A DNA stretch of 64,000 bases, taken from Nannocystis bainbridge. Lineage in GTDB: Bacteria > Myxococcota_A > Polyangia > Nannocystales > Nannocystaceae. The translations under genes and the position numbers were made by a program. The stretch lies in contig NZ_JAQNDL010000001.1 of the NCBI RefSeq assembly GCF_028368995.1, positions 1,216,001 to 1,280,000 of the forward strand. The letters run 5' to 3'. The notes beneath the pieces are model-generated. The model searched no databases and was not told where the DNA came from. It saw only the letters and a list, made by a program, of their open reading frames with translations. Below, piece after piece: positions 1 through 64,000 of this stretch (position 1 is the first letter of the stretch; each line of letters begins with the position of its first letter).

Positions 1-1927
1 TGTTGGTGTCGCGTCGCCCGCTCTCGAGGATCGCACCGAGCCAGTTGGCCTTGCCGTCGATGAGGCCGAAGCGGTAGCCGTCCATCGATTGCTTGCTCAG
101 GTAGTAGATGATCTCGAGCGTGTCGAGGCGGTTGCCCTGGCGATACGCACGACCGTTGCGCTGCTCGAGATCCGAGGGCGTCCACGGCAAGTCGAGGTGG
201 TGAATGATGCAGGTACGGACCTGGAGGTCGACGCCCTCGTAGGCGACCGAGTTGGCGATGACGACGTCGTACTTCGGCGAGAGCTCGGCCGCGACGCCGC
301 CACGGAGCACGCAGCCCTCGTCCGTCTGTGGCGGCTCAGGCGGCAGGCCGTTGAACTCACGGGCGATGCGCACGCGATCGGCCGGCTTGGCGGTCTCAGC
401 GTTGAGCACCGCGATCCGCTCGCGCGGGACCCCCTGCTCGACCAGCACCTCGAGCATCCAGGCGTGGACGGCCGTCGGTTCGCAAAACACGATGTGTCCG
501 CAACTTCGCTGGGCGGCGATCCGCTGGGCGCACGCGACGAGCTTGGGCGCGCGGAAGTCGGGCGCCGGCAGCGTGCGCGTGCGGGTCTTCTTGACCTCGT
601 TGCCGTCCTCGTCCTCGGACGAGAGGATCTCGATCGACTCGCCGCCGGTCAGGGCGTTCTTCCACTTGTAGCCCTCGTCGAGCTGGCTGTGCAGCGCGAC
701 CACGCTGAGGCGCGCGAGCAGGCCGAGGATCTGGCCGCCGGCGAACTCCTTGCGCTGCTTGAGCGCGGCCTCGATCTCGCTGACGAAGCGGTCGTACTTC
801 GCGGCCTGGCGCGCATCCATGTCGACCTCGACGAGCTGAACCCGCGCGGTCGGTAGCTTAAGGCCGACGTCCTTCGCGGTGCGGAACTCGCCGTAGGTGA
901 GGATGATGTTGCGCAGCTCGTCCAGGTTCTTGAAGCCCGTCACCGCCGAGCGCTTGGTTGTCTTGAGGTCGACGCCCAGGACGTCGCGCATCTCGATCTG
1001 CAGGTAGCGATCGATGAACTGCTCGGGGTCCGAAAGGCGCGACGAGAACGCCCTCGGGTCGATCATCTGGATCAGGTTGTAGAACTCGAGCGGCGAGTTC
1101 TTCGCGGGGGTCGCGGTCAGGAGCATGATGCCGGCCCCACCGGTATTGCGGCGGACGACGGCGGCGCGGAAGTCGAGCTGCCATGCGCGTCGGCTGCCCT
1201 CGCCGGAGCCGCCCATGAACTTCGGGACCCCCGCCTCGCGCTCCTCCGGCATGTACAGGTTCTTGAAAGCCGCGGCCTCGTCCACCATGAGCATGTCGAT
1301 CCCGAGGTCGTCCCACGCGACACCGGGGTCGAACTTGTGGCCCTCGGGGAGCTCGAGGTGCTCTTGCACGAAGGCGCGGACGCCGTGTTTGAGGATCGCC
1401 TGCTGGCGCTCGCTGATCGCCACGCCGCGCTCGAGCTTGTCGCGGGCGTTGCGCTGGCGAATGGCGATCTCGCGGCGGATGCCCTCGACCTGGCGAGCGT
1501 ACTCCACCACGGCGTCCTCGTTCATTTTCGTGCGGCTGAGCGCGTCGAAGCTGAGGATGACGACGTCAGCCTGGCCTGCCTGGAATGCCTGCCACTTCTG
1601 CGCCCGATCCTCGGGGCTGTCGGTCTCCGAGGTGAGGACGTCCTTGCGCTTGCCGCGGGTGCCGCGCCTGCGGATGCTCCCGACCACCAGGACCTTGTAG
1701 CCCGGTAGGCAGCAACGGAAATCGTCGTACCACTTCCACACGAGGGAGCTCGGCACGAGCACCACCGGCCGGCGGACCCAGCCCTCCTGACGCGCTCGCG
1801 CGAGGACGGCGATACCCGTATAGGTCTTGCCGACGCCGACGTCGAACGCGAGCATGCCCCGCCGCAGCGCGAGGAGACGCCGGGCTCCGGCTACCTGATG
1901 TGGCTTCAGGGTCGGGCCATTGTCGCC
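1..1927 (-). CDS. SNF2/SF2 helicase half of a DarB-like methylase-helicase (frameshifted continuation of 1906..4296; runs off the left edge)
   Basis: Manual translation of the -1 frame gives Q-motif LKPHQ, Walker A FDVGVGKT, Ia VLVPSSL, Walker B VDEAAAFKN, motif III LLTATPAKN, V EGVDLQ and VI EQRNGRAYRQG. It is absent from the ORF track because no stop occurs before base 1. Confidence 0.9.
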
Positions 1928-4296
1928 CAGCGGGCGATGGAGAGCGGATCGCCGCTGAACTGCGGGGTGATGATGCCCTTGAATTCGCGGTTGTACGCGT
2001 CGGCGATCCGCTGGCGTCGCTCCTCGTGGTCGCGCAGCCAGTTGTAGAACGATGAGGCGTACTCCTGAGCCTTCAGCGCGCGGAGCTCGGCCTTCTTGCG
2101 CCGCGCGTCCGCGTCGTCGTCGTCGCCGTCGTCGTCGGGGTCGAAGAGGAACTTGTCGTGGTTGATCCACCCGAGGATCCACACGGTCTCCGCGGTGAGG
2201 CCGGCCAGGTCGTCGGTGGTGTTGTAGGCATGGCCCTGCACGCGGACCAGGCCGGCGACCCGCTCGAGCGCGACCGGACCGAGTTCGCGGTTGTACGTGG
2301 CGCTGAGCCATGCGGAGACGAGGTCGAGCGGGACCCACCGCTGCGACGGCGTGATGTCGCTGATGTCCTCGAAGACAGCCGGACCGATCGCCTCGAGCAG
2401 TCGGCGAGCCTGAAGCGCGGCCTGGGGATCGTCGGTCTTCGCGCGAGCGCGGTCGTACTTCGGCCACAGCTCGCCGGTGACGTAGACGTCGAGCGGGACG
2501 ACCTCGTTGTCGTGGTCGAGGTTCCAGTCCGCGGCGAGCAGGCGCGCGAGGATGGCGTCGCGGTCCTGGGCGCCGCCGACCTGGCGGTGGAACTCTACGA
2601 GCGCGGGGAGGAGCAGATGACCGCGCTGGCGGAACAGGAACTCGGCCTGAGCGAGGACGTCGTCCGGCAAGCCGGTGTAGCGCCGCGTCACCTTCGGCGG
2701 CTCCGCGATCGCCGGGGCGAGCTCGCCGGTCGGCGTGAAGGCGTTGAGGAACTGCTGCGCGCCGGTGCTGCGCTCGGCGTGGCGCCGCAGCGGCAGGTAG
2801 CGCCACGGCCCGCCCGCTTGCTGGATCTCGGCGCGCTTCGTGAAGTCGACGAGCGCCGCGCGGAGCTCGACCCACATGCCCTCGGCCCTGTCGGCGTCGT
2901 TGGCCGCGACCGCGGCGAGGTAGCGATCGATGCGCAGGCCGAGGTCCACGGCCGCGCGTAGGGGCTCGGCCAGGTCGCTGGTCTGCTCCTCCGTCGCACG
3001 GATGCCTGACTCGTAGTGGATCGGCTCCTCCGCCGCGATCGCTCCCAAGGCACAGGAGGCGCACATGGGCCGCTCCTCGAACGCGGGGATGCTCTTGAAC
3101 TCGCCAACGACCTTGTATCGCCACGGTCGCTTGGAGCTGACCGCCTCGTCGCCGAGCTCGGGGCCCTCGAGCTCGCCGGCGGGCTTGCCGAGGAGGTGCG
3201 TCGGGAAGTGCTCGTAGTACTGGCCGTCGAGGATGAATCGATCGTCCTCGTCGATCTCGGTGAGCTGGCCGCCGCGGGCGCGGAAGAACAGCACGTCGAC
3301 GACGACGGATGCGCCGGGGAAGACCTCGCGATTGTTTGGCGTGTGGCTTGGCAGGCGGAACGCGGCGGCAAGGTGGTGGCGCGCGAGGAGCTTGGCGCGG
3401 AGGTCGCGGTTGCGCTCGCCGGTGAGAAAGCCGCCCGGGACGATGAAGACGCCCAGGCCGCCGGGCACGAGCATGTCGAGCGCGCGGCGCATAAAGTAGG
3501 CGTAGGCGACGCGCTCGCGGTAGAGCGGGCTGGGATCGTCGAGGGCGAACGCGCCGCGCTCACCATAGGGCGGGTTGCTCAGGATGACGTGGAACCGCCC
3601 GGCGTACTCGCTGCCGTGCTCGCGGACGAACCGCTCGAATGGCATGTGGTGGTGCCGGACGTCGGGGCGCAGCGCGGTGAGCAGGCGCGACGTGGTCTTC
3701 GACAGCTCGACCGTCACCCACTCGATGCCCCGCACAGGGCCAGCGGGGTCGATACAATTCGGCCGGCCCATGGCGCGGAGGAAGCGGCCGATGCCGGCCG
3801 AGGGCTCGAGGATCCGCACGACGCCGTCGTGACCGGCGAGCTCGGGCAGCAGCGGGCAGACGTGCTCCGCGATCGCGTCGGCGATGGCGAGCGGGGTGAA
3901 ATAGGCGTGGATCAGCTCGAAGTCGTCGGGCTCCAGGCCCGCGGGGAGCTGGTCCTTCACTTCCTCGAGCGAGAGGCCGCCCCAGGACGAGTACGCGAGG
4001 AGCTGGCGCCGCTCACCGGGCGTGAGGTCCTCGGGCTTCTTGCTGGCGATGATGCGGAGCGCGGCGAGGTTGGCCTTGGTGCGCTGGCTCTTCGTCCACA
4101 GCTCGGGCGGATCGTCGGCGTCTTGGGTCTGCTCGGCCGTGCGAGCGCGGCGAACGGCGAGCGCGGCGTCCAGCATCTCGATGAGACCGGCGCGCTCCTC
4201 GGCGAGGAATTGATCGAAGACCCGCTGAGGGATCCGCGAGGCCATGTTCGCGCGCCACGCTGGCTCGATGAGCGCGAAGAGTTGCGCGCCGTTCAT
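1906..4296 (-). CDS. N6-adenine DNA methyltransferase half of a DarB-like methylase-helicase
   Basis: N-terminal ANLAALR...LLAYSSWGGL, YFTP, motif I ILEPSAGIGRF and motif IV ILSNPPYG. The ORF stops just after a GGG run where the helicase frame takes over. Confidence 0.9.
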   Translation of the reverse strand: MNGAQLFALIEPAWRANMASRIPQRVFDQFLAEERAGLIEMLDAALAVRRARTAEQTQDADDPPELWTKSQRTKANLAALRIIASKKPEDLTPGERRQLLAYSSWGGLSLEEVKDQLPAGLEPDDFELIHAYFTPLAIADAIAEHVCPLLPELAGHDGVVRILEPSAGIGRFLRAMGRPNCIDPAGPVRGIEWVTVELSKTTSRLLTALRPDVRHHHMPFERFVREHGSEYAGRFHVILSNPPYGERGAFALDDPSPLYRERVAYAYFMRRALDMLVPGGLGVFIVPGGFLTGERNRDLRAKLLARHHLAAAFRLPSHTPNNREVFPGASVVVDVLFFRARGGQLTEIDEDDRFILDGQYYEHFPTHLLGKPAGELEGPELGDEAVSSKRPWRYKVVGEFKSIPAFEERPMCASCALGAIAAEEPIHYESGIRATEEQTSDLAEPLRAAVDLGLRIDRYLAAVAANDADRAEGMWVELRAALVDFTKRAEIQQAGGPWRYLPLRRHAERSTGAQQFLNAFTPTGELAPAIAEPPKVTRRYTGLPDDVLAQAEFLFRQRGHLLLPALVEFHRQVGGAQDRDAILARLLAADWNLDHDNEVVPLDVYVTGELWPKYDRARAKTDDPQAALQARRLLEAIGPAVFEDISDITPSQRWVPLDLVSAWLSATYNRELGPVALERVAGLVRVQGHAYNTTDDLAGLTAETVWILGWINHDKFLFDPDDDGDDDDADARRKKAELRALKAQEYASSFYNWLRDHEERRQRIADAYNREFKGIITPQFSGDPLSIARWATMARP

Positions 4297-4847
4297 GCCT
4301 CGACCTCGCGGCCCACGGTGAGCTCGAGCGCCTCATACTCGCCCGGCTCCAGGGTCGTCGAACCTGCCGTCTCGACGGATTTGGGTTTGCCTGAACCGCT
4401 GCAACCGCAGCCGCCGACCTTGACGCCGCACGTGCCCCCGCACGCTGTGGCCATGCTCGCTAGCGTCGCGTTGAGGCTGGCAACGACCTCGCCGAGTGTC
4501 CGGCGGCCGAACAGGCGGACGGCCTTGTCCTCGCCGCCTCGAGCGAGGAAAGGGCCGTGATTGAGTCGGTCGAGCGACAGCTCACCGATGGCGGTGATGT
4601 CCTGGCGCATCAGGTCGAGCCAGTGGAGCTGGGCGTCGTCGAAGTCGCGCCCGGCGAGCGCCTGGCGGTCGAGCCACCCGTGGAACGCCCTCGCTGCTCG
4701 GCGCTCACGGACGGTCCTGGAGGCGTGGTCGAACGCTTCGCGCAGCGCCGCGCCGTCCTCCGAGAGGAACTGCGCGACGGCCGTCCGCGGGACCTGCGGT
4801 GAGAGGCTGGCCTGCCATCGTGCGAGGGTGTCGTCGAAGTCGACCAT
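4293..4847 (-). CDS. hypothetical protein; N-terminal motif shared with the DarB-like protein; Cys/Gly motif near the C-terminus
   Basis: 184-aa ORF with an ATGA overlap onto the downstream gene; motif CGGTCGVKVGGCGCSG. Confidence 0.8.
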   Translation of the reverse strand: MVDFDDTLARWQASLSPQVPRTAVAQFLSEDGAALREAFDHASRTVRERRAARAFHGWLDRQALAGRDFDDAQLHWLDLMRQDITAIGELSLDRLNHGPFLARGGEDKAVRLFGRRTLGEVVASLNATLASMATACGGTCGVKVGGCGCSGSGKPKSVETAGSTTLEPGEYEALELTVGREVEA

Positions 4848-4850
4848 GGT

Positions 4851-5678
4851 TCATTCCGCCTGCTTCATGGCCTCGACCATGGCGTCTTTGAACGAGTCGC
4901 GCAGCTCCGTGCGCAGCTCGGGGGTCAGCTCGGAGGGTCCTTCGGCCGGTTTCGTCTCGGCCGGTTTCGTTTCGGTCTCCCCTGCATCATTGGCCTGCTT
5001 CTTCGCCCTCGGCTTGGGGGGCGATCGGCGCGGAGGGTCCTTCTGCGCTGTCGTCTCGGTCGCTCCATTCTCCGTGTCGGCTCGCTTCGTCCTCGGCTTG
5101 CGGGGCGCCTGGGGCGGAGCCTCCTGCGCCGGAGCAGGACAGGCATTGTCGATCATCTCTTGCGTGAGCTTCAGTTCGGGGCGCGCAGGCAGTCCCTCAT
5201 CATGAAGGGCCTGGGCGGCTTTTTTCGCGTCGCCGAGCTTGGCGTGGCACGTGATGTGCTTCATCAAGCCGCGGCCCCAGTAAACGTAGATCGCCCAGCC
5301 GCCGCTGCTCGTCTTCAGCACGTGCAGCTCGGCGCCGCGCGACTTCGCGGCGAAGCCGTCATACCCCGCATCCACGATCGGCGCCCATTCGAGAGACGTG
5401 CCCTTCTTCGCCGGCTCCGGAGGGTGCGCGGGCGCAGGGGTTCCGGCTCTCCCCTTGCGCTCCTGGGCCGGCTTCTGGGCGGCGACCTTCGCTTTCGCGT
5501 TGGCCTCCTTCGCTTCGGTCGCCTGCTTGGGCTTGTCGTCCACCGTGTCCCCCTCGTCCTTGTCCCTCTGCTTGGAGGAGACGGAAAGGTCGCCGTTCGA
5601 CTTCTGGACGATGACACGCTCTTTGCGCTCGCCATTGTAGAGGGTCAATCGGATCGTTTCGACAGTCCACTCACTCAT
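4851..5678 (-). CDS. hypothetical Lys/Pro/Ala-rich protein with a central small beta domain
   Basis: 275-aa ORF coupled to its neighbours (8-nt overlap, 3-nt gap); basic low-complexity flanks. Confidence 0.8.
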   Translation of the reverse strand: MSEWTVETIRLTLYNGERKERVIVQKSNGDLSVSSKQRDKDEGDTVDDKPKQATEAKEANAKAKVAAQKPAQERKGRAGTPAPAHPPEPAKKGTSLEWAPIVDAGYDGFAAKSRGAELHVLKTSSGGWAIYVYWGRGLMKHITCHAKLGDAKKAAQALHDEGLPARPELKLTQEMIDNACPAPAQEAPPQAPRKPRTKRADTENGATETTAQKDPPRRSPPKPRAKKQANDAGETETKPAETKPAEGPSELTPELRTELRDSFKDAMVEAMKQAE

Positions 5679-7599
5679 ACGAACCTTCCCTTCGCGGGTC
5701 TCGAGATGATTTGCGACGGTGCCGTGCGACGCCGATCACCGCAGCGAGGGACGACAGCACCGCCGCGCCGCCGAGGACGGCGCCCCACTTGTTGGATTTC
5801 GTGTGCAACGTCGCCTCCACGACGTCGAACGGTAGGCCGCCCTGGGGCCGGAGCGGCGGCGGTAGTCGGGCCCCGCTCTCGTTTCCGTCGAGCGGCGGCT
5901 GGGCCTTGCCGGCGAGCTGGCGGCTGACCGCGGCCCGTTGCGCCTGCGTGGTCGGAACTCCGGCCTCCTTGAGCGCGGCGGCGTAGTCACGATCGATCTC
6001 GCGCGCGGTCTCGTAGTCGACGAGGAAGCGCGACGGATGCGTGAGCAGGCGCTTTCGCATCTCCATGCAATGCGTTTGGAGCGCGGTGTTTCGAAACGCA
6101 GCGTAAATCGGCTTGTCGCCGACCGCCTCTGGCCGGACGTAGGCGCAGTCGAGACTCCGAGACAAGCGGCGGCGCTGGAGCTCGGCGACCGCGCGCAGGG
6201 CTGGGATGACGATCGCCTCGTCGGCGCGCCGGTACTGCGCGAGCAAGAGCTCACCCGGAGGCCAAGGGATGCAGGTGTGGCCGCGGGCGCCGGCGTAGCG
6301 CGTCGGCGGGGGTGCGGTGTAGACCCCTGTCTTCGGGTCGCGCGAGAACTTGCGCGGGTAGTCGCCGCTCTGCTCGCTAGCCTTGCCCGCCTGAATGTCG
6401 GTGTACAGGCAGGTGGTCCACGAGCGCGGCGTCGCCAGCGTGCCCTTGGTGAAGGTCTCCTTGGTTACGAGGGGGACGGTGGTGCCGTCCGTGGCCTCGG
6501 CGCGGATGAACCCGCCCGCGTTGGTGCCGAGACGCCACTCACCGCCGACCTCGCGTGCGAGGAACGGGAGGAGCCAGTCACCGTGGCCTTGATCGAAAAC
6601 GGAGGTGTAGAGCTCAGAGAACCAGTCTCGCCAAAGGGTCTCGAGCATGACACAGTCGACTTTGTAGGCGTCGGGTCCGCCAGCAGCGATCTGCTGCCAG
6701 ACGGTCCCCGCGAGCTGTTGGAGCGATGGGAAGAAGTCGCCGGTCTGCGTGAAGTCGCCGTAGAGGTGAATCAGGGTCCCGTCGTTGTAGAACCGCAGGG
6801 CGGCGTGGGCGGGCTGTGGGCGCCCACGGTATTGCAAGATGCCTGCGACACGGAATGTACCAGGGAGGCAGCCGTAGGCGTCCATCCAAGCAACACCCTT
6901 ACCCGAAAAGGGCGCGAGGACCTGGCCGATGGAATTACCATCTTCGTCGACACCATCGGCCAAGGACCACGAACTGGTCTTTGTTGGAGGGCTGAAGAGG
7001 GCATTCCAGTCGGAGAGCCGATTGTCCACATTGAGAAACGTGCGGACAAACGCCTCATCCACTTTTTCATTATACTTGCGCCACGGCAGGATGGCACGCC
7101 TCTCGGACGGGACTGGGTCTCCCTTTAGGAGCCCCTCGAAGAGGGGAGCCAGCATTTTTCCAATCCCCACGACGATTCCGATGATCCAGCCCGCCACGGG
7201 TACAGCGGTCACGGCGTCGAGCGCAAGATCGACCGCCACGCTGGCCAAGGATGTCAAGAGCTCCACGGGATCCGTGGTCAGCGGGAAGGGTATCTCGGCG
7301 AGCACGCCCGAGATTGAGTCAGTCGTCTTGTCGAGCCAAGCTATCTTCGGCCAGACCTCGCTGAGGAGGTCACCAACCTCAGTCGCCTTGGCTTTCCAGT
7401 TGATCTGCATGGCGTGATTCCACGCCTGTGCTCCTGCCCGAGTCAGCAATGCTTGGCCGACTGTCTGAGCCCCGTCGCTCGTCGCCCGCTCAAGGAGCAT
7501 CAGAAAGGCATCATCTGCGTACGCGTCGGCAGCCGGAAACGGGCTGCTAAAGAGGTCTGGAACGCGATCAAAGAGACGATTGTTTGGGTTGATAAGCAC
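5671..7599 (-). CDS. large hypothetical protein with an internal hydrophobic hairpin and a C-terminal transmembrane anchor
   Basis: 642 aa; AGGAG RBS before GTG; hydrophobic AVPVAGWIIGIVVGIGKMLAPLF; C-terminal WGAVLGGAAVLSSLAAVIGVA followed by RHRRK. Confidence 0.85.
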   Translation of the reverse strand: MLINPNNRLFDRVPDLFSSPFPAADAYADDAFLMLLERATSDGAQTVGQALLTRAGAQAWNHAMQINWKAKATEVGDLLSEVWPKIAWLDKTTDSISGVLAEIPFPLTTDPVELLTSLASVAVDLALDAVTAVPVAGWIIGIVVGIGKMLAPLFEGLLKGDPVPSERRAILPWRKYNEKVDEAFVRTFLNVDNRLSDWNALFSPPTKTSSWSLADGVDEDGNSIGQVLAPFSGKGVAWMDAYGCLPGTFRVAGILQYRGRPQPAHAALRFYNDGTLIHLYGDFTQTGDFFPSLQQLAGTVWQQIAAGGPDAYKVDCVMLETLWRDWFSELYTSVFDQGHGDWLLPFLAREVGGEWRLGTNAGGFIRAEATDGTTVPLVTKETFTKGTLATPRSWTTCLYTDIQAGKASEQSGDYPRKFSRDPKTGVYTAPPPTRYAGARGHTCIPWPPGELLLAQYRRADEAIVIPALRAVAELQRRRLSRSLDCAYVRPEAVGDKPIYAAFRNTALQTHCMEMRKRLLTHPSRFLVDYETAREIDRDYAAALKEAGVPTTQAQRAAVSRQLAGKAQPPLDGNESGARLPPPLRPQGGLPFDVVEATLHTKSNKWGAVLGGAAVLSSLAAVIGVARHRRKSSRDPRREGSYE

Positions 7600-7601
7600 T
7601 T

Positions 7602-7955
7602 CTAATTGTACTCCTCTCCTTCACACAACATGTTGGTTGCACAAACCAACGGCGTGGCCAGGGTCTCGGGGCAGGGGTTCTCAGAGTCGCAGGCGATATG
7701 ACAAACACCGACCGCACATGTGTGCTCCCTGCTTTCGATGGGCTGGCAATCATCGGACGTCGCGCAAAGCTCTTCGCAGTAACCGAAGTAGCACGAGAGC
7801 CCCGAGGCGCAGCCGTCCGGCGTGTTGTCTGCTTCGCCGATGACGCAGGGTTCGCCGAATTCGCCGGGCTCGTTCGGGGCGGGGTCCTCCTTGCAGCCGG
7901 GGACGGCGAACAGGGCGAGGAACAGGGCCGAGGTGATGAGGGTCGTGTTGCGCAT
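7602..7955 (-). CDS. small Cys-rich lipoprotein
   Basis: Signal MRNTTLITSALFLALFAVPG-C (lipobox-like), followed by 12 more Cys in under 100 aa. Confidence 0.8.
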   Translation of the reverse strand: MRNTTLITSALFLALFAVPGCKEDPAPNEPGEFGEPCVIGEADNTPDGCASGLSCYFGYCEELCATSDDCQPIESREHTCAVGVCHIACDSENPCPETLATPLVCATNMLCEGEEYN

Positions 7956-8004
7956 GGCGGGAGCGTAGGCCAGCGCGGGTCCTCCCGTCGAGCGCGTGGC
8001 GCAC

Positions 8005-9012
8005 TCAGCCAGCACGGGCCACCTCCACCGCGTGGTTGCGCAGGCACGGGTCGGCCGAGATCACGGCGAGCTGCCGGAGCTCGGGAGACAGCGAGCCGAG
8101 GGCTCGCAGCGTCGCTCGCCGCACCGCGAAGAAGCACGCGAAGCGGCGGTTGATGTAGTTGTACGCCGAGGCCGCGAGCCGACCGCGTGTCCCGTCGAGG
8201 CCGGCGAGGGTCAGGCTGCCTTGATGCACGTGCAGGAACCCACCGCGGCGATAGAGCTGGCCAGGCGTCGCGCGGCCGGGCGGGAACGCGGGCAGACGCG
8301 CCACGAGGGGCGCGGTGTGTGTCGTGAAGTGCTCGAAGATCGCGGCGACCTGGCGCGCGTCCTGGCGGAGGTTGCCCTCGGGATCGAGCGCGCGGGCCAT
8401 GAGGCGCATGCCGTCGACCGCTGGGAAGGCCGCGCGCGAGGCCCAGCGCAGGCCGGGGCCAGTACCGTCGAGGCGGGAGTTGTAGACCCAGGGGAAGGTC
8501 CCGAGGTGCAGGACCAGCGGCGTCGTCCACCCGCAGGCGCTCTCGGCTCGCGGGGGAGGCCCCGACCAGCCGTCACCGAAGTAGCCCGGCGCGGTGTCGG
8601 GGTGGAAGGCGCGAAGCATCTGCTCGCCATCGTCGTAACAGGCTCCGGTGGGGAGCGTCGTCGGGTCGACCGAGACGCGCCAGAGGTCGCCGCGCGCGTG
8701 GACGCCGAGCTCGCGCAACACCGCCTCCTGCCCGCGCGCGTGGCTGTCCGAGAGGCCAGGGCGCGTGCGCGGCAGCCAGCGGGCGAAGGCGTCGAGGCCG
8801 GCCTGATTGGTCGCGGCCAGCCGGTCACGAACGGCTCGTAGCGGCGCGAGCGTGCCCTCGAGGTCCTGCGAGAACCCGAGTGTCTCGGCGATCGCCTGCC
8901 ACTCGAGGCGGTACCAGGCGTGAACGTCCATCGGCGAGCGGAGGTCGAAGTCGCCGACCAGGTCGGCGAGCGCCTTGATCCCGCGGCCGTAGCAGTTGAT
9001 GTCCGGTGTCAC
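8005..9012 (-). CDS. hypothetical protein (335 aa)
   Basis: GTG start in a GTGA overlap with the upstream stop and an AAGGAGG RBS; globular-looking sequence MTPDINCYGRGIKAL... Confidence 0.8.
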   Translation of the reverse strand: MTPDINCYGRGIKALADLVGDFDLRSPMDVHAWYRLEWQAIAETLGFSQDLEGTLAPLRAVRDRLAATNQAGLDAFARWLPRTRPGLSDSHARGQEAVLRELGVHARGDLWRVSVDPTTLPTGACYDDGEQMLRAFHPDTAPGYFGDGWSGPPPRAESACGWTTPLVLHLGTFPWVYNSRLDGTGPGLRWASRAAFPAVDGMRLMARALDPEGNLRQDARQVAAIFEHFTTHTAPLVARLPAFPPGRATPGQLYRRGGFLHVHQGSLTLAGLDGTRGRLAASAYNYINRRFACFFAVRRATLRALGSLSPELRQLAVISADPCLRNHAVEVARAG

Positions 9013-9854
9013 GCGACCTCCTTCGGCAGCGTGCCGACGAGGCCGGCGAGCACCGCGGGCACGCCGGGCCAGGCGGAGGCGTCGAGCTTGGGCGGGATCG
9101 TCGTCGCGTCCGTCAGATCGACGTTCAGCGCGATCGCGTCGGTGAGGAAGCGGGCCCGGACGTCGTGGTAATCCGAGCTGCCTCGTTCGTCCTTGAGCAG
9201 AGACGGGCTCGCCCAGCCGACCTTGATGTCGGCGAGATCGTCGACTCTGTAGTTCGCCAGGATTCGCTGCATGTACACAGCCGCCCCGAAGGCCGCGGCG
9301 CGCGGCTGAAAGACCAGTTCGGGCGGCGAGTTCAGCAGCGGCGCCCTTTTGCCGACCTCCGGGACGCCCGTCCACAGGAAGTACGGAGCGAGCAGTCCGA
9401 AAAGGCCGCCGCTCCCAAACTCCGCCGCCTGATCGGCATAGCGCAGCGGCGGGTTGCGGTCCTTGTTGTTCTTGTACGCCCGGCGCGAGCTGTCGCGCTC
9501 GTCTGCTTCGCCCGTCGCGTTGCCGTTGTGGGCGGCAGTGACGAAACGCGATTCGCGGTAAGAGATCACCGCGAACACGCGTGCCGACCCGGGGATCCGC
9601 GCGACCTCCTCCATCAGCATGAACAAGGGGCGAAGGTCCGTCGGCGTCTCGCCCCAATTGGTCGAGAGGTCGCCCTTCACATCGGTGGCCCTCGGGAGCG
9701 GCGCCAGGTCGACCACCGGCGAATCGGATGCCGGTGGCGGCGTCGAGGTCGGCGGAGCTGCGGCGCTGGCTCTGCGGCTCCACAGGAGCGAGCCGCCGAT
9801 CACACCGCCGACGCCGGCCAGCGTGCCGATCATAGTCCAGAGGTTGCGGCTCAT
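9009..9854 (-). CDS. signal-anchored lytic transglycosylase/lysozyme-fold-like protein
   Basis: N-terminal TM (LWTMIGTLAGVGGVIGGSLLW), Pro linker, SLT-like motif I AVISYRESRF (candidate catalytic Glu), motif II-like GGLFGLL, and FQPRAAAFGAAVYM resembling the 'P..N...G..Y' helix; ATGA overlap. Confidence 0.65.
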   Translation of the reverse strand: MSRNLWTMIGTLAGVGGVIGGSLLWSRRASAAAPPTSTPPPASDSPVVDLAPLPRATDVKGDLSTNWGETPTDLRPLFMLMEEVARIPGSARVFAVISYRESRFVTAAHNGNATGEADERDSSRRAYKNNKDRNPPLRYADQAAEFGSGGLFGLLAPYFLWTGVPEVGKRAPLLNSPPELVFQPRAAAFGAAVYMQRILANYRVDDLADIKVGWASPSLLKDERGSSDYHDVRARFLTDAIALNVDLTDATTIPPKLDASAWPGVPAVLAGLVGTLPKEVA

Positions 9855-10564
9855 CGCGCGGCCTCCTGCGCCCGCAGGCGCTCGCTCAGCCGGTCGAGCT
9901 CCCGGGCTCGGCTCAGGCTCACCGCCGAGTACACGGCGCTCCCGGTGATGACGAGGGTCGTGCCGGCGACCAGGGCGACTCGGCCGGTCGTCCACGAGCT
10001 CGGGCTCGGCGGCTCGGGCTGTGTCGACACGCCACCGCCGTTGGTCGGGGTGACGTCGCCGCTGGCCTGGGTCGAGCTGGTTGCGTGGGCCGTCGGCTGC
10101 GCGCCAGGTATGACCCAGCCGACCGGGTGCCACCATTTCTTGATGGTGGCGATGTCCCATAATTCGAGCGCCCGGTAGAGCGGCTCCCACGCCGCTCCCT
10201 CGGAGGAGTTGCGATCGGGCAGCCGATTCGCGGGATCGGCATCGGGAGAGAGAGCCTGTCCCAGGAGCAGGGTGAGCGCCGCGGGCGGCGTGATGGTCCC
10301 GAAGGTCGGCAAGCCGACAACCACGCCACCGCCGCCGCGGGGCGTGGTCGTCCGGACCGCCGACCACGGCCAGTCCGCGGCTGGCGCCAGCTTGACACGC
10401 GCCATGAAACCGGCGCGCGCCGGCTCGCTGGCCTCGTCGTAGGCAGCGCGGAGCAGCTGCGCGACGTCCTCCTCACGCAGGAGCCGCTCGGGACCCTTCA
10501 GCGTGCGCTCGGCCGCCGACAGCTCCATGAGGCGGGCGACGCGGTGTCGATCGATACTGGCCAT
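9851..10564 (-). CDS. hypothetical protein with Thr/Pro linker and C-terminal TM helix
   Basis: AAGGAG RBS, start MASIDRHR; TM VALVAGTTLVITGSAVYSAVSL. Confidence 0.8.
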   Translation of the reverse strand: MASIDRHRVARLMELSAAERTLKGPERLLREEDVAQLLRAAYDEASEPARAGFMARVKLAPAADWPWSAVRTTTPRGGGGVVVGLPTFGTITPPAALTLLLGQALSPDADPANRLPDRNSSEGAAWEPLYRALELWDIATIKKWWHPVGWVIPGAQPTAHATSSTQASGDVTPTNGGGVSTQPEPPSPSSWTTGRVALVAGTTLVITGSAVYSAVSLSRARELDRLSERLRAQEAAR

Positions 10565-10614
10565 GGTGGTGCTCCTTGACGAATGAGGAGAGTCGCGGCG
10601 CGAACCGACTGGAA

Positions 10615-11340
10615 TCAGTCGGCGACCCAGGTCCACTGCTCGCCGTTGTTCATGATGATCCCGCTGCGCTGAATGGCTTGCGCGATCGCACCGCCGGCGA
10701 ACAGGTCGCCCGCCGCGGCGTGGAGCGTGGGCATGCCCGGCCCCTTGCGCGTGACGGTGAGGACCGCATCGAGCGGCACGATCGAGCGCGTCGGGAGGGT
10801 GATGGTGCCGACGTTGACGCTGTCGTAGATGACGTGGAGCGTTCCGAGCCACCCCGGCAGCGCCGCGCTCGCGGTGAACCGCGCGACACGGACGCCGGTG
10901 TCGCGTGCCCTGAAGACGGCCTCGGACCACTCGCGGAGGCGCGAGCCGAGCTCGTTGACGCCGCCGATGCTCTCGATCAGCAGCTCGAGCTTGACGAGCG
11001 CCTGTGGCGGCGTGAACACGCGGAGTTCGTCGCTCGGACGGACGAGGGTGAGCCGCGTGTTATCAGCGCTGGGGGTGTACTGCGCACGGATCTGCGTCGG
11101 CGCGCCGGTCCGCACCTCGAGGAACGTCTGCGGGTCGAGTGGCTGCGTGGTCAGGATGCACGCGTGCAGCATGTAGGGGTCGCCCGCCGGGACCTGTCCC
11201 CAGAGACCGGCGGGCAGCACGCCGGCCGGCGCCGTCAGCTCAGCCTCGTTCCAGCCCTCCACGAGCTTGAACACGGGCTTCTCCGTGACCGGGGTCTGGC
11301 CGTCGAAGCCGCCGCGGGTGATGAGCTTGATCTTGTTCAT
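10615..11340 (-). CDS. beta-rich hypothetical protein (candidate structural/spike protein)
   Basis: Start MNKIKLITRGG 8 nt after the upstream stop; many alternating hydrophobic strands (LHVIYD, TITLP, LTVTRKG, WTWV). Confidence 0.8.
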   Translation of the reverse strand: MNKIKLITRGGFDGQTPVTEKPVFKLVEGWNEAELTAPAGVLPAGLWGQVPAGDPYMLHACILTTQPLDPQTFLEVRTGAPTQIRAQYTPSADNTRLTLVRPSDELRVFTPPQALVKLELLIESIGGVNELGSRLREWSEAVFRARDTGVRVARFTASAALPGWLGTLHVIYDSVNVGTITLPTRSIVPLDAVLTVTRKGPGMPTLHAAAGDLFAGGAIAQAIQRSGIIMNNGEQWTWVAD

Positions 11341-11348
11341 CGTTGGCC

Positions 11349-12032
11349 CTACTTCTCGCTCCCGCCCTTGCACCCGCGCTGGCACGAGCGGCCCGCCGCG
11401 CAGGAGGAGCAGCACTTGACCGCGTTGGCGTGCTCGACGTGGAGGCGGATGTTCTCGATCTGGTTCGCGTTGCCCAGGTGGCTGATGCGTACGCGCAGCC
11501 GGTTGTTGCCGCCGATGCAGCAGTGTTCGCCCATCGCCAGCGGGATCGGCAGCTTGCCCTCGCCGATCACGGTGTTGTCGTTGTTGTAGATCTCGCTGCC
11601 GTACTGAATCGCGTCGAGCGGCTCGGTGTCCACGAACCACTCGATCCGGATGTCGTCGTGGTTGTTCGCGTTGTTGGCCAAGCGGTAACGAAGCACGTAG
11701 CAGGCCGTGGGCCATGGCGGGTAGGCGGCCTGGGACAGAACGACCGACGAGCCTGGCGCCAGCGGGATCTGGCCCTCCACTACCTGATCGATGTTGGTGC
11801 GGCCGCCGCGGTAGAACCGAGCCACCGTGATCGGCGCGTACAGCAAGTTCTCGCAGCCGATCTTCGGCACGCCCATGCCGCACGCGGGCAGGTCGCCCTC
11901 GGTTGTCGGCAACGCGCCAACGCCGCCCATGCGCGCGAGATTCTGCGCGATCTCGACGCTGCCCATGCGCACGAGGTTCTCGGCGATCTCGCGGCCGAGC
12001 AGCTTCACAGTCTCTTGTTTCTCGATATCCAT
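11349..12032 (-). CDS. beta-rich hypothetical protein (candidate single jelly-roll capsid-like protein) with a Cys-rich tail
   Basis: Strong AGGAG RBS; strand-like segments YVLRYRL, IRIEWFVD, LRVRISH, IRLHVEH; C-terminal CCSSCAAGRSCQRGC. The ORF is solid; the fold is inferred. Confidence 0.75.
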   Translation of the reverse strand: MDIEKQETVKLLGREIAENLVRMGSVEIAQNLARMGGVGALPTTEGDLPACGMGVPKIGCENLLYAPITVARFYRGGRTNIDQVVEGQIPLAPGSSVVLSQAAYPPWPTACYVLRYRLANNANNHDDIRIEWFVDTEPLDAIQYGSEIYNNDNTVIGEGKLPIPLAMGEHCCIGGNNRLRVRISHLGNANQIENIRLHVEHANAVKCCSSCAAGRSCQRGCKGGSEK

Positions 12033-12117
12033 CGTATCTCCTGATTGTGCGTAGAGTGATCCTGTCCCTCATCCGCACGGGACGAGGGATGATTGTGGTG
12101 ATCTTGTAATTGTCAGA

Positions 12118-12531
12118 TTACGCGCGACACGAGTCGCCGGTCATGCGAACGCCGAGGAGCTCCGCGAGACCGTCCGTGGTGGAGCGAGCGTCGGCCGCCG
12201 GGGCGCCAGTGGCGATGCTGGACGCCGCGGGTTGCTGGCGGCCCGTCAGCTCGAGGAACTGCTCATCCGCGGTCCGTGGCGTGGACAGGCTGGGCATCTG
12301 GGACGCACTGCGGACCTGGGTCGTTGTGGGGGCCTGCGCTTCAGCGACAAGCACGGGGATGGCGTGAGCCGACCACGTGAACACGAGGACGTGGCCCTCA
12401 GCCAAGTCGCGCGCGGCGTCGGTCGGGACCTCGAGCTTGATTTCGAGGCCGTCCGCGTCGACTGCATGCACGAGCACTCGTGCGGAGTGTCCGCGCATGA
12501 GCTCCCGGATCCGTGCGACCTGGGTTCTCAC
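12118..12531 (-). CDS. hypothetical protein (137 aa)
   Basis: GTG start in a GTGA overlap with the upstream gene. Confidence 0.7.
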   Translation of the reverse strand: MRTQVARIRELMRGHSARVLVHAVDADGLEIKLEVPTDAARDLAEGHVLVFTWSAHAIPVLVAEAQAPTTTQVRSASQMPSLSTPRTADEQFLELTGRQQPAASSIATGAPAADARSTTDGLAELLGVRMTGDSCRA

Positions 12532-12968
12532 GCGCCGCCCCCCTGACCCGGCACCAGGCGGGTGTACGCGAACGTGCTCGCCGCATAGGCGGCGCCGCCG
12601 ACCGCGATCGTGGCGCGGGCGACGAGGCTGACGTCGGCCGCGGCCGCGGCGATCACGGCGATCACGCCCGCTGCTGCGAGCGGCGGGACCGGCCCGACGC
12701 GGACGTCGAGGGTCTTCTGCGCGATCATGCCGGTCGCCACGCCAGCCGCCCCGCTCGCCGCGAGCATCAGGACCTCCTGCCATCGGCCCCGGCGGAGCTG
12801 GCCGACCATCGCCGACGCCTCGGTGTCGGTGCTCGCGCGCCGGATAGCCTGGGCGGTGTCGAGGTCGTGCGCGGCGTAGTAGTGATCGATGATCATCTTC
12901 ATCGCCTTGCCCATGCCGCGCTCCTCCATGCGGAGGCTCTCGCCGGGCGTCTGTGGTGATTCTGCCAT
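12528..12968 (-). CDS. small multi-pass membrane protein
   Basis: GGAGGGG RBS; three Ala/Gly-rich hydrophobic segments. Confidence 0.8.
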   Translation of the reverse strand: MAESPQTPGESLRMEERGMGKAMKMIIDHYYAAHDLDTAQAIRRASTDTEASAMVGQLRRGRWQEVLMLAASGAAGVATGMIAQKTLDVRVGPVPPLAAAGVIAVIAAAAADVSLVARATIAVGGAAYAASTFAYTRLVPGQGGGA

Positions 12969-12986
12969 TGTCTTGATCCCCTCCCT

Positions 12987-13592
12987 CTACGATGGTTGGC
13001 CGCCGATGTTGCTAAAGCCGGCGATGAGGTCGCTGGTGGTGATGCCCTCGGCCTCGGGCTTCTTCCGGCCGAACTGAGCGGCCCGGAAGGCCGCGTGCTC
13101 GGCCGCGGCGGCGATGTGCAGGCCGCGGTCGAAGGTGTCAATCTCCTTGAGCGCCTCCCGGTGCTGACGGCGCTGGTCGGAGCACTCCTTGGAGTATTCG
13201 CGGAGGTCCTTCATCTGCTCGTCGAAGAGTCGTCGCGTGTTGGCGGCGGCGGCTTCGAAGGTCTGGAGCTGGAGCTGCGTGAGCGCGGCCAGGCTGCCGT
13301 GCATGAGCTCCGTGAAGGTCTTGAAGTCACCGAGTTGGAGCGCCATCGAGGCAGGCGCAGCCGCGGGCGCCTCTGCGGGCATCGTCGCGGTCTGCGGCGC
13401 CGTTGCGTCTGCTGGCGCAAATCGCCGTGCGAGCGCCGCGGTGTCGATGAGCTCGCCCTCCATGTAGATGCTCGCGTCCGAGACCCCGAAATGCCACCCG
13501 AGGATGAACGACGGAGCGGCATTGAGCTCCACGTCGACGTCGGTCACGAGCTCGTCGCTCACCAGCACCACGATCCTCGCCTTCGCCACCAT
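12987..13592 (-). CDS. hypothetical coiled-coil protein, first gene of the operon
   Basis: GGAGG RBS before ATG (MVAKARIVV); heptad-like helical C-terminal half. Confidence 0.75.
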   Translation of the reverse strand: MVAKARIVVLVSDELVTDVDVELNAAPSFILGWHFGVSDASIYMEGELIDTAALARRFAPADATAPQTATMPAEAPAAAPASMALQLGDFKTFTELMHGSLAALTQLQLQTFEAAAANTRRLFDEQMKDLREYSKECSDQRRQHREALKEIDTFDRGLHIAAAAEHAAFRAAQFGRKKPEAEGITTSDLIAGFSNIGGQPS

Positions 13593-13925
13593 CGCTGACC
13601 TCCGGATTGAAGCTGAAACACCTCGTCCGTGTGAGTCAACCAGTATTTTTTGACAATCGACTGCTCGCATTCGTGCATCGGCAATTCGAGGGTGCGCGGA
13701 ATGCCATCGGGAATGTGCCGAGCTCGATTGATTTCGCTCATTATAATCGATGCATCGTCCGATCATCGACGCGACACCCAGGGTCTACCGGCCAGCGAAC
13801 CGGTGGCATAGCCACGTTATCCTGGGCGTGACGGCGATCCTAGAGCCGTGAAGCGTCAGGCGCCGGAACGTCGGCTACGCGGGTCCTGCACGACGATCCA
13901 GGATTTTTGACGTGACTGACGAGTC

Positions 13926-15704
13926 GTGTACCGTGCTCGCGTCGACTGGTCGCAGGTGTCCGAGAAGGCCAAACAACTGCTCGATGCATGGTGGCGTGAA
14001 TACGAAGCCTGCAAGCGGGGCTGCGATTCACTGGTGCTCGGCGAGCACGTGCGTGACGGGCGAGTGCATATCCATGGCGACGTCCGATCGGACTGCGCGA
14101 TGGTCTATGTCCACCCGTCCGGCTGCGTGACGCCGGTCGTCCTCGGCGACCACCGCGCGTGCATGGCCGCCTGCTGGCACGTGAGCGCAGCGGAGATCGA
14201 GATGTGGGACCGGGCGAAGCACCCGCCGCCCGCCGTGTGCATCGGCGGCGTCGATCGCCTCTTCACGCCGCTGCGGGGCCGTGTCGTGGTCGGCGCCGTC
14301 GAGGATGGGACGGCCGTCGTGTTGCTCGGCTTCCTCGGCACGCGCTGGGCAGTCGCGTACTGCGAGCCCGGGCGGCTGGAGTGGATCACTGCTGGCGACC
14401 GGCTCGGGACCCTCGACCTGGACGTGTGGCGGGTGATGCACCCGCGCCCGACGCCGGCATCGCCGCGGAAGTCGTCCGCGCCGCCGCCTCGGCCCGATCC
14501 GCAGCTCGACAGGATCCGCGAGCTCCACCGCCGTGTGCGCGGAGACTTCGGCGACGACGATCCGGTGACGGAGATCGGCGAGGTCGTCGTGAAGTGCCTC
14601 GAGGCCCAGGTCGAGCGCGTGCCTTGCGACCCGCTGCGTGAGCGCCTGGACTTCCTCGTCGATCTCATCGTCGAGGCGGGCCGCCGGGGCCTCCGCGCCG
14701 ATCCGGTCGGCACCAAGAGGGAGCTCGCGGAGATGTTCTCCAGGGTGCTGAGCCGGGTCATCACGCCAGCGGAGCTGGGGGAGGCGCTGCTGGCCGCGCG
14801 GGAGCTGGGCTGCTGCTTCGTGTCACTTCATGGGCGCACGTGGACGCTTCGGCTGTGCGAGCTCGTCGATCTGCGATCCGAGTTGCATCGGCGCCTGCTC
14901 GAGCAATCCGTGTCGGGTTTCGTGCTCGGGCGTGCGTCACGCGGCGTGCGAACGCCGCCACCCACTGCACAAGCCACGAAGATGCAGCCGGCGCCGACAG
15001 ACGCCGGGCCGGCCGACAGTTCGGCTCCGACCTCGGCCACCGCTCTGCCTGCGGATTGGCTCGGTCTGATCACGAGCCTGTTGTTGGTCGCGAACCTGTT
15101 CGCGGCGACGCTCGAGCAAAGGACTAACGAATGCACCGAGTTTCGTGGGCAGGCGCAGCTCGGGCACTTGTCGCTGAAGCAGGTCCACGACTGCCGTGAG
15201 GTCGAGCGCGAGAGCTGGGCTGCGGAGCGCGAAGCGCTCGGGGGGCAGGTCGACGCGCTCCGTGCGGAACTCGCCGGGTTGCGGGCCGCGCGGGAGGCCC
15301 AGGCGGGCCGGGAACGGGAATTCTCTGGGCAGGTCGACGCGCTCCTTGCCGAGCTCGCCGCGGTCCGGGACGAGTTGGACGCTGCGGACCTCGAGATCGA
15401 TGCGCTGCGAAGACGCCAGGCCGAGGCCAGCGCGGCTCACGAGAGGCTCGCCGGATGTGTCGAGCGCGCGAGAGACTCCCGGCTTGCGGCGGCAGGGACG
15501 GCCGCTCGGTCGGACGACAGCGCGACCCGACCGGCCATGGCGATGAACCTCGGCGCCGGCCCTGCGATCGCACACACCTCGCCTCGCGAACCGGAGGTTG
15601 CGACGAACATCGAGTACAACATGCACGAGTTGGGCGCGCACGGGCCTCGCGGTCCTCCTGCATCGCCAGGGTGCTCACCGAGCCGTAGCGACTCTCCGCG
15701 CTGA
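13926..15704 (+). CDS. hypothetical multidomain protein (possible wHTH plus coiled coil), divergent from the operon
   Basis: 592-aa ORF; central GTKRELAEMFS...ELGCCFVSLHGRTWTL resembles a winged helix; long C-terminal coiled coil. Start is uncertain. Confidence 0.65.
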   Translation: MYRARVDWSQVSEKAKQLLDAWWREYEACKRGCDSLVLGEHVRDGRVHIHGDVRSDCAMVYVHPSGCVTPVVLGDHRACMAACWHVSAAEIEMWDRAKHPPPAVCIGGVDRLFTPLRGRVVVGAVEDGTAVVLLGFLGTRWAVAYCEPGRLEWITAGDRLGTLDLDVWRVMHPRPTPASPRKSSAPPPRPDPQLDRIRELHRRVRGDFGDDDPVTEIGEVVVKCLEAQVERVPCDPLRERLDFLVDLIVEAGRRGLRADPVGTKRELAEMFSRVLSRVITPAELGEALLAARELGCCFVSLHGRTWTLRLCELVDLRSELHRRLLEQSVSGFVLGRASRGVRTPPPTAQATKMQPAPTDAGPADSSAPTSATALPADWLGLITSLLLVANLFAATLEQRTNECTEFRGQAQLGHLSLKQVHDCREVERESWAAEREALGGQVDALRAELAGLRAAREAQAGREREFSGQVDALLAELAAVRDELDAADLEIDALRRRQAEASAAHERLAGCVERARDSRLAAAGTAARSDDSATRPAMAMNLGAGPAIAHTSPREPEVATNIEYNMHELGAHGPRGPPASPGCSPSRSDSPR

Positions 15705-16188
15705 CCTGGCCTCACCGGGGACGTGCTGTGTTGCATGCGGAATATCTGGTGAATGCGTGAACAAAGCCGCTCACACGCCGCAGGATGACTCTGGCGTCCA
15801 GTCTGGGACACCCTCGATATCATCGGGATTCCTCCAGACAATCTAAAAGACTCGAGCAGTCGCTCGCCAAGTTCGCACCGCCTCCGGGCTCGACGCCGGG
15901 GGCGGGGCCGACGACGAAACCGAAGCTCGGGGACCGGGCGGCGTCGGTGGGAATCCCTGCGCCGCCGGATCTGCTGGTCAGCGAGGCACGCGCGCGTGTG
16001 GGGGCGCCATCTCGAGCCCGTGCCGCCACCACGGGTGGAACCATGGGTCCGCTCGAATGGTCGAGCTTGCTGGCTTTCACGATGGAGGTGCATGCTCGAC
16101 GGCTGACCGTCACAACCAAGATCGTCACGCAGCCGCCACCCGCCACGACGGTTGTCAAACCGCGGCGGCGCGGCGAGGATGCAGGCTG

Positions 16189-16863
16189 ATGCACGTGCTC
16201 ATCGTGGATGACGACGAGGAGACGCTCGAGCTGGTGGCGAGTACGCTGCGGCGCGAGGGGCACCGCTCGACGCCGGCGACCGGGCCGGAAGAGGCCTTGC
16301 GGGCGGTCGCCGCGGGCGAGTTCGACGTCATCGTCCTCGACGTCATGCTCGGCCAGGCCTCGGGTCTCGAGCTGTGTGCGGAGCTGCGCCGACGCGAGGT
16401 CCAGGCGCCGATCCTGTTCCTCAGCGCGCGGGGCACCGTCGGCGCTCGCGTCGACGGACTCGACGCCGGGGGCGACGACTACTTGCCCAAACCCTTCGCG
16501 GTGCGCGAGCTGTTGGCCCGGATCCGGGCCCTCGGGCGACGCGGGCCCAGCCTGCGGCCGTCCGTGCTCCGCGCCGGCGAGGTGCTGCTCGACTTCACCG
16601 CCCGCAAGGCCTTCGTGGCCGGCCGCGAGGTGCCGGTCACGGCGCGCGAATGGGACGTCCTGCGCGTGCTGGCGGATGCCCGCGGTCGCGTCGTCAGCTT
16701 CGACGACATCCTCGAGCGCTCGTGGGGCGAGGTCTCCGAGAAGACGCGGGCCAGCCTGGAGGTCATCATGTCGCGGCTGCGGCGCAAGCTCGACGCCGGC
16801 AGCGAGCGCGGGCTGGTCCGGACGGTTCGCGGCTTCGGCTACGCGCTGGAGCTCGAGCCATGA
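16189..16863 (+). CDS. OmpR-family response regulator
   Basis: VLIVDDD, VIVLDVML, DDYLPKPF, VRTVRGFGY. Confidence 0.95.
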   Translation: MHVLIVDDDEETLELVASTLRREGHRSTPATGPEEALRAVAAGEFDVIVLDVMLGQASGLELCAELRRREVQAPILFLSARGTVGARVDGLDAGGDDYLPKPFAVRELLARIRALGRRGPSLRPSVLRAGEVLLDFTARKAFVAGREVPVTAREWDVLRVLADARGRVVSFDDILERSWGEVSEKTRASLEVIMSRLRRKLDAGSERGLVRTVRGFGYALELEP

Positions 16864-18209
16864 GGCGGCGCGTGTCCGTCGTCCAGACGGTCCTGAAGGC
16901 CTACCTGGTCAGCGTGATCGCGTTCGCCGTGGCCACCGTCGCCGTCGGCAGTGCGGCAATGCTGGTGATCATGGTCCGCCGCGACGACGCGCACGCGACC
17001 GCGCTGGCGCGCACCCTCGGCACCGAGCTCCGCGATCACGAGGCCGATCCGCGGCCCGAGAAGGACGCGCTGATCGCCCCCGAATTGCAGGCCGAGCAGT
17101 GGTTCGGCCGCCGCATCGAGGCCTGGCGCGGCACCGAACGAATCGGCGGGCCGAGCGCGCGCGGCGTCCTGGCCGGCTGGGTGGGCGAGCAAGGCTGCCG
17201 CCAGGTCGAGCTGCAGGGGACGTGGTCGCGGGTCTGCGCAATCGAGACGGACGCGGCGATCACGATCGTGGTCGCCTCGCCGCTGGCCGCGATCCTCGCC
17301 GACGTGGTGCCGCTGATCGGGGCGATGATCGTGACGGCCCTCGCGGTGACCGTGGCCCTGTCGATCCTCGGCCGCGGCTGGCTCCGTCGCCGCCTGTCGC
17401 CGCTCGCGGAGTTCGAGCGCCAGATCGGCGGCTTGCAGGTGCTCGATCGCAACCAGCGGATCGAGAGCGACTGGGGCGTGGCCGAGGTCGACACCCTGGC
17501 CTCGACCCTCAACTCGCTATTCGAGCGGATCCAGCGGTCGGTCGAGCGCGAGCAGCGGTTCGTCGCCGACGCCGCGCACGAGCTGCGCACGCCGCTGACG
17601 CGCCTGTGCGGCCAGCTCGAGCTGGCGAGCGAGGAGCTGCCCGTGGGCTCCGAGCTCCACGACCGGGTCACCGCGGCCGCGCGCACCAGCCAGGAGCTCG
17701 GCCGGACGATGGAGATCCTGCTAGCGCTGGCCCGCAACCAGGCCATCACCGGCGAGGCCGTCGACCTCGACGAGGTGGTCACTGCCTGCGTCGCCTCGCT
17801 TCCGCCCGCCGAGGCCGCCCGCGTCCACGTCCGCCGGGGCGAGCCGGCGATCGTCCGCGGAGACGAGCTCCTGCTGCGCCTGGCGTTGGGTAACCTGCTG
17901 GACAACGCGCTCAAGTACTCGCCAGGCGCCGTCGAGATCGGCACGTACGCCGGCGAGGACGAAGCCGTCGTGCAGGTCGACGACCATGGGCCGGGCCTGT
18001 CCGAGGCCGACCTGACCCGGATCCGCACGCCCTTCGTCCGCGGTAGCAACCATGCGCGCCGCGTCCGCGGCGCCGGCTTGGGCCTAGCCCTCGTCGAACA
18101 CGTGGCCGCGCTGCACCGCGGCGCCCTGGGGCTGGCCAACACCGGCGACGGCCTCCGCGCCACCCTCCGGTTCTCATCGTGGCGCTCTTCCGCGTTAGGC
18201 GACGGTTAA
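16860..18209 (+). CDS. HAMP sensor histidine kinase
   Basis: Two TM segments; H-box AAHELRTPL; NLLDNALKY; DHGPG; GAGLGL; ATGA overlap. Confidence 0.95.
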   Translation: MRRRVSVVQTVLKAYLVSVIAFAVATVAVGSAAMLVIMVRRDDAHATALARTLGTELRDHEADPRPEKDALIAPELQAEQWFGRRIEAWRGTERIGGPSARGVLAGWVGEQGCRQVELQGTWSRVCAIETDAAITIVVASPLAAILADVVPLIGAMIVTALAVTVALSILGRGWLRRRLSPLAEFERQIGGLQVLDRNQRIESDWGVAEVDTLASTLNSLFERIQRSVEREQRFVADAAHELRTPLTRLCGQLELASEELPVGSELHDRVTAAARTSQELGRTMEILLALARNQAITGEAVDLDEVVTACVASLPPAEAARVHVRRGEPAIVRGDELLLRLALGNLLDNALKYSPGAVEIGTYAGEDEAVVQVDDHGPGLSEADLTRIRTPFVRGSNHARRVRGAGLGLALVEHVAALHRGALGLANTGDGLRATLRFSSWRSSALGDG

Positions 18210-18341
18210 GCCTATACGTGTAGCCTCCGTCGCGGTGACCCGGGCGACGACCTCCACGCGCGCATATCACGAGCGGCGTTCGCCTGGGCGCAGCGAGTTT
18301 CAGCAGCGACGCGTTCGCCGGGTCGCAGCGAGGTTCCGGCA

Positions 18342-19787
18342 ATGACACGTTCGTCGGGCCGCGAGCTGCCCGCGGCGACACGGTCGTGGAGCCGCAGCGA
18401 AGTCCTTACCGCGACGCGACGGCTCGGGTGGGCGGCCGCGGTGCTGCTGGTGATCGGATGCGCTCAATCCCGCTTCGACCGTGAGTGGGTCACGGGCGAG
18501 CTGGCGGACCGCGTGCCGGGCGTCGTCGTCGGCGCGCCGGAGGCGGGACAGGAGCCGACGCTGCCGGTTGGTGTCTCGCTGGCTGACGGCCTCGACGAAG
18601 GCGAGGCCGTCAGCGTCGCGCTGTGGAACAGCCCCTCGTTCCAGGCCGACCTCGCTCAGCTGGCGGTCGCCCGCGCCGACCTGGCCGACGCCGGGGCCCT
18701 GCCGAACCCGATGTTGACCATGCTGTTCCCGCTCGGGCCGCATCAACTGAGTGGGTACCTGCTGGTCCCGCTCGCAGCGCTGGCACAGCGCCCGGCCCGC
18801 GTCCGGGCTGCCCAGCGCGACGTGGAGCGCGTCGCCGACTCTCTAGTCCAGACCGGCCTCGATTTGATCCGGGACGTCCGGCTCGCCCACGCCGACGCCG
18901 CCGCCGCCGCCGAACGGGGCCGGGCCCGGGTGGAGCTGGTGGGCCTGTGGACGGAGAGCGAGAAGCTGGCCCAGGCGCGCGTCGACGCCGGGGACACCAG
19001 TCGGCTCGAGCGCGACGCGATCCGGGCCGAGGCCCTCCTGGCCGCCGACCTGGCCGCGCGCGCCGAGCACGACGCGGCGCTCGCCCGCCTGCGCTTGCGG
19101 CAGCTCCTCGGGGTGACGAGCGCGACGTTGCCCGACGACACCCCCGTGATCGCCGACGCTGGAGCGCTGCCGAAAGACCCAGACGGGCTCATGCGCGAGG
19201 CGCTGGCGGCCCGCCCCGACCTCCGCGCCGCCGAGCTGGCGGTCGAGGCGGCCGGCAAGCGCCTCGGGCTCGAGCGGGCGCGGATCTTCCAGGGCCTCCT
19301 GCGCGTCGACGGCCAGCTCGACGCGCAGGGCTTCCACCCGTCGCTCGGCTTTCACCAGATCGAGCTGCCGATCTTCAACTGGAACCAGGGCGGCCGCGCG
19401 CGGGCGAAGGCGGAGCTGCAGCGAGCGCTGTGGCGCTACGCCCAACTGCGGCAGCAGATCGTCGCCGAGGTCGCGACCGCGGAGCTCCAGGCCCGCCTGG
19501 CCCACGAGTCGCTGACGCGCTGGGACGAGCAAGTGCAGACGCTGACGCGTACGGTCGCCGCCGCGACCAGCAGTTTCCGCGCCGGGTCCGACTCCTACGT
19601 CGTCGTCCTCGACGCCAACCGCCGCCTGCAGGACGCGCGGATACGCGAGATCGACCTCCGCGCCGATCTGCGCCGCGCCCTCGCCCAGCTCGACCGCAGC
19701 GTCGGCCGCCGTCTGACCCCGCCCTCGACCTCCTCCTCCGCTCCCCAGGGAGCCCAAGGGACCGGCGATGCCGCGACCCGCCCATGA
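18342..19787 (+). CDS. TolC/CzcC-family outer membrane efflux lipoprotein
   Basis: Lipobox LVIGC; OEP motifs ALAARPDLRAAE and ELPIFNWNQG. Confidence 0.9.
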   Translation: MTRSSGRELPAATRSWSRSEVLTATRRLGWAAAVLLVIGCAQSRFDREWVTGELADRVPGVVVGAPEAGQEPTLPVGVSLADGLDEGEAVSVALWNSPSFQADLAQLAVARADLADAGALPNPMLTMLFPLGPHQLSGYLLVPLAALAQRPARVRAAQRDVERVADSLVQTGLDLIRDVRLAHADAAAAAERGRARVELVGLWTESEKLAQARVDAGDTSRLERDAIRAEALLAADLAARAEHDAALARLRLRQLLGVTSATLPDDTPVIADAGALPKDPDGLMREALAARPDLRAAELAVEAAGKRLGLERARIFQGLLRVDGQLDAQGFHPSLGFHQIELPIFNWNQGGRARAKAELQRALWRYAQLRQQIVAEVATAELQARLAHESLTRWDEQVQTLTRTVAAATSSFRAGSDSYVVVLDANRRLQDARIREIDLRADLRRALAQLDRSVGRRLTPPSTSSSAPQGAQGTGDAATRP

Positions 19788-20937
19788 ATCGATCGCAGCG
19801 CTCGCGGTCGCCTGCTGCGCCTGCGGGGCGCCGCAAGCCGCCCCGCCGGCCTGCCCGCTGCCCGTGCAGACCCGCGCCCACGGCGACGAGCAGTCGCTGG
19901 CCGCGGTGACGCTGACGCCCGAGGCCGAGGCCCGCCTCGGGATCACGCTCGCCGCGGCCGAGCTGCGCCCGATGCCGCCGGTCCGACGCCTGCCCGGCGA
20001 GGTCGTCGCCCGACCTGGCGGGACCGTGATGCTGACCGCGCCCGTCCCGGGCCTCCTGCTCGCACCCGGCGACTTGCCGCGGCCGGGCGAGATGGTCGCG
20101 CACGGCCAGGCGCTCGCGCGGCTGGTGCCGCTGGCGGCCGTCGACCGCGACCTGCGGGCTCAGGCGCAGAGCCGGGTGGCCGCGGCCGAGGCCCGACTGC
20201 TGGCGGGAAACAGCCGGGTCCAGCGCGCCGAGCGTTTGATCGAGAGCGGGGCGGGTAGCGAGCGCGCGGCCGAGGACGCGCGGGTCGAGCGGGACATCGC
20301 CGCCGCCGAGCTCACGGCGGCGAAAGCTCGCGTGCGGATGATCGACCGCACGCCGCTCTCCTCCGACGTCGCCACCACCCTGCGCGCGCCCATGGCGGCC
20401 GTGGTGCGCCAGGTCCTGGTCGCCGAGGAGCAGGCGGTCGCCGGCGGCGCGCCGCTGCTCGAGCTCGTCAGCAGCGAGCCGCCGTGGGTCCGCGTGCCGA
20501 CTGTCGCCGCCGAGCTCGGGGCCTTCGACGAGACGACTGCCGAGGTCACGCCGCTCGGCCGCCCCGCGACGCCCGTCGCGGCCCCGCGGGTCGTCGGCCC
20601 GCCGACCGCCGATCCGCTGGCCGGCACCGTCGATCTGTATTTCGCTCTCCCCGCCGCCGGCGAGTTCCGCCTCGGCGAGCGCGTCGGCGTCGACCTGGCG
20701 CTGCGGCGCGAGGCCGAGGCCCTGGTCGTCCCGCGCGCGGCGATCGTCCACGACCTGCACGGCGGCGCGTGGGTCTACGTGCCGGCCGGCGCGCACCGCT
20801 ACGATCGCCGGCGCGTCGAGCTGTCCCGAGTGACAGGTGACCTCGCGCTCGTGGCCCGCGGCCTCGCGGTCGGCGACGCGGTCGTGGTCACCGGGGCGGT
20901 CGAGCTGTACGGCAGCGAGTTCGGGGCGGGTCACTGA
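19768..20937 (+). CDS. RND efflux periplasmic adaptor (CzcB-like)
   Basis: Lipoyl halves around an alpha-hairpin; LVVPRAAIV; [16 protein letters not shown]. Confidence 0.9.
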
Positions 20938-20944
20938 GGTTGCG

Positions 20945-23900
20945 ATGCACTGGCTGATCCACGCCTGCCTGCGCCTGCGCCACGTCGTCGTCCTCGCCGC
21001 GGCCCTGCTGATCGTGCTCGGGATCCGCCTCGCCGGCGACACCCCGGTCGACGTGTTCCCCGAGTTCGCACCGCCGATGGTCGAGATCCAGACCGAGGCG
21101 CCGGGACTGTCGAGTCCCGAGGTCGAGCAGCTGGTGTCCGTCCCGCTCGAGACGGTGCTGAGCGGCACCCCGTGGCTGCGGACCATGCGCTCCAAGTCGG
21201 TGCTCGGTCTGTCCTCTGTGCTGCTGATCTTCGAGCGCAATACTGACCTGATGGCCGCGCGCCAGCTGGTGCAGGAGCGGCTGGCCCGCGCCGCGCCGCA
21301 GCTGCCGGTGGTCGCCCGCCCGCCGGTGTTGATGCCGCCGCTGTCCTCGACCAGCCGGCTGCTCAAGATCGGCGTGTCCTCGCCGACGCGGTCGCAGATG
21401 GAGCTGACCGACATCGTCCGCTGGACCCTGCGCCCGCGGCTGATGGCCGTGCCCGGCGTCGCCAACGTGGCCGTGTGGGGCCAGCGCGACCGCCAGCTGC
21501 AGGTCCAGGTCGACCCCGAACGCCTTCGGCTGCACGGCGTCCGCCTCGACGAGGTCGTGCGCGCCGCCGGCGAGGCCACCCAGCTCAGCGCCGGCGGATT
21601 CGTCGACACGCCCAATCAGCGCTTGCCCGTCGCCCACGCCCCCGGGGCCGCCGACGCCAGGGCGCTCGGCGAGGTCGTCGTTGCCGTCCGCGGCGGGACC
21701 GTCCTGCGCCTGGCCGACGTCGCCGACGTCGTCGAGGACCACCCGCCGCCGATCGGCGACGCCGTCGTCGACGGCGGCCCCGGCCTGCTGCTCATCGTCG
21801 AGAAGCAGCCGTGGGGCAACACCCTCGCGGTCACCCGCGAGGTCGAGGCGGCCCTCGCCGCCATCGCCCCGGCCCTGCCCGCCGTCGTCCTCGACCCGAC
21901 CATCTTCCGCCCCGCCACCTTCATCGAGCTGGCGATCGACAACCTCGGCCACGCCCTCGTGCTCGGCTGCGGCCTGGTCGTGCTGATCCTCGGCTGCTTC
22001 CTCTTCAATCTACGCACCGCCGCGATCAGCATCCTCGCCATCCCGACCTCGCTGCTGGCCGCCGTCGCCGTCCTCCACGCCTGGGGCGCGATGATCGACA
22101 CCATGATCCTGGCCGGCCTCGTGATCGCCCTCGGCGAGGTCGTCGACGACGCCATCATCGACGTCGAGAACATCCTCCGCCGCCTGGCCGAGAACCGCCG
22201 GCGAGCCACGCCGCTCTCGAGCTTCCAGGTGGTCCTCGCGGCCTCGCTCGAGGTCCGCAGCGCGGTCGTCTACGCGACCGCGATCGTGATCCTCGTGTTC
22301 CTTCCGATCGTCTTCCTCGACGGCGTCGCCGGGGCGTTCTTCCGTCCGCTCGCCCTCGCGTACGTGCTGGCCGTGTTCGCGTCGATGCTCGTGGCAGTCA
22401 CGTTGACCCCGGCGCTGTGCCTGTTGCTGCTCCCGCGCAGCCACGGCCGCGAGAGCCCGATCGCCCGCGGCCTGCGGCACGCCTACCAGCCATTGCTCAC
22501 CCCGCTGCTGGGCCGTCCGCGCCTCGCCGTGGCCGTCGCCGTGACCCTGTTCGCCGGCACCGCAGCGTCCGTGCCGTTGCTCGGCGAAGGCTTCTTGCCC
22601 GAGTTCAAGGAGCACGATTTCCTGATGCACTGGGTCGCCAAGCCCGGAACCTCACTGGAGGCGGTGGCGCGCACTGCGGTGCGCGCGAGCGACGAGCTGC
22701 GGGCGATCCCCGGCGTGCGCAACTTCGGCGCCCACATCGGCCGCGCCGAAGCGGCCGACGAGGTCGTCGGCCCCAACTTCGCCGAGCTGTGGATCAGCCT
22801 CGATCCCGCCGCCGACTACGGCTCCGCGCTCTCGCGGATCAAGGCTGTCATCGACGGCTACCCCGGCATCTACCGCGACGTCCAGACCTACCTGCGCGAG
22901 AAGATGAAGGAGGTCCTGAGCGGCTCGGGCGGCGCCATCGTCGTGCGCCTGTTTGGCCCCGAGCTGGGCGAGCTGCGCAGCCAGGCCGCCGAGGTCGCGC
23001 GCGCCCTCGCCGACGTCGACGGGATCACCAACCTCAAGGTCGAGCCCCAGGTCGAGGTCCCGCAGATCGAGGTCCGATTCAAGCCGGAGGCCGCGCGCCC
23101 GTTCGGCCTCAACCCCGGGGAGGTCCGCCGCACAGCGACCACCCTGATCCGCGGCACCAAGGTCGGCGAGGTCTATCGTGGCGGGCAGACCATCGACGTC
23201 GTCGTCGTCGGCGCGGCCCGCCTGCGCGACGACCTCGCCGCCGTGCAGTCGCTGCGGATCGCCGCGCCCCTGGGTGGCGAGGTCGCGCTCGCCGAAGTCG
23301 CCGACGTGTCGATCGTCCCGACCCCCAATGTCGTGCTGCGCGAGAGCGGCGCGCGCAAGCTCGACATCACCTGCGACGTCACCGGCCGTGACCTCGGCCA
23401 GGTCGCTCGCGAGGTCGAGTCGAGGGTGCTCGCCCTCGCGCGCCCCGCCGGTTACCACCCCGAGTTCATCGGCGAGTACGCCGCCCGCCAGGCTGCCCGC
23501 GACCGCCTGCTCGCGCTGTCGCTGCTCGCCGTGCTCGGCATCGGCGTGGTCCTGTTCGTCGACTTCCGCGCCCTGCGACCGACCCTGCTGGTGTTCACCA
23601 CCCTGCCGTTCGCGCTCGTCGGCGGCGTCGCCGGCGTGTGGTGGATTGGCGGCGTGCTGTCGCTCGGCTCTCTGGTCGGCCTCGTCACTGTCCTAGGGAT
23701 CGCCGCACGCAACGGCATCATGCTCATCAGTCACTTCCGTCACCTCGAGCTCGAGGAAGGCGAGCCGTTCGGCCCGACGCTGGTCCTGCGCGGCGCCGCC
23801 GAGCGCGTCACGCCGATCGTGATGACCGCGCTCGCCACCGGCCTGGCCCTCGTCCCGCTGGCCCTCGGCGGCGACCGCCCGGGTCAGGAGATCGAGCACC

Positions 23901-24007
23901 CGATGGCAGTGGTGATTCTCGGCGGTCTGGTGACCTCGACGGCCCTCAACCTGTTCGTCGTGCCGGTCCTGTATCTGCGCTTCGGCGCGACTCGACGGCT
24001 TCGGTGA
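20945..24007 (+). CDS. CzcA/CusA-family RND efflux permease
   Basis: [34 protein letters not shown]; 1020 aa. Confidence 0.95.
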
Positions 24008-25124
24008 TCGCGGCCCCATCCGGCCATCCGCGTGACCCGGTCCGGGGGAGGCGGACGACGAACGCCGCCCCGCCGCGAGCGGCGCGCTCGACATGGATCT
24101 CGCCACCATGGCCCTCGATGACCCGCCGGACGATCGCCAGCCCCAGCCCGAGCCCTGCGCGGGCGTCGACACGGTCGGCGACGGGCGACGCTCCGCGCAC
24201 GAACGGCTGGAAGATTCGCTCGCGCTCGTGGGCCGGCACCCCGGGCCCCTCATCGCTGACGACGATGTCGATCGCGGCGGTCGTGACCCGGCTTTCGAGG
24301 CAGACCGTGCTGCCGCGCGGAGTATGTGCAATCGCGTTGGCGACGATGTTCCCCAGGGCGCCTTCCATCAATCCGCGCTCGACCGTCAATTCGTCGAGCC
24401 CCACACGACAGACCTGGATCGCCACTCCCGCAGCCCTCGCCGCAGGCAGCCAGCGCTCGGCGACCGCATGAGCGAGGCTGGCAACGCTCGCAGGCTCGCG
24501 GCGGATGATGATGCCGGCGCGCGCCAGTATCAGCAACGATTCGACCAGCCTGGACATATGGCGGACCTCTCGCAGCGCGCGATTCGCCGCCACTTCCCAC
24601 TCCTCGCGCGTGCGAGGCCTGCGCAGGGCGACCTCGAGCGTGCTCGACAGCACGGCGAGTGGCGAACGCAGCTCGTGCGAAGCGTCGGCCGCGAATTGGC
24701 GCTGCAGGGCGGTGCCCCGCTCGAGCCGGGTGAACAGGCCGTTGAGCGCCTCGCTAAGGGCGTCGAGCTCGTCTCCGGTCGACGACACGGGCAGTCGCTC
24801 GCCGAGGTGCTCCGCCGACATACGGGCCGCCGCGCGGACGACCGTGTCCACGCGCTTAACGGCCCGGCGCGCGTGCCAGTGGGCGCCGAAGACGGCGAGC
24901 AGGAGCCCGAGCGGGGCCGCCGCGGCCAGCGCCAGCCCGACCTGCTCGAACGCCTCGGCCAGCGAGTCCTCCTCGACGAATCCCCCCGCCTGCCCCTCCT
25001 CCTCTTCGTCGAGATAGACGATGAGGCCGGCCGTCCCCGCGAAGACCACCAGACTGAGCGCGGTCGAGGCGCCGATCCACATGGCTAGCGCCGCGCCGAA
25101 CGACCGCGTGCCGCGCTGCCTCAA
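23946..25124 (-). CDS. HAMP sensor histidine kinase with a very short acidic periplasmic loop
   Basis: TTG start in a TTGA overlap; TM1[17 protein letters not shown]2; [26 protein letters not shown]. Confidence 0.9.
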
Positions 25125-25789
25125 TTGGCACCTACCTTGCAGCGCAACCCGGCGCCGCGCACCGTCTCGATTCGGACCGCCTTGCCGACGAGCTTGCGCC
25201 GCAGGTGCGTGAGGTGGACATCGATCGTATTCGTGCCCGGGTCGACGGCGCAGCCGAACACGTCGCGGAGGATGTCGCTGCGCGGTACGACCTCGCCGCG
25301 GCGGCGCAGCAGATACGACAGGAGGGCGTACTCTCGCGGCGAGAGCGCGACGTCCTGGCCCGCGCAGCGGACCACGTGGCCGTCGTCGAGGACCACCTCC
25401 TCGTCGCTCTGCGGCCACCAGCGCGGCTGACTCGCCCGCCGGCTCAGGGCGCGGATCCTGGCGACCAACTCGCCGAACGCAAACGGCTTGACGAGGTAAT
25501 CATCAGCGCCCAGCTCGAATGCCCGCACCCGCGCCTCGAGGGCGTCACGCGCGGTCAAGACCAGCACCGGCACGGGTCGATGCAGTCGTCGCAATTCCTG
25601 CAAAACATCGAGTCCGTCGCCGTCGGGCAAGCCGAGGTCGAGGACGATGACGTCCAGATCGGCGCCGCGGGCGCGACATAACGCGACGGCCGCCTCCGCC
25701 ACGTGGACCACGTCCATCCCTTCCTCTTGGAGACCCTGCTGAATGACCTCGAACAATGTTGCATTGTCCTCGACGAGCAGAATTCTCAT
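25121..25789 (-). CDS. OmpR-family response regulator
   Basis: MRILLVEDN, LDLGLPDGDG, DDYLVKPF, IETVRGAG. Confidence 0.95.
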   Translation of the reverse strand: MRILLVEDNATLFEVIQQGLQEEGMDVVHVAEAAVALCRARGADLDVIVLDLGLPDGDGLDVLQELRRLHRPVPVLVLTARDALEARVRAFELGADDYLVKPFAFGELVARIRALSRRASQPRWWPQSDEEVVLDDGHVVRCAGQDVALSPREYALLSYLLRRRGEVVPRSDILRDVFGCAVDPGTNTIDVHLTHLRRKLVGKAVRIETVRGAGLRCKVGAN

Positions 25790-26023
25790 GGGCACTCCTT
25801 GCAATCTCTGCACAGCGCGCAGCGCTCGCGCCGCCCCGCATGGGCTGCCGGGCGGAGCGGACGGGCGCAGGATGCGTCACGCGCTCGCTTATGCCAGTTT
25901 TCCCGGCCCGGGACCATCGGCCCGAACATTAAGATCTCCTGAATCGTTAAATCTTCGTGTAGCAAGCGAATCGTCGATTGAACCGAGGGTGAATGCGATA
26001 AAGTGAGAGTAGGAGTGAATCAC

Positions 26024-26503
26024 ATGACGAAGATTTGGAACTACCATTCCCTGTCCCTCCTTGTCGTCGCCGTCGGCCTCTCGGCCTGCGATCCCGCCGA
26101 AGCCACGAATGCGGCGTCCGTCCGCACCGATTCTTGTGCCACGAATGACGAGGCCGGGCCGGACGGCGAGACGGCCGACGACCTTTGCAGCCTCTCGCAA
26201 GCGGCCGGCCCCGCCGCCCAGGACGACGAGGCCGAAGGCCAGGAGGAGGAGGACGAGGGCGGCGAGAACGAGAGCGAAGAGGACGAGGACGGCGAGGACG
26301 AAGACGAGGGCGAAGAGGGGGAGGAGGACGAGGGCGAAGAGGAGGACGAGGGCGAAGAGGAGGACGAGGGCGAAGAGGAGGACGAGGGCGAAGAGGAGGA
26401 CGAGGGCGAAGAGGAGGACGAGGGCGAAGAGGAGGACGAGGGCGAAGAGGAGGACGAGGGCGAAGAGGAGGACGAGGACGAGGACGAGCCCCGACCGGCC
26501 TGA
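26024..26503 (+). CDS. poly-acidic (Glu/Asp) lipoprotein
   Basis: AGGAG RBS; lipobox LSAC; C-terminal ~90 aa almost entirely E/D/G. Confidence 0.8.
   Translation: MTKIWNYHSLSLLVVAVGLSACDPAEATNAASVRTDSCATNDEAGPDGETADDLCSLSQAAGPAAQDDEAEGQEEEDEGGENESEEDEDGEDEDEGEEGEEDEGEEEDEGEEEDEGEEEDEGEEEDEGEEEDEGEEEDEGEEEDEGEEEDEDEDEPRPA
26330..26473 (+). repeat. 18-bp tandem repeat GAGGGCGAAGAGGAGGAC x8 (EGEEED)
   Basis: Eight perfect consecutive copies read directly from the sequence. Confidence 0.95.
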
Positions 26504-26856
26504 GCAGTTTCGCTGTCCGCATGTACCCGCGCTGCACCGTCGCGCGTGGACCAACAGTAGACGGCCGTCCGGCGAAAGCCGGCTGGCCGTCTATTTCGGG
26601 CTCTCCTAATACACTCATGGGTGGTGCATCGGCCCTCAACTGACCCAGGGCGCCATGAAAAGTCTGTGAAGCGGGATACATCTCAGCGAAGTTCTTGCGC
26701 ACGTCCCCGCGGTGCCCGAATCTGTGGTGTTACGCGGCGATTGGATGTAGTACGAGCGCATGCGCGTATCCGCTCTTCTTCGCAGGACGTCGCGGACGGC
26801 CTCCGCACGGTGCCGGGCTCGCCGGTGTAGAAGCCGGCGACGACGCCGGCGGGCAG

Positions 26857-27205
26857 TGTTGACGCCGGTCACGATCCGCGTGAATTCGCCGACGAAATTC
26901 GCCGGGGAGATGCGCGAGCGCGTAGGCGGCCTCCAGCGTGCCGAAGTGCTCGGAGGGTCAAGGGTGCGCTCCCTTCGGTCGCCGGCCTACGGCCGCCCTT
27001 GACCCCTCCTGCGCGCTTCGGCAAGTGGCCCCCATGGCCTATCCTCGCATCCAGGTGTCCGTACACTGAACACCTGTAACCATGATGCGTCACTCAACGG
27101 TAGCAATCGGGTCTTCTTGCCTCGAATTCGGCCTTCGACGGCCGTTTCGGTCAGTCGACGCCTCCTTCGTCGGCGAATTCACGCTGATTCTGGCCGGCGC
27201 TAACA
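26857..27205. mobile_element. non-autonomous MITE with IS21-type ends (349 bp)
   Basis: ~40-bp imperfect TIRs TGTTGACGCCGGTCACGATCCGCGTGAATTCGCCGACGAA / TGTTAGCGCCGGCCAGAATCAGCGTGAATTCGCCGACGAA (inner 19 bp perfect); 5-bp TSD GGCAG at 26852-26856 and 27206-27210. Confidence 0.85.
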
Positions 27206-27363
27206 GGCAGGGCGGCTTCGGCGATGTTGCGGACGGGGCGACCAGGAAGTAGTCGATCCGCGCCGCCACAGCACTGAGTCGCCGGGAACTCCGCCAGCGA
27301 GACAGAGCGCGAGGTCTCGGACAGCTCCGTCGAACCCGCACACTGCGGCCAACGCGTTTCGGG

Positions 27364-29313
27364 TCACAGCGCGATCTGTGCCCCGAGCTCGACCACCCGG
27401 TTCGGCGGGATGCAGAACATGTCCGTGGCGGGAGGGACGTTGCGTGACAGCACCTCGAACAGGACCTTGCGCCACCTCGCCATGGGCCCTGAACCGGTCG
27501 GCAGGACGCGCTCGCGCCCGACGAAGTAGCTGACGTCGTCGGGGTCGAGGGCGACCCGCCCGGCGGCATGGAGTTCGGCCAGGACCGCCGGTACGTCGGG
27601 GGTCTGCTTGTAGCCGAAACGCAGCGTCACGTGCCAGAATCCGAACCCGAGCGACGTAATGGTGGCAGCGTCGACCGCTTCGACCCGCGGGACATGCTCG
27701 AGTTCGACCGCGAGCGCGATCACCGTCTTCGGGAGAACCTTGCTGTGCTTGAAATGGTGGAGCAGCGAGAGCGGCGTCGTGTGCGGCTCGGGTGTCATGA
27801 ACACACCTGTGCCAGGCACGCGCGTGACGGTGTGATCGGCGGCCGACGCGGCGATCGCCTCGAGGTTGGTGAGGCTGCGACGCAGCGCGATCATCAGCAG
27901 GTCGCGGCCCTGCTTCCAGGTGATCATCACGACGAACAGGACGGCGCCGACCGCCAGCGGGATCCAGCCGCCATCGTCCAGCTTGGTCAGCGAGGCGATG
28001 AAGAAGTGGAGCTCGACCACGAAGAACGCCCCGATCACGAGTCCAGCCGTGGCCCGGGGCCAGTTGCGGATCCTGGTGGCGACCACATAGAAGGCCATCG
28101 ATGTGCTGAGCATGGTGCCGGTCACTGCGACGCCATAGGCCGAGGCCAGCCGGCTCGACTCGCGCATGCCGATGACGAGCACAATGCAGGCGATCGCTAG
28201 CGTCCAGTTCACCCCCGACATATAGATCTGCCCCTCTCGTGACTCCGATGTGTGGACCACTCGAGTGCGCGGAAAGAAGCCCAGCTGCATGGCTTGGCGC
28301 GTCATCGAGAAGCAGCCCGTGATCATCGCCTGCGACGCGATCACGGTCGCCGCCATTGCCAGGAGCACCAGGGCGATGGTCGCAGGACCTGCCGGCACCA
28401 TGTCCCAGAAAGTGTGCGTGACGCCGCCGGGGCGCGAGAGCACGACCGCGGCTTGCCCGAAGTAGTTCAGAAGCAAGGCGGGCATCACCAAACCATACCA
28501 GGCTCGCTGAATCGGCGGGCGACCGAAGTGGCCCAGGTCCGCGTAGAGCGCCTCGGCGCCGGTGAAGCACAGGACCACGGCGCCGAGCACCGGCAGCACG
28601 TGGGTGCCACCGTGTATCAGAAACGCGATCGCGTGGTGCGGCGACACGGCGCGCAACACCGCCGGATGTGCCGCGAGGTGGACGAGTCCGAGCGCGGCGA
28701 TCACTGTGAACCACACCAGCATGACAGGGCCGAACGCCCGGCCGATGCGGGCGGTGCCATGGCGCTGGAACGCGAACAGCAGCAGCAGGACGGCACAGGT
28801 CGCCGGGACGATCGCCTGGTGTGCATAGCGCTGATAGTCGGGATCGGCGGACACCATCCGCAGGCCCTCGATCGCGCTCAACACCGAAATGGCAGGAGTG
28901 ATGATGCCGTCGCCGTACAACAGGCCGGTGCCGAAGATCACCAGGAGCGTGCTGGCGCTCAACCGAACCCGCCGGCCGGGCGCGCCTCCGGTCAAGAGCG
29001 CCAGCAGGGCGAGGATGCCGCCCTCGCCGCGGTTGTCGGCCCGGCTGACCACCCCTACGTACTTGATCGCTACGATGATCGTCAGCGACCAGACGAACAG
29101 GGACAATACGCCGAGCACTGCCTCGTGCCTCCCGCCGTCGGCGTGCCGGATCGACTCCTGGAAGGCGTAGATCGGGCTGGTGCCGATGTCGCCGTAGACC
29201 ACCCCGAGCGCTGCGAGCAGCAGCCCCCGAGCAGGTGCGCCCTCGGTCGCGCCGTGATCGAAGAGTTCGCCCTCGCTGATGCCGGGGTCAACAGAAGTCG
29301 TGGCGGCGCTCAC
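27364..29313 (-). CDS. kup: KUP/HAK/KT potassium transporter
   Basis: GVVYGDIGTSPIY, ADNRGEGG, GAEALYADLGHF, GQIY, AYGVAV, PPNRVVELG. Confidence 0.97.
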   Translation of the reverse strand: MSAATTSVDPGISEGELFDHGATEGAPARGLLLAALGVVYGDIGTSPIYAFQESIRHADGGRHEAVLGVLSLFVWSLTIIVAIKYVGVVSRADNRGEGGILALLALLTGGAPGRRVRLSASTLLVIFGTGLLYGDGIITPAISVLSAIEGLRMVSADPDYQRYAHQAIVPATCAVLLLLFAFQRHGTARIGRAFGPVMLVWFTVIAALGLVHLAAHPAVLRAVSPHHAIAFLIHGGTHVLPVLGAVVLCFTGAEALYADLGHFGRPPIQRAWYGLVMPALLLNYFGQAAVVLSRPGGVTHTFWDMVPAGPATIALVLLAMAATVIASQAMITGCFSMTRQAMQLGFFPRTRVVHTSESREGQIYMSGVNWTLAIACIVLVIGMRESSRLASAYGVAVTGTMLSTSMAFYVVATRIRNWPRATAGLVIGAFFVVELHFFIASLTKLDDGGWIPLAVGAVLFVVMITWKQGRDLLMIALRRSLTNLEAIAASAADHTVTRVPGTGVFMTPEPHTTPLSLLHHFKHSKVLPKTVIALAVELEHVPRVEAVDAATITSLGFGFWHVTLRFGYKQTPDVPAVLAELHAAGRVALDPDDVSYFVGRERVLPTGSGPMARWRKVLFEVLSRNVPPATDMFCIPPNRVVELGAQIAL

Positions 29314-30040
29314 CTCTGACGGGTGCTAACCGCCCCGGCGCGCGCTGACAAGGGATCGCGCGCGGGGGCACTTCGCGGACACGAGCGGGGCGCCGACGCG
29401 CCCGGCGCCTCGCTCGGCGAGCGTACCGCCGCGCGTCCTTCCGGCTCGCACGCGGCGGAGCTCGAGCCACGACGAATCGACGAACCGGACGGACGCGGCC
29501 TGGCCTCCTGCGGTCCGTAGCGGTCGCGCCCGCCGCTGGCCGACGGAGCAGGGCCTCGACAGCATGGGCAGTATCGCCCCCCACTTCGGGGCCACGGAGG
29601 CGGTCGTCGGCGGCTGGTTCACCGTGGCCGCCTGAATCAATGAGGTCACATGCCTAAGGGCGGTGCGAGCGCAGGAGTCCATCGTATGACAAGACATTCC
29701 AGGCATTCGTCAACCGCATCCGTGCAGGCGATCCTCAACGAGCTCGAGAACCTGCTCGCCCAACTGGAGACCCGCGTCGTCGCCCCCCTGATCCAGCGCC
29801 ACCGGAGCGCCGCACCGACGATCGGCGGGGCAAGCTCGCGGAGCTCGCGGCGCGGGTCGCCGAAGTCGGTGGCGATGCCCAAGCGGAGGAGTTCCTCCTC
29901 GTCGGCGACGATGCGCGCAGGGTGTTGTGCGAGCACGGACCGGGGCGCCCGGCCGCGGGGCACCGCGAGCAGGCCACGGCCGACGCGGCGCTGCAGACCT
30001 TCGACGGCGTCACGCAAGGCTCCTCGCCGGCGTGGCAGCG

Positions 30041-30778
30041 TCACATCGTCGGGTCGTTCGGGTCGACGAGGCGGAGGTCGAGCTCCAATGTCCCGCCCAA
30101 AATTTCGGCGTATCGCCGGCACAGCTCGACGGCCTCTTCCATCCCCGAGAGCTCCAGCACCGCGAAGCCACCGATCAGCTCCTTCGACTCTGCGAATGGC
30201 CCGTCAAGCGTCCGCAAGTGGTTGTCGGTGAACACCATGCGCCTGGCCTCGGCGCTCGGGTGTAGCCGGAGAGATCGGACGAGCACGCCGGCCTTGATCA
30301 TCTCGGTCTTGAGGCGGGTGAGGCCGGCCTTCTGCTTCGAGCTGCGCCCGCCGGCCTCGGTCGCCTGGTCGGCCTTCTCGATCAGCAGCATCTGCAACGG
30401 CGGGTCCTCCGGCGCAGGCATCAGGCCGATGTCCCACGGCTCGTTGAGCTTCCCGAGCTCCAGTTCGCCGTCGCCGAGGATCTTGCCGTAGCGCTCGGCC
30501 CAGCCGATGGCCTCCTCGCGCGTGCGCACCTTGAGCAGGAGCATCGCCGCCGGGAGCTCGTTCTCACCGCGGTAGGGCCCGTGCTTCACCGTGCAACGCC
30601 CGTCGCAGAAAACGAGTCGGGTGCGCGTCTTGCTGGCACCCAGGCCGGCGCCGTCAACGAGGCGCCCCGCCTTTGCGTGCTCACCGACGAACTCGCCCAT
30701 CCTGGTGACGAGATCCATCGGCGGCGGGTGGCCCGCCTCGGTCTGCGGATCGTTCTTGTGCATGATCATGAAGCGCAT
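30041..30778 (-). CDS. YciI/DGPF-domain protein (tandem domains)
   Basis: DGPFAESKELIGGF motif plus a first degenerate copy HGPY. Confidence 0.9.
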   Translation of the reverse strand: MRFMIMHKNDPQTEAGHPPPMDLVTRMGEFVGEHAKAGRLVDGAGLGASKTRTRLVFCDGRCTVKHGPYRGENELPAAMLLLKVRTREEAIGWAERYGKILGDGELELGKLNEPWDIGLMPAPEDPPLQMLLIEKADQATEAGGRSSKQKAGLTRLKTEMIKAGVLVRSLRLHPSAEARRMVFTDNHLRTLDGPFAESKELIGGFAVLELSGMEEAVELCRRYAEILGGTLELDLRLVDPNDPTM

Positions 30779-30853
30779 GGTGAACTCCTACGTGGGCTGC
30801 AAGCGGTGTTCGTGGTCCGTCCGGGCCGGCACCTGCCTGCCCTTCACCCACAC

Positions 30854-30880
30854 GACGAACGACGCTCGCGCCGAACGACA
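30854..30880 (-). promoter_or_regulatory. ECF42-type promoter of the DGPF gene
   Basis: TGTCGT...TTCGTC with ECF-like spacing upstream of a DGPF gene, the known target class of ECF42. Confidence 0.55.
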
Positions 30881-31229
30881 CGACCCGTCGATCTTTTTGC
30901 AACCACGCGGAACTGCTTCAAAAATAGAATCTGGACGGCGGCGGTCCGATGCCGCGTGGCGGGTAGTCGTCGCCGGTTTGCCGCGTCGCATGCCGTGAAT
31001 TTCTCGGAAAATCCAGGCGAATGCCGGATGTGAACGACCTCGCTCTTTGTTGCCCGCAGCGCCCTCAGCGGTCGCTAGTACAGCCGGCCCGAAGTTCTCC
31101 AGGGGTTCATGCGAGCTGTTCCGTCCTGGATCCACCCGGATCCATCGCCAGGACGATTCAGGCGACGGAATAGGCCCCGGCGAACATCCCGTCGAGGTGG
31201 CGCGGCGCCTGCGAGCCGAACCCGGACCA

Positions 31230-31540
31230 CTTCGCCCGCGCTGCGCGGCGAACAGCTCGCCGCACTGCGGCGAGAAGAATTGGTCGACGCGGGTCCAGTT
31301 CTGGATCGCGTCGCAGGTGATCAGGATCCCGCCGTCGCGGGCGAGCAGGACCGCGGCCTCGGGGAAGCGGGCCGAGCGGAACTCGAAGACGCCGTCCGCG
31401 AGCGGGAACGGGCCGCCGGGCGCGAGGGTCCGTGCCGTCGCGGCCGTAGGCGTGCGTCGCCGCCGGCAGCGCTCACAGCCGTAGCGGTCGCAGTAGAACG
31501 GGTCGTCGCGGCCGTGGAAGGCGGACAGGAGAATGACAGA
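31230..31540 (-). pseudogene. fragment of a metallo-beta-lactamase-fold-like hypothetical protein
   Basis: Manual translation VILLSAFHGRDDPFYCDRY...FPEAAVLLARDGGILITCDAIQNW; no start and no full length. Confidence 0.5.
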
Positions 31541-31893
31541 CTGCCGTTCATAGTGAACGTCACGTCCTCACACGGCGCCGGAGCTCGACGCCGATGCTGC
31601 CGTCGATCGTGATGTCGCCGCCCGTCGCCGCGTGCGTTCCTTGAGGGCGCGTTGCGGTAGGTCCGCTCGCGGGAGGCTCGCTCGACCAGGACGGCGCGGG
31701 CGTCGACGTTCAGGACCGAGGGGGTCGTGCCAGTGGCAGTCGCCGTGGCCGTCGATGGCGTCGCAAAGCCTCGGCTTTGAACCGCGTCGTGACGAGTTCG
31801 GCCTCGAGGCGCTACCAGGCATCTCGGAGGCTCGAGGATGGACGACGACGAGAAACTGGACGATCGCTACGCCGCGGAGAGGGGTCCGCGCGA

Positions 31894-32436
31894 TCAGAAG
31901 CAGTCGAGGTCCTCGGGGGGGCATTCCAGGGTGTTGTTCTGGAAGATCGCGTCGACGGGTACGGCGCAGTACTCGTCCTCGAGGCAGAGATCGAGGGAGG
32001 GCGCTTCATCACACTTGGCCGGAATCACTGCGCAGAACGGGTTGGGATAGACGAAGTCCGTGTGGGACGCGTTGCAATAGGGCCCGGGGATCACGCAGAT
32101 CTGGCCCTTGTCGCAGAAGAAGTCGTCGCAGGGCGTGGGGGGAGGCTCGGGCTCGCCCTCGGAGCCGCTGGCCGTGGCCATCGTGGTCGTGTCCGGTTCG
32201 CCGGTGGTGTCGACGACGGTATCGGCGGCGCCGGTCGTGTCCGTGGCCGCGGAAGTGGTCGCGGTGGTCTCGCCCGTGGTCGCCAGGCCGGACGTCTCGG
32301 CCGTGGTCTCCGCGGTCGTGCTCGGGTCGGTCCCCGAGGTCCCTGGCTTGCCGCCTTCGGAGGGACAGGCGCTGGTGAGCGAGGCCAGGGTCACGAGAGC
32401 GAGCATCCGTGAAATCCAACGAGGACCAGTCTTCAT
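31894..32436 (-). CDS. Thr-rich/Cys-rich lipoprotein
   Basis: Lipobox LTSAC; T/G/E linker; Cys-rich C-terminal domain. Confidence 0.8.
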   Translation of the reverse strand: MKTGPRWISRMLALVTLASLTSACPSEGGKPGTSGTDPSTTAETTAETSGLATTGETTATTSAATDTTGAADTVVDTTGEPDTTTMATASGSEGEPEPPPTPCDDFFCDKGQICVIPGPYCNASHTDFVYPNPFCAVIPAKCDEAPSLDLCLEDEYCAVPVDAIFQNNTLECPPEDLDCF

Positions 32437-32634
32437 GCCACGCGGCCAAAGCAGGTGTCGTGCCAGGCAAGGATGCCCCGATCTCGGCGCCTTCGCTGCC
32501 TGCGTGGGGTTCTCCGCGACATCGGTGTCACACCGGACTCCCCTGTGCGTCGCGGCGATCCAGGCGACGACGTGCAGGCTACCGAAGTTCTCCCGCGCGG
32601 GGGTGCGCGACCGCGGTCGCCGCGGCACCCGCTG

Positions 32635-33540
32635 TCACGCAGTCTTCTTGCCAGTCTTCCCGGCGGCGAGCTTCTCGGCGGTCGCCTTCGCGGCGGCGGC
32701 GGGTTTCTTGGCTGTCTTCTCGGCGGTCGCCTTCGCGGCGGCGGGTTTCTTGGCTGTTTTCTCGCCGGTCGCCTTCGCGGTGGTGGCGTTCGTTATAGCC
32801 GAATCCTTGGTGGTGTTGGCGGGGGGCTTCTCGGAGGACGACGTGGTATTCGGCGTCGTTCGGCTGCCGTCGCGGTGCAGCAGCAGCACCACGCTGGCGC
32901 CCAGCCACTTGTAGAGGCCGGCCGCCTCCTCCGGCAGCAGTCCGACGTCGACCAGGCGGGCCTCGATCTTGGCCGTGGACGTGTTCAACGGGACGCTCGC
33001 GCCGCGCAGGCGGTCGTAGTAGCCCCGGCCAGTTCCGGTCCCGGCTTGCCAGTACCACACGAAGGCGTAACGGGCCCCCATGGTGAGATAGGCCTTGAGC
33101 GAGTCCATGGGCTTCAGCGTGCAGTCGTTGGCGTCCTCGAAGGCCGTCCGGGCCTGCTTCGGTGACTCGTCGGCACGGTGGATCCACCAGCCGATGCCCT
33201 CGGGGGTCATGGAGTCGAGAACAGCGCGCGCGGCGAAGTTGCCGCGCACGCCGCTCGGCCGCGGGTGCCATGCGAAATTCCGGATCGACGGGATCGCCAG
33301 GTGGCCGCCGTTTTCTCCCTTGCTCTGGTCGGGGTTGTGCTTGTCCTGCTCGAACATCCACGTGAACTCGACGCCCCCGAGAGTCTCCGCGAAGACGTCG
33401 AGCTCCGGAGGCAGCGGGAGACCGGCCCGCTCCTCGGCGGTGAGCGGGGCAGCGAACGCGGCGTCGATGATCGATACGTCGGGTCGGGCCGAGAAAGCGC
33501 GGATGTAGGCTCGGAGGAGCTGTGCGAGGGGGAGCTGCAT
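32635..33540 (-). CDS. SMI1/KNR4 (SUKH)-like protein with a histone-like KAT/AKK tail
   Basis: LPLPPELDVFAETLGGVEFTW resembles the SUKH core; C-terminal KATAEKTAKKPAAA repeats. Confidence 0.55.
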   Translation of the reverse strand: MQLPLAQLLRAYIRAFSARPDVSIIDAAFAAPLTAEERAGLPLPPELDVFAETLGGVEFTWMFEQDKHNPDQSKGENGGHLAIPSIRNFAWHPRPSGVRGNFAARAVLDSMTPEGIGWWIHRADESPKQARTAFEDANDCTLKPMDSLKAYLTMGARYAFVWYWQAGTGTGRGYYDRLRGASVPLNTSTAKIEARLVDVGLLPEEAAGLYKWLGASVVLLLHRDGSRTTPNTTSSSEKPPANTTKDSAITNATTAKATGEKTAKKPAAAKATAEKTAKKPAAAAKATAEKLAAGKTGKKTA

Positions 33541-33586
33541 GTTCGAGGCGTAGCAGGAACGTGGGCAGGCATACAGGGCCCGGGCC

Positions 33587-34768
33587 GTGGCGATCCCCGT
33601 CGAGACGCTGCCGGGCCAGGTCGCCCAGGTCGACTTCGGCGACGTGGGCAAGCTCTACGACCCCAGGGCCGGCGTGCTGCGTCGGGCTTACGTGTTCGTG
33701 ATGGTGCTCGGCTACTCGCGCCACATGTTCGCGCGGATCGTGTTCGACCAGAGCACCGAGACCTGGATCCGGCTGCACATCGACGCCTTCGAATCCTTCG
33801 GCGGCGTGCCGGCGGTCATCGTCCCGGACAACCTCAAGGCGGCGGTGATCCGCGCCGCATTTGCCATCGACGACAAGTCCGTGCTCAACCGCAGCTACCG
33901 CGAGCTGGCGCGGCACTACGGCTGCAAGATCGACCCGGCGCCGCCGTACACGCCCGAACACAAGGGCAAGGTCGAGTCGGCGGTGAAGTACGTCAAGCAC
34001 AACTTCATGCGGCCGCGCGACGAGCTCGACGTCAGCGTGCTACGCCCACAGCTCGACGCGTGGGTCGAGGAAGTCGCCGGTCAGCGTGTACACGGCACGA
34101 CCCGCAAGGCACCCCGGCACCGCTTCGAGACGGTCGAGCGGGCGGCCCTGCTGCCGCTGCCACAATCACCGCATGAGATGGCCATCTGGCACGCCGCGAA
34201 GGTCCACACCGACAGCCACGTCGTCTTCGATAAAGCGATGTACTCGGTGCCCTGGCGCTTCGTCGGCAAGCAAGTCACGGTTCGCGCCTGCCGGGACTCG
34301 ATCGCGCTGTTCTTCGAGGACATTCGAATCGCCACGCACGAGCGCGCAGCCGCGGGCAAGCGACGGACCCACGAGGCCCACCTGCCGGAGGGCCGCCGCG
34401 AGCTGCGTCATCGTAGCCAGAGCAACTGGGAGGAGCGCGCCGACGCGCTCGGCGACGAGGTGGGTGCATACATCCGCGAGGTCTTCGCCAGCGACGACGT
34501 GCTCCTGCAGCTGCGCACGGTGCAAGCGATCGTCACGTACCTCGAGGGCCATCCTGCCCACCGCGCCCGGGCGGCCTGCGCCCGCGCCCGCTACTTCGCC
34601 AGCTACAGCTACGGCGCCATCAAGAACATCCTGCGCAAGGGCCTCGATCTGCAGTCCTTGCCCGGCGTGGTCCTGCCCGAACGCGGGAGGCTGGAGCGTC
34701 CACGATTGGCCCGCGACATCAAGGAGCTGCTCGCGGCTCCCCTGGAAGACACCGATGCACCCCACTGA
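33587..34768 (+). pseudogene. istA: IS21 transposase IstA, 5'-truncated
   Basis: ETLPGQVAQVDFG, VPDNLKAAV, HKGKVESAVKYV; N-terminal HTH region absent. Confidence 0.9.
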
Positions 34769-35525
34769 AGATCTGATCCCCATTCTCAAGAAGCTGCGCC
34801 TGTCGGGCGTCCTCGAATCCCTCGATCTGCGCCGACGCCAGGCCGTCGATGACAGCCTCTCCTTCGACGAATTCCTGTACCGACTCCTGTACGACGAGGT
34901 CGAGCGTCGTGACGGCAAGCAGATGGCCTCACGGCTGCGCCGGGCCAACTTCGAGGGCAGCAAGACCTTCGACAGCTTCGACTTCAACTTCAACCCGAAG
35001 ATCCCCAAGCACAAGCTCATCGACCTCGCGACCTGCAACTTCGTCAACCGGCACGAGAACGTGCTGCTGATCGGCAAGACCGGCGTTGGCAAGAGCCACG
35101 TCGCGCAGGCCCTCGGCCACCGCGCGTGCATGGGTGGCCACCACGTGCTCTACACCTCGGCCCACGACATGCTGACCCAGCTGCGCGCCTCAAGGGCGGA
35201 CGAGTCCTTCGACCGCCGCATGCTCCGCTTCGTCGGCCCCGATCTGCTGATCATTGACGACCTCGGGCTCCGCCCGCTGCGCCACGACGAGCCGATCGAC
35301 CTCTACGAGATCATCCGCCAGCGCTACGAGCACGGCTCGACGATCATTACGTCGAATCGGGCCATCGACGAGTGGCCGCCGCTCTTCGGCGACCCGCTCA
35401 TGGCCAGCGCCGCCATGGACCGCCTGCTCCACCACTGCCAGGTCCTCGAGCTCGACGGCAACTCGTTCCGCAACCCGCCACGCCGGTCTCGCCAGGCGGC
35501 ACCACCGGCCGACAACGCGGCCTAA
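34755..35525 (+). CDS. istB: IS21 helper ATPase IstB
   Basis: GKTGVGKSH, LLIIDDLG, ITSNR, MDRLLHH. Confidence 0.95.
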   Translation: MHPTEDLIPILKKLRLSGVLESLDLRRRQAVDDSLSFDEFLYRLLYDEVERRDGKQMASRLRRANFEGSKTFDSFDFNFNPKIPKHKLIDLATCNFVNRHENVLLIGKTGVGKSHVAQALGHRACMGGHHVLYTSAHDMLTQLRASRADESFDRRMLRFVGPDLLIIDDLGLRPLRHDEPIDLYEIIRQRYEHGSTIITSNRAIDEWPPLFGDPLMASAAMDRLLHHCQVLELDGNSFRNPPRRSRQAAPPADNAA

Positions 35526-35716
35526 TTTCCCGGATGCGCACCGTCGATCAGTTCTGCCGACCTCGAGCGATTCGCTCGGCGGCCCCGATCACGTGACCGG
35601 GCCCGAGATGGCGATCAGTTCTGCCGGCCTCGAGACGATCAGTGCCCCCGACCCTTGACATGCAGGAGAGGGCGATGACTGCACGCGGCGGAGGGCGACA
35701 GGCGGGTTCGCGGAAC

Positions 35717-35735
35717 GCGATTGAAACGCCTATCC
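35717..35735 (+). mobile_element. IS91/ISCR-like oriIS end
   Basis: GCGATTGAAACGCCTATCC resembles the ISCR oriIS consensus GCGTTTGAACTTCCTATAC. Confidence 0.45.
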
Positions 35736-35780
35736 GCTCGGCCCACTCGAGATGACGCCTTCACCCTGACGTTGTTCCAC

Positions 35781-36620
35781 TCACTCGATGACGCGATCCG
35801 CCTCCGCTCGTGCGAGCGCGCGCTTGCGGAGCCCCGCGTCGCTTTCGACGCGTGCGAGCAACGCATCCACCACGCGCAGAGGTGCCGCCGCCGTCGCCCA
35901 CAGTGCGAGGCAACCCGCTTCCGGATCGAAGCGAAATTCGGCCTCCAGCTCAGGCGCCTCCAGCGCCATCACACCGCGCGCGATGCCTGCCCACGACTCC
36001 CCTCCCCCTTGATAGCCCTTCTTCTGGAGCATCGGCGTGAGGGCGCTGCCGACGTAATCGTAGCGATACTGGTTCGGGCCGACCTCTACCAGCTGACCTG
36101 CGGCGAGCTTCTTTGCCTTGGGCGCCTTGGCTTTTTTCGAGGGCTTCGAAGGCTTCGCGGGCGATGGCGCGTGTCCGAAGAGCGCTCCGTTTTCGGGGGC
36201 ATCTGCGAACGCGTCGAGCATTTCGTTCAGCAGGTTCGCTTGCTCGTCTGAAACCTTCCCGCAGGTCTGGAGCGCCTCGAAGGCGTCTTCGATCGTACAA
36301 TACTCCTCCATGGTCGCGACACGCCCGCGCGCGAAGGTCTCGGCGACGATGTCGCGTCGTCGCTGGAGATCGATGTTGGCCTCGCCGACCTTCCGCCAGA
36401 ACGCCTCGACCTCGGGTCCCGCGCCTTCGTTCCATTCCACCAGAAAATCCGTTTCGAGCGAACGGACCGCAGCCGCGGTCGGGTGCTCGCCAGCGAGGGC
36501 CCGAAGCTCGGCGTAGAACGCCAGCGCCAGCTCGTCGGCGCTCTCGCGACGAATGGCCTCGGCGATGTCGAGCAGCGCGAACAGTCGGTCCTTGTGCGGG
36601 TTCGCCCCTGTCTTGGCCAT
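35781..36620 (-). CDS. two-domain immunity-like protein with a C-terminal Imm51-like domain
   Basis: C-terminal KGYQGGGESWAGIA...FRFDPEAG matches the Imm51 pattern (G..GNGY.W...FDPEAG); helical N-terminal domain with WNE...FW. Confidence 0.65.
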   Translation of the reverse strand: MAKTGANPHKDRLFALLDIAEAIRRESADELALAFYAELRALAGEHPTAAAVRSLETDFLVEWNEGAGPEVEAFWRKVGEANIDLQRRRDIVAETFARGRVATMEEYCTIEDAFEALQTCGKVSDEQANLLNEMLDAFADAPENGALFGHAPSPAKPSKPSKKAKAPKAKKLAAGQLVEVGPNQYRYDYVGSALTPMLQKKGYQGGGESWAGIARGVMALEAPELEAEFRFDPEAGCLALWATAAAPLRVVDALLARVESDAGLRKRALARAEADRVIE

Positions 36621-36689
36621 CGGGCGCGACTTTACCAGGTGCCTCGACTACGTGCTCGCTCGCATCATCGCGACAATCGGCCCCGACGA

Positions 36690-36925
36690 ACTGAGTCGAG
36701 AGGTCGGCTGGAAGCCGGGTGGCGGCAGATTCGCTCGAGCTGCTTGCGGTCGCGGCCGTCGGCGGTGGTCGCGGCGTGGAGATTCATGCCGAAGGCGGAG
36801 AGGGTCATCGGCGGCGGCGCGGACTGTGAGCCGGGCGCGGGGTGCGGGCCGGCGAGCGAGCGCTGCACGCAGGCAGCCAGCGCGGGGTCGAGGTCGAGGT
36901 CGAGGTCGAGGTCGTCGTCGGCGGT
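36690..36925 (-). pseudogene. IS91-family (Y2) transposase fragment
   Basis: FGMNLHAATTADGRDRKQLERICR matches the Y2_Tnp motif GFSLHA...DR..LERLCRY. Confidence 0.7.
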
Positions 36926-36930
36926 GCGGA

Positions 36931-37164
36931 CCAGGTCTCGAGCTCGACGGCAACTCCTTCCGCAACCCGCCACGCCGGTCTCGCCAGGCGACCCCGGCAC
37001 CACCGACCGATAACCCGGCCTAATTTCCCGGATGCGCTTCGTCGATCAGTTCTGCCGACCTCGAGCGATTCGCTCGGCGGCCCCGATCACGAGGGCATGA
37101 CCGGGCCCGAGAGGGCGAGCAGTTCTGCCGACCTCGAGACGATCAGTGACCCCGACCCTTGACA
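36931..37164 (+). mobile_element. second, diverged IS21 right end with the istB 3' tip
   Basis: Near-identical to 35438-35660, with small indels; ends CCCTTGACA. Confidence 0.9.
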
Positions 37165-37464
37165 GCCGGCTGGGCTGAACTCGTCGCCGAAGTCGGGAGC
37201 GTTTTCCATAACCCTGCGGGTGACGATCTCATCCGGATTTAAGCGGGTCGAGCCCGCCCTGCGCTGTCCCCGGTGCGGTGCGCTGCTGCGCCCGCACGGG
37301 CTGCTCTTCGACGAGTACGGGCTTCCAGGCCGAGCAGACGCGGACTCAAGCGGCATAAGCAAGGTGTCCAATTTTTCAGGGGCAATCCCACAGACGGCGA
37401 CCCACATGCAGTCCCGACCGATACGCCCGCGTCCGTTGTTGTTCCAACGCGCGGCAGTAACGCG

Positions 37465-37725
37465 CTAGCGGTTCTGCTGTGCCTGCGCCTCTGCCTCGAA
37501 TTTCTCGCGCAGCGCATCGTTACCCCAGCCCTCGCCCTTGAGCTTCACGATCTCGACCACCCTGTCCGCTGCCGAGGCCGCCCACAAGATTCGCACCCCA
37601 CCACTTCCGCCCTTCTTCGTCGTCTTGACCCCGACGAATAGCCCGAGCTTTCGCCATTCCCGAATGGTGGGTACGGTGAGGTCGGCCATTTTCGCCAATT
37701 CCTCGGTTGTGAGGGGGAAGGACAC
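37465..37725 (-). CDS. small MerR/Xis/BldC-like HTH protein
   Basis: LTTEELAKMADLTVPTIREWRKLGLF followed by wing GGVRILW; ~86 aa. Confidence 0.75.
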   Translation of the reverse strand: MSFPLTTEELAKMADLTVPTIREWRKLGLFVGVKTTKKGGSGGVRILWAASAADRVVEIVKLKGEGWGNDALREKFEAEAQAQQNR

Positions 37726-37940
37726 CGCGCGGACGGTACCGGACGCGTCGACGCTGCCGCAAGGGTTCCGGCCTACACTGGAAAATCGCGCCGGCGGTCG
37801 CCGTGAAGAGTGGAAGGGCTCGGGTTCGGGACTCGCGGGTAGTGCAGCTCGATGGTTGCGCCGGCGCGCGTATCCGCGAACCTGCGACATTGTCTCCGCC
37901 GGCGCGATCGCGCGCATGCCGCAGGATGCGCAAACAATCG

Positions 37941-37977
37941 TTGACCCGAGGATAGACAGATGATAGGCCGAGGATAG
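37941..37977 (+). promoter_or_regulatory. putative promoter overlapped by three 11-bp-phased GATAG repeats
   Basis: TTGACC-N17-TAGGCC; GATAG at 37951, 37962 and 37973. Confidence 0.5.
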
Positions 37978-38067
37978 CCGCTCCTGGCTCTGCCAGGGCG
38001 CGCGTCCGCTCTTCGGCCCGTCGGCCGGCTGGACGGAAGCGCGCTTCCGCTGCAACATCGGACGTTG

Positions 38068-38874
38068 ATGGACACCCCGACCCCAGAAACCTCGGGCTCC
38101 GCCGCACAACAAGAGGCCCCTGCCGAGCAGCCGCCCGCCGAGCACCCGCTCGTGGTGCGGTTCGCTACCTGGATGGCTGGCTCACGCGAGGCCGGCCTGG
38201 CGATGCTCCAGCGGGACGCCCCGGACGTGCTGCCGGGCCACCCGCCCGCCGCGTACAAGCGCCCGGGCCTGCGGCAGCACGAATACAAGCGACCGGGCAT
38301 GGTTCGCCAGCAGGGAGAGTCCATCCGCGAGCCCGCTGCCGACTTGTTCGGGCGGCTCCGACAGGTCACCCGCTTGTTCTCCGCTCGCCATAAGATTCAT
38401 GGGTTCGACCTCGACGAGAGCCTCGGACGATTCGACGGGACGACGAAACTCGGGATGAAGCACCCGTTGATTCGCGGCGAGGTGCGGCGGCTGTACGTGC
38501 TGCAGCAAGAGCTACAGCGCAAATGCCTGACAACCGTCCTGATGAACCTGTCTCCCGCCCCGCGCGCCGCCTTTATCTTGCGCGTCATCCTCGGGTTCTC
38601 GCGCGACGAGGTGCACGAGATCTTCGGCTCCCCGACCGGTGCGAGCTCTGCCTATTCCCGCGCGCTGCAAGACCTGGGCGAATATCTCGACCATGTCTGC
38701 GAGCACGTAGAGCCCAAGAACCCCTGTCGCTGCGAGAATCGCCTCGCAAGCGCCGTGGAGCACGGCTTCGTCACCTGGCCGGAGCGCGACGATCTCGCCG
38801 GTGACACGCCCGTGCGATCGCAGAGGCGCCAGGAGTACGAGAAGCTCTTCGCCGCGCTTCCGGCTCCCCAATGA
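38068..38874 (+). CDS. ECF sigma-like protein (region 4 plus Cys-rich C-terminus; region 2 degenerate)
   Basis: LSPAPRAAFILRVILGFSRDEVHEIFG...YSRALQDL, then CEHVEPKNPCRC. Confidence 0.7.
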   Translation: MDTPTPETSGSAAQQEAPAEQPPAEHPLVVRFATWMAGSREAGLAMLQRDAPDVLPGHPPAAYKRPGLRQHEYKRPGMVRQQGESIREPAADLFGRLRQVTRLFSARHKIHGFDLDESLGRFDGTTKLGMKHPLIRGEVRRLYVLQQELQRKCLTTVLMNLSPAPRAAFILRVILGFSRDEVHEIFGSPTGASSAYSRALQDLGEYLDHVCEHVEPKNPCRCENRLASAVEHGFVTWPERDDLAGDTPVRSQRRQEYEKLFAALPAPQ

Positions 38875-38889
38875 GAAGGAGAGCGTCCC

Positions 38890-40521
38890 TTGACCATCGC
38901 CGCGGATAGCCCGTTCCCGCCGCTCGACCCGGCCGATACCACCCGGCGGGCTCCGCAGGAGTCGACCTTCGGCCTGCTCGATCCGCCGATCGACGTGAGT
39001 CCGGCGTTCGAAGTGGGGAGCGTCGACGACGACGATGAGCCGTCCGCGGTGGAAGTGACGGGCCTGACGCTCGGCCCCTTCGCCGAGCGTTACACGCTGC
39101 TGCAGACGCTCGGGGTCGGCGGGATGGGCGTCGTTCAGCTCGCGTACGATCGCGTGGCCTGTCGCAACGTAGCGATCAAGCGGATCAAGCCAAGCTACGC
39201 GGACACGAGCTTCACGGAGCGCTTTCGGCGGGAATACCGAGCGCTCGCGGCGATCGAGCACCCAGGCGTCCCGGCGATCTACGACATCGGGGAGACCGCC
39301 GAGGGCGAGCCGTACTTCGCCATGCAGATCATCACGGGTGAGACAATTCGCGGACGTTTGCGCCGTGAGACCAAGATACCGCCGGCGCGAGCGCTCGCGC
39401 TGGCGATCGATCTCGGCCGCGTGCTGGCGGCGGTTCACGCCGCCGGGGTGATCCACCGTGACGTCAAGCCGGACAATGTGATCCTCGAAGGCGAACGCGT
39501 GCGTCTGATCGACTTCGGGGCGGCACTTCTGACGGCGGACTATTATGATCAGCCGCACCTGCGCGATCCGACCGAGGCGGGCAAGCGCTGGCGAACGTCG
39601 GAGACCGAGTGGATCGGGAATCCGGCGTACATGTGCCCGCAGTGGGTCAACGAGGGCAAGGTCTCGCCAGGAACGGACGTGTTCTCGGTCTGCGTGGTCT
39701 TGTACGAGATGATCACCGGGCGACGCTTGTATGCGCGGGAGGTGTACCGTCACCGCGAGATCCGTGCAGAGGAGTTTGCGCCCGAGCTCGGGCCGCTGGT
39801 CATCGAGCTTCGGCGCGGCGTCTCGCGTGTCGCCGAGCGCCACCGCAGCATGGCCGAGCTGGTCCGGGCGCTCGAGATCGTGCGGTCGCGCCTCGCAGCG
39901 CCGGCGAAGCGATCGTCGCTGCCGTTCCTCGCGGCATCGGTTGCGTCGTTCGCCCTTGGCGTTGGCGCGACCGTGGCTCTTCTGCGCGCGGCGACGCCGG
40001 GCGAGCCGGTGGCCGCGAGCGCGAGCGTCGAACCGTCCGTCGTCGAGTCTTCGCGGGCCGTCGAACCGACGAACGCGAGCGCGGCCGTCGAGCTGCTCAC
40101 CGTCGAGCCCTCGCGGATCGACGAGCCGCCCGTCGTCCAGCCGCCCGTCGTCGCGCCCCCCGTCGTCGAGCCGTCGCGGATCGTCGAGCCTGCGGGCGCG
40201 GGCGCGGTCGTAGAGTCGCCCGAATCGCCGCGGGTCGTCGAGGCCGCGGCCGCGAGCGCGGTCGTAGAGTCGCCCGAGCCACCGCGGCCCGAGCCATGGA
40301 GGACCCGCATGCGCCGTGCCGAAGCTCGCGCGCGGGCCTGCCTGAAGCGCGCGAAGATCGATGCAGAACCGCTTTTGACGACGATCGCCGCGGGCGAGCC
40401 GGCCAACGTTCGCGGCGCCGCCTCGGACTCGCCGGAAACGCGGTGCATCCGCGAGGCCCTGGATCGCTTCGATCTCCACGTCGCGAAGGGGCAGCGACAG
40501 CACACCTTTTTCGATCGGTAG
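38890..40521 (+). CDS. Hanks-type Ser/Thr protein kinase with TM and extracytoplasmic domain
   Basis: GVGGMGVV, VAIK, HRDVKPDN, DFG; atypical GNPAYMCPQ. Confidence 0.92.
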   Translation: MTIAADSPFPPLDPADTTRRAPQESTFGLLDPPIDVSPAFEVGSVDDDDEPSAVEVTGLTLGPFAERYTLLQTLGVGGMGVVQLAYDRVACRNVAIKRIKPSYADTSFTERFRREYRALAAIEHPGVPAIYDIGETAEGEPYFAMQIITGETIRGRLRRETKIPPARALALAIDLGRVLAAVHAAGVIHRDVKPDNVILEGERVRLIDFGAALLTADYYDQPHLRDPTEAGKRWRTSETEWIGNPAYMCPQWVNEGKVSPGTDVFSVCVVLYEMITGRRLYAREVYRHREIRAEEFAPELGPLVIELRRGVSRVAERHRSMAELVRALEIVRSRLAAPAKRSSLPFLAASVASFALGVGATVALLRAATPGEPVAASASVEPSVVESSRAVEPTNASAAVELLTVEPSRIDEPPVVQPPVVAPPVVEPSRIVEPAGAGAVVESPESPRVVEAAAASAVVESPEPPRPEPWRTRMRRAEARARACLKRAKIDAEPLLTTIAAGEPANVRGAASDSPETRCIREALDRFDLHVAKGQRQHTFFDR

Positions 40522-40528
40522 ATGGCCC

Positions 40529-41392
40529 ATGTTTCTCCACCTCGTCCTGGTGTCGACCATGCTCGCGCCGCCGCCCTCCGAGGCTGAGGCGGTCGCGGCC
40601 TTCAACGATGGTAATCTCGAGCTCGCGCTGAAGCTGCACCGCGAGCGGGCCGCCGCGCCGGGCGTCCACGCTCCCGCGGCGCTCTATGGGGTCCATGACA
40701 GCCTACGCGCCCTCTACCGCACGACCGAGAACGTCGCCCACCTGTGCGAGGCCCTCGCCGTGGCGAGCGGCCTGCTCGCGCGAGGGGGCTTCGCCAGCGA
40801 GAAGGAACGGGCCGCGTGGGTCGAGCTGGAAGCGGCGGACGCGGCGCTCGTGCGCAAGGCCGGCGTGCAGTGCCCCACGCCGCCGAGCGAGGCGAGCGAG
40901 CCGACGCCGACACGCGAGCCGCGAGCCGAGGGACCGCCGCCGGTACCTGGCGCGAAGGACAGCCCGACATCACCTGGCACGAAGGACAGCCCGCCGGCAC
41001 CTGGCGCGAAGGACAGCCCGCCGGCACCTGGCGCGAAGGACAGCCCGCCGTGGCGCCCTCGCGGTCGCGTGATCGCGGCGTCCGTCCTTGGTGCTGTCGG
41101 TGTCGGGCTGCTCGGAGGCATGGCGGGCGCGCTCGTGCGGCGCGAGCAGGCGGAATCCGAGCTCGCCGCGATCGCCAGCGCGGGGCAAGGTCGGGAGTAC
41201 ACGGTCGCGGAGCGGGCCGCGGCGCACGACGCCGACGATCGCTATATCCGGCTCCATGCGACATGGCCGGCCCTGCTGATTGTGGGATGTGTAAGCTTAA
41301 TTACAAGTGCCGCAGTCCTGCTCGCGCCGACCCGCGCAGGCTCACGCGCGAGAGCGCGCGCCAGCGGTGCCGGGTTCGTATACTCGTTCTGA
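40529..41392 (+). CDS. secreted/membrane hypothetical protein (TPR-like N-terminus, Pro repeat, C-terminal hydrophobic segments, ends YSF)
   Basis: 287-aa ORF in the operon downstream of the kinase. Confidence 0.75.
   Translation: MFLHLVLVSTMLAPPPSEAEAVAAFNDGNLELALKLHRERAAAPGVHAPAALYGVHDSLRALYRTTENVAHLCEALAVASGLLARGGFASEKERAAWVELEAADAALVRKAGVQCPTPPSEASEPTPTREPRAEGPPPVPGAKDSPTSPGTKDSPPAPGAKDSPPAPGAKDSPPWRPRGRVIAASVLGAVGVGLLGGMAGALVRREQAESELAAIASAGQGREYTVAERAAAHDADDRYIRLHATWPALLIVGCVSLITSAAVLLAPTRAGSRARARASGAGFVYSF
40945..41050 (+). repeat. 27-bp tandem repeat x4 (PGAKDSPPA)
   Basis: ACCTGGCGCGAAGGACAGCCCGCCGGC variants read directly. Confidence 0.9.
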
Positions 41393-41416
41393 GCCCCCTG
41401 GCGCTCGGAGGTCGCG

Positions 41417-43087
41417 ATGATCCGCGTTCGTGCTGTTCCCCTCTCCATGCTCCTCGCGTTCGGCGCCTGTGTCGATCACGCGCCGTCGTGGGCCGACTTC
41501 ATCGCCAACGACATGACCGCCGGGACAGGTACGAGCAGTGACGGGGGAGCAGCGGCGACGACCGGCCCCGCGAGCACGCTCGACGAGCCAACCCCGGCCA
41601 CCGGTGATCCCGAGGGCACGACCGACGCGGCAAGCTCGGGCGACGCCAGCAGCGCGGCCAGCGACGCCGGCAGCACGGCCGGCGGCGCCGAGCTCGTCCC
41701 GCCGCGGATCCTCGCGGTCGACGTGCCGACGAAAGTCCACCTCGCCGGGCCGGTACCGGTGACGGTGATGACCGAGGGCGCGAGCCTCGTGCGCGCCACG
41801 CTCGACGGCGCCGAGCTCGAGCTCTTCACCGACCAGGGCGGCGGCGTGTGGACCGGCGCGGCGCCATGCTTCGGGGCGGTCGACAACGGCGCGCACGTGC
41901 TCGAGGTGACCGCCACCCTCGGGCCGCTCTCGCACGCGTGGCCGCCGGTGATGTTCGAGGTCGCCGCGCCGGCGCCTGGCGATCTCGCGTGGGCCAGGCT
42001 CGGGCCGAGCGGCTCGACCTCGCGGCGCGTTGTCGTGACGCCCGAGGGCGACGCGATCGAGGTTGGCTCTCTGGTCGTCGACGGCGCGCCGCGCCCGTCG
42101 ATCCGGAAGCGGCGGGGCAAGGACGGCACGGAGGTCTGGGCCGAAGGTACGATCGTGCTCGACTCGCGCGAGGGCGCGGTCGATGCGGTCGCGCTGACGC
42201 CGGGCGGGCAGATCTGGGTGGCGATGAACGTCCGCCAGGCGGACAGCAAGTGGCGGCCGCGGATCGTCCTGCTCGACGCGGAGGGCCACGCGACGGGCGT
42301 CGAGATGCCGACCGATGCCGGGACGACGGTGCGGGGCATCGCCAGCGACGCCGCCGGCGGGTGCATCGCGGTCGGCTTCGGCAGCTCGGGCTACGGCGAC
42401 ACGGACATCAAGATCTGGCGCATGAACGCGGAGGGCGTGGCGGTCGTGAGCGCGAAGGGGTGGGACCACGCACCCAACGGCCAACTGAACCTGCACGGAT
42501 TCGACGACCTCGCGTTCGACGTGGTGATCAAGGACGGCGTCGCGTGGGTCGCCGGCGCGAGCAAGGGGAAGCACGACGAATGGTGGTTCGAGACTCGAGG
42601 AATCCTCGTGCCGCTGGACCTGGAGACCGGAGCGCGGCTCGACCCGGTGGTCGTGCAGGAGGCATATGGCGGCTGGCGGCAAGGCATGTACCTCGGCGCG
42701 GCCGCGCACCCGGACGGCGTGGTGGTCGTCGGCTACGGCGCGATGACGGACGAGGCCTCGCAGCGGATTGAGTTGGCGCTCTACGACGCGGGCGGCGCCC
42801 GGCTCTGGTGGTCGCCCGAGGCAGCCGTGGATGTCGCGTACGGGACGGGGGTCGCCGTGAGCGCGCACGGAGGGGTGATCGCCTCGGGCGTCGTGATGGA
42901 CGGAGGAACGCTCCGCGGCGTCGTGCTCGGGCGCAAGGGTCTGACGTACGAGCTCGAGTTCTCGTCGGGCCTGGACCCGTCGGCGGTCTACGGCGTTGCG
43001 CTCGATCCCTGGGACCAGGTGTTCGCGGTGGGCGAGCTGACGGCCGCGGGTGTGCGCTACGCCCGGGCGGCGTTCGTGCGCCAGTGA
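41417..43087 (+). CDS. lipoprotein with Ig-like and beta-propeller-like domains
   Basis: Lipobox AFGAC; T/G/S linker; repeated 'VAV..DG....VG' blades. Confidence 0.8.
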   Translation: MIRVRAVPLSMLLAFGACVDHAPSWADFIANDMTAGTGTSSDGGAAATTGPASTLDEPTPATGDPEGTTDAASSGDASSAASDAGSTAGGAELVPPRILAVDVPTKVHLAGPVPVTVMTEGASLVRATLDGAELELFTDQGGGVWTGAAPCFGAVDNGAHVLEVTATLGPLSHAWPPVMFEVAAPAPGDLAWARLGPSGSTSRRVVVTPEGDAIEVGSLVVDGAPRPSIRKRRGKDGTEVWAEGTIVLDSREGAVDAVALTPGGQIWVAMNVRQADSKWRPRIVLLDAEGHATGVEMPTDAGTTVRGIASDAAGGCIAVGFGSSGYGDTDIKIWRMNAEGVAVVSAKGWDHAPNGQLNLHGFDDLAFDVVIKDGVAWVAGASKGKHDEWWFETRGILVPLDLETGARLDPVVVQEAYGGWRQGMYLGAAAHPDGVVVVGYGAMTDEASQRIELALYDAGGARLWWSPEAAVDVAYGTGVAVSAHGGVIASGVVMDGGTLRGVVLGRKGLTYELEFSSGLDPSAVYGVALDPWDQVFAVGELTAAGVRYARAAFVRQ

Positions 43088-43094
43088 GCCCCGC

Positions 43095-44198
43095 TCACTG
43101 CGGGATGAAGGCGTCGCACGCCTCGTGCACGAGGTCGGCGGCCTCGCTGAAGAACCCGTCGTAGCTGTCGGCGCAGATGTTGCCTTCGTGGTGGTACTCG
43201 AAGGTCTTGATCACCTCGCGCACGTGGATCGGCCAGAGGCCGTCATCGTAGACGCAGCCTGGCACGGGCTCGCCCTCGAGTGGCTGCCCGATGATCGCCA
43301 GGCCGACGATCGCGTGCTCGTCGCCGCCCTTGGCGGCCACCACCGCTTCGTGGACTTTCTTCGCGCTCAGGACCGACTCGTAGTCCTCGTTGTCCATGAT
43401 GAAGACGAACACGAGCAGCGCGTCGTCGCGGAGAAACCCCTCGTTGCAGCCGCCCGGGCCGTTGAGCTCGTCGGACACCGCGGCGACGAGGGTGTCCGCG
43501 AGCGGCGGATCGTCGCCGAACGTGCCCACCTGGGCGATGCAGGCGAACGCGTCCGGGTCCGTCTCGCCCTCGACGATGTAGCGGTTCCCCCCGTAGAGCT
43601 CGCACACGTGGTTGGTGGCGTAGGGGCCGGCGTTGTAGAGCAGACCGGCGCCGCGGGTCCGGTCGCACTTGAACACGGTGTCCGCGTGCGAGCCGCAGAC
43701 GTAATCCATGGCGTTCGGGCCGCAGCTGCCCTTGTTCCCGCAGTACTCGGCCGACTCGCAGTTCAGGCCGCGCCACTTCTCGTCCGTGTTCACGCTGATG
43801 ATGTGCCGGTCGAAGCCGGCAAACTTCGTCTCCAACACATCGAGGAAGCCGGGGAAGCTCGCCACCAGTTGATCCTGCTCCTCGTCCATCGTGAAGAGCG
43901 CCGAGATCACGAACACGAAGTCGATCTTGCCCTTGCACCCCTCGGGCTGCGGGTCGCCGAGGTCGGGCGCGGGGTCCATGTCGAAGGTCGAGACGCCGGC
44001 GGTGCTGGCGGCGGCGCTGTCCTCGGCGCCGCCGGACGTCGAGGTCGAAGACGAGCCCGCGGAGCTGGTGGACGAGGTTGAGGTCGACGTGCCCGGCGTC
44101 GTCACGGACGTCACGCCGGGTCCCGTCGAGAACCCCGGCGACGTGTTGGTGCCGCAGGCGAGTGTGGCAGCGGCGACGGAGAGCGCGAGGCGGCGCAT
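43095..44198 (-). CDS. lipoprotein with a vWA-like domain
   Basis: Lipobox TLAC; T/S linker; GCKGKIDFVFVIS...GFLRDDALLVFVFIMDNED. Confidence 0.8.
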   Translation of the reverse strand: MRRLALSVAAATLACGTNTSPGFSTGPGVTSVTTPGTSTSTSSTSSAGSSSTSTSGGAEDSAAASTAGVSTFDMDPAPDLGDPQPEGCKGKIDFVFVISALFTMDEEQDQLVASFPGFLDVLETKFAGFDRHIISVNTDEKWRGLNCESAEYCGNKGSCGPNAMDYVCGSHADTVFKCDRTRGAGLLYNAGPYATNHVCELYGGNRYIVEGETDPDAFACIAQVGTFGDDPPLADTLVAAVSDELNGPGGCNEGFLRDDALLVFVFIMDNEDYESVLSAKKVHEAVVAAKGGDEHAIVGLAIIGQPLEGEPVPGCVYDDGLWPIHVREVIKTFEYHHEGNICADSYDGFFSEAADLVHEACDAFIPQ

Positions 44199-44632
44199 GC
44201 GACAAGGATACTCCGGGCGCCCCGCGCTGTCCCGCACTTCGGCGCCGAACGCCTGTCCTGCGTGCTCATTCCAGACCCAGGTCGGGCCACCGGCACCTGG
44301 TCCTGCCGCGCGTACCCGTCGCGTCCTCCAGCTCTCCAAGAGCATATTCCGTTGCGCATACGCGAACCGGAGCACTCGCTTCCTCGCTTTCGTCGCCAGT
44401 GACGGACACGAGATGCGTTCACCCGTGGCTGCCAGATTTGCGAGGCGAGCTCGTGAACTGTCACAACTGGACGTGCTGCCGAGCGTGCCAACGCCGAAGA
44501 ACCCGCCCGCCTGTTCGGACCGCGGCCCCCGCCTATGGGCCCGCCATGGGCTACCCGCACCGCGCTCTGCCGCTGCGTCTTTTCGTAGCCGGGCGCGCCG
44601 CCAGCGACCGGGTGGCCAAGACATAGACGGAC

Positions 44633-45229
44633 ATGCTTCAGCTCCCTCTCATCCTTTCAAACTTCCTCGCCGCCACCGACGCCGCTCTGGCCCACGCAGC
44701 CGGAGCCCAGCGGTTGCTGGCGCAGTCTCTCGCACCTGTCTCGGACGTTTGCGACGCAACGACCGGCGTTCGACGGGTCCGCTCCGCGACTCGCTACCGG
44801 GGACGGGCGGCGGTTCAGCTCGAGCTCCGAACCACCAAGCAAGGCGCTGGCCAGCTTACCGAGTACGTCGCCGACGGCGTCTTGCTCTTCACGGGCTCGG
44901 ACGACGGCCCCCAGGCGACGCCGGCGGGCATTGAGCTGCTTGCCGACACGTCGCCCCGCGCGGTCGAAATGCTCGCGGCCTTCGCCGTGCTTCAGGTCCG
45001 GGTGTTCGAGGCGGACGTAGGGGCGCCCGCCGACGCCTGCGGAGCGACGCGCGGCAAGCCGGAGGAACAAGCGAAATGCGCGTTCATCGGCGTGCTCGGG
45101 TGCATCCCGCCCGCGGCGGCGTTCACGTGCGCCGTCTCGGCGGCCCTCGCCGTCGGGTGCGGCTGGCTGGTCGAGAAGGCATGCGAGAGCGAGCCCGAGA
45201 CCTGCGAGCCGGGTTGGACGGAGGGGTGA
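44633..45229 (+). CDS. hypothetical protein with a Cys-rich hydrophobic C-terminal domain (bacteriocin-like)
   Basis: 7 Cys in the last ~65 aa spaced through a hydrophobic Gly/Ala segment. Confidence 0.65.
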   Translation: MLQLPLILSNFLAATDAALAHAAGAQRLLAQSLAPVSDVCDATTGVRRVRSATRYRGRAAVQLELRTTKQGAGQLTEYVADGVLLFTGSDDGPQATPAGIELLADTSPRAVEMLAAFAVLQVRVFEADVGAPADACGATRGKPEEQAKCAFIGVLGCIPPAAAFTCAVSAALAVGCGWLVEKACESEPETCEPGWTEG

Positions 45230-45606
45230 CCGTGGGCGTGCTAGTTCCCGCGAGTTTCCCGAGCCAGCGCGACGCGCAGCGCCGTTTGATGACGCATCCA
45301 CAGCGTCTCGGGTTCCTGCCCACCTGGTGGTTCTGGCGCGCGCTCAAATGGGACTGGCCGCTGTTTTGCTCGTTCCTCGGTGCGGCGATTGGCGCATTCT
45401 CCGTCGCCCTCGGCTGGATCGTGCTCTACGCCGGCTTCGAGCTGCCAGCCGCGTTCATCGCCGCGTTGCTCGGGCCCGTTCTCGGGTTCGGTGTCGTCGA
45501 GCGGGGCCTGCGTGCCCTCGTCGTCCGCCGGCGCCGTGCGCTGGCAACAGGGCGGGCCGAGCTTCCGCCTGAACCGAGCGGCAACCGTTCGCCAATTGAC
45601 CCCTAG
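45226..45606 (+). CDS. small 2-TM membrane protein (possible immunity partner)
   Basis: GTGA overlap with the upstream gene; two hydrophobic helices followed by RRRR. Confidence 0.65.
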   Translation: MTVGVLVPASFPSQRDAQRRLMTHPQRLGFLPTWWFWRALKWDWPLFCSFLGAAIGAFSVALGWIVLYAGFELPAAFIAALLGPVLGFGVVERGLRALVVRRRRALATGRAELPPEPSGNRSPIDP

Positions 45607-46093
45607 CGCGCTGGGATCGCCGACGTTCGCGCTGTACCCCTCTCCATGCTCCTCGCGTTCGAGCCGTTCGACGACCTGGCCGAACGGACCCGCCCACGGC
45701 GAAACCACGAGCAGGCGACAGATAGACGAACTCGATGCCGCATTGTGGCGCGCGCTTTCGGCCGCCTTGCCGGCCAGCGAGCGGTGCGACGCCCGCCTTG
45801 GCCCGACTGACGGTCACCATGTCGCGTGATATGGTTGGGGCATACAGATTCCTGATGCTCTCGCAGGAGAGTGCCAGGGATCGGAGGGGCCATTAGGAGC
45901 GGGGCTGCCCGCAGGGGCGCTGAAAGCGCCAACAATGGGCGCCCGACAAGGCCGCGTGACATAGCGAGCTTGCCGCGTTGCCGAGCGGGATTGCCCGCCA
46001 AGACCAACGAGAGCCCCTGGCGGAATTCTCGACGGGCCCGAGCGTCACCTGACCGATCCAGGCTCGGGAAAGCTATACTCAAGCGTTGCAGCG

Positions 46094-46315
46094 ATGTTCT
46101 CACTAATCAACCCGACGCGCCTGCACACGCAGCCGCAACTCCTGCTCGACGCTCACGGTGAGGAGCGCTTGTTGCTGGTTGTGAAGGGGAGCTTCGAGTT
46201 CGCCGGCGAGGTTCTTCGCCCCACCGAAGCAATGATCGTGCTTGCCGACCAGTACCACGGCGACCCGTCGTACACGAGCCTACTCGACCTGGCGGAGCGA
46301 CTCGCCGGAGTATGA
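46094..46315 (+). pseudogene. DUF2169 (T6SS adaptor) N-terminal fragment
   Basis: LDAHGEERLLLVVKGSF...LADQYHGDP..TSL; truncated next to IS66 debris. Confidence 0.7.
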
Positions 46316-46369
46316 GCTGCAACAGTGACTCGAGAGGCTGCGGCGCCATCGGACCCTGGATGGTGATAG

Positions 46370-46885
46370 TCTCGGTGCCCGCCGAGGGCTTTGGCGAGCG
46401 GCGTACCGTCGAGGGCGAGCGCGGCCTGCTGGTCGCACCAGAGGAAGAATGCGTCGACGATCGGTCTCGACTTCGCCTGGCGGACCGACTCTCGCTTCTT
46501 GCGGGGCGCCGTCGCCAGCGCGCGCTCGATCTTGAAGAGCGCCTTGACTCCGGCGCGAGGTCATCGGCCGCAAGAACTGGCTGTTCCTCGGCAGCGAGGA
46601 GGGCGCCCGCGCCAACACACTCTTCGTGTCGCTCCTGGCGAGCTGCCAGCTCCACCGGATCGAGCCCTGGGCATACCTCCGCGACCTGCTGTGCCTGCTC
46701 CCGTCGTGGCCCCGGCGCCGCGTCCTCGAGCTCGCACCGGCCTTCTGGGAGGAGACTCTGAAACAGGAGGACGCTCAGCAGCGCCTCGCCACCAACGTCT
46801 TCCGCGGCGTGTCCCTCGGGAAGCATACGAGCGAGGTGTAGCCGAACGGCGACTCAGCCGGGAACGTAGCTCGCCGGACGCATAC
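46370..46885. mobile_element. rearranged IS66-family remnant
   Basis: Minus strand ALFKIERA...SRPIVDAFFLWC...TPLAKAL abuts plus strand GRKNWLFLGS...SLLASCQLHRIEPWAYLRD; end ...GGACGCATAC (GTAT-type IR). Confidence 0.8.
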
Positions 46886-47306
46886 GACTGAATTGACTGG
46901 CTCTTCCCGGCGACGAGCTCGCGTTGGCGACTGACGCGGATGTCATGCGTGACGCGGCGATGCCGACGCGTACCAGCACGGCGGCGACCACGGCGGCGAC
47001 CACGAGCCGGCGATCGACGGCGCGCCGCTGCACCCTCGCTCGACGGCGTAGCTGATGCGGACTTGCAGCCAAGAGCACGGGAGCTGGGAAAGGCGAGCAG
47101 GCTTTCAGCTCGCTGTTCGACCTCCTCGACGTGGTCGGCAACCTCAAGGCCAGCAACGAGACCGTCATCGCTGGCGCAGGTCGACGACCTGTGGACCCCT
47201 GACTAGATTCTCAAGGCGCTCGGGCGCGGCGCCTTCAAGCCCACGCCCAGCGAACGTCAGGACGGGTGAGGCCATAGCTCGGGGGTGAAGTGTGGGCCTG
47301 TTGAGG

Positions 47307-47410
47307 CTACCAAGAGATGCGCAGCTTGATGATCCTGCGCTCCAGCGAGTGCCTGGTGATTTCCAGAAGACCCGCCGCCGCGACGATCGAGCCGCCTCCC
47401 TGGAGCGCAC
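47307..47410 (-). pseudogene. Fis-type HTH fragment (sigma54 activator C-terminus)
   Basis: ALQGGGSIVAAAGLLEITRHSLERRIIKLRI. Confidence 0.55.
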
Positions 47411-47720
47411 TCTCGCACAGGAGCCGAAGCCGACCAGGCGGCGCTCCAGGCCGCGATCGGCAAGCTCCCGCAGGATGACAAGGCGACGCGGGACCTCGCG
47501 CGCCTCGCGGTCGCGTGGGTCGATCGCAACCCGACACCACTGCCTCCGTCACCGCCCGGCTATCGTCGGTGAGTGGGCGCGCCTGGAGCGGCGGTAGCGC
47601 GCCAACGCCCACGGCACACGCCTGGGCCCGGGTCATCACGTTCAGCCCTCGCGCGCCCTCGCCCCCTGCGCTCGTACCCGGCAGTGGACGCCGCTCGCGC
47701 TTCGGGCGGATGATACGTCC

Positions 47721-48884
47721 ATGAGCGCCCCGCGGGATGTCATGCGTCGGTGGACAACTTTACCCCTGACCGCCGCGCTGATCGGGGCCGCCTGCACCGC
47801 CTCCTCGGACCCATCCGGGGCCCCGCACCCCGCCGCCGCGCCGGTCGAAAGCTCGCCTGCGGCCGTCGCCGCCGCGGATGCGCCGGCCGCCCCTGTGACC
47901 CCGGACCCGCCCGCGAACCTCACGGCCCCCGCGACGACGGCCCCCGCGACCCCGGACCCGCCCGCGAACCTCACGGCGCCCGCGATGACGGCCCCCGCGA
48001 CCCCGGACCCGCTCGCTCCGCCGGCGAACGTCGCCACCCCGGACCCGCCGCCCGCGACCCCGCTCGTGCCGCTCGCGGTGTACGCCGCCGCGCTCGACCC
48101 CGAGACTCGCGCCTGGGCGGTCGACATCATCAACTTCGAGGCGATCGACACCGGCCCGCTCGACCGGCGACTGGCGGCGCTGGGCGACAGGGAGGACTCG
48201 CCCTTCATCGATCGCTTCGCGCCCGGCGACGCCGGCCTGCCCGTCGGCTTCGCGCACGGCGATCCCTGGACGCTGGTGACCCTCGCGGGCGCCGAACAGC
48301 GGATCGCCGCGGGCTTCGGCGCCAGCGTCCCGGGAGGCTCGGCCGCGCTGCACTTCAAGGTCGATCTCGGGCCGGCGCAGCCGGGCGCGAAGGGCTGGGC
48401 GATCGCCCTCCGCGGCCACGCGGCCACGACCGCGAAGCTGGTCGCGCCCAAGCCGCTCGCCCCGGCCGCGCTCGCGCCCGGCGCCCTCGGTCGCATCGTG
48501 GAGGCGCTCGTGCCCAAGCTCGACGAGGACCTGCGCCCGCACGTGCGCAAGACGACGATCGCCGAGAAGCACGTCAAGCTGTTCCCCGGCCGCTTCCCGG
48601 GCGGACGCTCGCACGTCGCGTTCGTCCACGCGATGGCGAAGAGCGACGAGGATGACTTCGAAGTCTCGGGCGTGCTCTTCACCAGAACCGACGGCGCCGT
48701 CGAGTTCTTCGCCGTCGCCGACGTCCTCGGCGCCGCCACCTTCTTCGCCCTCGTCGACATCGACGGCGACGGCCTCGACGAGGTGCTCTACGAGGACCAA
48801 TACCACGAGGGCTGGTACCTCCAGATGATCCACTGGAACGGCGGCAAACCCGAGAGCCGCACGCTGATGGGCGACGGGGTGTGA
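47721..48884 (+). CDS. lipoprotein with a Pro-rich repeat linker
   Basis: Lipobox IGAAC; TPDPPANLTAPA repeats; C-terminal DIDGDGLDE. Confidence 0.8.
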   Translation: MSAPRDVMRRWTTLPLTAALIGAACTASSDPSGAPHPAAAPVESSPAAVAAADAPAAPVTPDPPANLTAPATTAPATPDPPANLTAPAMTAPATPDPLAPPANVATPDPPPATPLVPLAVYAAALDPETRAWAVDIINFEAIDTGPLDRRLAALGDREDSPFIDRFAPGDAGLPVGFAHGDPWTLVTLAGAEQRIAAGFGASVPGGSAALHFKVDLGPAQPGAKGWAIALRGHAATTAKLVAPKPLAPAALAPGALGRIVEALVPKLDEDLRPHVRKTTIAEKHVKLFPGRFPGGRSHVAFVHAMAKSDEDDFEVSGVLFTRTDGAVEFFAVADVLGAATFFALVDIDGDGLDEVLYEDQYHEGWYLQMIHWNGGKPESRTLMGDGV

Positions 48885-49080
48885 CAATGCGGGAGCGCCG
48901 GAGAGATGTTCGTCCGGAGCGCCTGCCGCAGAACGATGCGGGTCAGGTGGGCTTCGTTGCTGTGCTCGGCCACCACTCGCGGGTTCCCCGACCTCGGCTT
49001 GCGGCTCTTCGATCGCCGGGGCAGGAGCCAGACCGGGTGCTGTTCAAACTCGACCAGATCACTACGTCGCGGTCGGAGCA

Positions 49081-51978
49081 CTAGTGTGAATGGCCGAGCG
49101 GGGCGTCGAGGACCTGCTCGAGGTCTTGCAGGTTGACGGGCTTGACCAGGTGGTTGTCGCAGCCGGCCGCGCGCGAGCGCTCGCGGTCGGCGTCCTGGCC
49201 CCAGCCGGTCAGGGCGATGATGGTCATGGCGCGGCCCCACGGGGTCTCGCGGATCCGCCGGGTGGCGTCTAGGCCGTTGAGCCGGGGCATGCCGACGTCC
49301 ATGAGGATCACCTGGGGTCGGAACTTGTCGGCGGCCTCGATGGCCTCGTAGCCGTCGTGGGCGGTGTGGACCTCGTGGCCGAGCATCTCGAGCATCATGG
49401 CCATGGCGTCGGCGCCGTCGCGGTTGTCGTCGACGACGAGCACGCGGCGGCCCGGGCCGGGCGGGAGGTCGTGCGGATCGTCGGAGCTGTCGGTGCGGGC
49501 GCGGTCGACCAGCGCCGGCAGCCGGACGGTGAAGGTGCTGCCACGACCCTCGCCCGCGCTCGCGGCGGTGACGCTGCCGCCGTGCATCTCGACCAGACCC
49601 TTGACGAGCGCGAGGCCGACGCCGAGGCCGCCGGCGCTGCGCTCGACGCTGCGGTCGACCTGGCTGAACATGTCGAAGATCGAGGACAGCGAGCCGGCGG
49701 GGATGCCGATGCCGTCGTCGCGCACGGTGACGACGACCTCGTCGCCGCTGCGCTCGGCGGTGAGCTGGATGTGACCGCCGGGACCGGTGTACTTGGCGCT
49801 GTTGGTGAGCAGGTTGCTGAACACCTGAGCGAGGCGGGTGAGGTCGGCGTCGAGGAAGACGGGGCCCGCGGGCAACGAGACCTGCAGCTCGTGGCCGGCG
49901 GCCTCGATCTGCGGGCGCGCGGTCTCGACGGCGCTGCCGACGACGTCGGCCAGGAGGATCCGCTCGCGCCGGAGGTCGAGCTTGTTGCGGCTGATCCGGC
50001 TGACGTCCATGAGGTCGTCGATGAGGCGGACCATGTGTGACAGCTGCCGGTCCATCATGGCGCGCGCGCGGGCGGCGACGTCGAGGTTGTCGCCGGCGAG
50101 GTGCATGACCTGGAGGCCGGTGCGGATCGGCGCCAGCGGGTTGCGCAGCTCGTGGGCGAGGAGGGCGATGAAGTCGTCCTTCTTGCGGTCGGCGTCGCGG
50201 AGCTGCTCGACGAGGCGCTCGCGCTCGCGCTCGGCCTGGATGCGGGCGGTGATGTCGGTGAAGAGGATGGCGACGTGCTCGCCGAGCTTGAAGGCGTAGA
50301 CGTCGTACCAGCGCGGGCCGAGCGCGCTGGCCAGGTTGACGAACCGGGCGGGCTGGCCGGTGCGGGCGACCTCGCCGTAGGCCTCGGCCCAGTGACGGTC
50401 GTGGCCGGGCGCCAACTCGAGGATGGTCTTGCCGACGGCGTCGTGGAGGCCGGTGTGCTTCTCGAACGCGGGGTTGACCTCGAGGAAGCGGTAGTCGACG
50501 CCGCGGTCGCCGTCGAACACCACGTCGACGATGCAGAAGCCCTCGTCGAGCGAGGAGAACAGGGTCCGGTAGCGCTCCTCGCTGTCCTTCAAGGCATCGA
50601 GCGCCCGCGCGTGCTCGGTGACGTCGATGGCGATGCCGTCCCAGGCGGTGCCGCCGCCGCGGAGGGGCCGCGGTGCCGAGTGACAGCGGATGTATCGGAT
50701 CTGGTCGCGGCCGTGGATCCGGAACTGCCAGTCGAAGTGGGTGCGGGCCCGAAACGCGGTCCCCTCGATCGCCAGCATCTGCTCGCGGTCCTCGTCGACG
50801 ATCACGCCGTAGAGGCCCGCGGGGTTGGCGACGATCTCGGCGGGGGTCATGCCGCAGATGGCCTCGACGCCGCGGCTGACGTAGGCGAATCGGCGCGAGC
50901 CGTCGACGCCCTCGATGACCTGGTAGATGAAGCCCGAGGGCAGGTTGTCGGCGAGGGTCCGCTGGCGCTCCTCGCTCTCGCGCAAGGCGATCTCGGCGCA
51001 GCGACGCGTGGTGATGTCGTAGTTGGCGCCGACGTAGCGGAGGGGCGCCTCGCCGGCGCGCAGGACGTCGCCCCGGGCGGCGATCCAGCGATAGGTGCCG
51101 TCGGCGTGGCGCACGCGGAACTCGGAGTGCGTGGGGCTGTGGGTGCGCACGGCCTCGCGCGTGGTGTGAAGGGCGGTGACGAGGTCGTCGGGGTGGATGC
51201 GGTCGAACCACCCGGTCTCGTCGGGCGCGGGCTCGTCGGGACCGAGGCCGAGCAGCTCGCGGATGGTCTCGGACCAGGTGACCGCACCGGTCTCGATGTT
51301 CCACTCCCACGAGCTCACGCCCGCGGCCTGCAAGGCGAGCGAGAGCCGCTCGGACTCGTCGCGCACGGCGGCCTCGGCGACGCGGGTGTCGGCGAGCTCC
51401 TGCAGGGTGCGCCGGTGCTGCAATGCGCGCTCGATGGCGGGCGCGGACTGGTCGACGCAGCGACCCAGGAGCCGCGCGACGCGCTCGGACAGGCGGCGCG
51501 GCTGGTGGAAGTAGAGCGTGAGGACGCCGAGCAGGCGCCCGCCGCGAGCGAGCAGCGGGACGGCGTGGAGGGCCCGGAAGCGGTCCTGGGCGGCCTCGTG
51601 GGCCTCGTGGGCGAGCGGGTCGAGGTCGGTGTCGGCGACGACGACGGCGGCCCGGCGCTGCAGGCACAGCTGGGCGGCGCCGCCGAGACGCGCGAGCAGC
51701 TCGTCGGTGACGCCGAGGCTGGCGCCGGGTTCGAACGCGCCGTCGTCGGCGCGCAGAGTGATCGCCCCCATGGTGGTGTGGCCGATCGCGGCGGCGGCGG
51801 CGAGAGTGTGATCGAGGACCGCGGCGAGCTCGAGGCTGCCGGCCAGGCGGACGCTCAGGTCGAGCAACAGTTCGAGCTCGCCGAGCTCGTCGACGTGGCG
51901 CACGTGCGGTCGACCTTCGTCGCCGACGCGCTCGCTGGCGTCGGCGGTGGCGGGACCGGTGAGCTCGTCGGAGCGCAT
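49081..51978 (-). CDS. hybrid sensor histidine kinase (GAF-PAS-PAS-PAS-HisKA-HATPase-REC)
   Basis: LAHELRNPLAPI, NLLTNSAKYT, GGLGVGL, VLVVDDN, MDVGMP, HLVKP. Confidence 0.95.
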   Translation of the reverse strand: MRSDELTGPATADASERVGDEGRPHVRHVDELGELELLLDLSVRLAGSLELAAVLDHTLAAAAAIGHTTMGAITLRADDGAFEPGASLGVTDELLARLGGAAQLCLQRRAAVVVADTDLDPLAHEAHEAAQDRFRALHAVPLLARGGRLLGVLTLYFHQPRRLSERVARLLGRCVDQSAPAIERALQHRRTLQELADTRVAEAAVRDESERLSLALQAAGVSSWEWNIETGAVTWSETIRELLGLGPDEPAPDETGWFDRIHPDDLVTALHTTREAVRTHSPTHSEFRVRHADGTYRWIAARGDVLRAGEAPLRYVGANYDITTRRCAEIALRESEERQRTLADNLPSGFIYQVIEGVDGSRRFAYVSRGVEAICGMTPAEIVANPAGLYGVIVDEDREQMLAIEGTAFRARTHFDWQFRIHGRDQIRYIRCHSAPRPLRGGGTAWDGIAIDVTEHARALDALKDSEERYRTLFSSLDEGFCIVDVVFDGDRGVDYRFLEVNPAFEKHTGLHDAVGKTILELAPGHDRHWAEAYGEVARTGQPARFVNLASALGPRWYDVYAFKLGEHVAILFTDITARIQAERERERLVEQLRDADRKKDDFIALLAHELRNPLAPIRTGLQVMHLAGDNLDVAARARAMMDRQLSHMVRLIDDLMDVSRISRNKLDLRRERILLADVVGSAVETARPQIEAAGHELQVSLPAGPVFLDADLTRLAQVFSNLLTNSAKYTGPGGHIQLTAERSGDEVVVTVRDDGIGIPAGSLSSIFDMFSQVDRSVERSAGGLGVGLALVKGLVEMHGGSVTAASAGEGRGSTFTVRLPALVDRARTDSSDDPHDLPPGPGRRVLVVDDNRDGADAMAMMLEMLGHEVHTAHDGYEAIEAADKFRPQVILMDVGMPRLNGLDATRRIRETPWGRAMTIIALTGWGQDADRERSRAAGCDNHLVKPVNLQDLEQVLDAPLGHSH

Positions 51979-52274
51979 GCAATAATTGTAGGTGCGGGCG
52001 CGGGCGCGGCCAATGTGGGGTCAGCGAGCGCGGAGGCGGCGAAGACCGCGACCCGAGCGTCCGGCGGCCCCGCTCGTGGGCTTCACCGTCGAGGCCGGCG
52101 TCGAGGAGGCGGACGATCCGGACGGCCCTGTCCGGCGGGCGCGGGCGACCGTCACGAACGCGCGTGGTGCGCGGAAGGAATCGCAGCACCCTCGACGGGC
52201 GGAATGATATGTCCCCGAGGACATGTGGCGACCGTGCCGCGAACGCGGGCCGTGGAGATCCAGTGAAGCTCCGA

Positions 52275-52670
52275 GGAGTACGTCGCGCGGATGGACGACG
52301 TCCTCGACACCCTGGCGCAACCGGCCGACCGTCGGAGCCGGTCGTCGCGCTCGATGAACGGCCGGCCGCTCGTCCTGGCCGACCAGCCTCACCTGGCCGC
52401 ATGGCCCGCCAGGACTATGAATACGTTCGGCGCGGAACCGCAAATATCTTCTGTATCGTCGAGCCCAAGGCAGGGTGCCACCTGACCTATGCGACGCCGA
52501 ACTGCACGGCGAAGCAGTTCGCTCGAGCTCTCCGCAGAATAGCTCAACGATATCGTTCGGCGCGGACGATTCACCTCGTCATGGACAATCTCAACACGCA
52601 CCGGAAAACTCGTTGTGCACGACCTTCGGCGGTGTTGCGGGGCGCGAGCTCTGGAGCCGCTTTACGAGGA
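52275..52670 (+). mobile_element. IS630-family transposase remnant
   Basis: EYVARMDDVLD / VVALDERP / DYEYVRRGTANIF / IHLVMDNLNTH, with frameshifts. Confidence 0.8.
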
Positions 52671-52773
52671 AGTGTTGCGGGTTCGGGGCGCGACCTTGAG
52701 AAGCTCTACGGCTTGTCCTGCCCGCGCTTCGCCGAGCCCGAAGCCGCTCCACATTGTGCTCGGGCGTGTCGTC

Positions 52774-53511
52774 CTAATCCCGACTAAGCGGCTCCAGATA
52801 TTTCCGGAGGGCTTCCCACGGCGGCTGATGGTGGCTGTCGAGTCTTCCCAAATGCTGCATAGACACATCTTGAATTCCGGCAGCCTTGTTGTGTGCGGAC
52901 CCCATGCCTTCCCAGCGGTTTGCCATTCTATGGCTGACGAGGAAATCGATAATCGCCTCGAAGCGCAAGGGGTCAACCTCCCGCGAGAGGAAGACAGCAT
53001 CCATCCCAGGTGCCTTCATGTAAGAAACGGGCCCGTCATCGAGTGTTCCGGCCATCAAGGCAATGAACTGCGAAGACAGAACATGTATAGCATCTGCCAT
53101 CTCGCGCATGACTCTTAGCGTTGGCACATCGGATTCAGCGAGTACCTTGGCGAGTTGCCGATACAGCCGATCCGGCACCTTCGGGGTCTGCATGCGATCG
53201 ACCGCGAGCAAAACAAGGCAGCTCTTGCCCAGTTCATTGTCAACGGACTGGATATCTCGGAGTTGCTCCTGAACCAAAGTATGAAGGCCAGGATCGTCGG
53301 CGCGTTGGCCGACATATAGAGAAACCGCTGCAAAGTTGCCCTGATCAACATACGGTCGCACCGTCTCGAGGAACGTCTCCGCGGCTCTTCGTTCCTTTTC
53401 GGAAGCGGTGTCTTCAACAGCTCCTCGCATAAGCGATAAGCCTGGAATGAGGTCAAGCACCCTCGCTAGGGTATTTCTGAAAATCTTCTTGTTGCGATCT
53501 TCTGACGGCAT
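52774..53511 (-). CDS. low-GC hypothetical protein
   Basis: 245-aa ORF from MPSEDRNKK; visibly AT-richer than its surroundings. Confidence 0.7.
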   Translation of the reverse strand: MPSEDRNKKIFRNTLARVLDLIPGLSLMRGAVEDTASEKERRAAETFLETVRPYVDQGNFAAVSLYVGQRADDPGLHTLVQEQLRDIQSVDNELGKSCLVLLAVDRMQTPKVPDRLYRQLAKVLAESDVPTLRVMREMADAIHVLSSQFIALMAGTLDDGPVSYMKAPGMDAVFLSREVDPLRFEAIIDFLVSHRMANRWEGMGSAHNKAAGIQDVSMQHLGRLDSHHQPPWEALRKYLEPLSRD

Positions 53512-54221
53512 CCCCACCAGGATCGGGCGTCCCATCAATGAATTCAAGAGTGAACTAGGCGCCGCGGCGCGCCGCTGGCCCGGCTCGAAGGTCGCGTCGC
53601 GCAGGTCGCGGTCGCTGCTCGGCGAGCTGAGCAGCTCGGCGATGATGATGTCCGGCAGTGGGCAGGCGAGGTCGGCGACCAAGCTCGACACCATCACCGA
53701 CCTCGTCGTCGGGCCCAGCGTCGGGGCCATCGTCCTCTCGCAGAAGAGGCTGGACGCCCAGTCCGGCGACCTGCGGGCGATTGTACTGGCGCGGGCTAAC
53801 TCGCAGCCAGCTCCATCTTGATGGACCTCGATCGGCCGCTCGCCCACGCCCTCATCAACGCCGTGATGGTTCGGCCCGGTCTCATCGCCATCCGCGCGCT
53901 CGTCGACATGGAGCGCGAGCGACAGGACCGCGAGCGGGCCGCCGCCGCTGCCCGTGAGGCCGCCGAGGCCGCTGCCCGCGAGGCCGCCGAGGCCAGCGCT
54001 CGCGCCGAAGCCGAGGCGCAGGACCGTGCCGCGGCCGCGGTCGCCGAAGAAGCCCGCCGGGGCCGAGGAGCGCCGCCAGCACCGCCATCGCGCTCGGTGC
54101 AAGAGGGTGCTGATGGCGGCAAGGTCCTGATCGCCCGCCTGCTCGAGTGAGCGCAGGAGGCGAATCGTGCTCGTGCGCTTCCCGGCGTGACCCGGGCCCG
54201 GGCGGGCCGTAAGTTGTTATC

Positions 54222-56213
54222 ATGGCACCCCAGAACGTCGCACGGAAGCTCATCGCCTCGCACCTGCTCGAAGGGGAGATGATCCCAGGCCAGGAGATCG
54301 GCCTGCGCATCGACCAGACGCTGACCCAGGACGCCACCGGCACGCTGGTGATGCTCGAGCTCGAGGCGATGGGCCTCGAGCGGGCGGCCACCGAGGTTTC
54401 GGTGCAATACGTCGACCACAACCTGCTGCAGACCGACTTCAAGAATCCCGACGACCACCTGTTCCTCCAGGCGATCTGTCAGCGCTTCGGCATCTGGTAC
54501 AGCCGCCCGGGGAACGGCGTCAGCCATGCGGTGCACATGGAACGCTTCGGCAGGCCCGGACGCTCGCTGGCCGGCTCGGACAGCCATACCCCGGCCGCGG
54601 GCTCGATGGGCATGCTCGCCTTCGGCGCCGGCGGACTCGATGTGGCGTTCGCCATCGCCGGCGAACCGCTGTACCTGAGGATGCCGAAGATCCTCGGCGT
54701 CGAGCTGGTCGGCGCGCTGCCCCCCTGGGTTAGCGCCAAGGACCTCGTGCTCGAGATGCTGCGCCGGCACGACGTCAAGGGCTGCCGCGGCATGATCGTC
54801 GAGTACTTCGGCGACGGCCTGGCGGGGCTCACGGCGATGGACCGCCATGTCATTGCCAATATGGGCACCGAGCTCGGCGCAACCACCACGGTCTTCCCCT
54901 CCGACGAGCAGGTCCGGCGCTTCCTGCGCCTGCAACGCCGCGAGCAGGACTGGGTCGAGCTCATCGCCGACGCCGGCTGCGACTACGACCTAGTCGAGCG
55001 TATTGAGCTGCCGGCGCTCGAACCGCTGATTGCGTGCCCGTCGAGCCCCGGCAACGTGGTCCGCGTGCGCGAGGTCGAGGGCCGCCCGATCTACCAGTCG
55101 TACATCGGCTCCTCGGCCAACCCCGGCCTGCGCGACTTCTGGATCGCCGCCGAGATCGTCAAGGGCCTACGTGCGCACGAGCGCGTCTCGCTCGACATCA
55201 ACCCGACCTCGCGGGCGCTGATCGAGAACCTGGCGCGCCTGGGCTCGTTCCAGCAGTTGATCGCCGCCGGGGCGCGCTTCCACCAGGCCGGCTGCAACGG
55301 CTGCATCGGCATGGGCCAGGCTCCGGCCACTCACCAGATCAGCCTGCGCACCGTGCCGCGCAACTTCCCCGGCCGCTCGGGCACCAAGGAGGACCTGGTC
55401 TACCTGGTCAGCCCCGAGACCGCCGCCGCCTCGGCACTGGCCGGCGCCATCACCGATCCGCGCGACCTCGAGAAGCTCTACGGCCTGTCCTGCCCGCGCT
55501 TCGCCGAGCCCGAAGACCAGGCAATCAACCATGACCTGATCGCTCCCGCGCCTTCCGCCGGTATCGCCGAACGCTTCGAGCGGGGGCCCAACATCAAGGC
55601 GCTGCCGCTGTTCGCTCCGCTGGTCGACGACGCCGAGGTGCCGGTGCTGCTGAAGATGGACGATGACATCTCGACCGACGAGATCTTGATGGCGGGGGCG
55701 CGCGCGCTGCCCTTCCGTAGCAACATCCCCGCGATCAGCCAGTACGCCTTCTTCGCCATCGATGAGACCTTCGCCGCGCGTGCGCACGTCGCCAAGGAGC
55801 AGCACGGCGGTCACGTGGTCATCGCCGGCGACAACTACGGGCAGGGCTCGAGCCGCGAGCACGCCGCGCTCGCGCCGCGCTACCTCGGCCAGATCGCGGT
55901 GATCGCCAGGAGCTATGCGCGCATCGCCTGGCAGAACCTGGCGAACTTCGGCATCCTGGCGCTGACATTCGTCGATCCCGCCGACTACGATTGGATCGAG
56001 CAGGGCGACCAGTTCGCGTTCTCGGACCTGCGCGAGCGCGTCGCCGCGGGCGGTGTCATCGTGGTCCGCAACCTGACCCAGCGGCGCGACGTACGCTGCG
56101 CGCACCAGCTCAGCGAGCGCCAGGTGCGCGCAGTGCTCGCCGGCGGGCTGATCAACCAATTCCGGCAACAGCGCGGGGTGGGCAATGACGGCCCGCTGCG
56201 GTGCGCTCGTTGA
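54222..56213 (+). CDS. aconitate hydratase (aconitase family, fused swivel domain)
   Basis: TQDATG, DHN, GSDSHT, CNGCIG, RNFPGR, STDEI, NYGQGSSREHA. Confidence 0.93.
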   Translation: MAPQNVARKLIASHLLEGEMIPGQEIGLRIDQTLTQDATGTLVMLELEAMGLERAATEVSVQYVDHNLLQTDFKNPDDHLFLQAICQRFGIWYSRPGNGVSHAVHMERFGRPGRSLAGSDSHTPAAGSMGMLAFGAGGLDVAFAIAGEPLYLRMPKILGVELVGALPPWVSAKDLVLEMLRRHDVKGCRGMIVEYFGDGLAGLTAMDRHVIANMGTELGATTTVFPSDEQVRRFLRLQRREQDWVELIADAGCDYDLVERIELPALEPLIACPSSPGNVVRVREVEGRPIYQSYIGSSANPGLRDFWIAAEIVKGLRAHERVSLDINPTSRALIENLARLGSFQQLIAAGARFHQAGCNGCIGMGQAPATHQISLRTVPRNFPGRSGTKEDLVYLVSPETAAASALAGAITDPRDLEKLYGLSCPRFAEPEDQAINHDLIAPAPSAGIAERFERGPNIKALPLFAPLVDDAEVPVLLKMDDDISTDEILMAGARALPFRSNIPAISQYAFFAIDETFAARAHVAKEQHGGHVVIAGDNYGQGSSREHAALAPRYLGQIAVIARSYARIAWQNLANFGILALTFVDPADYDWIEQGDQFAFSDLRERVAAGGVIVVRNLTQRRDVRCAHQLSERQVRAVLAGGLINQFRQQRGVGNDGPLRCAR

Positions 56214-56623
56214 CAGCCACGCGGATCGCCGCGTAGCGTCGGGCCGATGTGGAAGTGCCTCGTCCTCGCCATGTTCGCGGTCGCTTGCGGTGAGGCCGGG
56301 CCCAGCGCGATCGCCAAGGTCCAGGCGGCGCATCGCCGGCCCCTCGCGCGCGCGTCGCGGTCACCCGTCGGGCTGCACCGCCAGCAATTCGACGATCTCG
56401 CCGGCGTGGTTCGAGGATTCAGTCTACTCCGTTGCGTCGTCGGAGGACGAAGCTATTTGCTTGGTAACCCGCTCGGAGGACATCTGGACGCAGTATGTGC
56501 TGGACGACGAGACGTTCGATGACCGTTTGGTAGCCGGCTTCACAAAAACGTCGAAATGATAATTCGGGAGCGATCGGCGGGAATTTAATTCCCGCTGTTG
56601 AATCGATGTGGTAGGGCTAAAGC

Positions 56624-57169
56624 ATGTCGCCTATACAAGCCCTTCAACTCGCTCGTACGGCGAGCGCGACACCGAAGAGCCCGATCGGTCTCCTCAAGGT
56701 TGTGTTCATTCTCGGCTACGGGACCCCAGGCTCGGTGGTTTTCGCTCGCCTCGATGTGATGGGGACCGCCGAGCGTGCGCTGCTCTTGGGATTCTTGATG
56801 TTCTATCCGCTCGTCATTTTATCGGTCCTGTATTTGCTGGTGTCGAGGCATTACCCAAAGCTGTACACCCCCTATGACTTTCGAGAAGAAGCCCACTTCC
56901 TCGCATTGGCCCGAATGCAAAGTTCGAAGTCCATGAAGATTCATGACAAGAGGGATTCCGCTGTCCAAGAACCGTCGGGCGGGGCAGTGCTGGGCCCGCT
57001 CAAGCTGGAGCCGGCACCTCGCATTGCGACGGATGAGACGTCCGAGGGGCAAGAGCTCGACCTTCCCGCTCCTCGCGGAGGAGGCAGCAAAAGGCGCAGG
57101 GCGAGCGCGTCGACCCCGAATTCAGAGGTCGAGGAGCGCGCCCCCCTCCGACGTGGCTCCCCCGCATGA
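56624..57169 (+). CDS. low-GC membrane protein
   Basis: Hydrophobic helices followed by KLYTPYDFREEAHFL. Confidence 0.55.
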   Translation: MSPIQALQLARTASATPKSPIGLLKVVFILGYGTPGSVVFARLDVMGTAERALLLGFLMFYPLVILSVLYLLVSRHYPKLYTPYDFREEAHFLALARMQSSKSMKIHDKRDSAVQEPSGGAVLGPLKLEPAPRIATDETSEGQELDLPAPRGGGSKRRRASASTPNSEVEERAPLRRGSPA

Positions 57170-57804
57170 CGGAACAGGACCTCCGCACGGTCGCACTGGT
57201 CAGAGGGGCGGTGGGTCGTGTGCGGCCTCCTGGCGCAGCTTGGAGCACACGTGCAGAAGCACCGCGCTGCGGGGGTCGACGCTGCCGCGGGCCTGTATCG
57301 TCCCACGACCACGACCGCGAGCCTGGCACGCGTTGCCGCCACCGCCGTGCGGGGCGTCTCCGGGGTTAGGACCGCCGAGGACGCCGCACAGGCGCTCCAG
57401 GCGAGCGAGGAGCGTCGACTGCTTGCCCTCGACTCGGCCGAGCTCGGGGGCCTGGCGCTCAAGCTGTTGCATCCGCGGTTGGCGGCGGACGCCGACCCGT
57501 TCAGGACGGGCATCCACCGCCACGGGCCGCTGCCTACAGCAGGAGCGCGTAGAGGTCGTTCCCCTGCGGCCGGACCGCCTTGAGATAGCGACCAATCTCA
57601 CCTGCGTCGGATGTCTCATCCAAGGTCCCCTCGGAAGCAGACCTCGCTGGGCTTGGCACGACTGCGCCCGGACCGTAACTGTGAGGCCGCGCGGCGTCCG
57701 GCACGCGGCCCGGGTGCAGCGAAATGGTTGTAACAGCGGCGAGGCGACGGGGACTCAAGGGCGACGGCGGCCGTGGGGCCGCGCCACCTCTTGAGGTTCC
57801 TTCG

Positions 57805-59637
57805 ATGCGTCTCTTATTGCAATCTTCGACCCTAAGCGCGGTGTTTACGATCGCGCCGTCCGTGCTGGCCGCTCCACCGCACATCAATTCACTGTCGTCA
57901 GCCTTCGTGGTCCACAACGGGCGCGTGCGGATCGCCGGCACCGATTTCGGCAAGGCGCCCGGGCTCGTCGCGGGCGCGAGCGTGGAGATCGGCGGGGTAC
58001 CGGTTGCGACCGCGCGCTGGGCGGAGACGGCGATCAGCGCGTACGTCACGGCCGACGTGCCGCTCGGGGACACGACGATTCGCGTGATCACGAGCGAGGG
58101 CGCGAGCGAGGCGGCGCCGCTGACGATCGAGCCGCTGCCGCCAGCCGACGGAAGAATCGCGTGGCGCTTCCAGGTCGACGGTATGGGGATTCAGCACCGC
58201 AGCGGGATCGGCCCTGATGGGACGGTGATCGCCGTCGACGCGCTGGGATTCGTTTATGCGCTCGGGCACGACGGGCTGTTGCGGTGGATCCACGACGGGC
58301 CGCGGCGGGCGGGTCACGAGCACGGCAGCGGCAGCGAGGGACCGGTGGCGGTCGGAGCCGACGGATCGAGCTACGTGGGGATCCAGCCGCTCGGTCCGGA
58401 CCTACACTTGCACGCGCTGGCGCCCGACGGGTCGCTGAAGTGGATCCTCAACGAGCCGTGGGCCCACACCGTGTCGGGGCCGGCGATCGGGCCCGAGGGC
58501 GACGTGTACTGGGCGGTGACGGCTGCGGGCGGTGGACTGCAGCGGATCAAGCCGTCAGGGGAGTTGGTGTGGGACCACGCCGGCCAGCCGAAGCTCGACG
58601 CGTCGTTTTACGAGCGCTCGCACGAGCTGGTGTTCGGGCCGTCGCGCCCGAACGGGCCGCTCGATCAGGCGTACTTCGCGGTGACGCTCGGCGATCTGTA
58701 TCAGGGGATGCCGACGCCGCCGTTCCTGTTTGGGTTCGACCTCGATGGCCAGCAGCGATTCGCCACCTACGTGCAATCACTGTCGGGCTCGTTCGGCCCG
58801 CGCGGCCAGGCGGCGGTGGGGCCCGACGGCCGGGTGTATCTCTCGAGTTGGGGGCTCCCCGAGGGCTGGGGCTTGCACGCGTACGAGCCCGGCGGCGGAT
58901 CGCGGGTGTGGTCGTATTATCCGGACCCCGGCAACGTGGTGTCGACGCCGGAGTTCGACGCGGACGGCAATGTGTACGTGATGCACGACGGGGCGTACTT
59001 GACGTCGCTCGACGCCGCGGGGTCGCTGCGCTGGGAGATCGGGATGGAGCCGGGATCGCGGCTGGGACCGTCGCTCAGCCCCGATGGTGGCACGCTCCTG
59101 ATCGACGGGATGGACAGTGCGCCCGACGGCGAGTTGGACGCCTACGACGCGGCGACGGGGACGCAGCTGTGGAAGATCCCGTTCCCGATCGAGAACGGTA
59201 CGTATCAGATGCCGAGCGCGCGGGCGCGGTTCACGGCCGACGGGACGCGGGCGTATGTCAGCACCGTGATTGGCGGACAGCCCGAGGAGGATGTGTACGG
59301 CTGGCTCTACGCGATCGACGTCGAGGAGGCGCCGCATCCTGGGGAAACGACGGGCGGCGAGGAGAGCGCGACCGGCGAGACCGCGACGAGCACGAGCGCG
59401 GGGGAGACGAGCGGCGAGATGCCGACGACTTCACCGGTGGAGGGTTCGACGGGCACCGGCACGGGCGAGGACGATGGCGGCGATGGCGGGTCCTCGGCCG
59501 GAGAGACGGGCGCGGAGGCGGATCCCGGGGCGGAGGGCTGCGGCTGCCGCAGCATGAACGGCAGCGGGGCGGGCTGGTTGCTTGCGCCGTTGTGGTGGAA
59601 GCTTCGCCGATGCTCGCGTCGCCGGCCCAACCGGTAG
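57805..59637 (+). CDS. surface protein with IPT/TIG and PQQ-like beta-propeller domains and a MYXO-CTERM sorting signal
   Basis: Repeated 'AL..DG.L.W' blades; T/G/E linker; GCGCRS...WLLAPLWWKLRR. Confidence 0.85.
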   Translation: MRLLLQSSTLSAVFTIAPSVLAAPPHINSLSSAFVVHNGRVRIAGTDFGKAPGLVAGASVEIGGVPVATARWAETAISAYVTADVPLGDTTIRVITSEGASEAAPLTIEPLPPADGRIAWRFQVDGMGIQHRSGIGPDGTVIAVDALGFVYALGHDGLLRWIHDGPRRAGHEHGSGSEGPVAVGADGSSYVGIQPLGPDLHLHALAPDGSLKWILNEPWAHTVSGPAIGPEGDVYWAVTAAGGGLQRIKPSGELVWDHAGQPKLDASFYERSHELVFGPSRPNGPLDQAYFAVTLGDLYQGMPTPPFLFGFDLDGQQRFATYVQSLSGSFGPRGQAAVGPDGRVYLSSWGLPEGWGLHAYEPGGGSRVWSYYPDPGNVVSTPEFDADGNVYVMHDGAYLTSLDAAGSLRWEIGMEPGSRLGPSLSPDGGTLLIDGMDSAPDGELDAYDAATGTQLWKIPFPIENGTYQMPSARARFTADGTRAYVSTVIGGQPEEDVYGWLYAIDVEEAPHPGETTGGEESATGETATSTSAGETSGEMPTTSPVEGSTGTGTGEDDGGDGGSSAGETGAEADPGAEGCGCRSMNGSGAGWLLAPLWWKLRRCSRRRPNR

Positions 59638-59779
59638 TAGGACCTTAAGGTCCCATCTCGATGGTCTGCCACGGCTCACAGCTCGGGCCGCCTCACCAGC
59701 ACGGGGATCATCATCGGCACGCCGATGTGCATGTCCCGGGAGCAGGCCCAGACCTGCCCGCCCCGCTGGGCCCTGCGCT

Positions 59780-60330
59780 CCGCAGTCACCGGCGCCCACG
59801 TCTTCTTCGCCGCGTGGGGCAAGTTCGAGCCCTACTCCGCCAGCGACGCGCAAGCGGCTATACACGTCCGGCTCACCGTCACCGGCGAGGCCGGCGCGGA
59901 ACGCCGCGACCGCCTCGGCCTCGCGCCCGAGCGGCACGATCTGCTTGCCCCGCTGCAGATGCAGCAGCGCCAGCCGCGGCTCTGCAGTCAATGCCCTTTC
60001 GGACAGGTCGAGCTTCACCTCGGGCGCCATCGGCCCGTCCTGCAGCGCATGTGCGACGAGGAAGATCTCGTGGGCAACGGCCCCGGCCGCGAGCTGACCC
60101 GCGAGCCAGCGATCGGAGCGGCAGTGGAACCATCCGGGCGCCAGACTCTCGACTTCCGCGTAGGCGGCTTCCGCTTCGGCATAGCGCCGCAGGTGGAGCA
60201 GGGTGAAGGCGGCCTGGTAACGACAGTGCGGATCGTGGCGATCGGCGGCCGCAGCCCGCTCGAAGTGAGCGAGGGCCTCGGCGTGTTCGCCCTCGCCGCC
60301 GCAGGCCTCTCCCGCCCCGGTGGCCTCGGG
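59780..60330 (-). pseudogene. TPR-repeat protein fragment
   Basis: ALAHFERAAAADRHDP..YQAAFTLLHLRRYAEA; both ends disrupted. Confidence 0.6.
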
Positions 60331-60462
60331 CTCGAAGCCCGGGACCAACATCCTCGCCGTCGACACCGACGCGCTGCAGGCGAGCCGAACATCACGGCGA
60401 CGAGAGTGACGGTGAGCATGCCCGAAAGGTGACGCGATACCGCGCCAGATCGAGCGGCGACC

Positions 60463-61218
60463 TCACCAGGGGATCGGGCCGTCGTCGTTGGAGAACGTAC
60501 CTGTCGGTCCGTCCGGCCCGAGCAGCGCCAGCCGCACCGGCTCGCGCGCGCCCTCGACGACGCTCCGCGGCCCGCTGTGAGCGTTGAGATCGGTCGCCGT
60601 GTAGCCGGGGCACGCGGCGTTGACCTTGATCGGGGTGTCGGCGAGCTCCTGCGCGAACGCGATGGTCACGGCATTGAGCGCGCTCTTCGACGGGCCGTAG
60701 GCGACACCGCCGACGCCGCGGAACGGATATGCGGGATCGCTGATCGAGGTCAGCGAGCCGATGCCGCTCGACACGTTGACGATCCGCCCCGCCGGCGCCG
60801 CGCGGAGCAGCGGCAGCATCGCCTGCGTCACGGCGATGACGCCGAAGACGTTGGTCTCGAACACCGCCCGGACGTCCGCCAGCGAGGCCACGCTCGGCGC
60901 CCCGCTGCGGGTGATGGCGGCGAGCGACGCGTCTCCGGCCGCGCCGCCATGGGCGATGCCAGCGTTGTTGACGAGGACGTCGAGCCGCCCGAGCTCGCGC
61001 TGGATCCACGCGGCGGCGGTTGCGATCGTGGCGGCATCGGTGACGTCGAGCACGAGCGAGCGGGCGTCGCCGGTGATCTGTTTCGCCGCGGCCTCGCCGC
61101 GCGCGCGGTCGCGGGCGCCGACGAGCACCGTGTAGCCGCGCGCCGCGAGCTCCCTGGCGATCTGAAGGCCGATACCTTTGTTGGCCCCGGTGACCAGGGC
61201 GACGAATTTGTCATGCAT
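60463..61218 (-). CDS. SDR oxidoreductase (carbonyl reductase-like)
   Basis: TGANKGIG, NNAG, YGPSK, CPGYTATDLN. Confidence 0.95.
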   Translation of the reverse strand: MHDKFVALVTGANKGIGLQIARELAARGYTVLVGARDRARGEAAAKQITGDARSLVLDVTDAATIATAAAWIQRELGRLDVLVNNAGIAHGGAAGDASLAAITRSGAPSVASLADVRAVFETNVFGVIAVTQAMLPLLRAAPAGRIVNVSSGIGSLTSISDPAYPFRGVGGVAYGPSKSALNAVTIAFAQELADTPIKVNAACPGYTATDLNAHSGPRSVVEGAREPVRLALLGPDGPTGTFSNDDGPIPW

Positions 61219-61250
61219 GGCCCCGTGATAGCGATCGCCAGCGGCGCTGC

Positions 61251-61296
61251 CTTGGTGATCCTTGGCACGGAGACGCCTCCGCCAAGAATGCCCAAG
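61251..61296. promoter_or_regulatory. inverted repeat, likely AraC operator between the divergent SDR and AraC genes
   Basis: CTTGGTGATCCTTGGC ... GCCAAGAATGCCCAAG. Confidence 0.5.
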
Positions 61297-61320
61297 CCGC
61301 CCCGGCGCGCTCGCCCTATC

Positions 61321-62088
61321 ATGAAGCGCGTGGCGATCCGCACCGACATCCTCGCGGTCTCCGTGCCCGGTCTACGGGCAGTGCGCTGGTCCACCGACGA
61401 GCTCCATGCGGGGATGAAGGAGACGTACTCGATCGCGCGCGTCGAAACCGGCCGCTCGGAGTGGTGGTGCGGCGGCAAGGTGTGGCGCTGCGAGCCAGGC
61501 TCGTTGCAGCTCGCCGGGCCCGGGCAGGTCCATCGCGACGTCTCGCGTGACGGCCCGAGCACGGCCCAGATCGTCTCGTTTGCGGCCTCCACTGTCGAAA
61601 GCGCGATCGGCCCGGTCCGGGTACGTCCGCAGCTCACCGCCGACGATGCCCGCGGCGCCGCGTTCCAGCGCCTTCACGACGCCGTCCACGCCCGCGCCGA
61701 TCGCCTCGAGCTGGAGGTCGCGGTCGCCGAGGGGATCGCCGCGCTCGCGTCGATCGGCGACGCGACGTTCGAACACACGCGACCGGTCCGGCGATCGCTC
61801 GAGCTGTTGCGCGAGCGACTCGCCGATCCCGTCACGCTCGACGATCTCGCCGCGTACGCCGGCCTCGACAAGTTCCACCTGTGCCGGGCGTTCCGTTCGC
61901 AGGTCGGGATGCCACCACACGCCTATTTTACGCGGCTGCGGATCTTGCGGGCCAAGCAGCTGTTGGCCGCCGGGGTGAAGCCTCGTGACATCGCCCCGCA
62001 GGTCGGGCTGTACGACCAGAGCCAGCTCAATCGGCACTTCCGCCGCATCGTCGGCACGACCCCGGGCCAGTACGCGCGCGGCCTCTGA
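61321..62088 (+). CDS. AraC-family transcriptional regulator
   Basis: TLDDLAAYAGLDKFHLCRAF; GLYDQSQLNRHFRRIVGTTPGQY. Confidence 0.95.
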   Translation: MKRVAIRTDILAVSVPGLRAVRWSTDELHAGMKETYSIARVETGRSEWWCGGKVWRCEPGSLQLAGPGQVHRDVSRDGPSTAQIVSFAASTVESAIGPVRVRPQLTADDARGAAFQRLHDAVHARADRLELEVAVAEGIAALASIGDATFEHTRPVRRSLELLRERLADPVTLDDLAAYAGLDKFHLCRAFRSQVGMPPHAYFTRLRILRAKQLLAAGVKPRDIAPQVGLYDQSQLNRHFRRIVGTTPGQYARGL

Positions 62089-62188
62089 CGCACAGGTCGA
62101 GACGGCCGAGCGCGACGCCACAGCGTGAGGTCCGACAGCCGCGGCCGAGCGCGGGACCATCCGAAATCTGGGGGTAGGAGGAAGGGTC

Positions 62189-62480
62189 ATGATCACTGCT
62201 GCGTTCGTGCGCGAGTACAAGCCTCGCGCGATGAAGTCACGTGCGACGCGCTCCCCGGGTTCATTCTGCGGGTTCTGCTCACCGGGAAGAAGGTTGCGCT
62301 GATCCGCTACCGCATCGACGGGAAGGACCGCCGGGTCAAGATCGGGCTGCTCGGGCCCGCACTGTCGATCGACGAGGGCGCAGCGGCGTGCTGCCGTCAT
62401 GCTCGCTGACGTCACAGCCGACGCGAGCGACGATGAGCCGCCGGTCCCGCGGGCCGCGGGCAGGGCCGCGCGAGTGAAAC
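62189..62480 (+). pseudogene. tyrosine integrase N-terminal arm-binding domain (DUF4102-like), frameshifted and truncated
   Basis: AGGAGG RBS; MITAAFVREYKP / EVTCDALPGFILRVLLTGKKVALIRYRIDGKDRRVKIG...LSIDE; catalytic domain absent. Confidence 0.75.
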
Positions 62481-62624
62481 AGGTGGAATCGGCGTCGTTC
62501 AGATCGTCACGCTCCGCCAGCTCGCCGAGCGTGCGCTGCTTCCAGACCCGGCGGGGGCGCCGCTGCGGAGCCGCGAAGACGGCGCCTCCGCCTCGGCAGC
62601 GCGGCCAGACCGCTCCCTAGCGCA

Positions 62625-62659
62625 AGAGTCTGTCACAGGTCGGGCCTGTGACAGACTCT
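62625..62659. repeat. perfect 15-bp inverted repeat
   Basis: AGAGTCTGTCACAGG-TCGGG-CCTGTGACAGACTCT. Confidence 0.9.
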
Positions 62660-62892
62660 GGGACGAAACCTGACCGGAGCAGATGAGCGCAGAACAAACC
62701 GAGCATCTTCAACCCCGCGCGCATTTTCGAGAATTCAGGGCTGCGCTGTTTCTGGCGCGGGGTTTGCTGATGTTTAGAACTTGTTCCACAGCTACCAGTT
62801 GCTCTTCGAGAGGCCTATGCAGTGTGCGTTCAGCATCACCGCATCACCGCCGAACGTCGGTAAGCCGTGGAAACCACAAATCAGCCACCGCA

Positions 62893-63063
62893 GTTTTGCG
62901 GCTTTGCCAAACTTTTGCCAAAACCCGGGCCAATCCGGGTCGCACCGGTCCAGACCGGGAAATCCAGAACCCCTCAGAACGCCCGAATTCGTGGGATTAC
63001 GACCCGGTCGGGGTCTGGGCGGGCGGCCTGAGGGGCCTGGGGATTGTTCCTCTCCTATTATTT
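62893..63063. other. putative attR of the integrative element
   Basis: Tandem TTTGCCAAA repeats (arm-type-site-like) ~130 bp from an abrupt junction into the GH44 reading frame at ~63047. Confidence 0.55.
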
Positions 63064-63823
63064 GCAGGCCATGGCCGACGCCGAGGCGCAGGAGGGGCAC
63101 CGCATCGTCGACGTGCTCGACCTCCACTGGTACACCGAGGTCTACGCCGACGGCCAGCGCATCACCGGCGACGACAACTCGCCCGCCTCCGTCGAAGCCC
63201 GCGTGCAGGCCCCGCGCTCGCTGTGGGACGACACGTTCCACGAGGACAGCTGGATCGCCAACGACGTCCTCCAGGGCCCCGTGCGCCTGCTGCCGTGGCT
63301 CAGGGAGCGCATCGACGAGCACTACCCCGGCACCGGCCTCGGCTTCACCGAGTACAACTACGGCGGCGGCGGCCACATCTCCGGCGCCATCGCCCAGGCC
63401 GACGTGCTCGGCATCTTCGGCCGCGAGGCCGTGACGATGGCCGCCTACTGGGCCCTGACCGATCAGACCTCGATGATCTGGGCCGCCTTCCGCGCCTTTA
63501 CCAGCTACGACGGCCAGGGCGGCAAGTTCGGCGACACCTCGATCCACGCCGCGACCTCCGACGTCGCCGCCACCAGCGTCTACGCCAGCACCGACGTCGC
63601 CGACCCCGCGCGCACCGTGATCGTCGCCATCAACAAGACCGCCGGGCCGCTGACCGCCGCGGTCAGCCTGGCCGCCTACGCCAACTACTCGAAGGTCGCC
63701 GTGTGGCAGCTGACCGGCCCGCAGCCGGAGTTGGTCGCCGGGGCCGATCTCTCACTGGCCGCCACCAACGCGCTCCTCTACGCGATGCCGGCTTACAGCG
63801 TCAGCGTGCTCGTCCCGCAGTGA
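63047..63823 (+). pseudogene. glycoside hydrolase family 44 (endoglucanase), 5' half missing
   Basis: FLSYYL..M, DVLDLHWY, VQAPRSLWD, ESWI-like DSWI, FTEYNYGG (nucleophile), AQADVLGIFG; N-terminal NEP region absent. Confidence 0.85.
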
Positions 63824-64000
63824 GCGTGCGTGCGGCGTGCTCGGCGACCTCGTCGCCGGTCACGCCTCACACCGTGGCGCCGCCGGCTTCGATGATCGTC
63901 CGATACTGACATTATCGAGGTACCGCCATCGGCGAGTCCGCGTGGCGGGGAACAGCCTGGCCACGCTCCGGGCACGTCGTCGGCATATCAGGGTCGTGCT

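Follow-up and report, generated by a model that had tools for sequence, protein, structure and literature searches.

Membrane-containing tailless phages of the PRD1 (Tectiviridae), PM2 (Corticoviridae) and P23-77 (Sphaerolipoviridae) types, some of which are temperate, encode small membrane proteins, a membrane-associated lytic enzyme and adjacent small beta-rich proteins. Plasmaviridae L2, the pleolipoviruses, phi6 and Halorubrum pR1SE carry few or no capsid genes together with spike and membrane proteins; some of them integrate, and phi6 has a virion-borne wall hydrolase. To our knowledge, no capsid-less or enveloped virus-like element has come from a diderm host of the delta-proteobacterial type. 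Phage satellites (P4, PICIs and capsid-forming PICIs) are integrase-bearing islands of 10–30 kb without a full virion gene set. Profile searches usually pick up terminase and portal proteins, remote phages included.

The locus described here was found in a window of 64,000 nt, the whole stretch of Nannocystis bainbridge DNA that was analysed. It forms part of an element of ~26 kb which extends from a tyrosine integrase to orf592, with window positions 1–15704 making up its larger part. This element is integrated and multi-copy, with strong synteny and a patchy distribution within a single genus. Positions 1–13592 hold 13 co-oriented minus-strand ORFs, g1–g13 (Table 1). The first-pass annotation had described 12 mostly coupled genes here; their common orientation stands, as do the 4-nt start/stop overlaps at 4293, 9009, 9851 and 12528 (from gene-model coordinates), but the number is 13. 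Third-position GC maxima of 0.7–0.99 coincide exactly with the frames of these ORFs, and GGAGG-like motifs lie 5' of start candidates in the same region.

Table 1. Features of the operon and its divergent flank, in window coordinates
Feature	Coordinates	Strand	Description
orf592	13926..15704	+	592 aa, Cys-rich, C-terminal half coiled-coil-looking; divergent to the operon
Intergenic region orf592/operon	13593..13925	.	Presumed control region, by position alone
g1	12987..13592	-	201 aa, acidic; ATG at 13592 with GGAGG upstream; GC3 phase
g2	12528..12968	-	146 aa, putative small membrane protein; Gly/Ala-rich hydrophobic stretches
g3	12118..12531	-	137 aa; GTG start overlapping the g2 stop
g4	11349..12032	-	227 aa
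g5	10615..11340	-	241 aa
g6	9851..10564	-	237 aa; putative hydrophobic C-terminal anchor
g7	9009..9854	-	281 aa; putative N-terminal hydrophobic anchor
g8	8005..9012	-	335 aa, soluble, highly conserved
g9	7602..7955	-	117 aa, acidic, Cys-rich (13 Cys), lipoprotein-like; signal-like N-terminus with Cys at its end
g10	5671..7599	-	642 aa; hydrophobic segments ~115–153 and 607–625, large domain in between
g11	4851..5678	-	275 aa, net basic, Lys/Pro/Ala-rich
g12	4293..4847	-	184 aa, EcoEI_R_C domain
g13, N-terminal part	1906..4296	-	N6-adenine DNA methylase region, 796-aa frame
g13, continuation	1..1921	-	SNF2-type helicase region; runs 2635 bases beyond the left edge of the window, ~1518 aa in total

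The gene orf592 belongs to the element. Its relatives (26–47% identity) occupy the identical divergent placement beside g1 in two paralogous copies and at other loci, and it had no match in Pfam, PHROG, PADLOC or NCBIfam. Sigma-70 and terminator scans of the intergenic region returned no sites.

The operon had been taken to end in the methylase-helicase gene, but seven further same-strand genes lie to the left of g13, terminating in the tyrosine integrase ~9.9 kb left of the window (Pfam Phage_integrase, 1.9e-23; PHROG 1, 1.1e-45). This flank, suggested earlier as a place to look for a packaging ATPase and a replication gene, was read up to the integrase and held neither. Just outside the window, an M23/PG_binding_1 peptidoglycan-binding protein with a C-terminal anchor had endolysin-type PHROG matches (best E 2.6e-8). 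The element also encodes a ClpP-like protease with weak matches to head-maturation-protease PHROGs (7.6e-6 and 1.4e-5), and four left-flank proteins gave nothing significant in Pfam, PHROGs, NCBIfam or PADLOC. No tRNA was found at the element ends, no direct repeat longer than 14 nt was present between the flanks in any of the three copies, and att repeats could not be defined. Two close relatives offered no empty site, as they show no synteny in the left flank, and an Rfam scan beside the integrase gave chance-level rows only. With an integrase at one end, copies at differing chromosomal sites and a patchy distribution, the element is an integrative mobile element with a tyrosine recombinase.

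Another contig of the N. bainbridge genome carries both further copies, which share the same gene order at 40–83% amino-acid identity; the likeness between them begins inside the orf592 homologue and stops where the integrase gene ends. Relatives were present in six of ten other genomes of the genus and in none of 30 genomes of other genera. A sample of 401 genomes from across the phylum gave three matches, namely the own genome and two marginal ones (E ~7e-4), and all eight loci from the genome collection were from Nannocystis. Relatives are also encoded on 82 metagenome stretches, with the g2–g13 order kept on the longer contigs, and the three contigs with scanned flanks had differing host genes, i.e. 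Ser/Thr kinases (L057 and L070) and a glyoxalase (L028). The conserved order in the paralogues and on metagenome contigs bears out the earlier proposal of an integrated mobile element and the synteny expected of it. In the shorter 'type B' relatives g8 and g10 are missing, so that neither can be a universal virion part. Activated-sludge and soil metagenomes were rich in the family.

No free or circular form was seen, and every instance with examined flanks sits among host genes. Four metagenome sequencing runs, represented by short, low-depth contigs, contained no bridging contig or circle junction; the joints had sides of 20–25 nt and were treated as noise. As for CRISPR evidence of invasion, no Cas1 was found, and all seven candidate repeat regions inspected (29 were flagged) were coding tandem repeats.

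A link to viruses was provided by g5. Its predicted model comprises an N-terminal beta-sandwich (residues 1–125), a helix (131–145) and a C-terminal domain of the phage tail-fibre/tailspike type (150–241). A total of 147 BFVD matches were obtained at E<=0.001, and the named rows among the top 50 were tail, tail-fibre and minor tail proteins. It was predicted to form a trimer with its interface in residues 149–241 (ipSAE 0.88 vs 0.00 for the best of three controls), with partner pLDDT of at least 78 and agreement between runs in at least 55% of contacts. In calibration, 20 of 30 solved pairs and one of 23 single chains reached the mark, on a set of two copies rather than three that applies to the g5 trimer roughly at best. 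Since solved trimeric relatives of the g5 domain exist, the pass may also reflect likeness to them. On these models, the C-terminal domain of g5 corresponds to the module through which phage tail fibres and tailspikes trimerise. It was likened to N-terminal or adaptor domains of CBA120 TSP4 (residues 80–178), the Klebsiella phage KP1 baseplate and the Pseudomonas phage Pa223 capsid spike, at 9–20% sequence identity to such tailspike and baseplate adaptor domains. Unlike those proteins, g5 is merely 241 aa long and has no shaft or enzymatic head, and the element has no tail or baseplate as a dock. No sequence-level match to g5 was found in PDB sequences (profile search) or PHROGs.

The neighbouring g4 has a variable N-terminus, a beta-sandwich core at ~76–206 and a conserved Cys-rich tail in a model that is poor and unreliable, and its profile matched nothing credible in PDB sequences. 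It may be regarded as a candidate receptor-binding partner of g5. The two beta-rich proteins had been suggested to be a jelly-roll capsid, which does not agree with the model of g5, a beta-sandwich with a tail-fibre-type trimerising domain rather than a double jelly-roll; the g4 model is not good enough for a verdict. Of the structural and delivery module first envisaged, what holds is that at least one protein, g5, carries a phage-virion-type module. Because a confident fold was obtained for just one of ~20 proteins, the 'structural' roles of the remainder are guesses.

Database searches gave no significant match in Pfam, PHROGs or NCBIfam for 11 of the 13 operon products (g1–g11). Among these, g1, g3, g6 and g11 matched no family in the three libraries, and the sole Pfam row for g2 falls under its cut-off. 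Conservation across loci was nevertheless found for most of them. The first product, g1, has a small beta-looking N-terminal part, an Ala/Pro-rich linker and a helical C-terminal half, with relatives at 21–41% identity in loci L008, L009, L016 and L017. Likewise, g2 is kept in 20 loci (30–79%), g3 has 18 relatives in loci, g6 has 24 (38–62%), and g9 has relatives at 29–52% in the two paralogous copies and 13 loci. By comparison, g11 is weakly conserved (24–45%); from its composition it is a candidate DNA-coating protein. Earlier product calls (a coiled coil in g1, three transmembrane segments in g2, anchors and signals in g6, g7 and g9) come from reading the sequence, and a crude hydropathy scan, run with a strict cut-off, marked one segment in g2, three in g10 and none in g6, g7 or g9.

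The most conserved element protein is g7, at 70–85% identity across loci. It had 401 relatives, with a Pfam domain in none of 120 among the matches listed, and its profile gave nothing credible against PDB sequences. The description of g7 as transglycosylase-like is weakly supported: Pfam SLT matches were seen in 4 of 21 family members (best E 0.053), but the g7 of the window gave no match itself. Glu 101 is invariant in the family and is followed by Ser in the window copy. These observations would be consistent with g7 as a possible wall hydrolase. For g8, mean column identity in its alignment was 72% and an all-library HMM search recovered 112 representative clusters. A Pfam scan of 22 relatives gave no match for 21 and an unrelated ChaN haem-binding domain for one, and g8 itself had nothing in PHROGs, PDB sequences or the ESM Atlas. 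The alignment of g10 had no match in PDB sequences or PHROGs, and its ESM Atlas search gave a sub-threshold lead (0.87) to an unnamed, half-viral cluster. Compared member by member with PHROGs, neither g8 nor g10 gave a match below E 0.03.

The presence of a DarB-like methylase-helicase in the operon was confirmed by Pfam and PHROG matches. The methylase part of g13 matched Pfam Eco57I (1.7e-9) and N6_Mtase (4.6e-5), both over cut-off, and an NPPY motif is visible in its translation. Its better PHROG match was to PHROG 11801 'DNA methyltransferase' (1.7e-49) vs phrog_10089 'DarB-like antirestriction' (1.8e-21). The helicase part matched SNF2-rel_dom (1.1e-17), Helicase_C (4.8e-9) and ResIII (8.3e-7), and ~900 C-terminal residues of the giant protein had no match in Pfam or PHROGs. 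Like DarB of phage P1 and other phage and plasmid DarB-like proteins, g13 has an N-terminal N6-adenine methylase with NPPY followed by a SNF2/DEAD-type helicase, the two being joined in one giant polypeptide in its intact paralogues. However, identity to phage or plasmid DarB-like records was just 24–28% over the methylase part, and the window copy is frameshifted. The matched records include the 'defense against restriction' protein of the P1-like phage D6 and a 'structural protein' of Pseudomonas phage 8P, as well as 1147 plasmid records, of which 398 are predicted conjugative.

A fusion of more than 1400 aa had been reported as one open frame, but in the window it is split by a 1-nt frameshift. 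The methylase frame meets a stop at 1906, and the SNF2 frame, offset by one base, runs from ~1921 leftward out of the window. In the two paralogous copies the giant gene is a single ORF of 2742 and 2739 aa. Relative to these, one G is missing from the G-run at ~1925–1935 (frameshift site 1920..1940 on the minus strand), so that the paralogues read VRWGSHAPKLKPHQ in one frame and the window copy reads ARW in one frame and GDNGPTLKPHQ in the next. The frameshift may be a true mutation or an assembly error.

Generic matches of the helicase part to the defence helicases DrmD, DpdE and ZorD were also obtained. Assignment to DISARM or another known defence helicase was rejected, as the DrmD score was 79.7 bits vs a cut-off of 610 and the PADLOC matches were to generic SNF2 and methylase models with no partner proteins. 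The adjacent g12 matched Pfam PF08463 (EcoEI_R_C, the C-terminal domain of type I restriction R subunits; E 4.6e-11). Its slot is variable, with different genes there in other copies, and its sole relative among the loci was in L016.

Across the whole element, including the left flank, Pfam, PHROGs and NCBIfam gave no capsid, portal, terminase, A32/FtsK/HerA ATPase or replication family. In agreement with the first-pass annotation, no terminase, portal, tail, VirB4 or T4CP gene was found with these three libraries, and Pfam and NCBIfam detected no relaxase, VirB4 ATPase or coupling protein. HK97-fold capsid, terminase large subunit and portal likewise had no family match, with folds predicted for g4 and g5 only. 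A six-frame Walker-A pattern scan gave two matches, an out-of-frame ORF and a left-flank coiled-coil protein without an ATPase family match, and is a loose test since the pattern also misses the GKT motif of the SNF2 protein itself. Scans of IMG/VR with g5 (twice), g7 and g8 found no relative, which suggests that current virus catalogues may miss this element family, and tblastn of g5 and g8 against 50,697 phage records gave no match. No description of the family was found in the literature, represented mostly by abstracts, on Nannocystis and myxobacterial prophages, integrative DarB-like fusions and Myxococcota jelly-roll proviruses.

Taken together, we tentatively favour, at a little short of an even chance, a temperate, non-tailed, virus-like element with its particle type unassigned. 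The fibre module of g5, the endolysin-type M23 protein, the ClpP-like protease and the DarB-like giant protein all point this way. Under this interpretation, g5, perhaps with the adjacent beta-sandwich protein g4, would anchor the particle on a recipient cell, entry and release would be served by the wall hydrolases together with g2, g6, g9 and g10 as membrane proteins, and the basic g11 would coat the DNA. The DarB-like protein would accompany the DNA and methylate it or shield it from restriction, as in phage P1, before the integrase inserts the element. Set against this are the lack of any capsid, portal, terminase, packaging ATPase or replication family among its proteins, of IMG/VR relatives of g5, g7 and g8 and phage-record relatives of g5 and g8, of a free or circular form, and of definable att repeats or an empty site, as well as type B relatives that dispense with g8 and g10. 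By sequence matches, DarB-like proteins are also as common on conjugative plasmids as in phages. The absence of a detectable capsid-protein or packaging-ATPase family makes a membrane-bounded or otherwise unconventional particle likelier than an icosahedral capsid of the PRD1 or PM2 type. It is a serious though doubtful prospect that this is a new Nannocystis virus or DNA-transfer element whose particles, without a known capsid fold or packaging ATPase, deliver DNA and a 300-kDa methylase-SNF2 protein. Such a particle could be membrane-bounded and studded with a g4/g5 fibre complex, or alternatively have a capsomer of three g4 and three g5 beta-sandwiches, and the SNF2 translocase, the sole NTPase in the element, could serve as a DNA-loading motor.

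Other interpretations were weighed against the same evidence. A fibre-type module in an element without a capsid, portal, terminase or ATPase family would be explained by a helper-dependent satellite, which would be excised, borrow the capsid of a tailed phage resident in the same cell for packaging and supply its own fibre (g5, perhaps g4), entry/lysis and anti-restriction proteins; the ~26 kb size and the integrase fit known satellites. We consider this unlikely, as ~20 conserved genes of unassigned function are far above the number in known satellites and Pfam and PHROGs detected no hallmark such as a primase, capsid-size redirection or a small terminase. Given that all instances seen are chromosomal, that the giant gene is frameshifted in the window copy and that one N. 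exedens copy is broken by ISL3 transposases, an integrative island with an operon that has no part in DNA movement was also considered. It would be either cargo for cell-surface functions, kin recognition or defence, in the last case with the methylase-helicase as a restriction-modification-like defence gene, moved by the integrase with help from elsewhere, or a domesticated or decaying remnant. Generic DrmD, DpdE and ZorD matches would suit defence cargo but fall far under the family cut-offs, with no other known-defence component by PADLOC. The three diverged, syntenic, open-frame copies, their patchy presence and their differing insertion sites instead indicate an actively spreading element under purifying selection, and an island of this kind is quite improbable.

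The many membrane-anchored or lipoprotein-like products and the wall-active enzymes might also suggest a non-viral transfer device, in which these proteins form an envelope apparatus or load vesicles and excised DNA passes to a neighbouring cell, perhaps with the SNF2 domain, the only NTPase of the element, as its motor. DarB-like proteins are indeed frequent on conjugative plasmids, but we know of no SNF2 protein that exports DNA, no relaxase, VirB4, coupling protein or FtsK-like translocase was found, and the g5 module came overwhelmingly from phage virions among the matches obtained; there is little to recommend such a device. Least probable by far is an ordinary tailed prophage with head, tail and packaging genes diverged past recognition. 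The Caudoviricetes-type fibre module of g5 and the weak head-maturation matches of the ClpP-like protease would fit, but ~26 kb with 8 kb in one gene leaves too little room, terminase and portal were not detected by profile search, and the loose Walker-A scan gave no terminase-like P-loop. HK97 capsid, terminase and portal are the hallmarks by which a 2026 survey of myxobacterial viruses, in the part available to us, defines its groups.

In this element family, a phage fibre module occurs alongside many membrane proteins and a DarB-like giant protein, without any of the capsid or motor genes by which the known virus realms and conjugative systems are recognised. If particles are formed, it would represent a new virus lineage and possibly a new mode of DNA loading; if not, it would be a large and successful mobile element spread by some other route. 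Like phage satellites, it bears an integrase and no full virion set, but it has no detected primase or replicase, small terminase or capsid-redirecting gene, has far more conserved genes of unassigned function, and brings a fibre rather than a capsid. In its many small membrane proteins, its lytic enzyme associated with the membrane and its neighbouring small beta-rich proteins, it resembles the membrane-containing tailless phages. However, the double or paired single jelly-roll capsids and the FtsK/HerA/A32-type ATPase that define the PRD1, PM2 and P23-77 types were not found in the element, where folds were predicted for g4 and g5 only, and its 26 kb with an 8-kb gene compares with genomes of 10–19 kb in those phages. 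The likeness to the capsid-less and enveloped L2, pleolipoviruses, phi6 and pR1SE is one of analogy only. In the part of a 2026 CRISPR-based survey available to us, 98.4% of 790 myxobacterial viral groups were Caudoviricetes. Nearly all known myxobacterial viruses are tailed phages, and it is from these that the present element family differs.

The window corresponds to C1:1216001–1280000 of a genome comprising 11.05 Mb on 5 contigs at ~71.5 % GC. Because a mechanical ORF list is crowded at such GC content (98 ORFs of at least 60 aa within 16 kb), third-position GC (GC3) was chosen for the gene model. GC3 peaks in one minus-strand frame at a time from window position 13700 to 2635 bases left of the window and changes frame exactly at ORF borders, giving 13 minus-strand genes within 1–13592 (g1–g13). 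Gene starts are our calls from GC3 and start context, and GGAGG-like sequences precede the chosen starts of most of these genes. The first-pass annotation had noted 4-nt overlaps at 4293, 9009, 9851 and 12528, which agree with the gene coordinates. Its run of co-oriented genes also holds, with the corrections that the giant gene is split here and that the operon runs beyond the window to an integrase. Two of the 13 window genes have family matches above the curated cut-off, g12 (EcoEI_R_C, 4.6e-11) and the giant DarB-like methylase–SNF2 gene g13.

The left flank (L002) holds seven more genes on the same strand, with the integrase last. To the right lies the divergent gene orf592, followed by genes that by appearance resemble a two-component system and an RND efflux pump; these share 78–83 % DNA identity with two relatives, and as this homology starts at window 16182–16188, the element spans roughly 25.6–26.4 kb. 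The ~350-nt stretch directly outside the integrase gene recurs at 81–94 % identity at many sites in other genomes of the genus and twice more in this genome. A hairpin and short repeats of the GGCA(A/C)CC type lie within it, and it may be the end of an integrase module or an attachment site region common to several elements.

Locations of element features and related loci
Feature	Location	Strand	Matches and remarks
301-aa protein	L002, first of flank genes	same as operon	PG_binding_1 5e-7; M23 peptidase sub-threshold; best endolysin PHROG 2.6e-8; C-terminal membrane anchor
Two small proteins, one tail-anchored	L002, after 301-aa protein	same as operon	
530-aa coiled-coil-looking protein	L002, after two small proteins	same as operon	
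195-aa protein	L002, after 530-aa protein	same as operon	SAM-methyltransferase, sub-threshold
ClpP-like SDH-type serine protease, membrane-anchored	L002, after 195-aa protein	same as operon	1.3e-13; head-maturation-protease matches weak
Tyrosine integrase	L002, end of operon	same as operon	Pfam 1.9e-23; PHROG 1.1e-45
~350-nt recurrent stretch	L002 9735–10117 (window −10265 to −9883)		
g13 methylase frame, 796 aa	stop at 1906	minus	Pfam Eco57I 1.7e-9; N6_Mtase 4.6e-5; NPPY motif
g13 SNF2 helicase, next frame	~1921 to 2635 bases left of window	minus	SNF2-rel_dom 1.1e-17; Helicase_C 4.8e-9; ResIII 8.3e-7
G-run in g13	near 1925–1935 (window 1920–1940)	minus	one G absent
Interrupted g5 copy	L010 10001–13151		Nannocystis exedens record
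Solitary relatives in the same genome (G000)	C2:520127–520807; C3:1544287–1552304		
162-aa ORF	window 26015–26503	plus	signal-like N-terminus, then long near-pure Glu/Asp/Gly repeat (EEEDEG units)
Contigs starting in g4 or g4–g5 spacer	L035, L040, L044, L045, L050, L061, L063, L064, L074, L075, L076		

Two further copies were found on contig C2 of the same genome, with gene order kept and 40–83 % amino-acid identity. Their likeness to each other begins within the orf592 homologue and stops where the integrase gene ends; both carry a different integrase, only 26 % identical to that of the window element, and lack the ~350-nt stretch. In both, the giant protein is intact as one ORF (2742 and 2739 aa). 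At the junction these paralogues read VRWGSHAPKLKPHQ as against ...ARW / GDNGPTLKPHQ... in the window copy, a frame break indicating that one G is missing, which divides the 2300+ aa methylase–helicase gene into two frames. Either a genuine inactivating mutation or an assembly error in the homopolymer could account for the missing G. Away from the three full copies, the genome also has solitary relatives of g7 (61 % identity), of g10 (39 %) and of the 195-aa methyltransferase-like protein (63 %), which may be remnants or another element type.

In an index of 5.8 billion proteins, 151 members of the g5 family were found at E≤0.001, with an almost constant length of 240 aa. Eight loci come from the species-representative genome collection, all of them with Nannocystis in the record title; strains named there are Nannocystis exedens DSM 71 and N. 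pusilla Na p29. Of 10 other genomes of the genus, 6 contained the family by profile search, against none of 30 genomes from other genera of the same family and class, and a phylum-wide sample returned 3 of 401 genomes, namely the genome itself and two marginal matches. The metagenome collection yielded 82 matching stretches, 80 of which were retained. Matching loci of at least 7 kb all had 66–71 % GC, and most kept the order g2-g3-g4-g5-g6-g7-g8-(g9)-g10-g11-giant gene. For all loci other than the window, ORFs were taken from a simple GC3-based caller that overlooks genes extending past a contig end. On the three contigs scanned, the outer genes were host genes encoding Ser/Thr kinases (L057, L070) and a glyoxalase (L028); these copies are integrated, at different sites.

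A shorter lineage, 'type B' (L010, L012, L013, L021, L023, L045 and L077), has kept g4 and g5 together with a tail-anchored protein, a relative of g7 and the 195-aa methyltransferase-like protein. Both g8 and g10 are missing from it, and it has extra hydrolases of the phospholipase/carboxylesterase family; where flanks are visible the giant gene is kept upstream in divergent orientation. In L010 the g5 copy is interrupted by an ISL3-family transposase with other IS genes near, so some element copies are decaying, and split g5 matches in one further genome of the genus follow the same pattern.

Structures were predicted for g4 and g5 only, and the roles of the other ~18 proteins are therefore assigned from composition, anchors and position. 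Three copies of g5 are predicted to bind via residues 149–241 (score 0.88; the best of three controls scored 0.00). Partner pLDDT was 78 or higher, and 55 % or more of the contacts were consistent across runs. The score was calibrated on solved pairs (20/30 passing) and single chains (1/23), a calibration only roughly valid for g5 given the use of three copies and our own alignment; as trimeric relatives of the domain are already solved, the pass may mirror that likeness. The g4 model is poor (pLDDT 54.5), showing a sandwich core, a conserved Cys-rich tail and non-specific matches. The N-terminal third of g4 is the most variable region of its alignment, with Ala-rich insertions. Eleven metagenome contigs of at least 4 kb start inside g4 or in the g4–g5 spacer, and it may be that strain-level hypervariability of g4, as expected of a receptor-binding protein, breaks assemblies. 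The best-conserved protein is g7 (70–85 % identity); 4 of 21 family members match Pfam SLT (best E 0.053), and none of the 120 listed of 401 relatives has a Pfam domain. None of the searches run on g8 and g10 gave either protein an annotation.

Family searches across the whole element detected no capsid, portal, terminase, tail or A32/FtsK/HerA family, and no relaxase, VirB4, coupling-protein or replication-initiator family. The packaging ATPase that the first-pass annotation thought might lie on the left flank is absent there. A six-frame Walker-A scan gave two matches, one out of frame and one in the coiled-coil protein of the left flank, which has no ATPase family match; the pattern is a loose screen, since it also missed the GKT motif of the helicase itself. 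No NTPase other than the SNF2 domain is recognisable. The g5, g7 and g8 families have no relatives in IMG/VR, and no free form of the element was seen.

The element is integrated, multi-copy, genus-restricted, strongly syntenic and mobile. Besides an integrase, it encodes a ClpP-like protease and a giant protein of the DarB kind, together with a phage fibre module, membrane proteins and wall-active ones. A virus-like transfer cycle is the favoured, though tentative, reading. Such a cycle would begin with attachment through g5, perhaps together with g4, followed by passage of the envelope and wall and co-delivery of the anti-restriction protein, and would end with integration. Other readings are to be weighed because capsid and motor genes are missing, g5, g7 and g8 are absent from IMG/VR and no free form is seen. 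A satellite depending on a helper is rather unlikely, if worth keeping in mind. It is unlikely that the element is a non-transfer or decaying island. A non-viral transfer device, for which the relaxase, VirB4 and coupling-protein searches were negative, is a doubtful candidate, and a very diverged tailed prophage, given the negative portal, terminase and tail searches, is highly improbable.

No description of this element family was found in the literature at the level of titles and abstracts. For the viruses of myxobacteria, a 2026 preprint reports 98.4 % Caudoviricetes, and a word search of it turned up neither Nannocystis nor tailless viruses, though its supplementary tables could list such contigs. 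The PRD1/PM2-type picture first proposed for the operon finds no support in g5, while the broader proposal, that this is an undescribed integrated element of a virus-like or DNA-delivery type, still stands.

Follow-up and report, generated by a model that had tools for sequence, protein, structure and literature searches.

Polymorphic toxins and secretion effectors carry a constant N-terminal trafficking handle joined to exchangeable C-terminal payloads, and the capsid-targeting sequence of phage T4 is a segment of about 10 residues that attaches to the scaffolding core and is cut off by the prohead protease. The T4 internal proteins are diverse defence proteins described as having the capsid-targeting sequence as their sole common part (PMC3012670). 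In phage P1, the N-terminus of the anti-restriction protein DarB directs entry into the capsid, as the earlier note on this DNA had stated; in the published account the first 30 residues suffice to direct a reporter there, and its authors suspected a targeting signal common to the Dar proteins and report that an N-terminal consensus was not found (PMC9024508). The architecture to which such giants conform, an LPD36 domain followed by an adenine methylase and a SWI2/SNF2 helicase, has been defined for polyvalent proteins (Iyer et al. 2017, PMC5512222); the description of LPD36 given there presents it as the N-terminal domain and mentions no further module before it. Here we describe two adjacent genes of an integrated mobile element in a 64,000-nucleotide stretch of the Nannocystis bainbridge genome (contig NZ_JAQNDL010000001.1, positions 1,216,001 to 1,280,000; the window), one for a DarB-like giant and one for a 184-aa protein, whose products begin with the same module, probably a common docking or loading handle.

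The small gene (4293–4847, minus strand) and the methylase open reading frame lie where the earlier note had placed them (Table 1); the coordinates it gave for the shared motif, 4162–4817, reach from where the motif of the giant ends to the W in that of the small protein. The ATG of the giant overlaps the TGA of the small gene (ATGA at 4293–4296), and the two genes are, judging from this overlap, translationally coupled. On the other side, only 3 bases separate the stop of a 275-aa gene from the start of the small gene; the 275-aa product has no family match in Pfam or NCBIfam, and homologues with 32–33% identity occupy the same place in both paralogous elements of this genome.

Table 1. Features of the small gene, the giant and the adjoining gene in the window.
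Feature	Coordinates	Strand	Basis or remark
Small protein, N-terminal module (residues 1–45)	4713..4847	-	BLASTP; hhalign, residues 3–50; AF2; homologues P0002–P0005
Small protein, EcoEI_R_C-like (HsdR C-terminal) helical domain (residues ~46–135)	4443..4712	-	Pfam PF08463
Small protein, Cys/Gly-rich stretch (CGGTCGVKVGGCGC) and variable tail (residues 136–184), with stop codon	4293..4442	-	
Giant, N-terminal module (residues 1–50)	4147..4296	-	BLASTP; alignment with 23 giants of other genomes
Giant, LPD36-type helical domain with G-x-G-G motif (YSSWGGLS) (residues ~66–130)	3907..4101	-	Alignment; description in PMC5512222
Giant, N6-adenine DNA methyltransferase domain	3280..3903	-	Pfam N6_Mtase and Eco57I; tblastn to P1 darB
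Giant, first reading frame (796 aa)	1906..4296	-	Terminated by a one-base frameshift in the G-run near 1925
Giant, SNF2-type helicase part, next frame	2..1948	-	Pfam SNF2-rel_dom, Helicase_C and ResIII; PHROGs
275-aa gene, directly upstream of the small gene in a tight operon	4851..5678	-	

The giant has the same LPD36–adenine methylase–SWI2/SNF2 triad as the polyvalent proteins of Iyer et al. 2017 (PMC5512222). A helical LPD36 domain with a G-x-G-[GAS] motif stands directly before the methylase, and Y102, S103, W105, G106, and G107 of the motif YSSWGGLS are invariant across 24 aligned giants; a local profile of the LPD36 region matches P1 DarB residues 47–84 (E = 8.5e-8, Z = 1). Pfam places N6_Mtase at residues 132–339 and Eco57I at residues 230–311, tblastn aligns residues 129–347 with P1 darB (30.6% identity, E = 3e-8), and PHROGs assigns the protein to the DarB-like phrog_10089 (E = 1.8e-21 and 1.6e-45) and its helicase part to phrog_11801 (E = 1.8e-100), so that Pfam, PHROGs, and tblastn together give the order methylase, then SWI2/SNF2 helicase. 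The helicase frame leaves the window and continues to L003:7365; in full, the giant would come to about 2300 aa.

The earlier note had reported 12 identities over 32 residues, aligned without gaps, between the N-termini of the two proteins. That count is correct, and BLASTP lengthens the match to 15 of 41 (residues 11–51 of the 184-aa protein with 14–54 of the giant, E = 7e-5 in a single comparison), every remaining segment having E > 3. The Smith–Waterman score of 72 was reached by 1 of 2000 shuffles when the full proteins were compared and by none of 10,000 when the first 60 residues of each were compared (shuffle mean 23.7, sd 4.6). Profile–profile comparison of the 184-aa family with the giants (hhalign, E = 1.3e-4) aligned residues 3–50 with 6–53 only, and the rest of the two proteins is thus unrelated, as had been claimed; against a third family, of 223 aa, the alignment was limited to the first ~47 residues (E = 2.4e-4). 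A profile built from giants only, which gives 54.7 bits on the module of the window giant, aligned residues 4–35 in five of six members of the small family, all in one register (per-sequence E = 5.6e-7 to 1.6e-4, Z = 1). Given a genome of 69% G+C and a pairwise identity of just 37% over 41 residues, a chance resemblance between two alanine/arginine-rich N-termini might be suspected; it is refuted by the composition-keeping shuffles, by the agreement of independent family profiles on the register, and by the 99 further proteins with the module at the N-terminus described below, which leave it a practically negligible probability. What the two N-termini share is a homologous and portable module of about 45–50 residues, made up of a helix, a loop, and one or two more helices; in the AF2 model of the small protein, it comprises a helix at residues 4–14, a loop, and the beginning of a long helix (pLDDT 84–91).

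A search of 1.84 billion proteins with the module profile returned 102 matches, each a representative cluster at 50% identity; three were false matches of the repeat type and 99 were true, which supplies further tagged proteins of the kind that the earlier note had proposed to look for by such a search. The module begins at or before residue 5 in 84 of these 99, residue 10 in 92, and residue 20 in 97. It heads the DarB-like giants at 27 of the 29 loci examined across the phylum, and it is present in 58 of the 60 members of the 223-aa family. Homologues of each of the two window proteins conserve the motif at their N-termini, the reverse of what the earlier note had named as refuting its proposal. 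The module-headed DarB-like giants form a clade in myxobacterial integrated elements, with the module just before the LPD36–methylase–SNF2 core. When the whole genome was scanned in six frames (120,587 open frames), only six carried the module, making up three pairs of small protein and giant, and the next-best match had E = 0.1. A weaker echo of the motif that the earlier note had placed near the N-terminus of 9851–10564 is not supported: that frame is not among the six, and the module profile scores its protein at about 0 bits, away from the position named. In searches of genome contigs, the single protein P0022 found two loci and the window small protein none, and tblastn of the small protein and the first 140 residues of the giant against phages and plasmids gave zero matches.

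The domains that follow the module vary, and include the LPD36–methylase–helicase core, EcoEI_R_C, a new domain of ~165 aa, a LigD phosphoesterase, and domains of unknown type. Among the 99 matches, 26 carry the new domain only, 13 LPD36 (the giants), four both, and seven EcoEI_R_C; 23 others are longer than 100 aa with none of the named domains and 26 are too short to class. P0120 consists of the module and LigD_N (E = 4.3e-38). When two such proteins are fused, one module copy is retained, at the extreme N-terminus: P0062 and P0120 each have a single module there, and their downstream 223-type domain is without a copy of its own. The identified cargoes are all DNA-acting or related to restriction-modification, and many copies of the module contain an R-x-R or R-R-N-R stretch, both of which would suit a module that itself binds nucleic acid or regulates DNA-acting enzymes, for example by holding them on incoming DNA or on a DNA end. 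We consider this very improbable, as the arginines are not kept in the two copies of the window (SEDGA and AEERA), its copies differ in net charge between −4 and +6 (median +2), and fold matches to DNA-binding motifs were not above background.

The small protein itself is a stand-alone EcoEI_R_C protein. Its match to PF08463 (E = 4.6e-11, 43.5 bits against a cut-off of 24) covers residues 31–129, and residues ~46–135 correspond to the C-terminal half of the family, above the gathering threshold, which P0072, P0103, P0159, and P0161 also pass. EcoEI_R_C matches begin at residue 48–54 in the genomes of relatives, where in six related genomes they lie partly inside frames of about 1000 codons, and compact structural alignments of the small-protein model begin near residue 45. 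EcoEI_R_C is absent from Pfam searches with the first 130 or 59 residues of the giant at E up to 10. Whereas the HsdR C-terminal domain stands at the end of a type I nuclease-helicase, the small protein has neither nuclease nor helicase, and has the module before its domain and a Cys-rich stretch after it; this Cys/Gly-rich stretch is present in all 11 family members examined and is modelled with a pLDDT of ~32. Searches for structural relatives gave nothing below E = 0.4 by sequence against solved structures, nothing at E = 0.001 or better with the model in the Foldseek PDB search, and a best Z of 6.2 in the VIA wide search, which is background for helical models. In one metagenome contig, the letters at 4302–4401 are swapped for 248 different ones; no RNA data set is listed among the sequencing runs with this DNA.

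In the 223-aa family, the module forms the first three helices of a single compact domain (AlphaFold, pLDDT 95.4, pTM 0.86); it is thus not a free peptide there and may simply be part of the fold, for which Foldseek (PDB), VIA wide (best Z 5.2), and a viral library gave nothing clear. No Pfam family or solved fold matched the module, the ~165-aa domain, or the Cys/Gly-rich stretch in the searches made. The small protein of the paralogous elements is a full paralogue of the first ~215 residues of the giant (~45–48% identity); because it duplicates this whole N-terminal domain, common descent explains the likeness there without a shared signal. One locus, L028, has a recent, near-identical duplicate of ~190 bases from the 5′ end of a giant, after which the sequence looks non-coding. 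These three observations are consistent with the module being an evolutionary residue, in which a partial tandem duplication at the 5′ end of the giant gave rise to the small genes, domain swaps came later, and the N-terminus was retained as the start of an ordinary folded domain and not as a common signal. Such an explanation appears rather improbable: the module has been kept while at least three unrelated types of domain have taken the place of everything downstream, it is still present in giants that lost the 223-type domain, it is conserved over 99 representative clusters at 50% identity, and the known domain of the 184-aa protein begins only past it. The 184-aa protein and the 213-aa small protein of a paralogous element gave nothing below E = 0.17 in BLASTP.

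A module-headed small protein is encoded just upstream of the giant in all three syntenic elements of this genome and at both Nannocystis MAG loci. This arrangement, together with the translational coupling, may reflect docking or oligomerisation, with the two N-termini, as paralogous hairpins, pairing in a helical bundle; the methylase-helicase would thereby acquire interchangeable small subunits (EcoEI_R_C, the LigD phosphoesterase, or the 223-aa domain), a giant lacking a partner would associate with itself, and a third component or particle would not be required. Hydrophobic residues predominate at the module positions that different families conserve (L, W/V, L, P, F, L), the range of its net charge suits a protein–protein surface, and the accessory domains, like the giant, act on DNA. 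Direct pairing of the two N-termini is as simple an explanation as a common handle, and yet we regard it as somewhat unlikely, since it leaves unexplained both the extreme N-terminal position (92 of 99 within 10 residues) and the single copy in fusions, and since the pair is without element-specific co-variation; module identity within one element is not above that between elements.

The module and the P1 DarB signal occupy the same slot, the N-terminus of a giant LPD36-methylase-SNF2 anti-restriction protein, before LPD36, which starts near residue 47 in P1 DarB (~45 residues precede it) and near residue 66 in the window giant. There is no detectable sequence similarity between them: against the first 400 residues of P1 DarB, the module profile has no match and the giant profile scores −1.3 bits. 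This combination makes a loading or docking handle the best reading, and we tentatively favour, at a little short of an even chance, the view that one partner of the element recognises the module as a common handle. That partner would recognise it on several proteins, so that proteins which protect or repair DNA would be recruited together and delivered along with the element DNA, in the manner of the capsid-targeting sequences of the T4 internal proteins and P1 DarB. As with the T4 sequence, a conserved N-terminal segment is common to otherwise unrelated proteins of one element (PMC3012670 for T4). The module, at 45–50 residues, is folded and 4–5 times the length of the T4 signal, with no scaffold identified and no cleavage site evident, and it exceeds the P1 DarB signal, given as <30 residues, whereas the Dar N-termini of P1 are described as lacking a consensus and the window operon has a second protein with the same module (PMC9024508). 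Several observations count against the common handle, among them the compact domain of the 223-aa family, the common descent of the small protein and the giant in the paralogous elements, and the lack of any excess of module identity within an element. As assembled, the window giant is not one continuous polypeptide, as its frame breaks at the G-run near 1925, where the contigs of close relatives have one extra base in three of four sequencing runs; the two giant paralogues of this genome are intact (2800 and 2822 codons). In addition, the 1.5 kb upstream of 22 giants that belong to other classes of the phylum contain no second gene with the module.

The element is integrated, about 26 kb long, and has phage-like traits (a tyrosine integrase, a ClpP/SDH-type protease, and two cell-wall hydrolases); the protease is weakly similar to head-maturation proteases (PHROGs, 1e-5; NCBIfam, 23.6 bits against a cut-off of 120). 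Pfam, PHROGs, and NCBIfam found no capsid, portal, terminase, packaging ATPase, or type IV secretion genes in it, and P1 differs in being a tailed phage whose capsid genes are known. The "particle or transfer machine" of the earlier note is for this reason hypothetical, and its proposal of a packaging or export tag stands in part: a portable N-terminal unit on unrelated proteins, in the slot held by the P1 signal, agrees with it, whereas the dissimilarity to the P1 sequence and the undetected capsid, portal, terminase, and type IV secretion genes do not. Polymorphic toxin and effector handles pair with recognisable secretion systems, none of which is evident in the myxobacterial element, and their payloads are toxins, whereas those that follow the module are DNA-modifying or repair domains.

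It is conceivable, if unlikely, that the ~26-kb elements encode an unrecognised myxobacterial transfer vehicle, with the module as its loading signal and the tagged proteins as a co-delivered "entry kit", in which the methylase-helicase, an HsdR docking-domain decoy against type I restriction, and the LigD phosphoesterase would protect or repair incoming DNA. The decoy itself is speculative: PMC2602864 describes binding of the methylase by the HsdR C-terminal domain as "purported", and the small protein might act as a free methylase-docking domain that blocks assembly of the host type I restriction complex.

The literature searched on EcoEI_R_C, and on DarB with myxobacteria, contains no description of the module. 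If it is a common handle, it would be a natural, sequence-recognisable one, common to a DarB-like giant, its operon partner, and at least four other payload types; as a reporter fusion it could serve to find the machine used by unannotated myxobacterial elements, and as a search key it could recover the proteins that these elements carry along. Most genes of the element have no family in Pfam, PHROGs, or NCBIfam, and there are no tRNA genes at its ends. Two of its products gave Atlas hits that serve as leads only, a 241-aa protein to an unnamed Myxococcota cluster and a 540-aa protein to a GPO scaffold (0.77); the latter, absent from the other copies of the element, is the only protein with a Walker A motif.

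The 184-aa small protein and the giant DarB-like methylase-helicase encoded next to it share an N-terminal segment of about 45–50 residues, which proved to be a homologous, portable and strictly N-terminal module carried by the giant, its operon partner and several other payload types. The two N-termini can be aligned as an earlier note had proposed, with identities at 12 of 32 positions; BLASTP matched residues 11–51 of the small protein to residues 14–54 of the giant (15/41 identities, E 7e-5) and found no similarity between the two beyond this match. The Smith-Waterman score (72) was equalled by 1 of 2000 shuffles of the small protein against the full giant, and by none of 10,000 when the first 60 residues of each protein were compared. 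At the level of the sequence the observation is thus confirmed, except for a "weaker echo" placed by the same note in the protein encoded at 9851–10564; the module profile scores about zero on that protein, and at other places. Across the entire genome (11 Mb, 69% G+C), only six frames bearing the module were found by six-frame scanning.

The small protein is rare (five relatives among 5.8 billion proteins), and its N-terminal motif is nearly unchanged in four of these relatives, the fifth being more diverged. Of 401 genomes sampled across the phylum, 38, including the one studied here, contain relatives of the first 130 residues of the giant. A profile detected the module in 27 of 29 fetched giant loci, two loci (L038 and L041) lacking it; in L029 the module is cut by the contig end, and in L039 its reading frame is shifted. 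The module has the approximate consensus a-a-q-L-L-D-r-I-x-x-x-V-R-x-x-L-P-p-g-V-x-p-x-Y-L-D-x-F-L-x-R-x-R-p-x-L. When a profile was built from the giants only, it matched residues 4–35 of five of the six small-family members, always in the same register (E 5.6e-7 to 1.6e-4, as values for a single comparison), and in a profile-profile comparison of the 184-aa family with the giants only residues 3–50 and 6–53 aligned (E 1.3e-4). The motif is therefore kept at the N-termini of homologues, and its absence there, named in the earlier note as grounds for refutation, was not what we found.

Portability is indicated by the domains that follow the module. Between the 184-aa family and the 223-aa family (small proteins of paralogous elements and their relatives), hhalign aligned only residues 4–47 with 7–50 (E 2.4e-4). 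With an E cut-off of 0.001, a module profile of 11 sequences had 102 matches among 1.84 billion representative proteins; three were counted as false, being repeat proteins matched in many stretches, and 99 were kept. The module starts at or before residue 5 in 84 of these, residue 10 in 92 and residue 20 in 97. As assigned by local profiles, it is followed by the 223-type domain (about 165 aa) in 26 proteins, by LPD36 in 13 (giants), by both in 4, by EcoEI_R_C in 7, and by none of these in 23 proteins of at least 100 residues, while 26 were too short to classify; many of the 99 are encoded on short contigs, and there may be fragments or frame chimeras among them. Two module-bearing proteins combine payloads: P0120 carries the module and a LigD 3′-phosphoesterase (Pfam, E 4.3e-38), then a 223-type domain without a module of its own, and P0062 carries the module, EcoEI_R_C, a Cys-rich stretch and a 223-type domain, with no second module. 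Each protein thus has one module, in front, irrespective of what comes after.

The known domain of the 184-aa protein, EcoEI_R_C, begins after the module, as indicated by the Pfam domain start (residues 31–54 across small-family members), the start of related-genome matches (residues 48–54), compact structural alignments beginning near residue 45 (HRDC domains, homeodomains and Spo0A, with Z about 5, which is background level) and the end of the hhalign match at residues 47–50. AlphaFold2, given a six-sequence alignment, predicted a confident all-helical model for residues 1–135, with helices at 4–14 and 21–64, five further helices and a disordered tail (136–184). The 213-aa protein of the paralogous elements was modelled with very high confidence (pLDDT 95.4, pTM 0.86) as a single compact alpha/beta body, of which the module makes up the first three helices. 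Neither model had a match above background among solved and viral predicted structures.

In the window, three consecutive, nearly gapless minus-strand genes encode a 275-aa protein, the small protein and the methylase part of the giant, and an ATGA at 4293–4296 joins the TGA of the 184-aa gene to the ATG of the methylase frame. This frame carries Eco57I/N6_Mtase domains and is followed, past a one-base frame change, by an SNF2 helicase frame that runs out of the window; joined, the two would give about 2300 residues. Both match giant-methyltransferase and "DarB-like antirestriction" families in PHROGs, and the methylase part matches P1 darB (30.6% identity, E 3e-8). The break lies at a G-run near 1925 on the minus strand (CGCTGGGCGAC on the coding strand), where the first frame ends ...IARWATMARP-stop and the next goes on ...LGDNGPTLKPHQ. 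Because both paralogous giants have a single unbroken frame here (...IVRWGSHAPKLKPHQ), and contigs 90–99% alike carry one additional base at the G-run in three of four metagenome runs examined (two studies), the break in the window reflects either a genuine frameshift or an assembly error in the homopolymer.

Operon genes, element copies and recognisable element genes
Feature	Location	Strand	Remark
275-aa gene	window 4851–5678	minus
184-aa gene (small protein)	window 4293–4847	minus
Methylase frame of giant	window 1906–4296	minus	796 codons
Element copy 1	contig 1, about 1,206–1,232 kb		window 1 to about 15,700, plus locus L003
Element copy	contig 2, about 804–831 kb
Element copy	contig 2, about 1,907–1,930 kb
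Possible further element	contig 3, about 1,544–1,552 kb
Tyrosine integrase
ClpP/SDH-type protease			weak similarity to head-maturation proteases
Peptidoglycan-binding hydrolase
Lytic transglycosylase-like protein			by eye from E-S motif; no family match
Several membrane proteins

The operon belongs to one of three syntenic integrated elements of about 25–27 kb, with protein identities of 32 to 81% between copies, each including an integrase, a ClpP/SDH-type protease, cell-wall hydrolases and a giant; no tRNA was found at the element ends, and most element genes had no family match. In none of the three copies was a capsid, portal, terminase, replication or secretion gene recognised. Chromosomal genes start near window position 16,000; among them are a Mu-type transposase (33587–34768; rve, Mu-transpos_C_2) and an Imm51 immunity-domain protein (35781–36620), which are unrelated to the module. 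In both contig-2 copies, a small gene lies immediately upstream of a giant that is intact (2800 or 2822 codons), and the module starts both proteins. The 213-aa contig-2 small protein lacks EcoEI_R_C and is a paralogue of the entire first ~215 residues of the giant. This full-length paralogy favours a further reading, in which the N-termini are alike simply by descent, through partial duplications of the 5′ end of the giant; the reading is weakened by the fact that the module has been kept in front of unrelated domains. In the second contig-2 element (L043 3467–3682; contig 2, 1,915,967–1,916,182), an in-frame deletion has cut the small protein to 71 residues, retaining the module and the last few residues, and an identical sequence is a public-library cluster representative (P0068). 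The 213-aa type has 60 relatives of about 220–227 residues, 58 with the module and one named as from a Myxococcales MAG, and on two Nannocystis MAG contigs a small gene again precedes a giant, with the same neighbouring genes. Upstream of 22 giants belonging to other classes within the phylum, no second module-bearing gene was found within 1.5 kb, except at L028 (G219:C38:5489-8866), where about 190 bases of the module-encoding 5′ end are present in near-identical copies (3–200 and 1477–1670); the duplicate, 1.4 kb upstream of the original, precedes sequence of non-coding appearance and may have been left behind by an insertion.

Iyer and colleagues described a triad of LPD36, an adenine methylase and SWI2/SNF2, in which LPD36 is made of four helices and carries a G-x-G-[GAS] motif (PMC5512222). 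The LPD36 counterpart in the window's giant is the YSSWGGLS region (residues about 66–130), and it is preceded by the module, which the passages on the triad do not mention. In P1 DarB, a local profile placed LPD36 at residues 47–84, leaving about 45 residues ahead of it; these contain an experimentally defined capsid-targeting signal, for which 30 residues suffice and nine do not, and the authors reported no consensus among Dar protein N-termini by BLAST (PMC9024508). Module profiles did not match P1 DarB, and in all 55 phage records with a match to the methylase, the match starts at query residue 54 or later. T4 internal proteins are diverse defence proteins with only a capsid-targeting sequence in common (PMC3012670); for HsdR, the C-terminal domain has been "purported" to be the methylase-binding part (PMC2602864). 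We found no published description of the module, although N-terminal domains of these proteins may be listed in supplementary files of PMC5512222; it is an undescribed member of a familiar class, in which a constant N-terminal handle precedes anti-defence payloads that vary.

Given that P1 DarB has a parallel architecture, that T4 offers a precedent and that fusions carry one copy at the front, we infer that the module may be a handle recognised by a common putative partner, by which DNA-protecting proteins would be recruited and delivered together. The packaging or export tag proposed in the earlier note is supported in part: a portable, strictly N-terminal module with P1-like placement fits it, whereas the missing match to the P1 signal and the lack of detectable capsid or type IV secretion genes do not. 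The main weakness of the handle reading is that no receiving machine is recognised in the element; three profile libraries detected no capsid, portal, terminase, packaging ATPase or type IV secretion gene in it. In the simplest rival reading, the two modules would bind one another and thereby dock exchangeable accessory subunits on the giant; small gene and giant are strictly adjacent and translationally coupled, which fits this, and so does a module whose conserved positions are mostly hydrophobic and whose charge varies.

Beyond the module, the small protein has a Cys/Gly-rich stretch (C-G-G-T-C-G-V-K-x-G-x-C-G-C; residues 136–156, window 4380–4442) that follows EcoEI_R_C in all 11 family members examined and is disordered in the AlphaFold model; it could serve as a metal site or linker. 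A similar stretch lies ahead of the module in a giant fragment (P0132). The tails beyond the stretch differ widely in length and sequence. Window 4302–4401, in the tail of the small protein, is replaced by 248 other letters in one metagenome contig (run X4), and the homologues P0002–P0004 and P0072 have longer, unrelated tails. The two best-conserved element proteins, encoded on the minus strand at 11349–12032 and 10615–11340 (75% and 81% identical between copies), are one of 227 aa that ends in a Cys-rich tail containing CC pairs and one of 241 aa that looks beta-rich by eye; no family was found for either, the 241-aa protein falls in an unnamed Myxococcota cluster of the Atlas, and both are candidate structural proteins.
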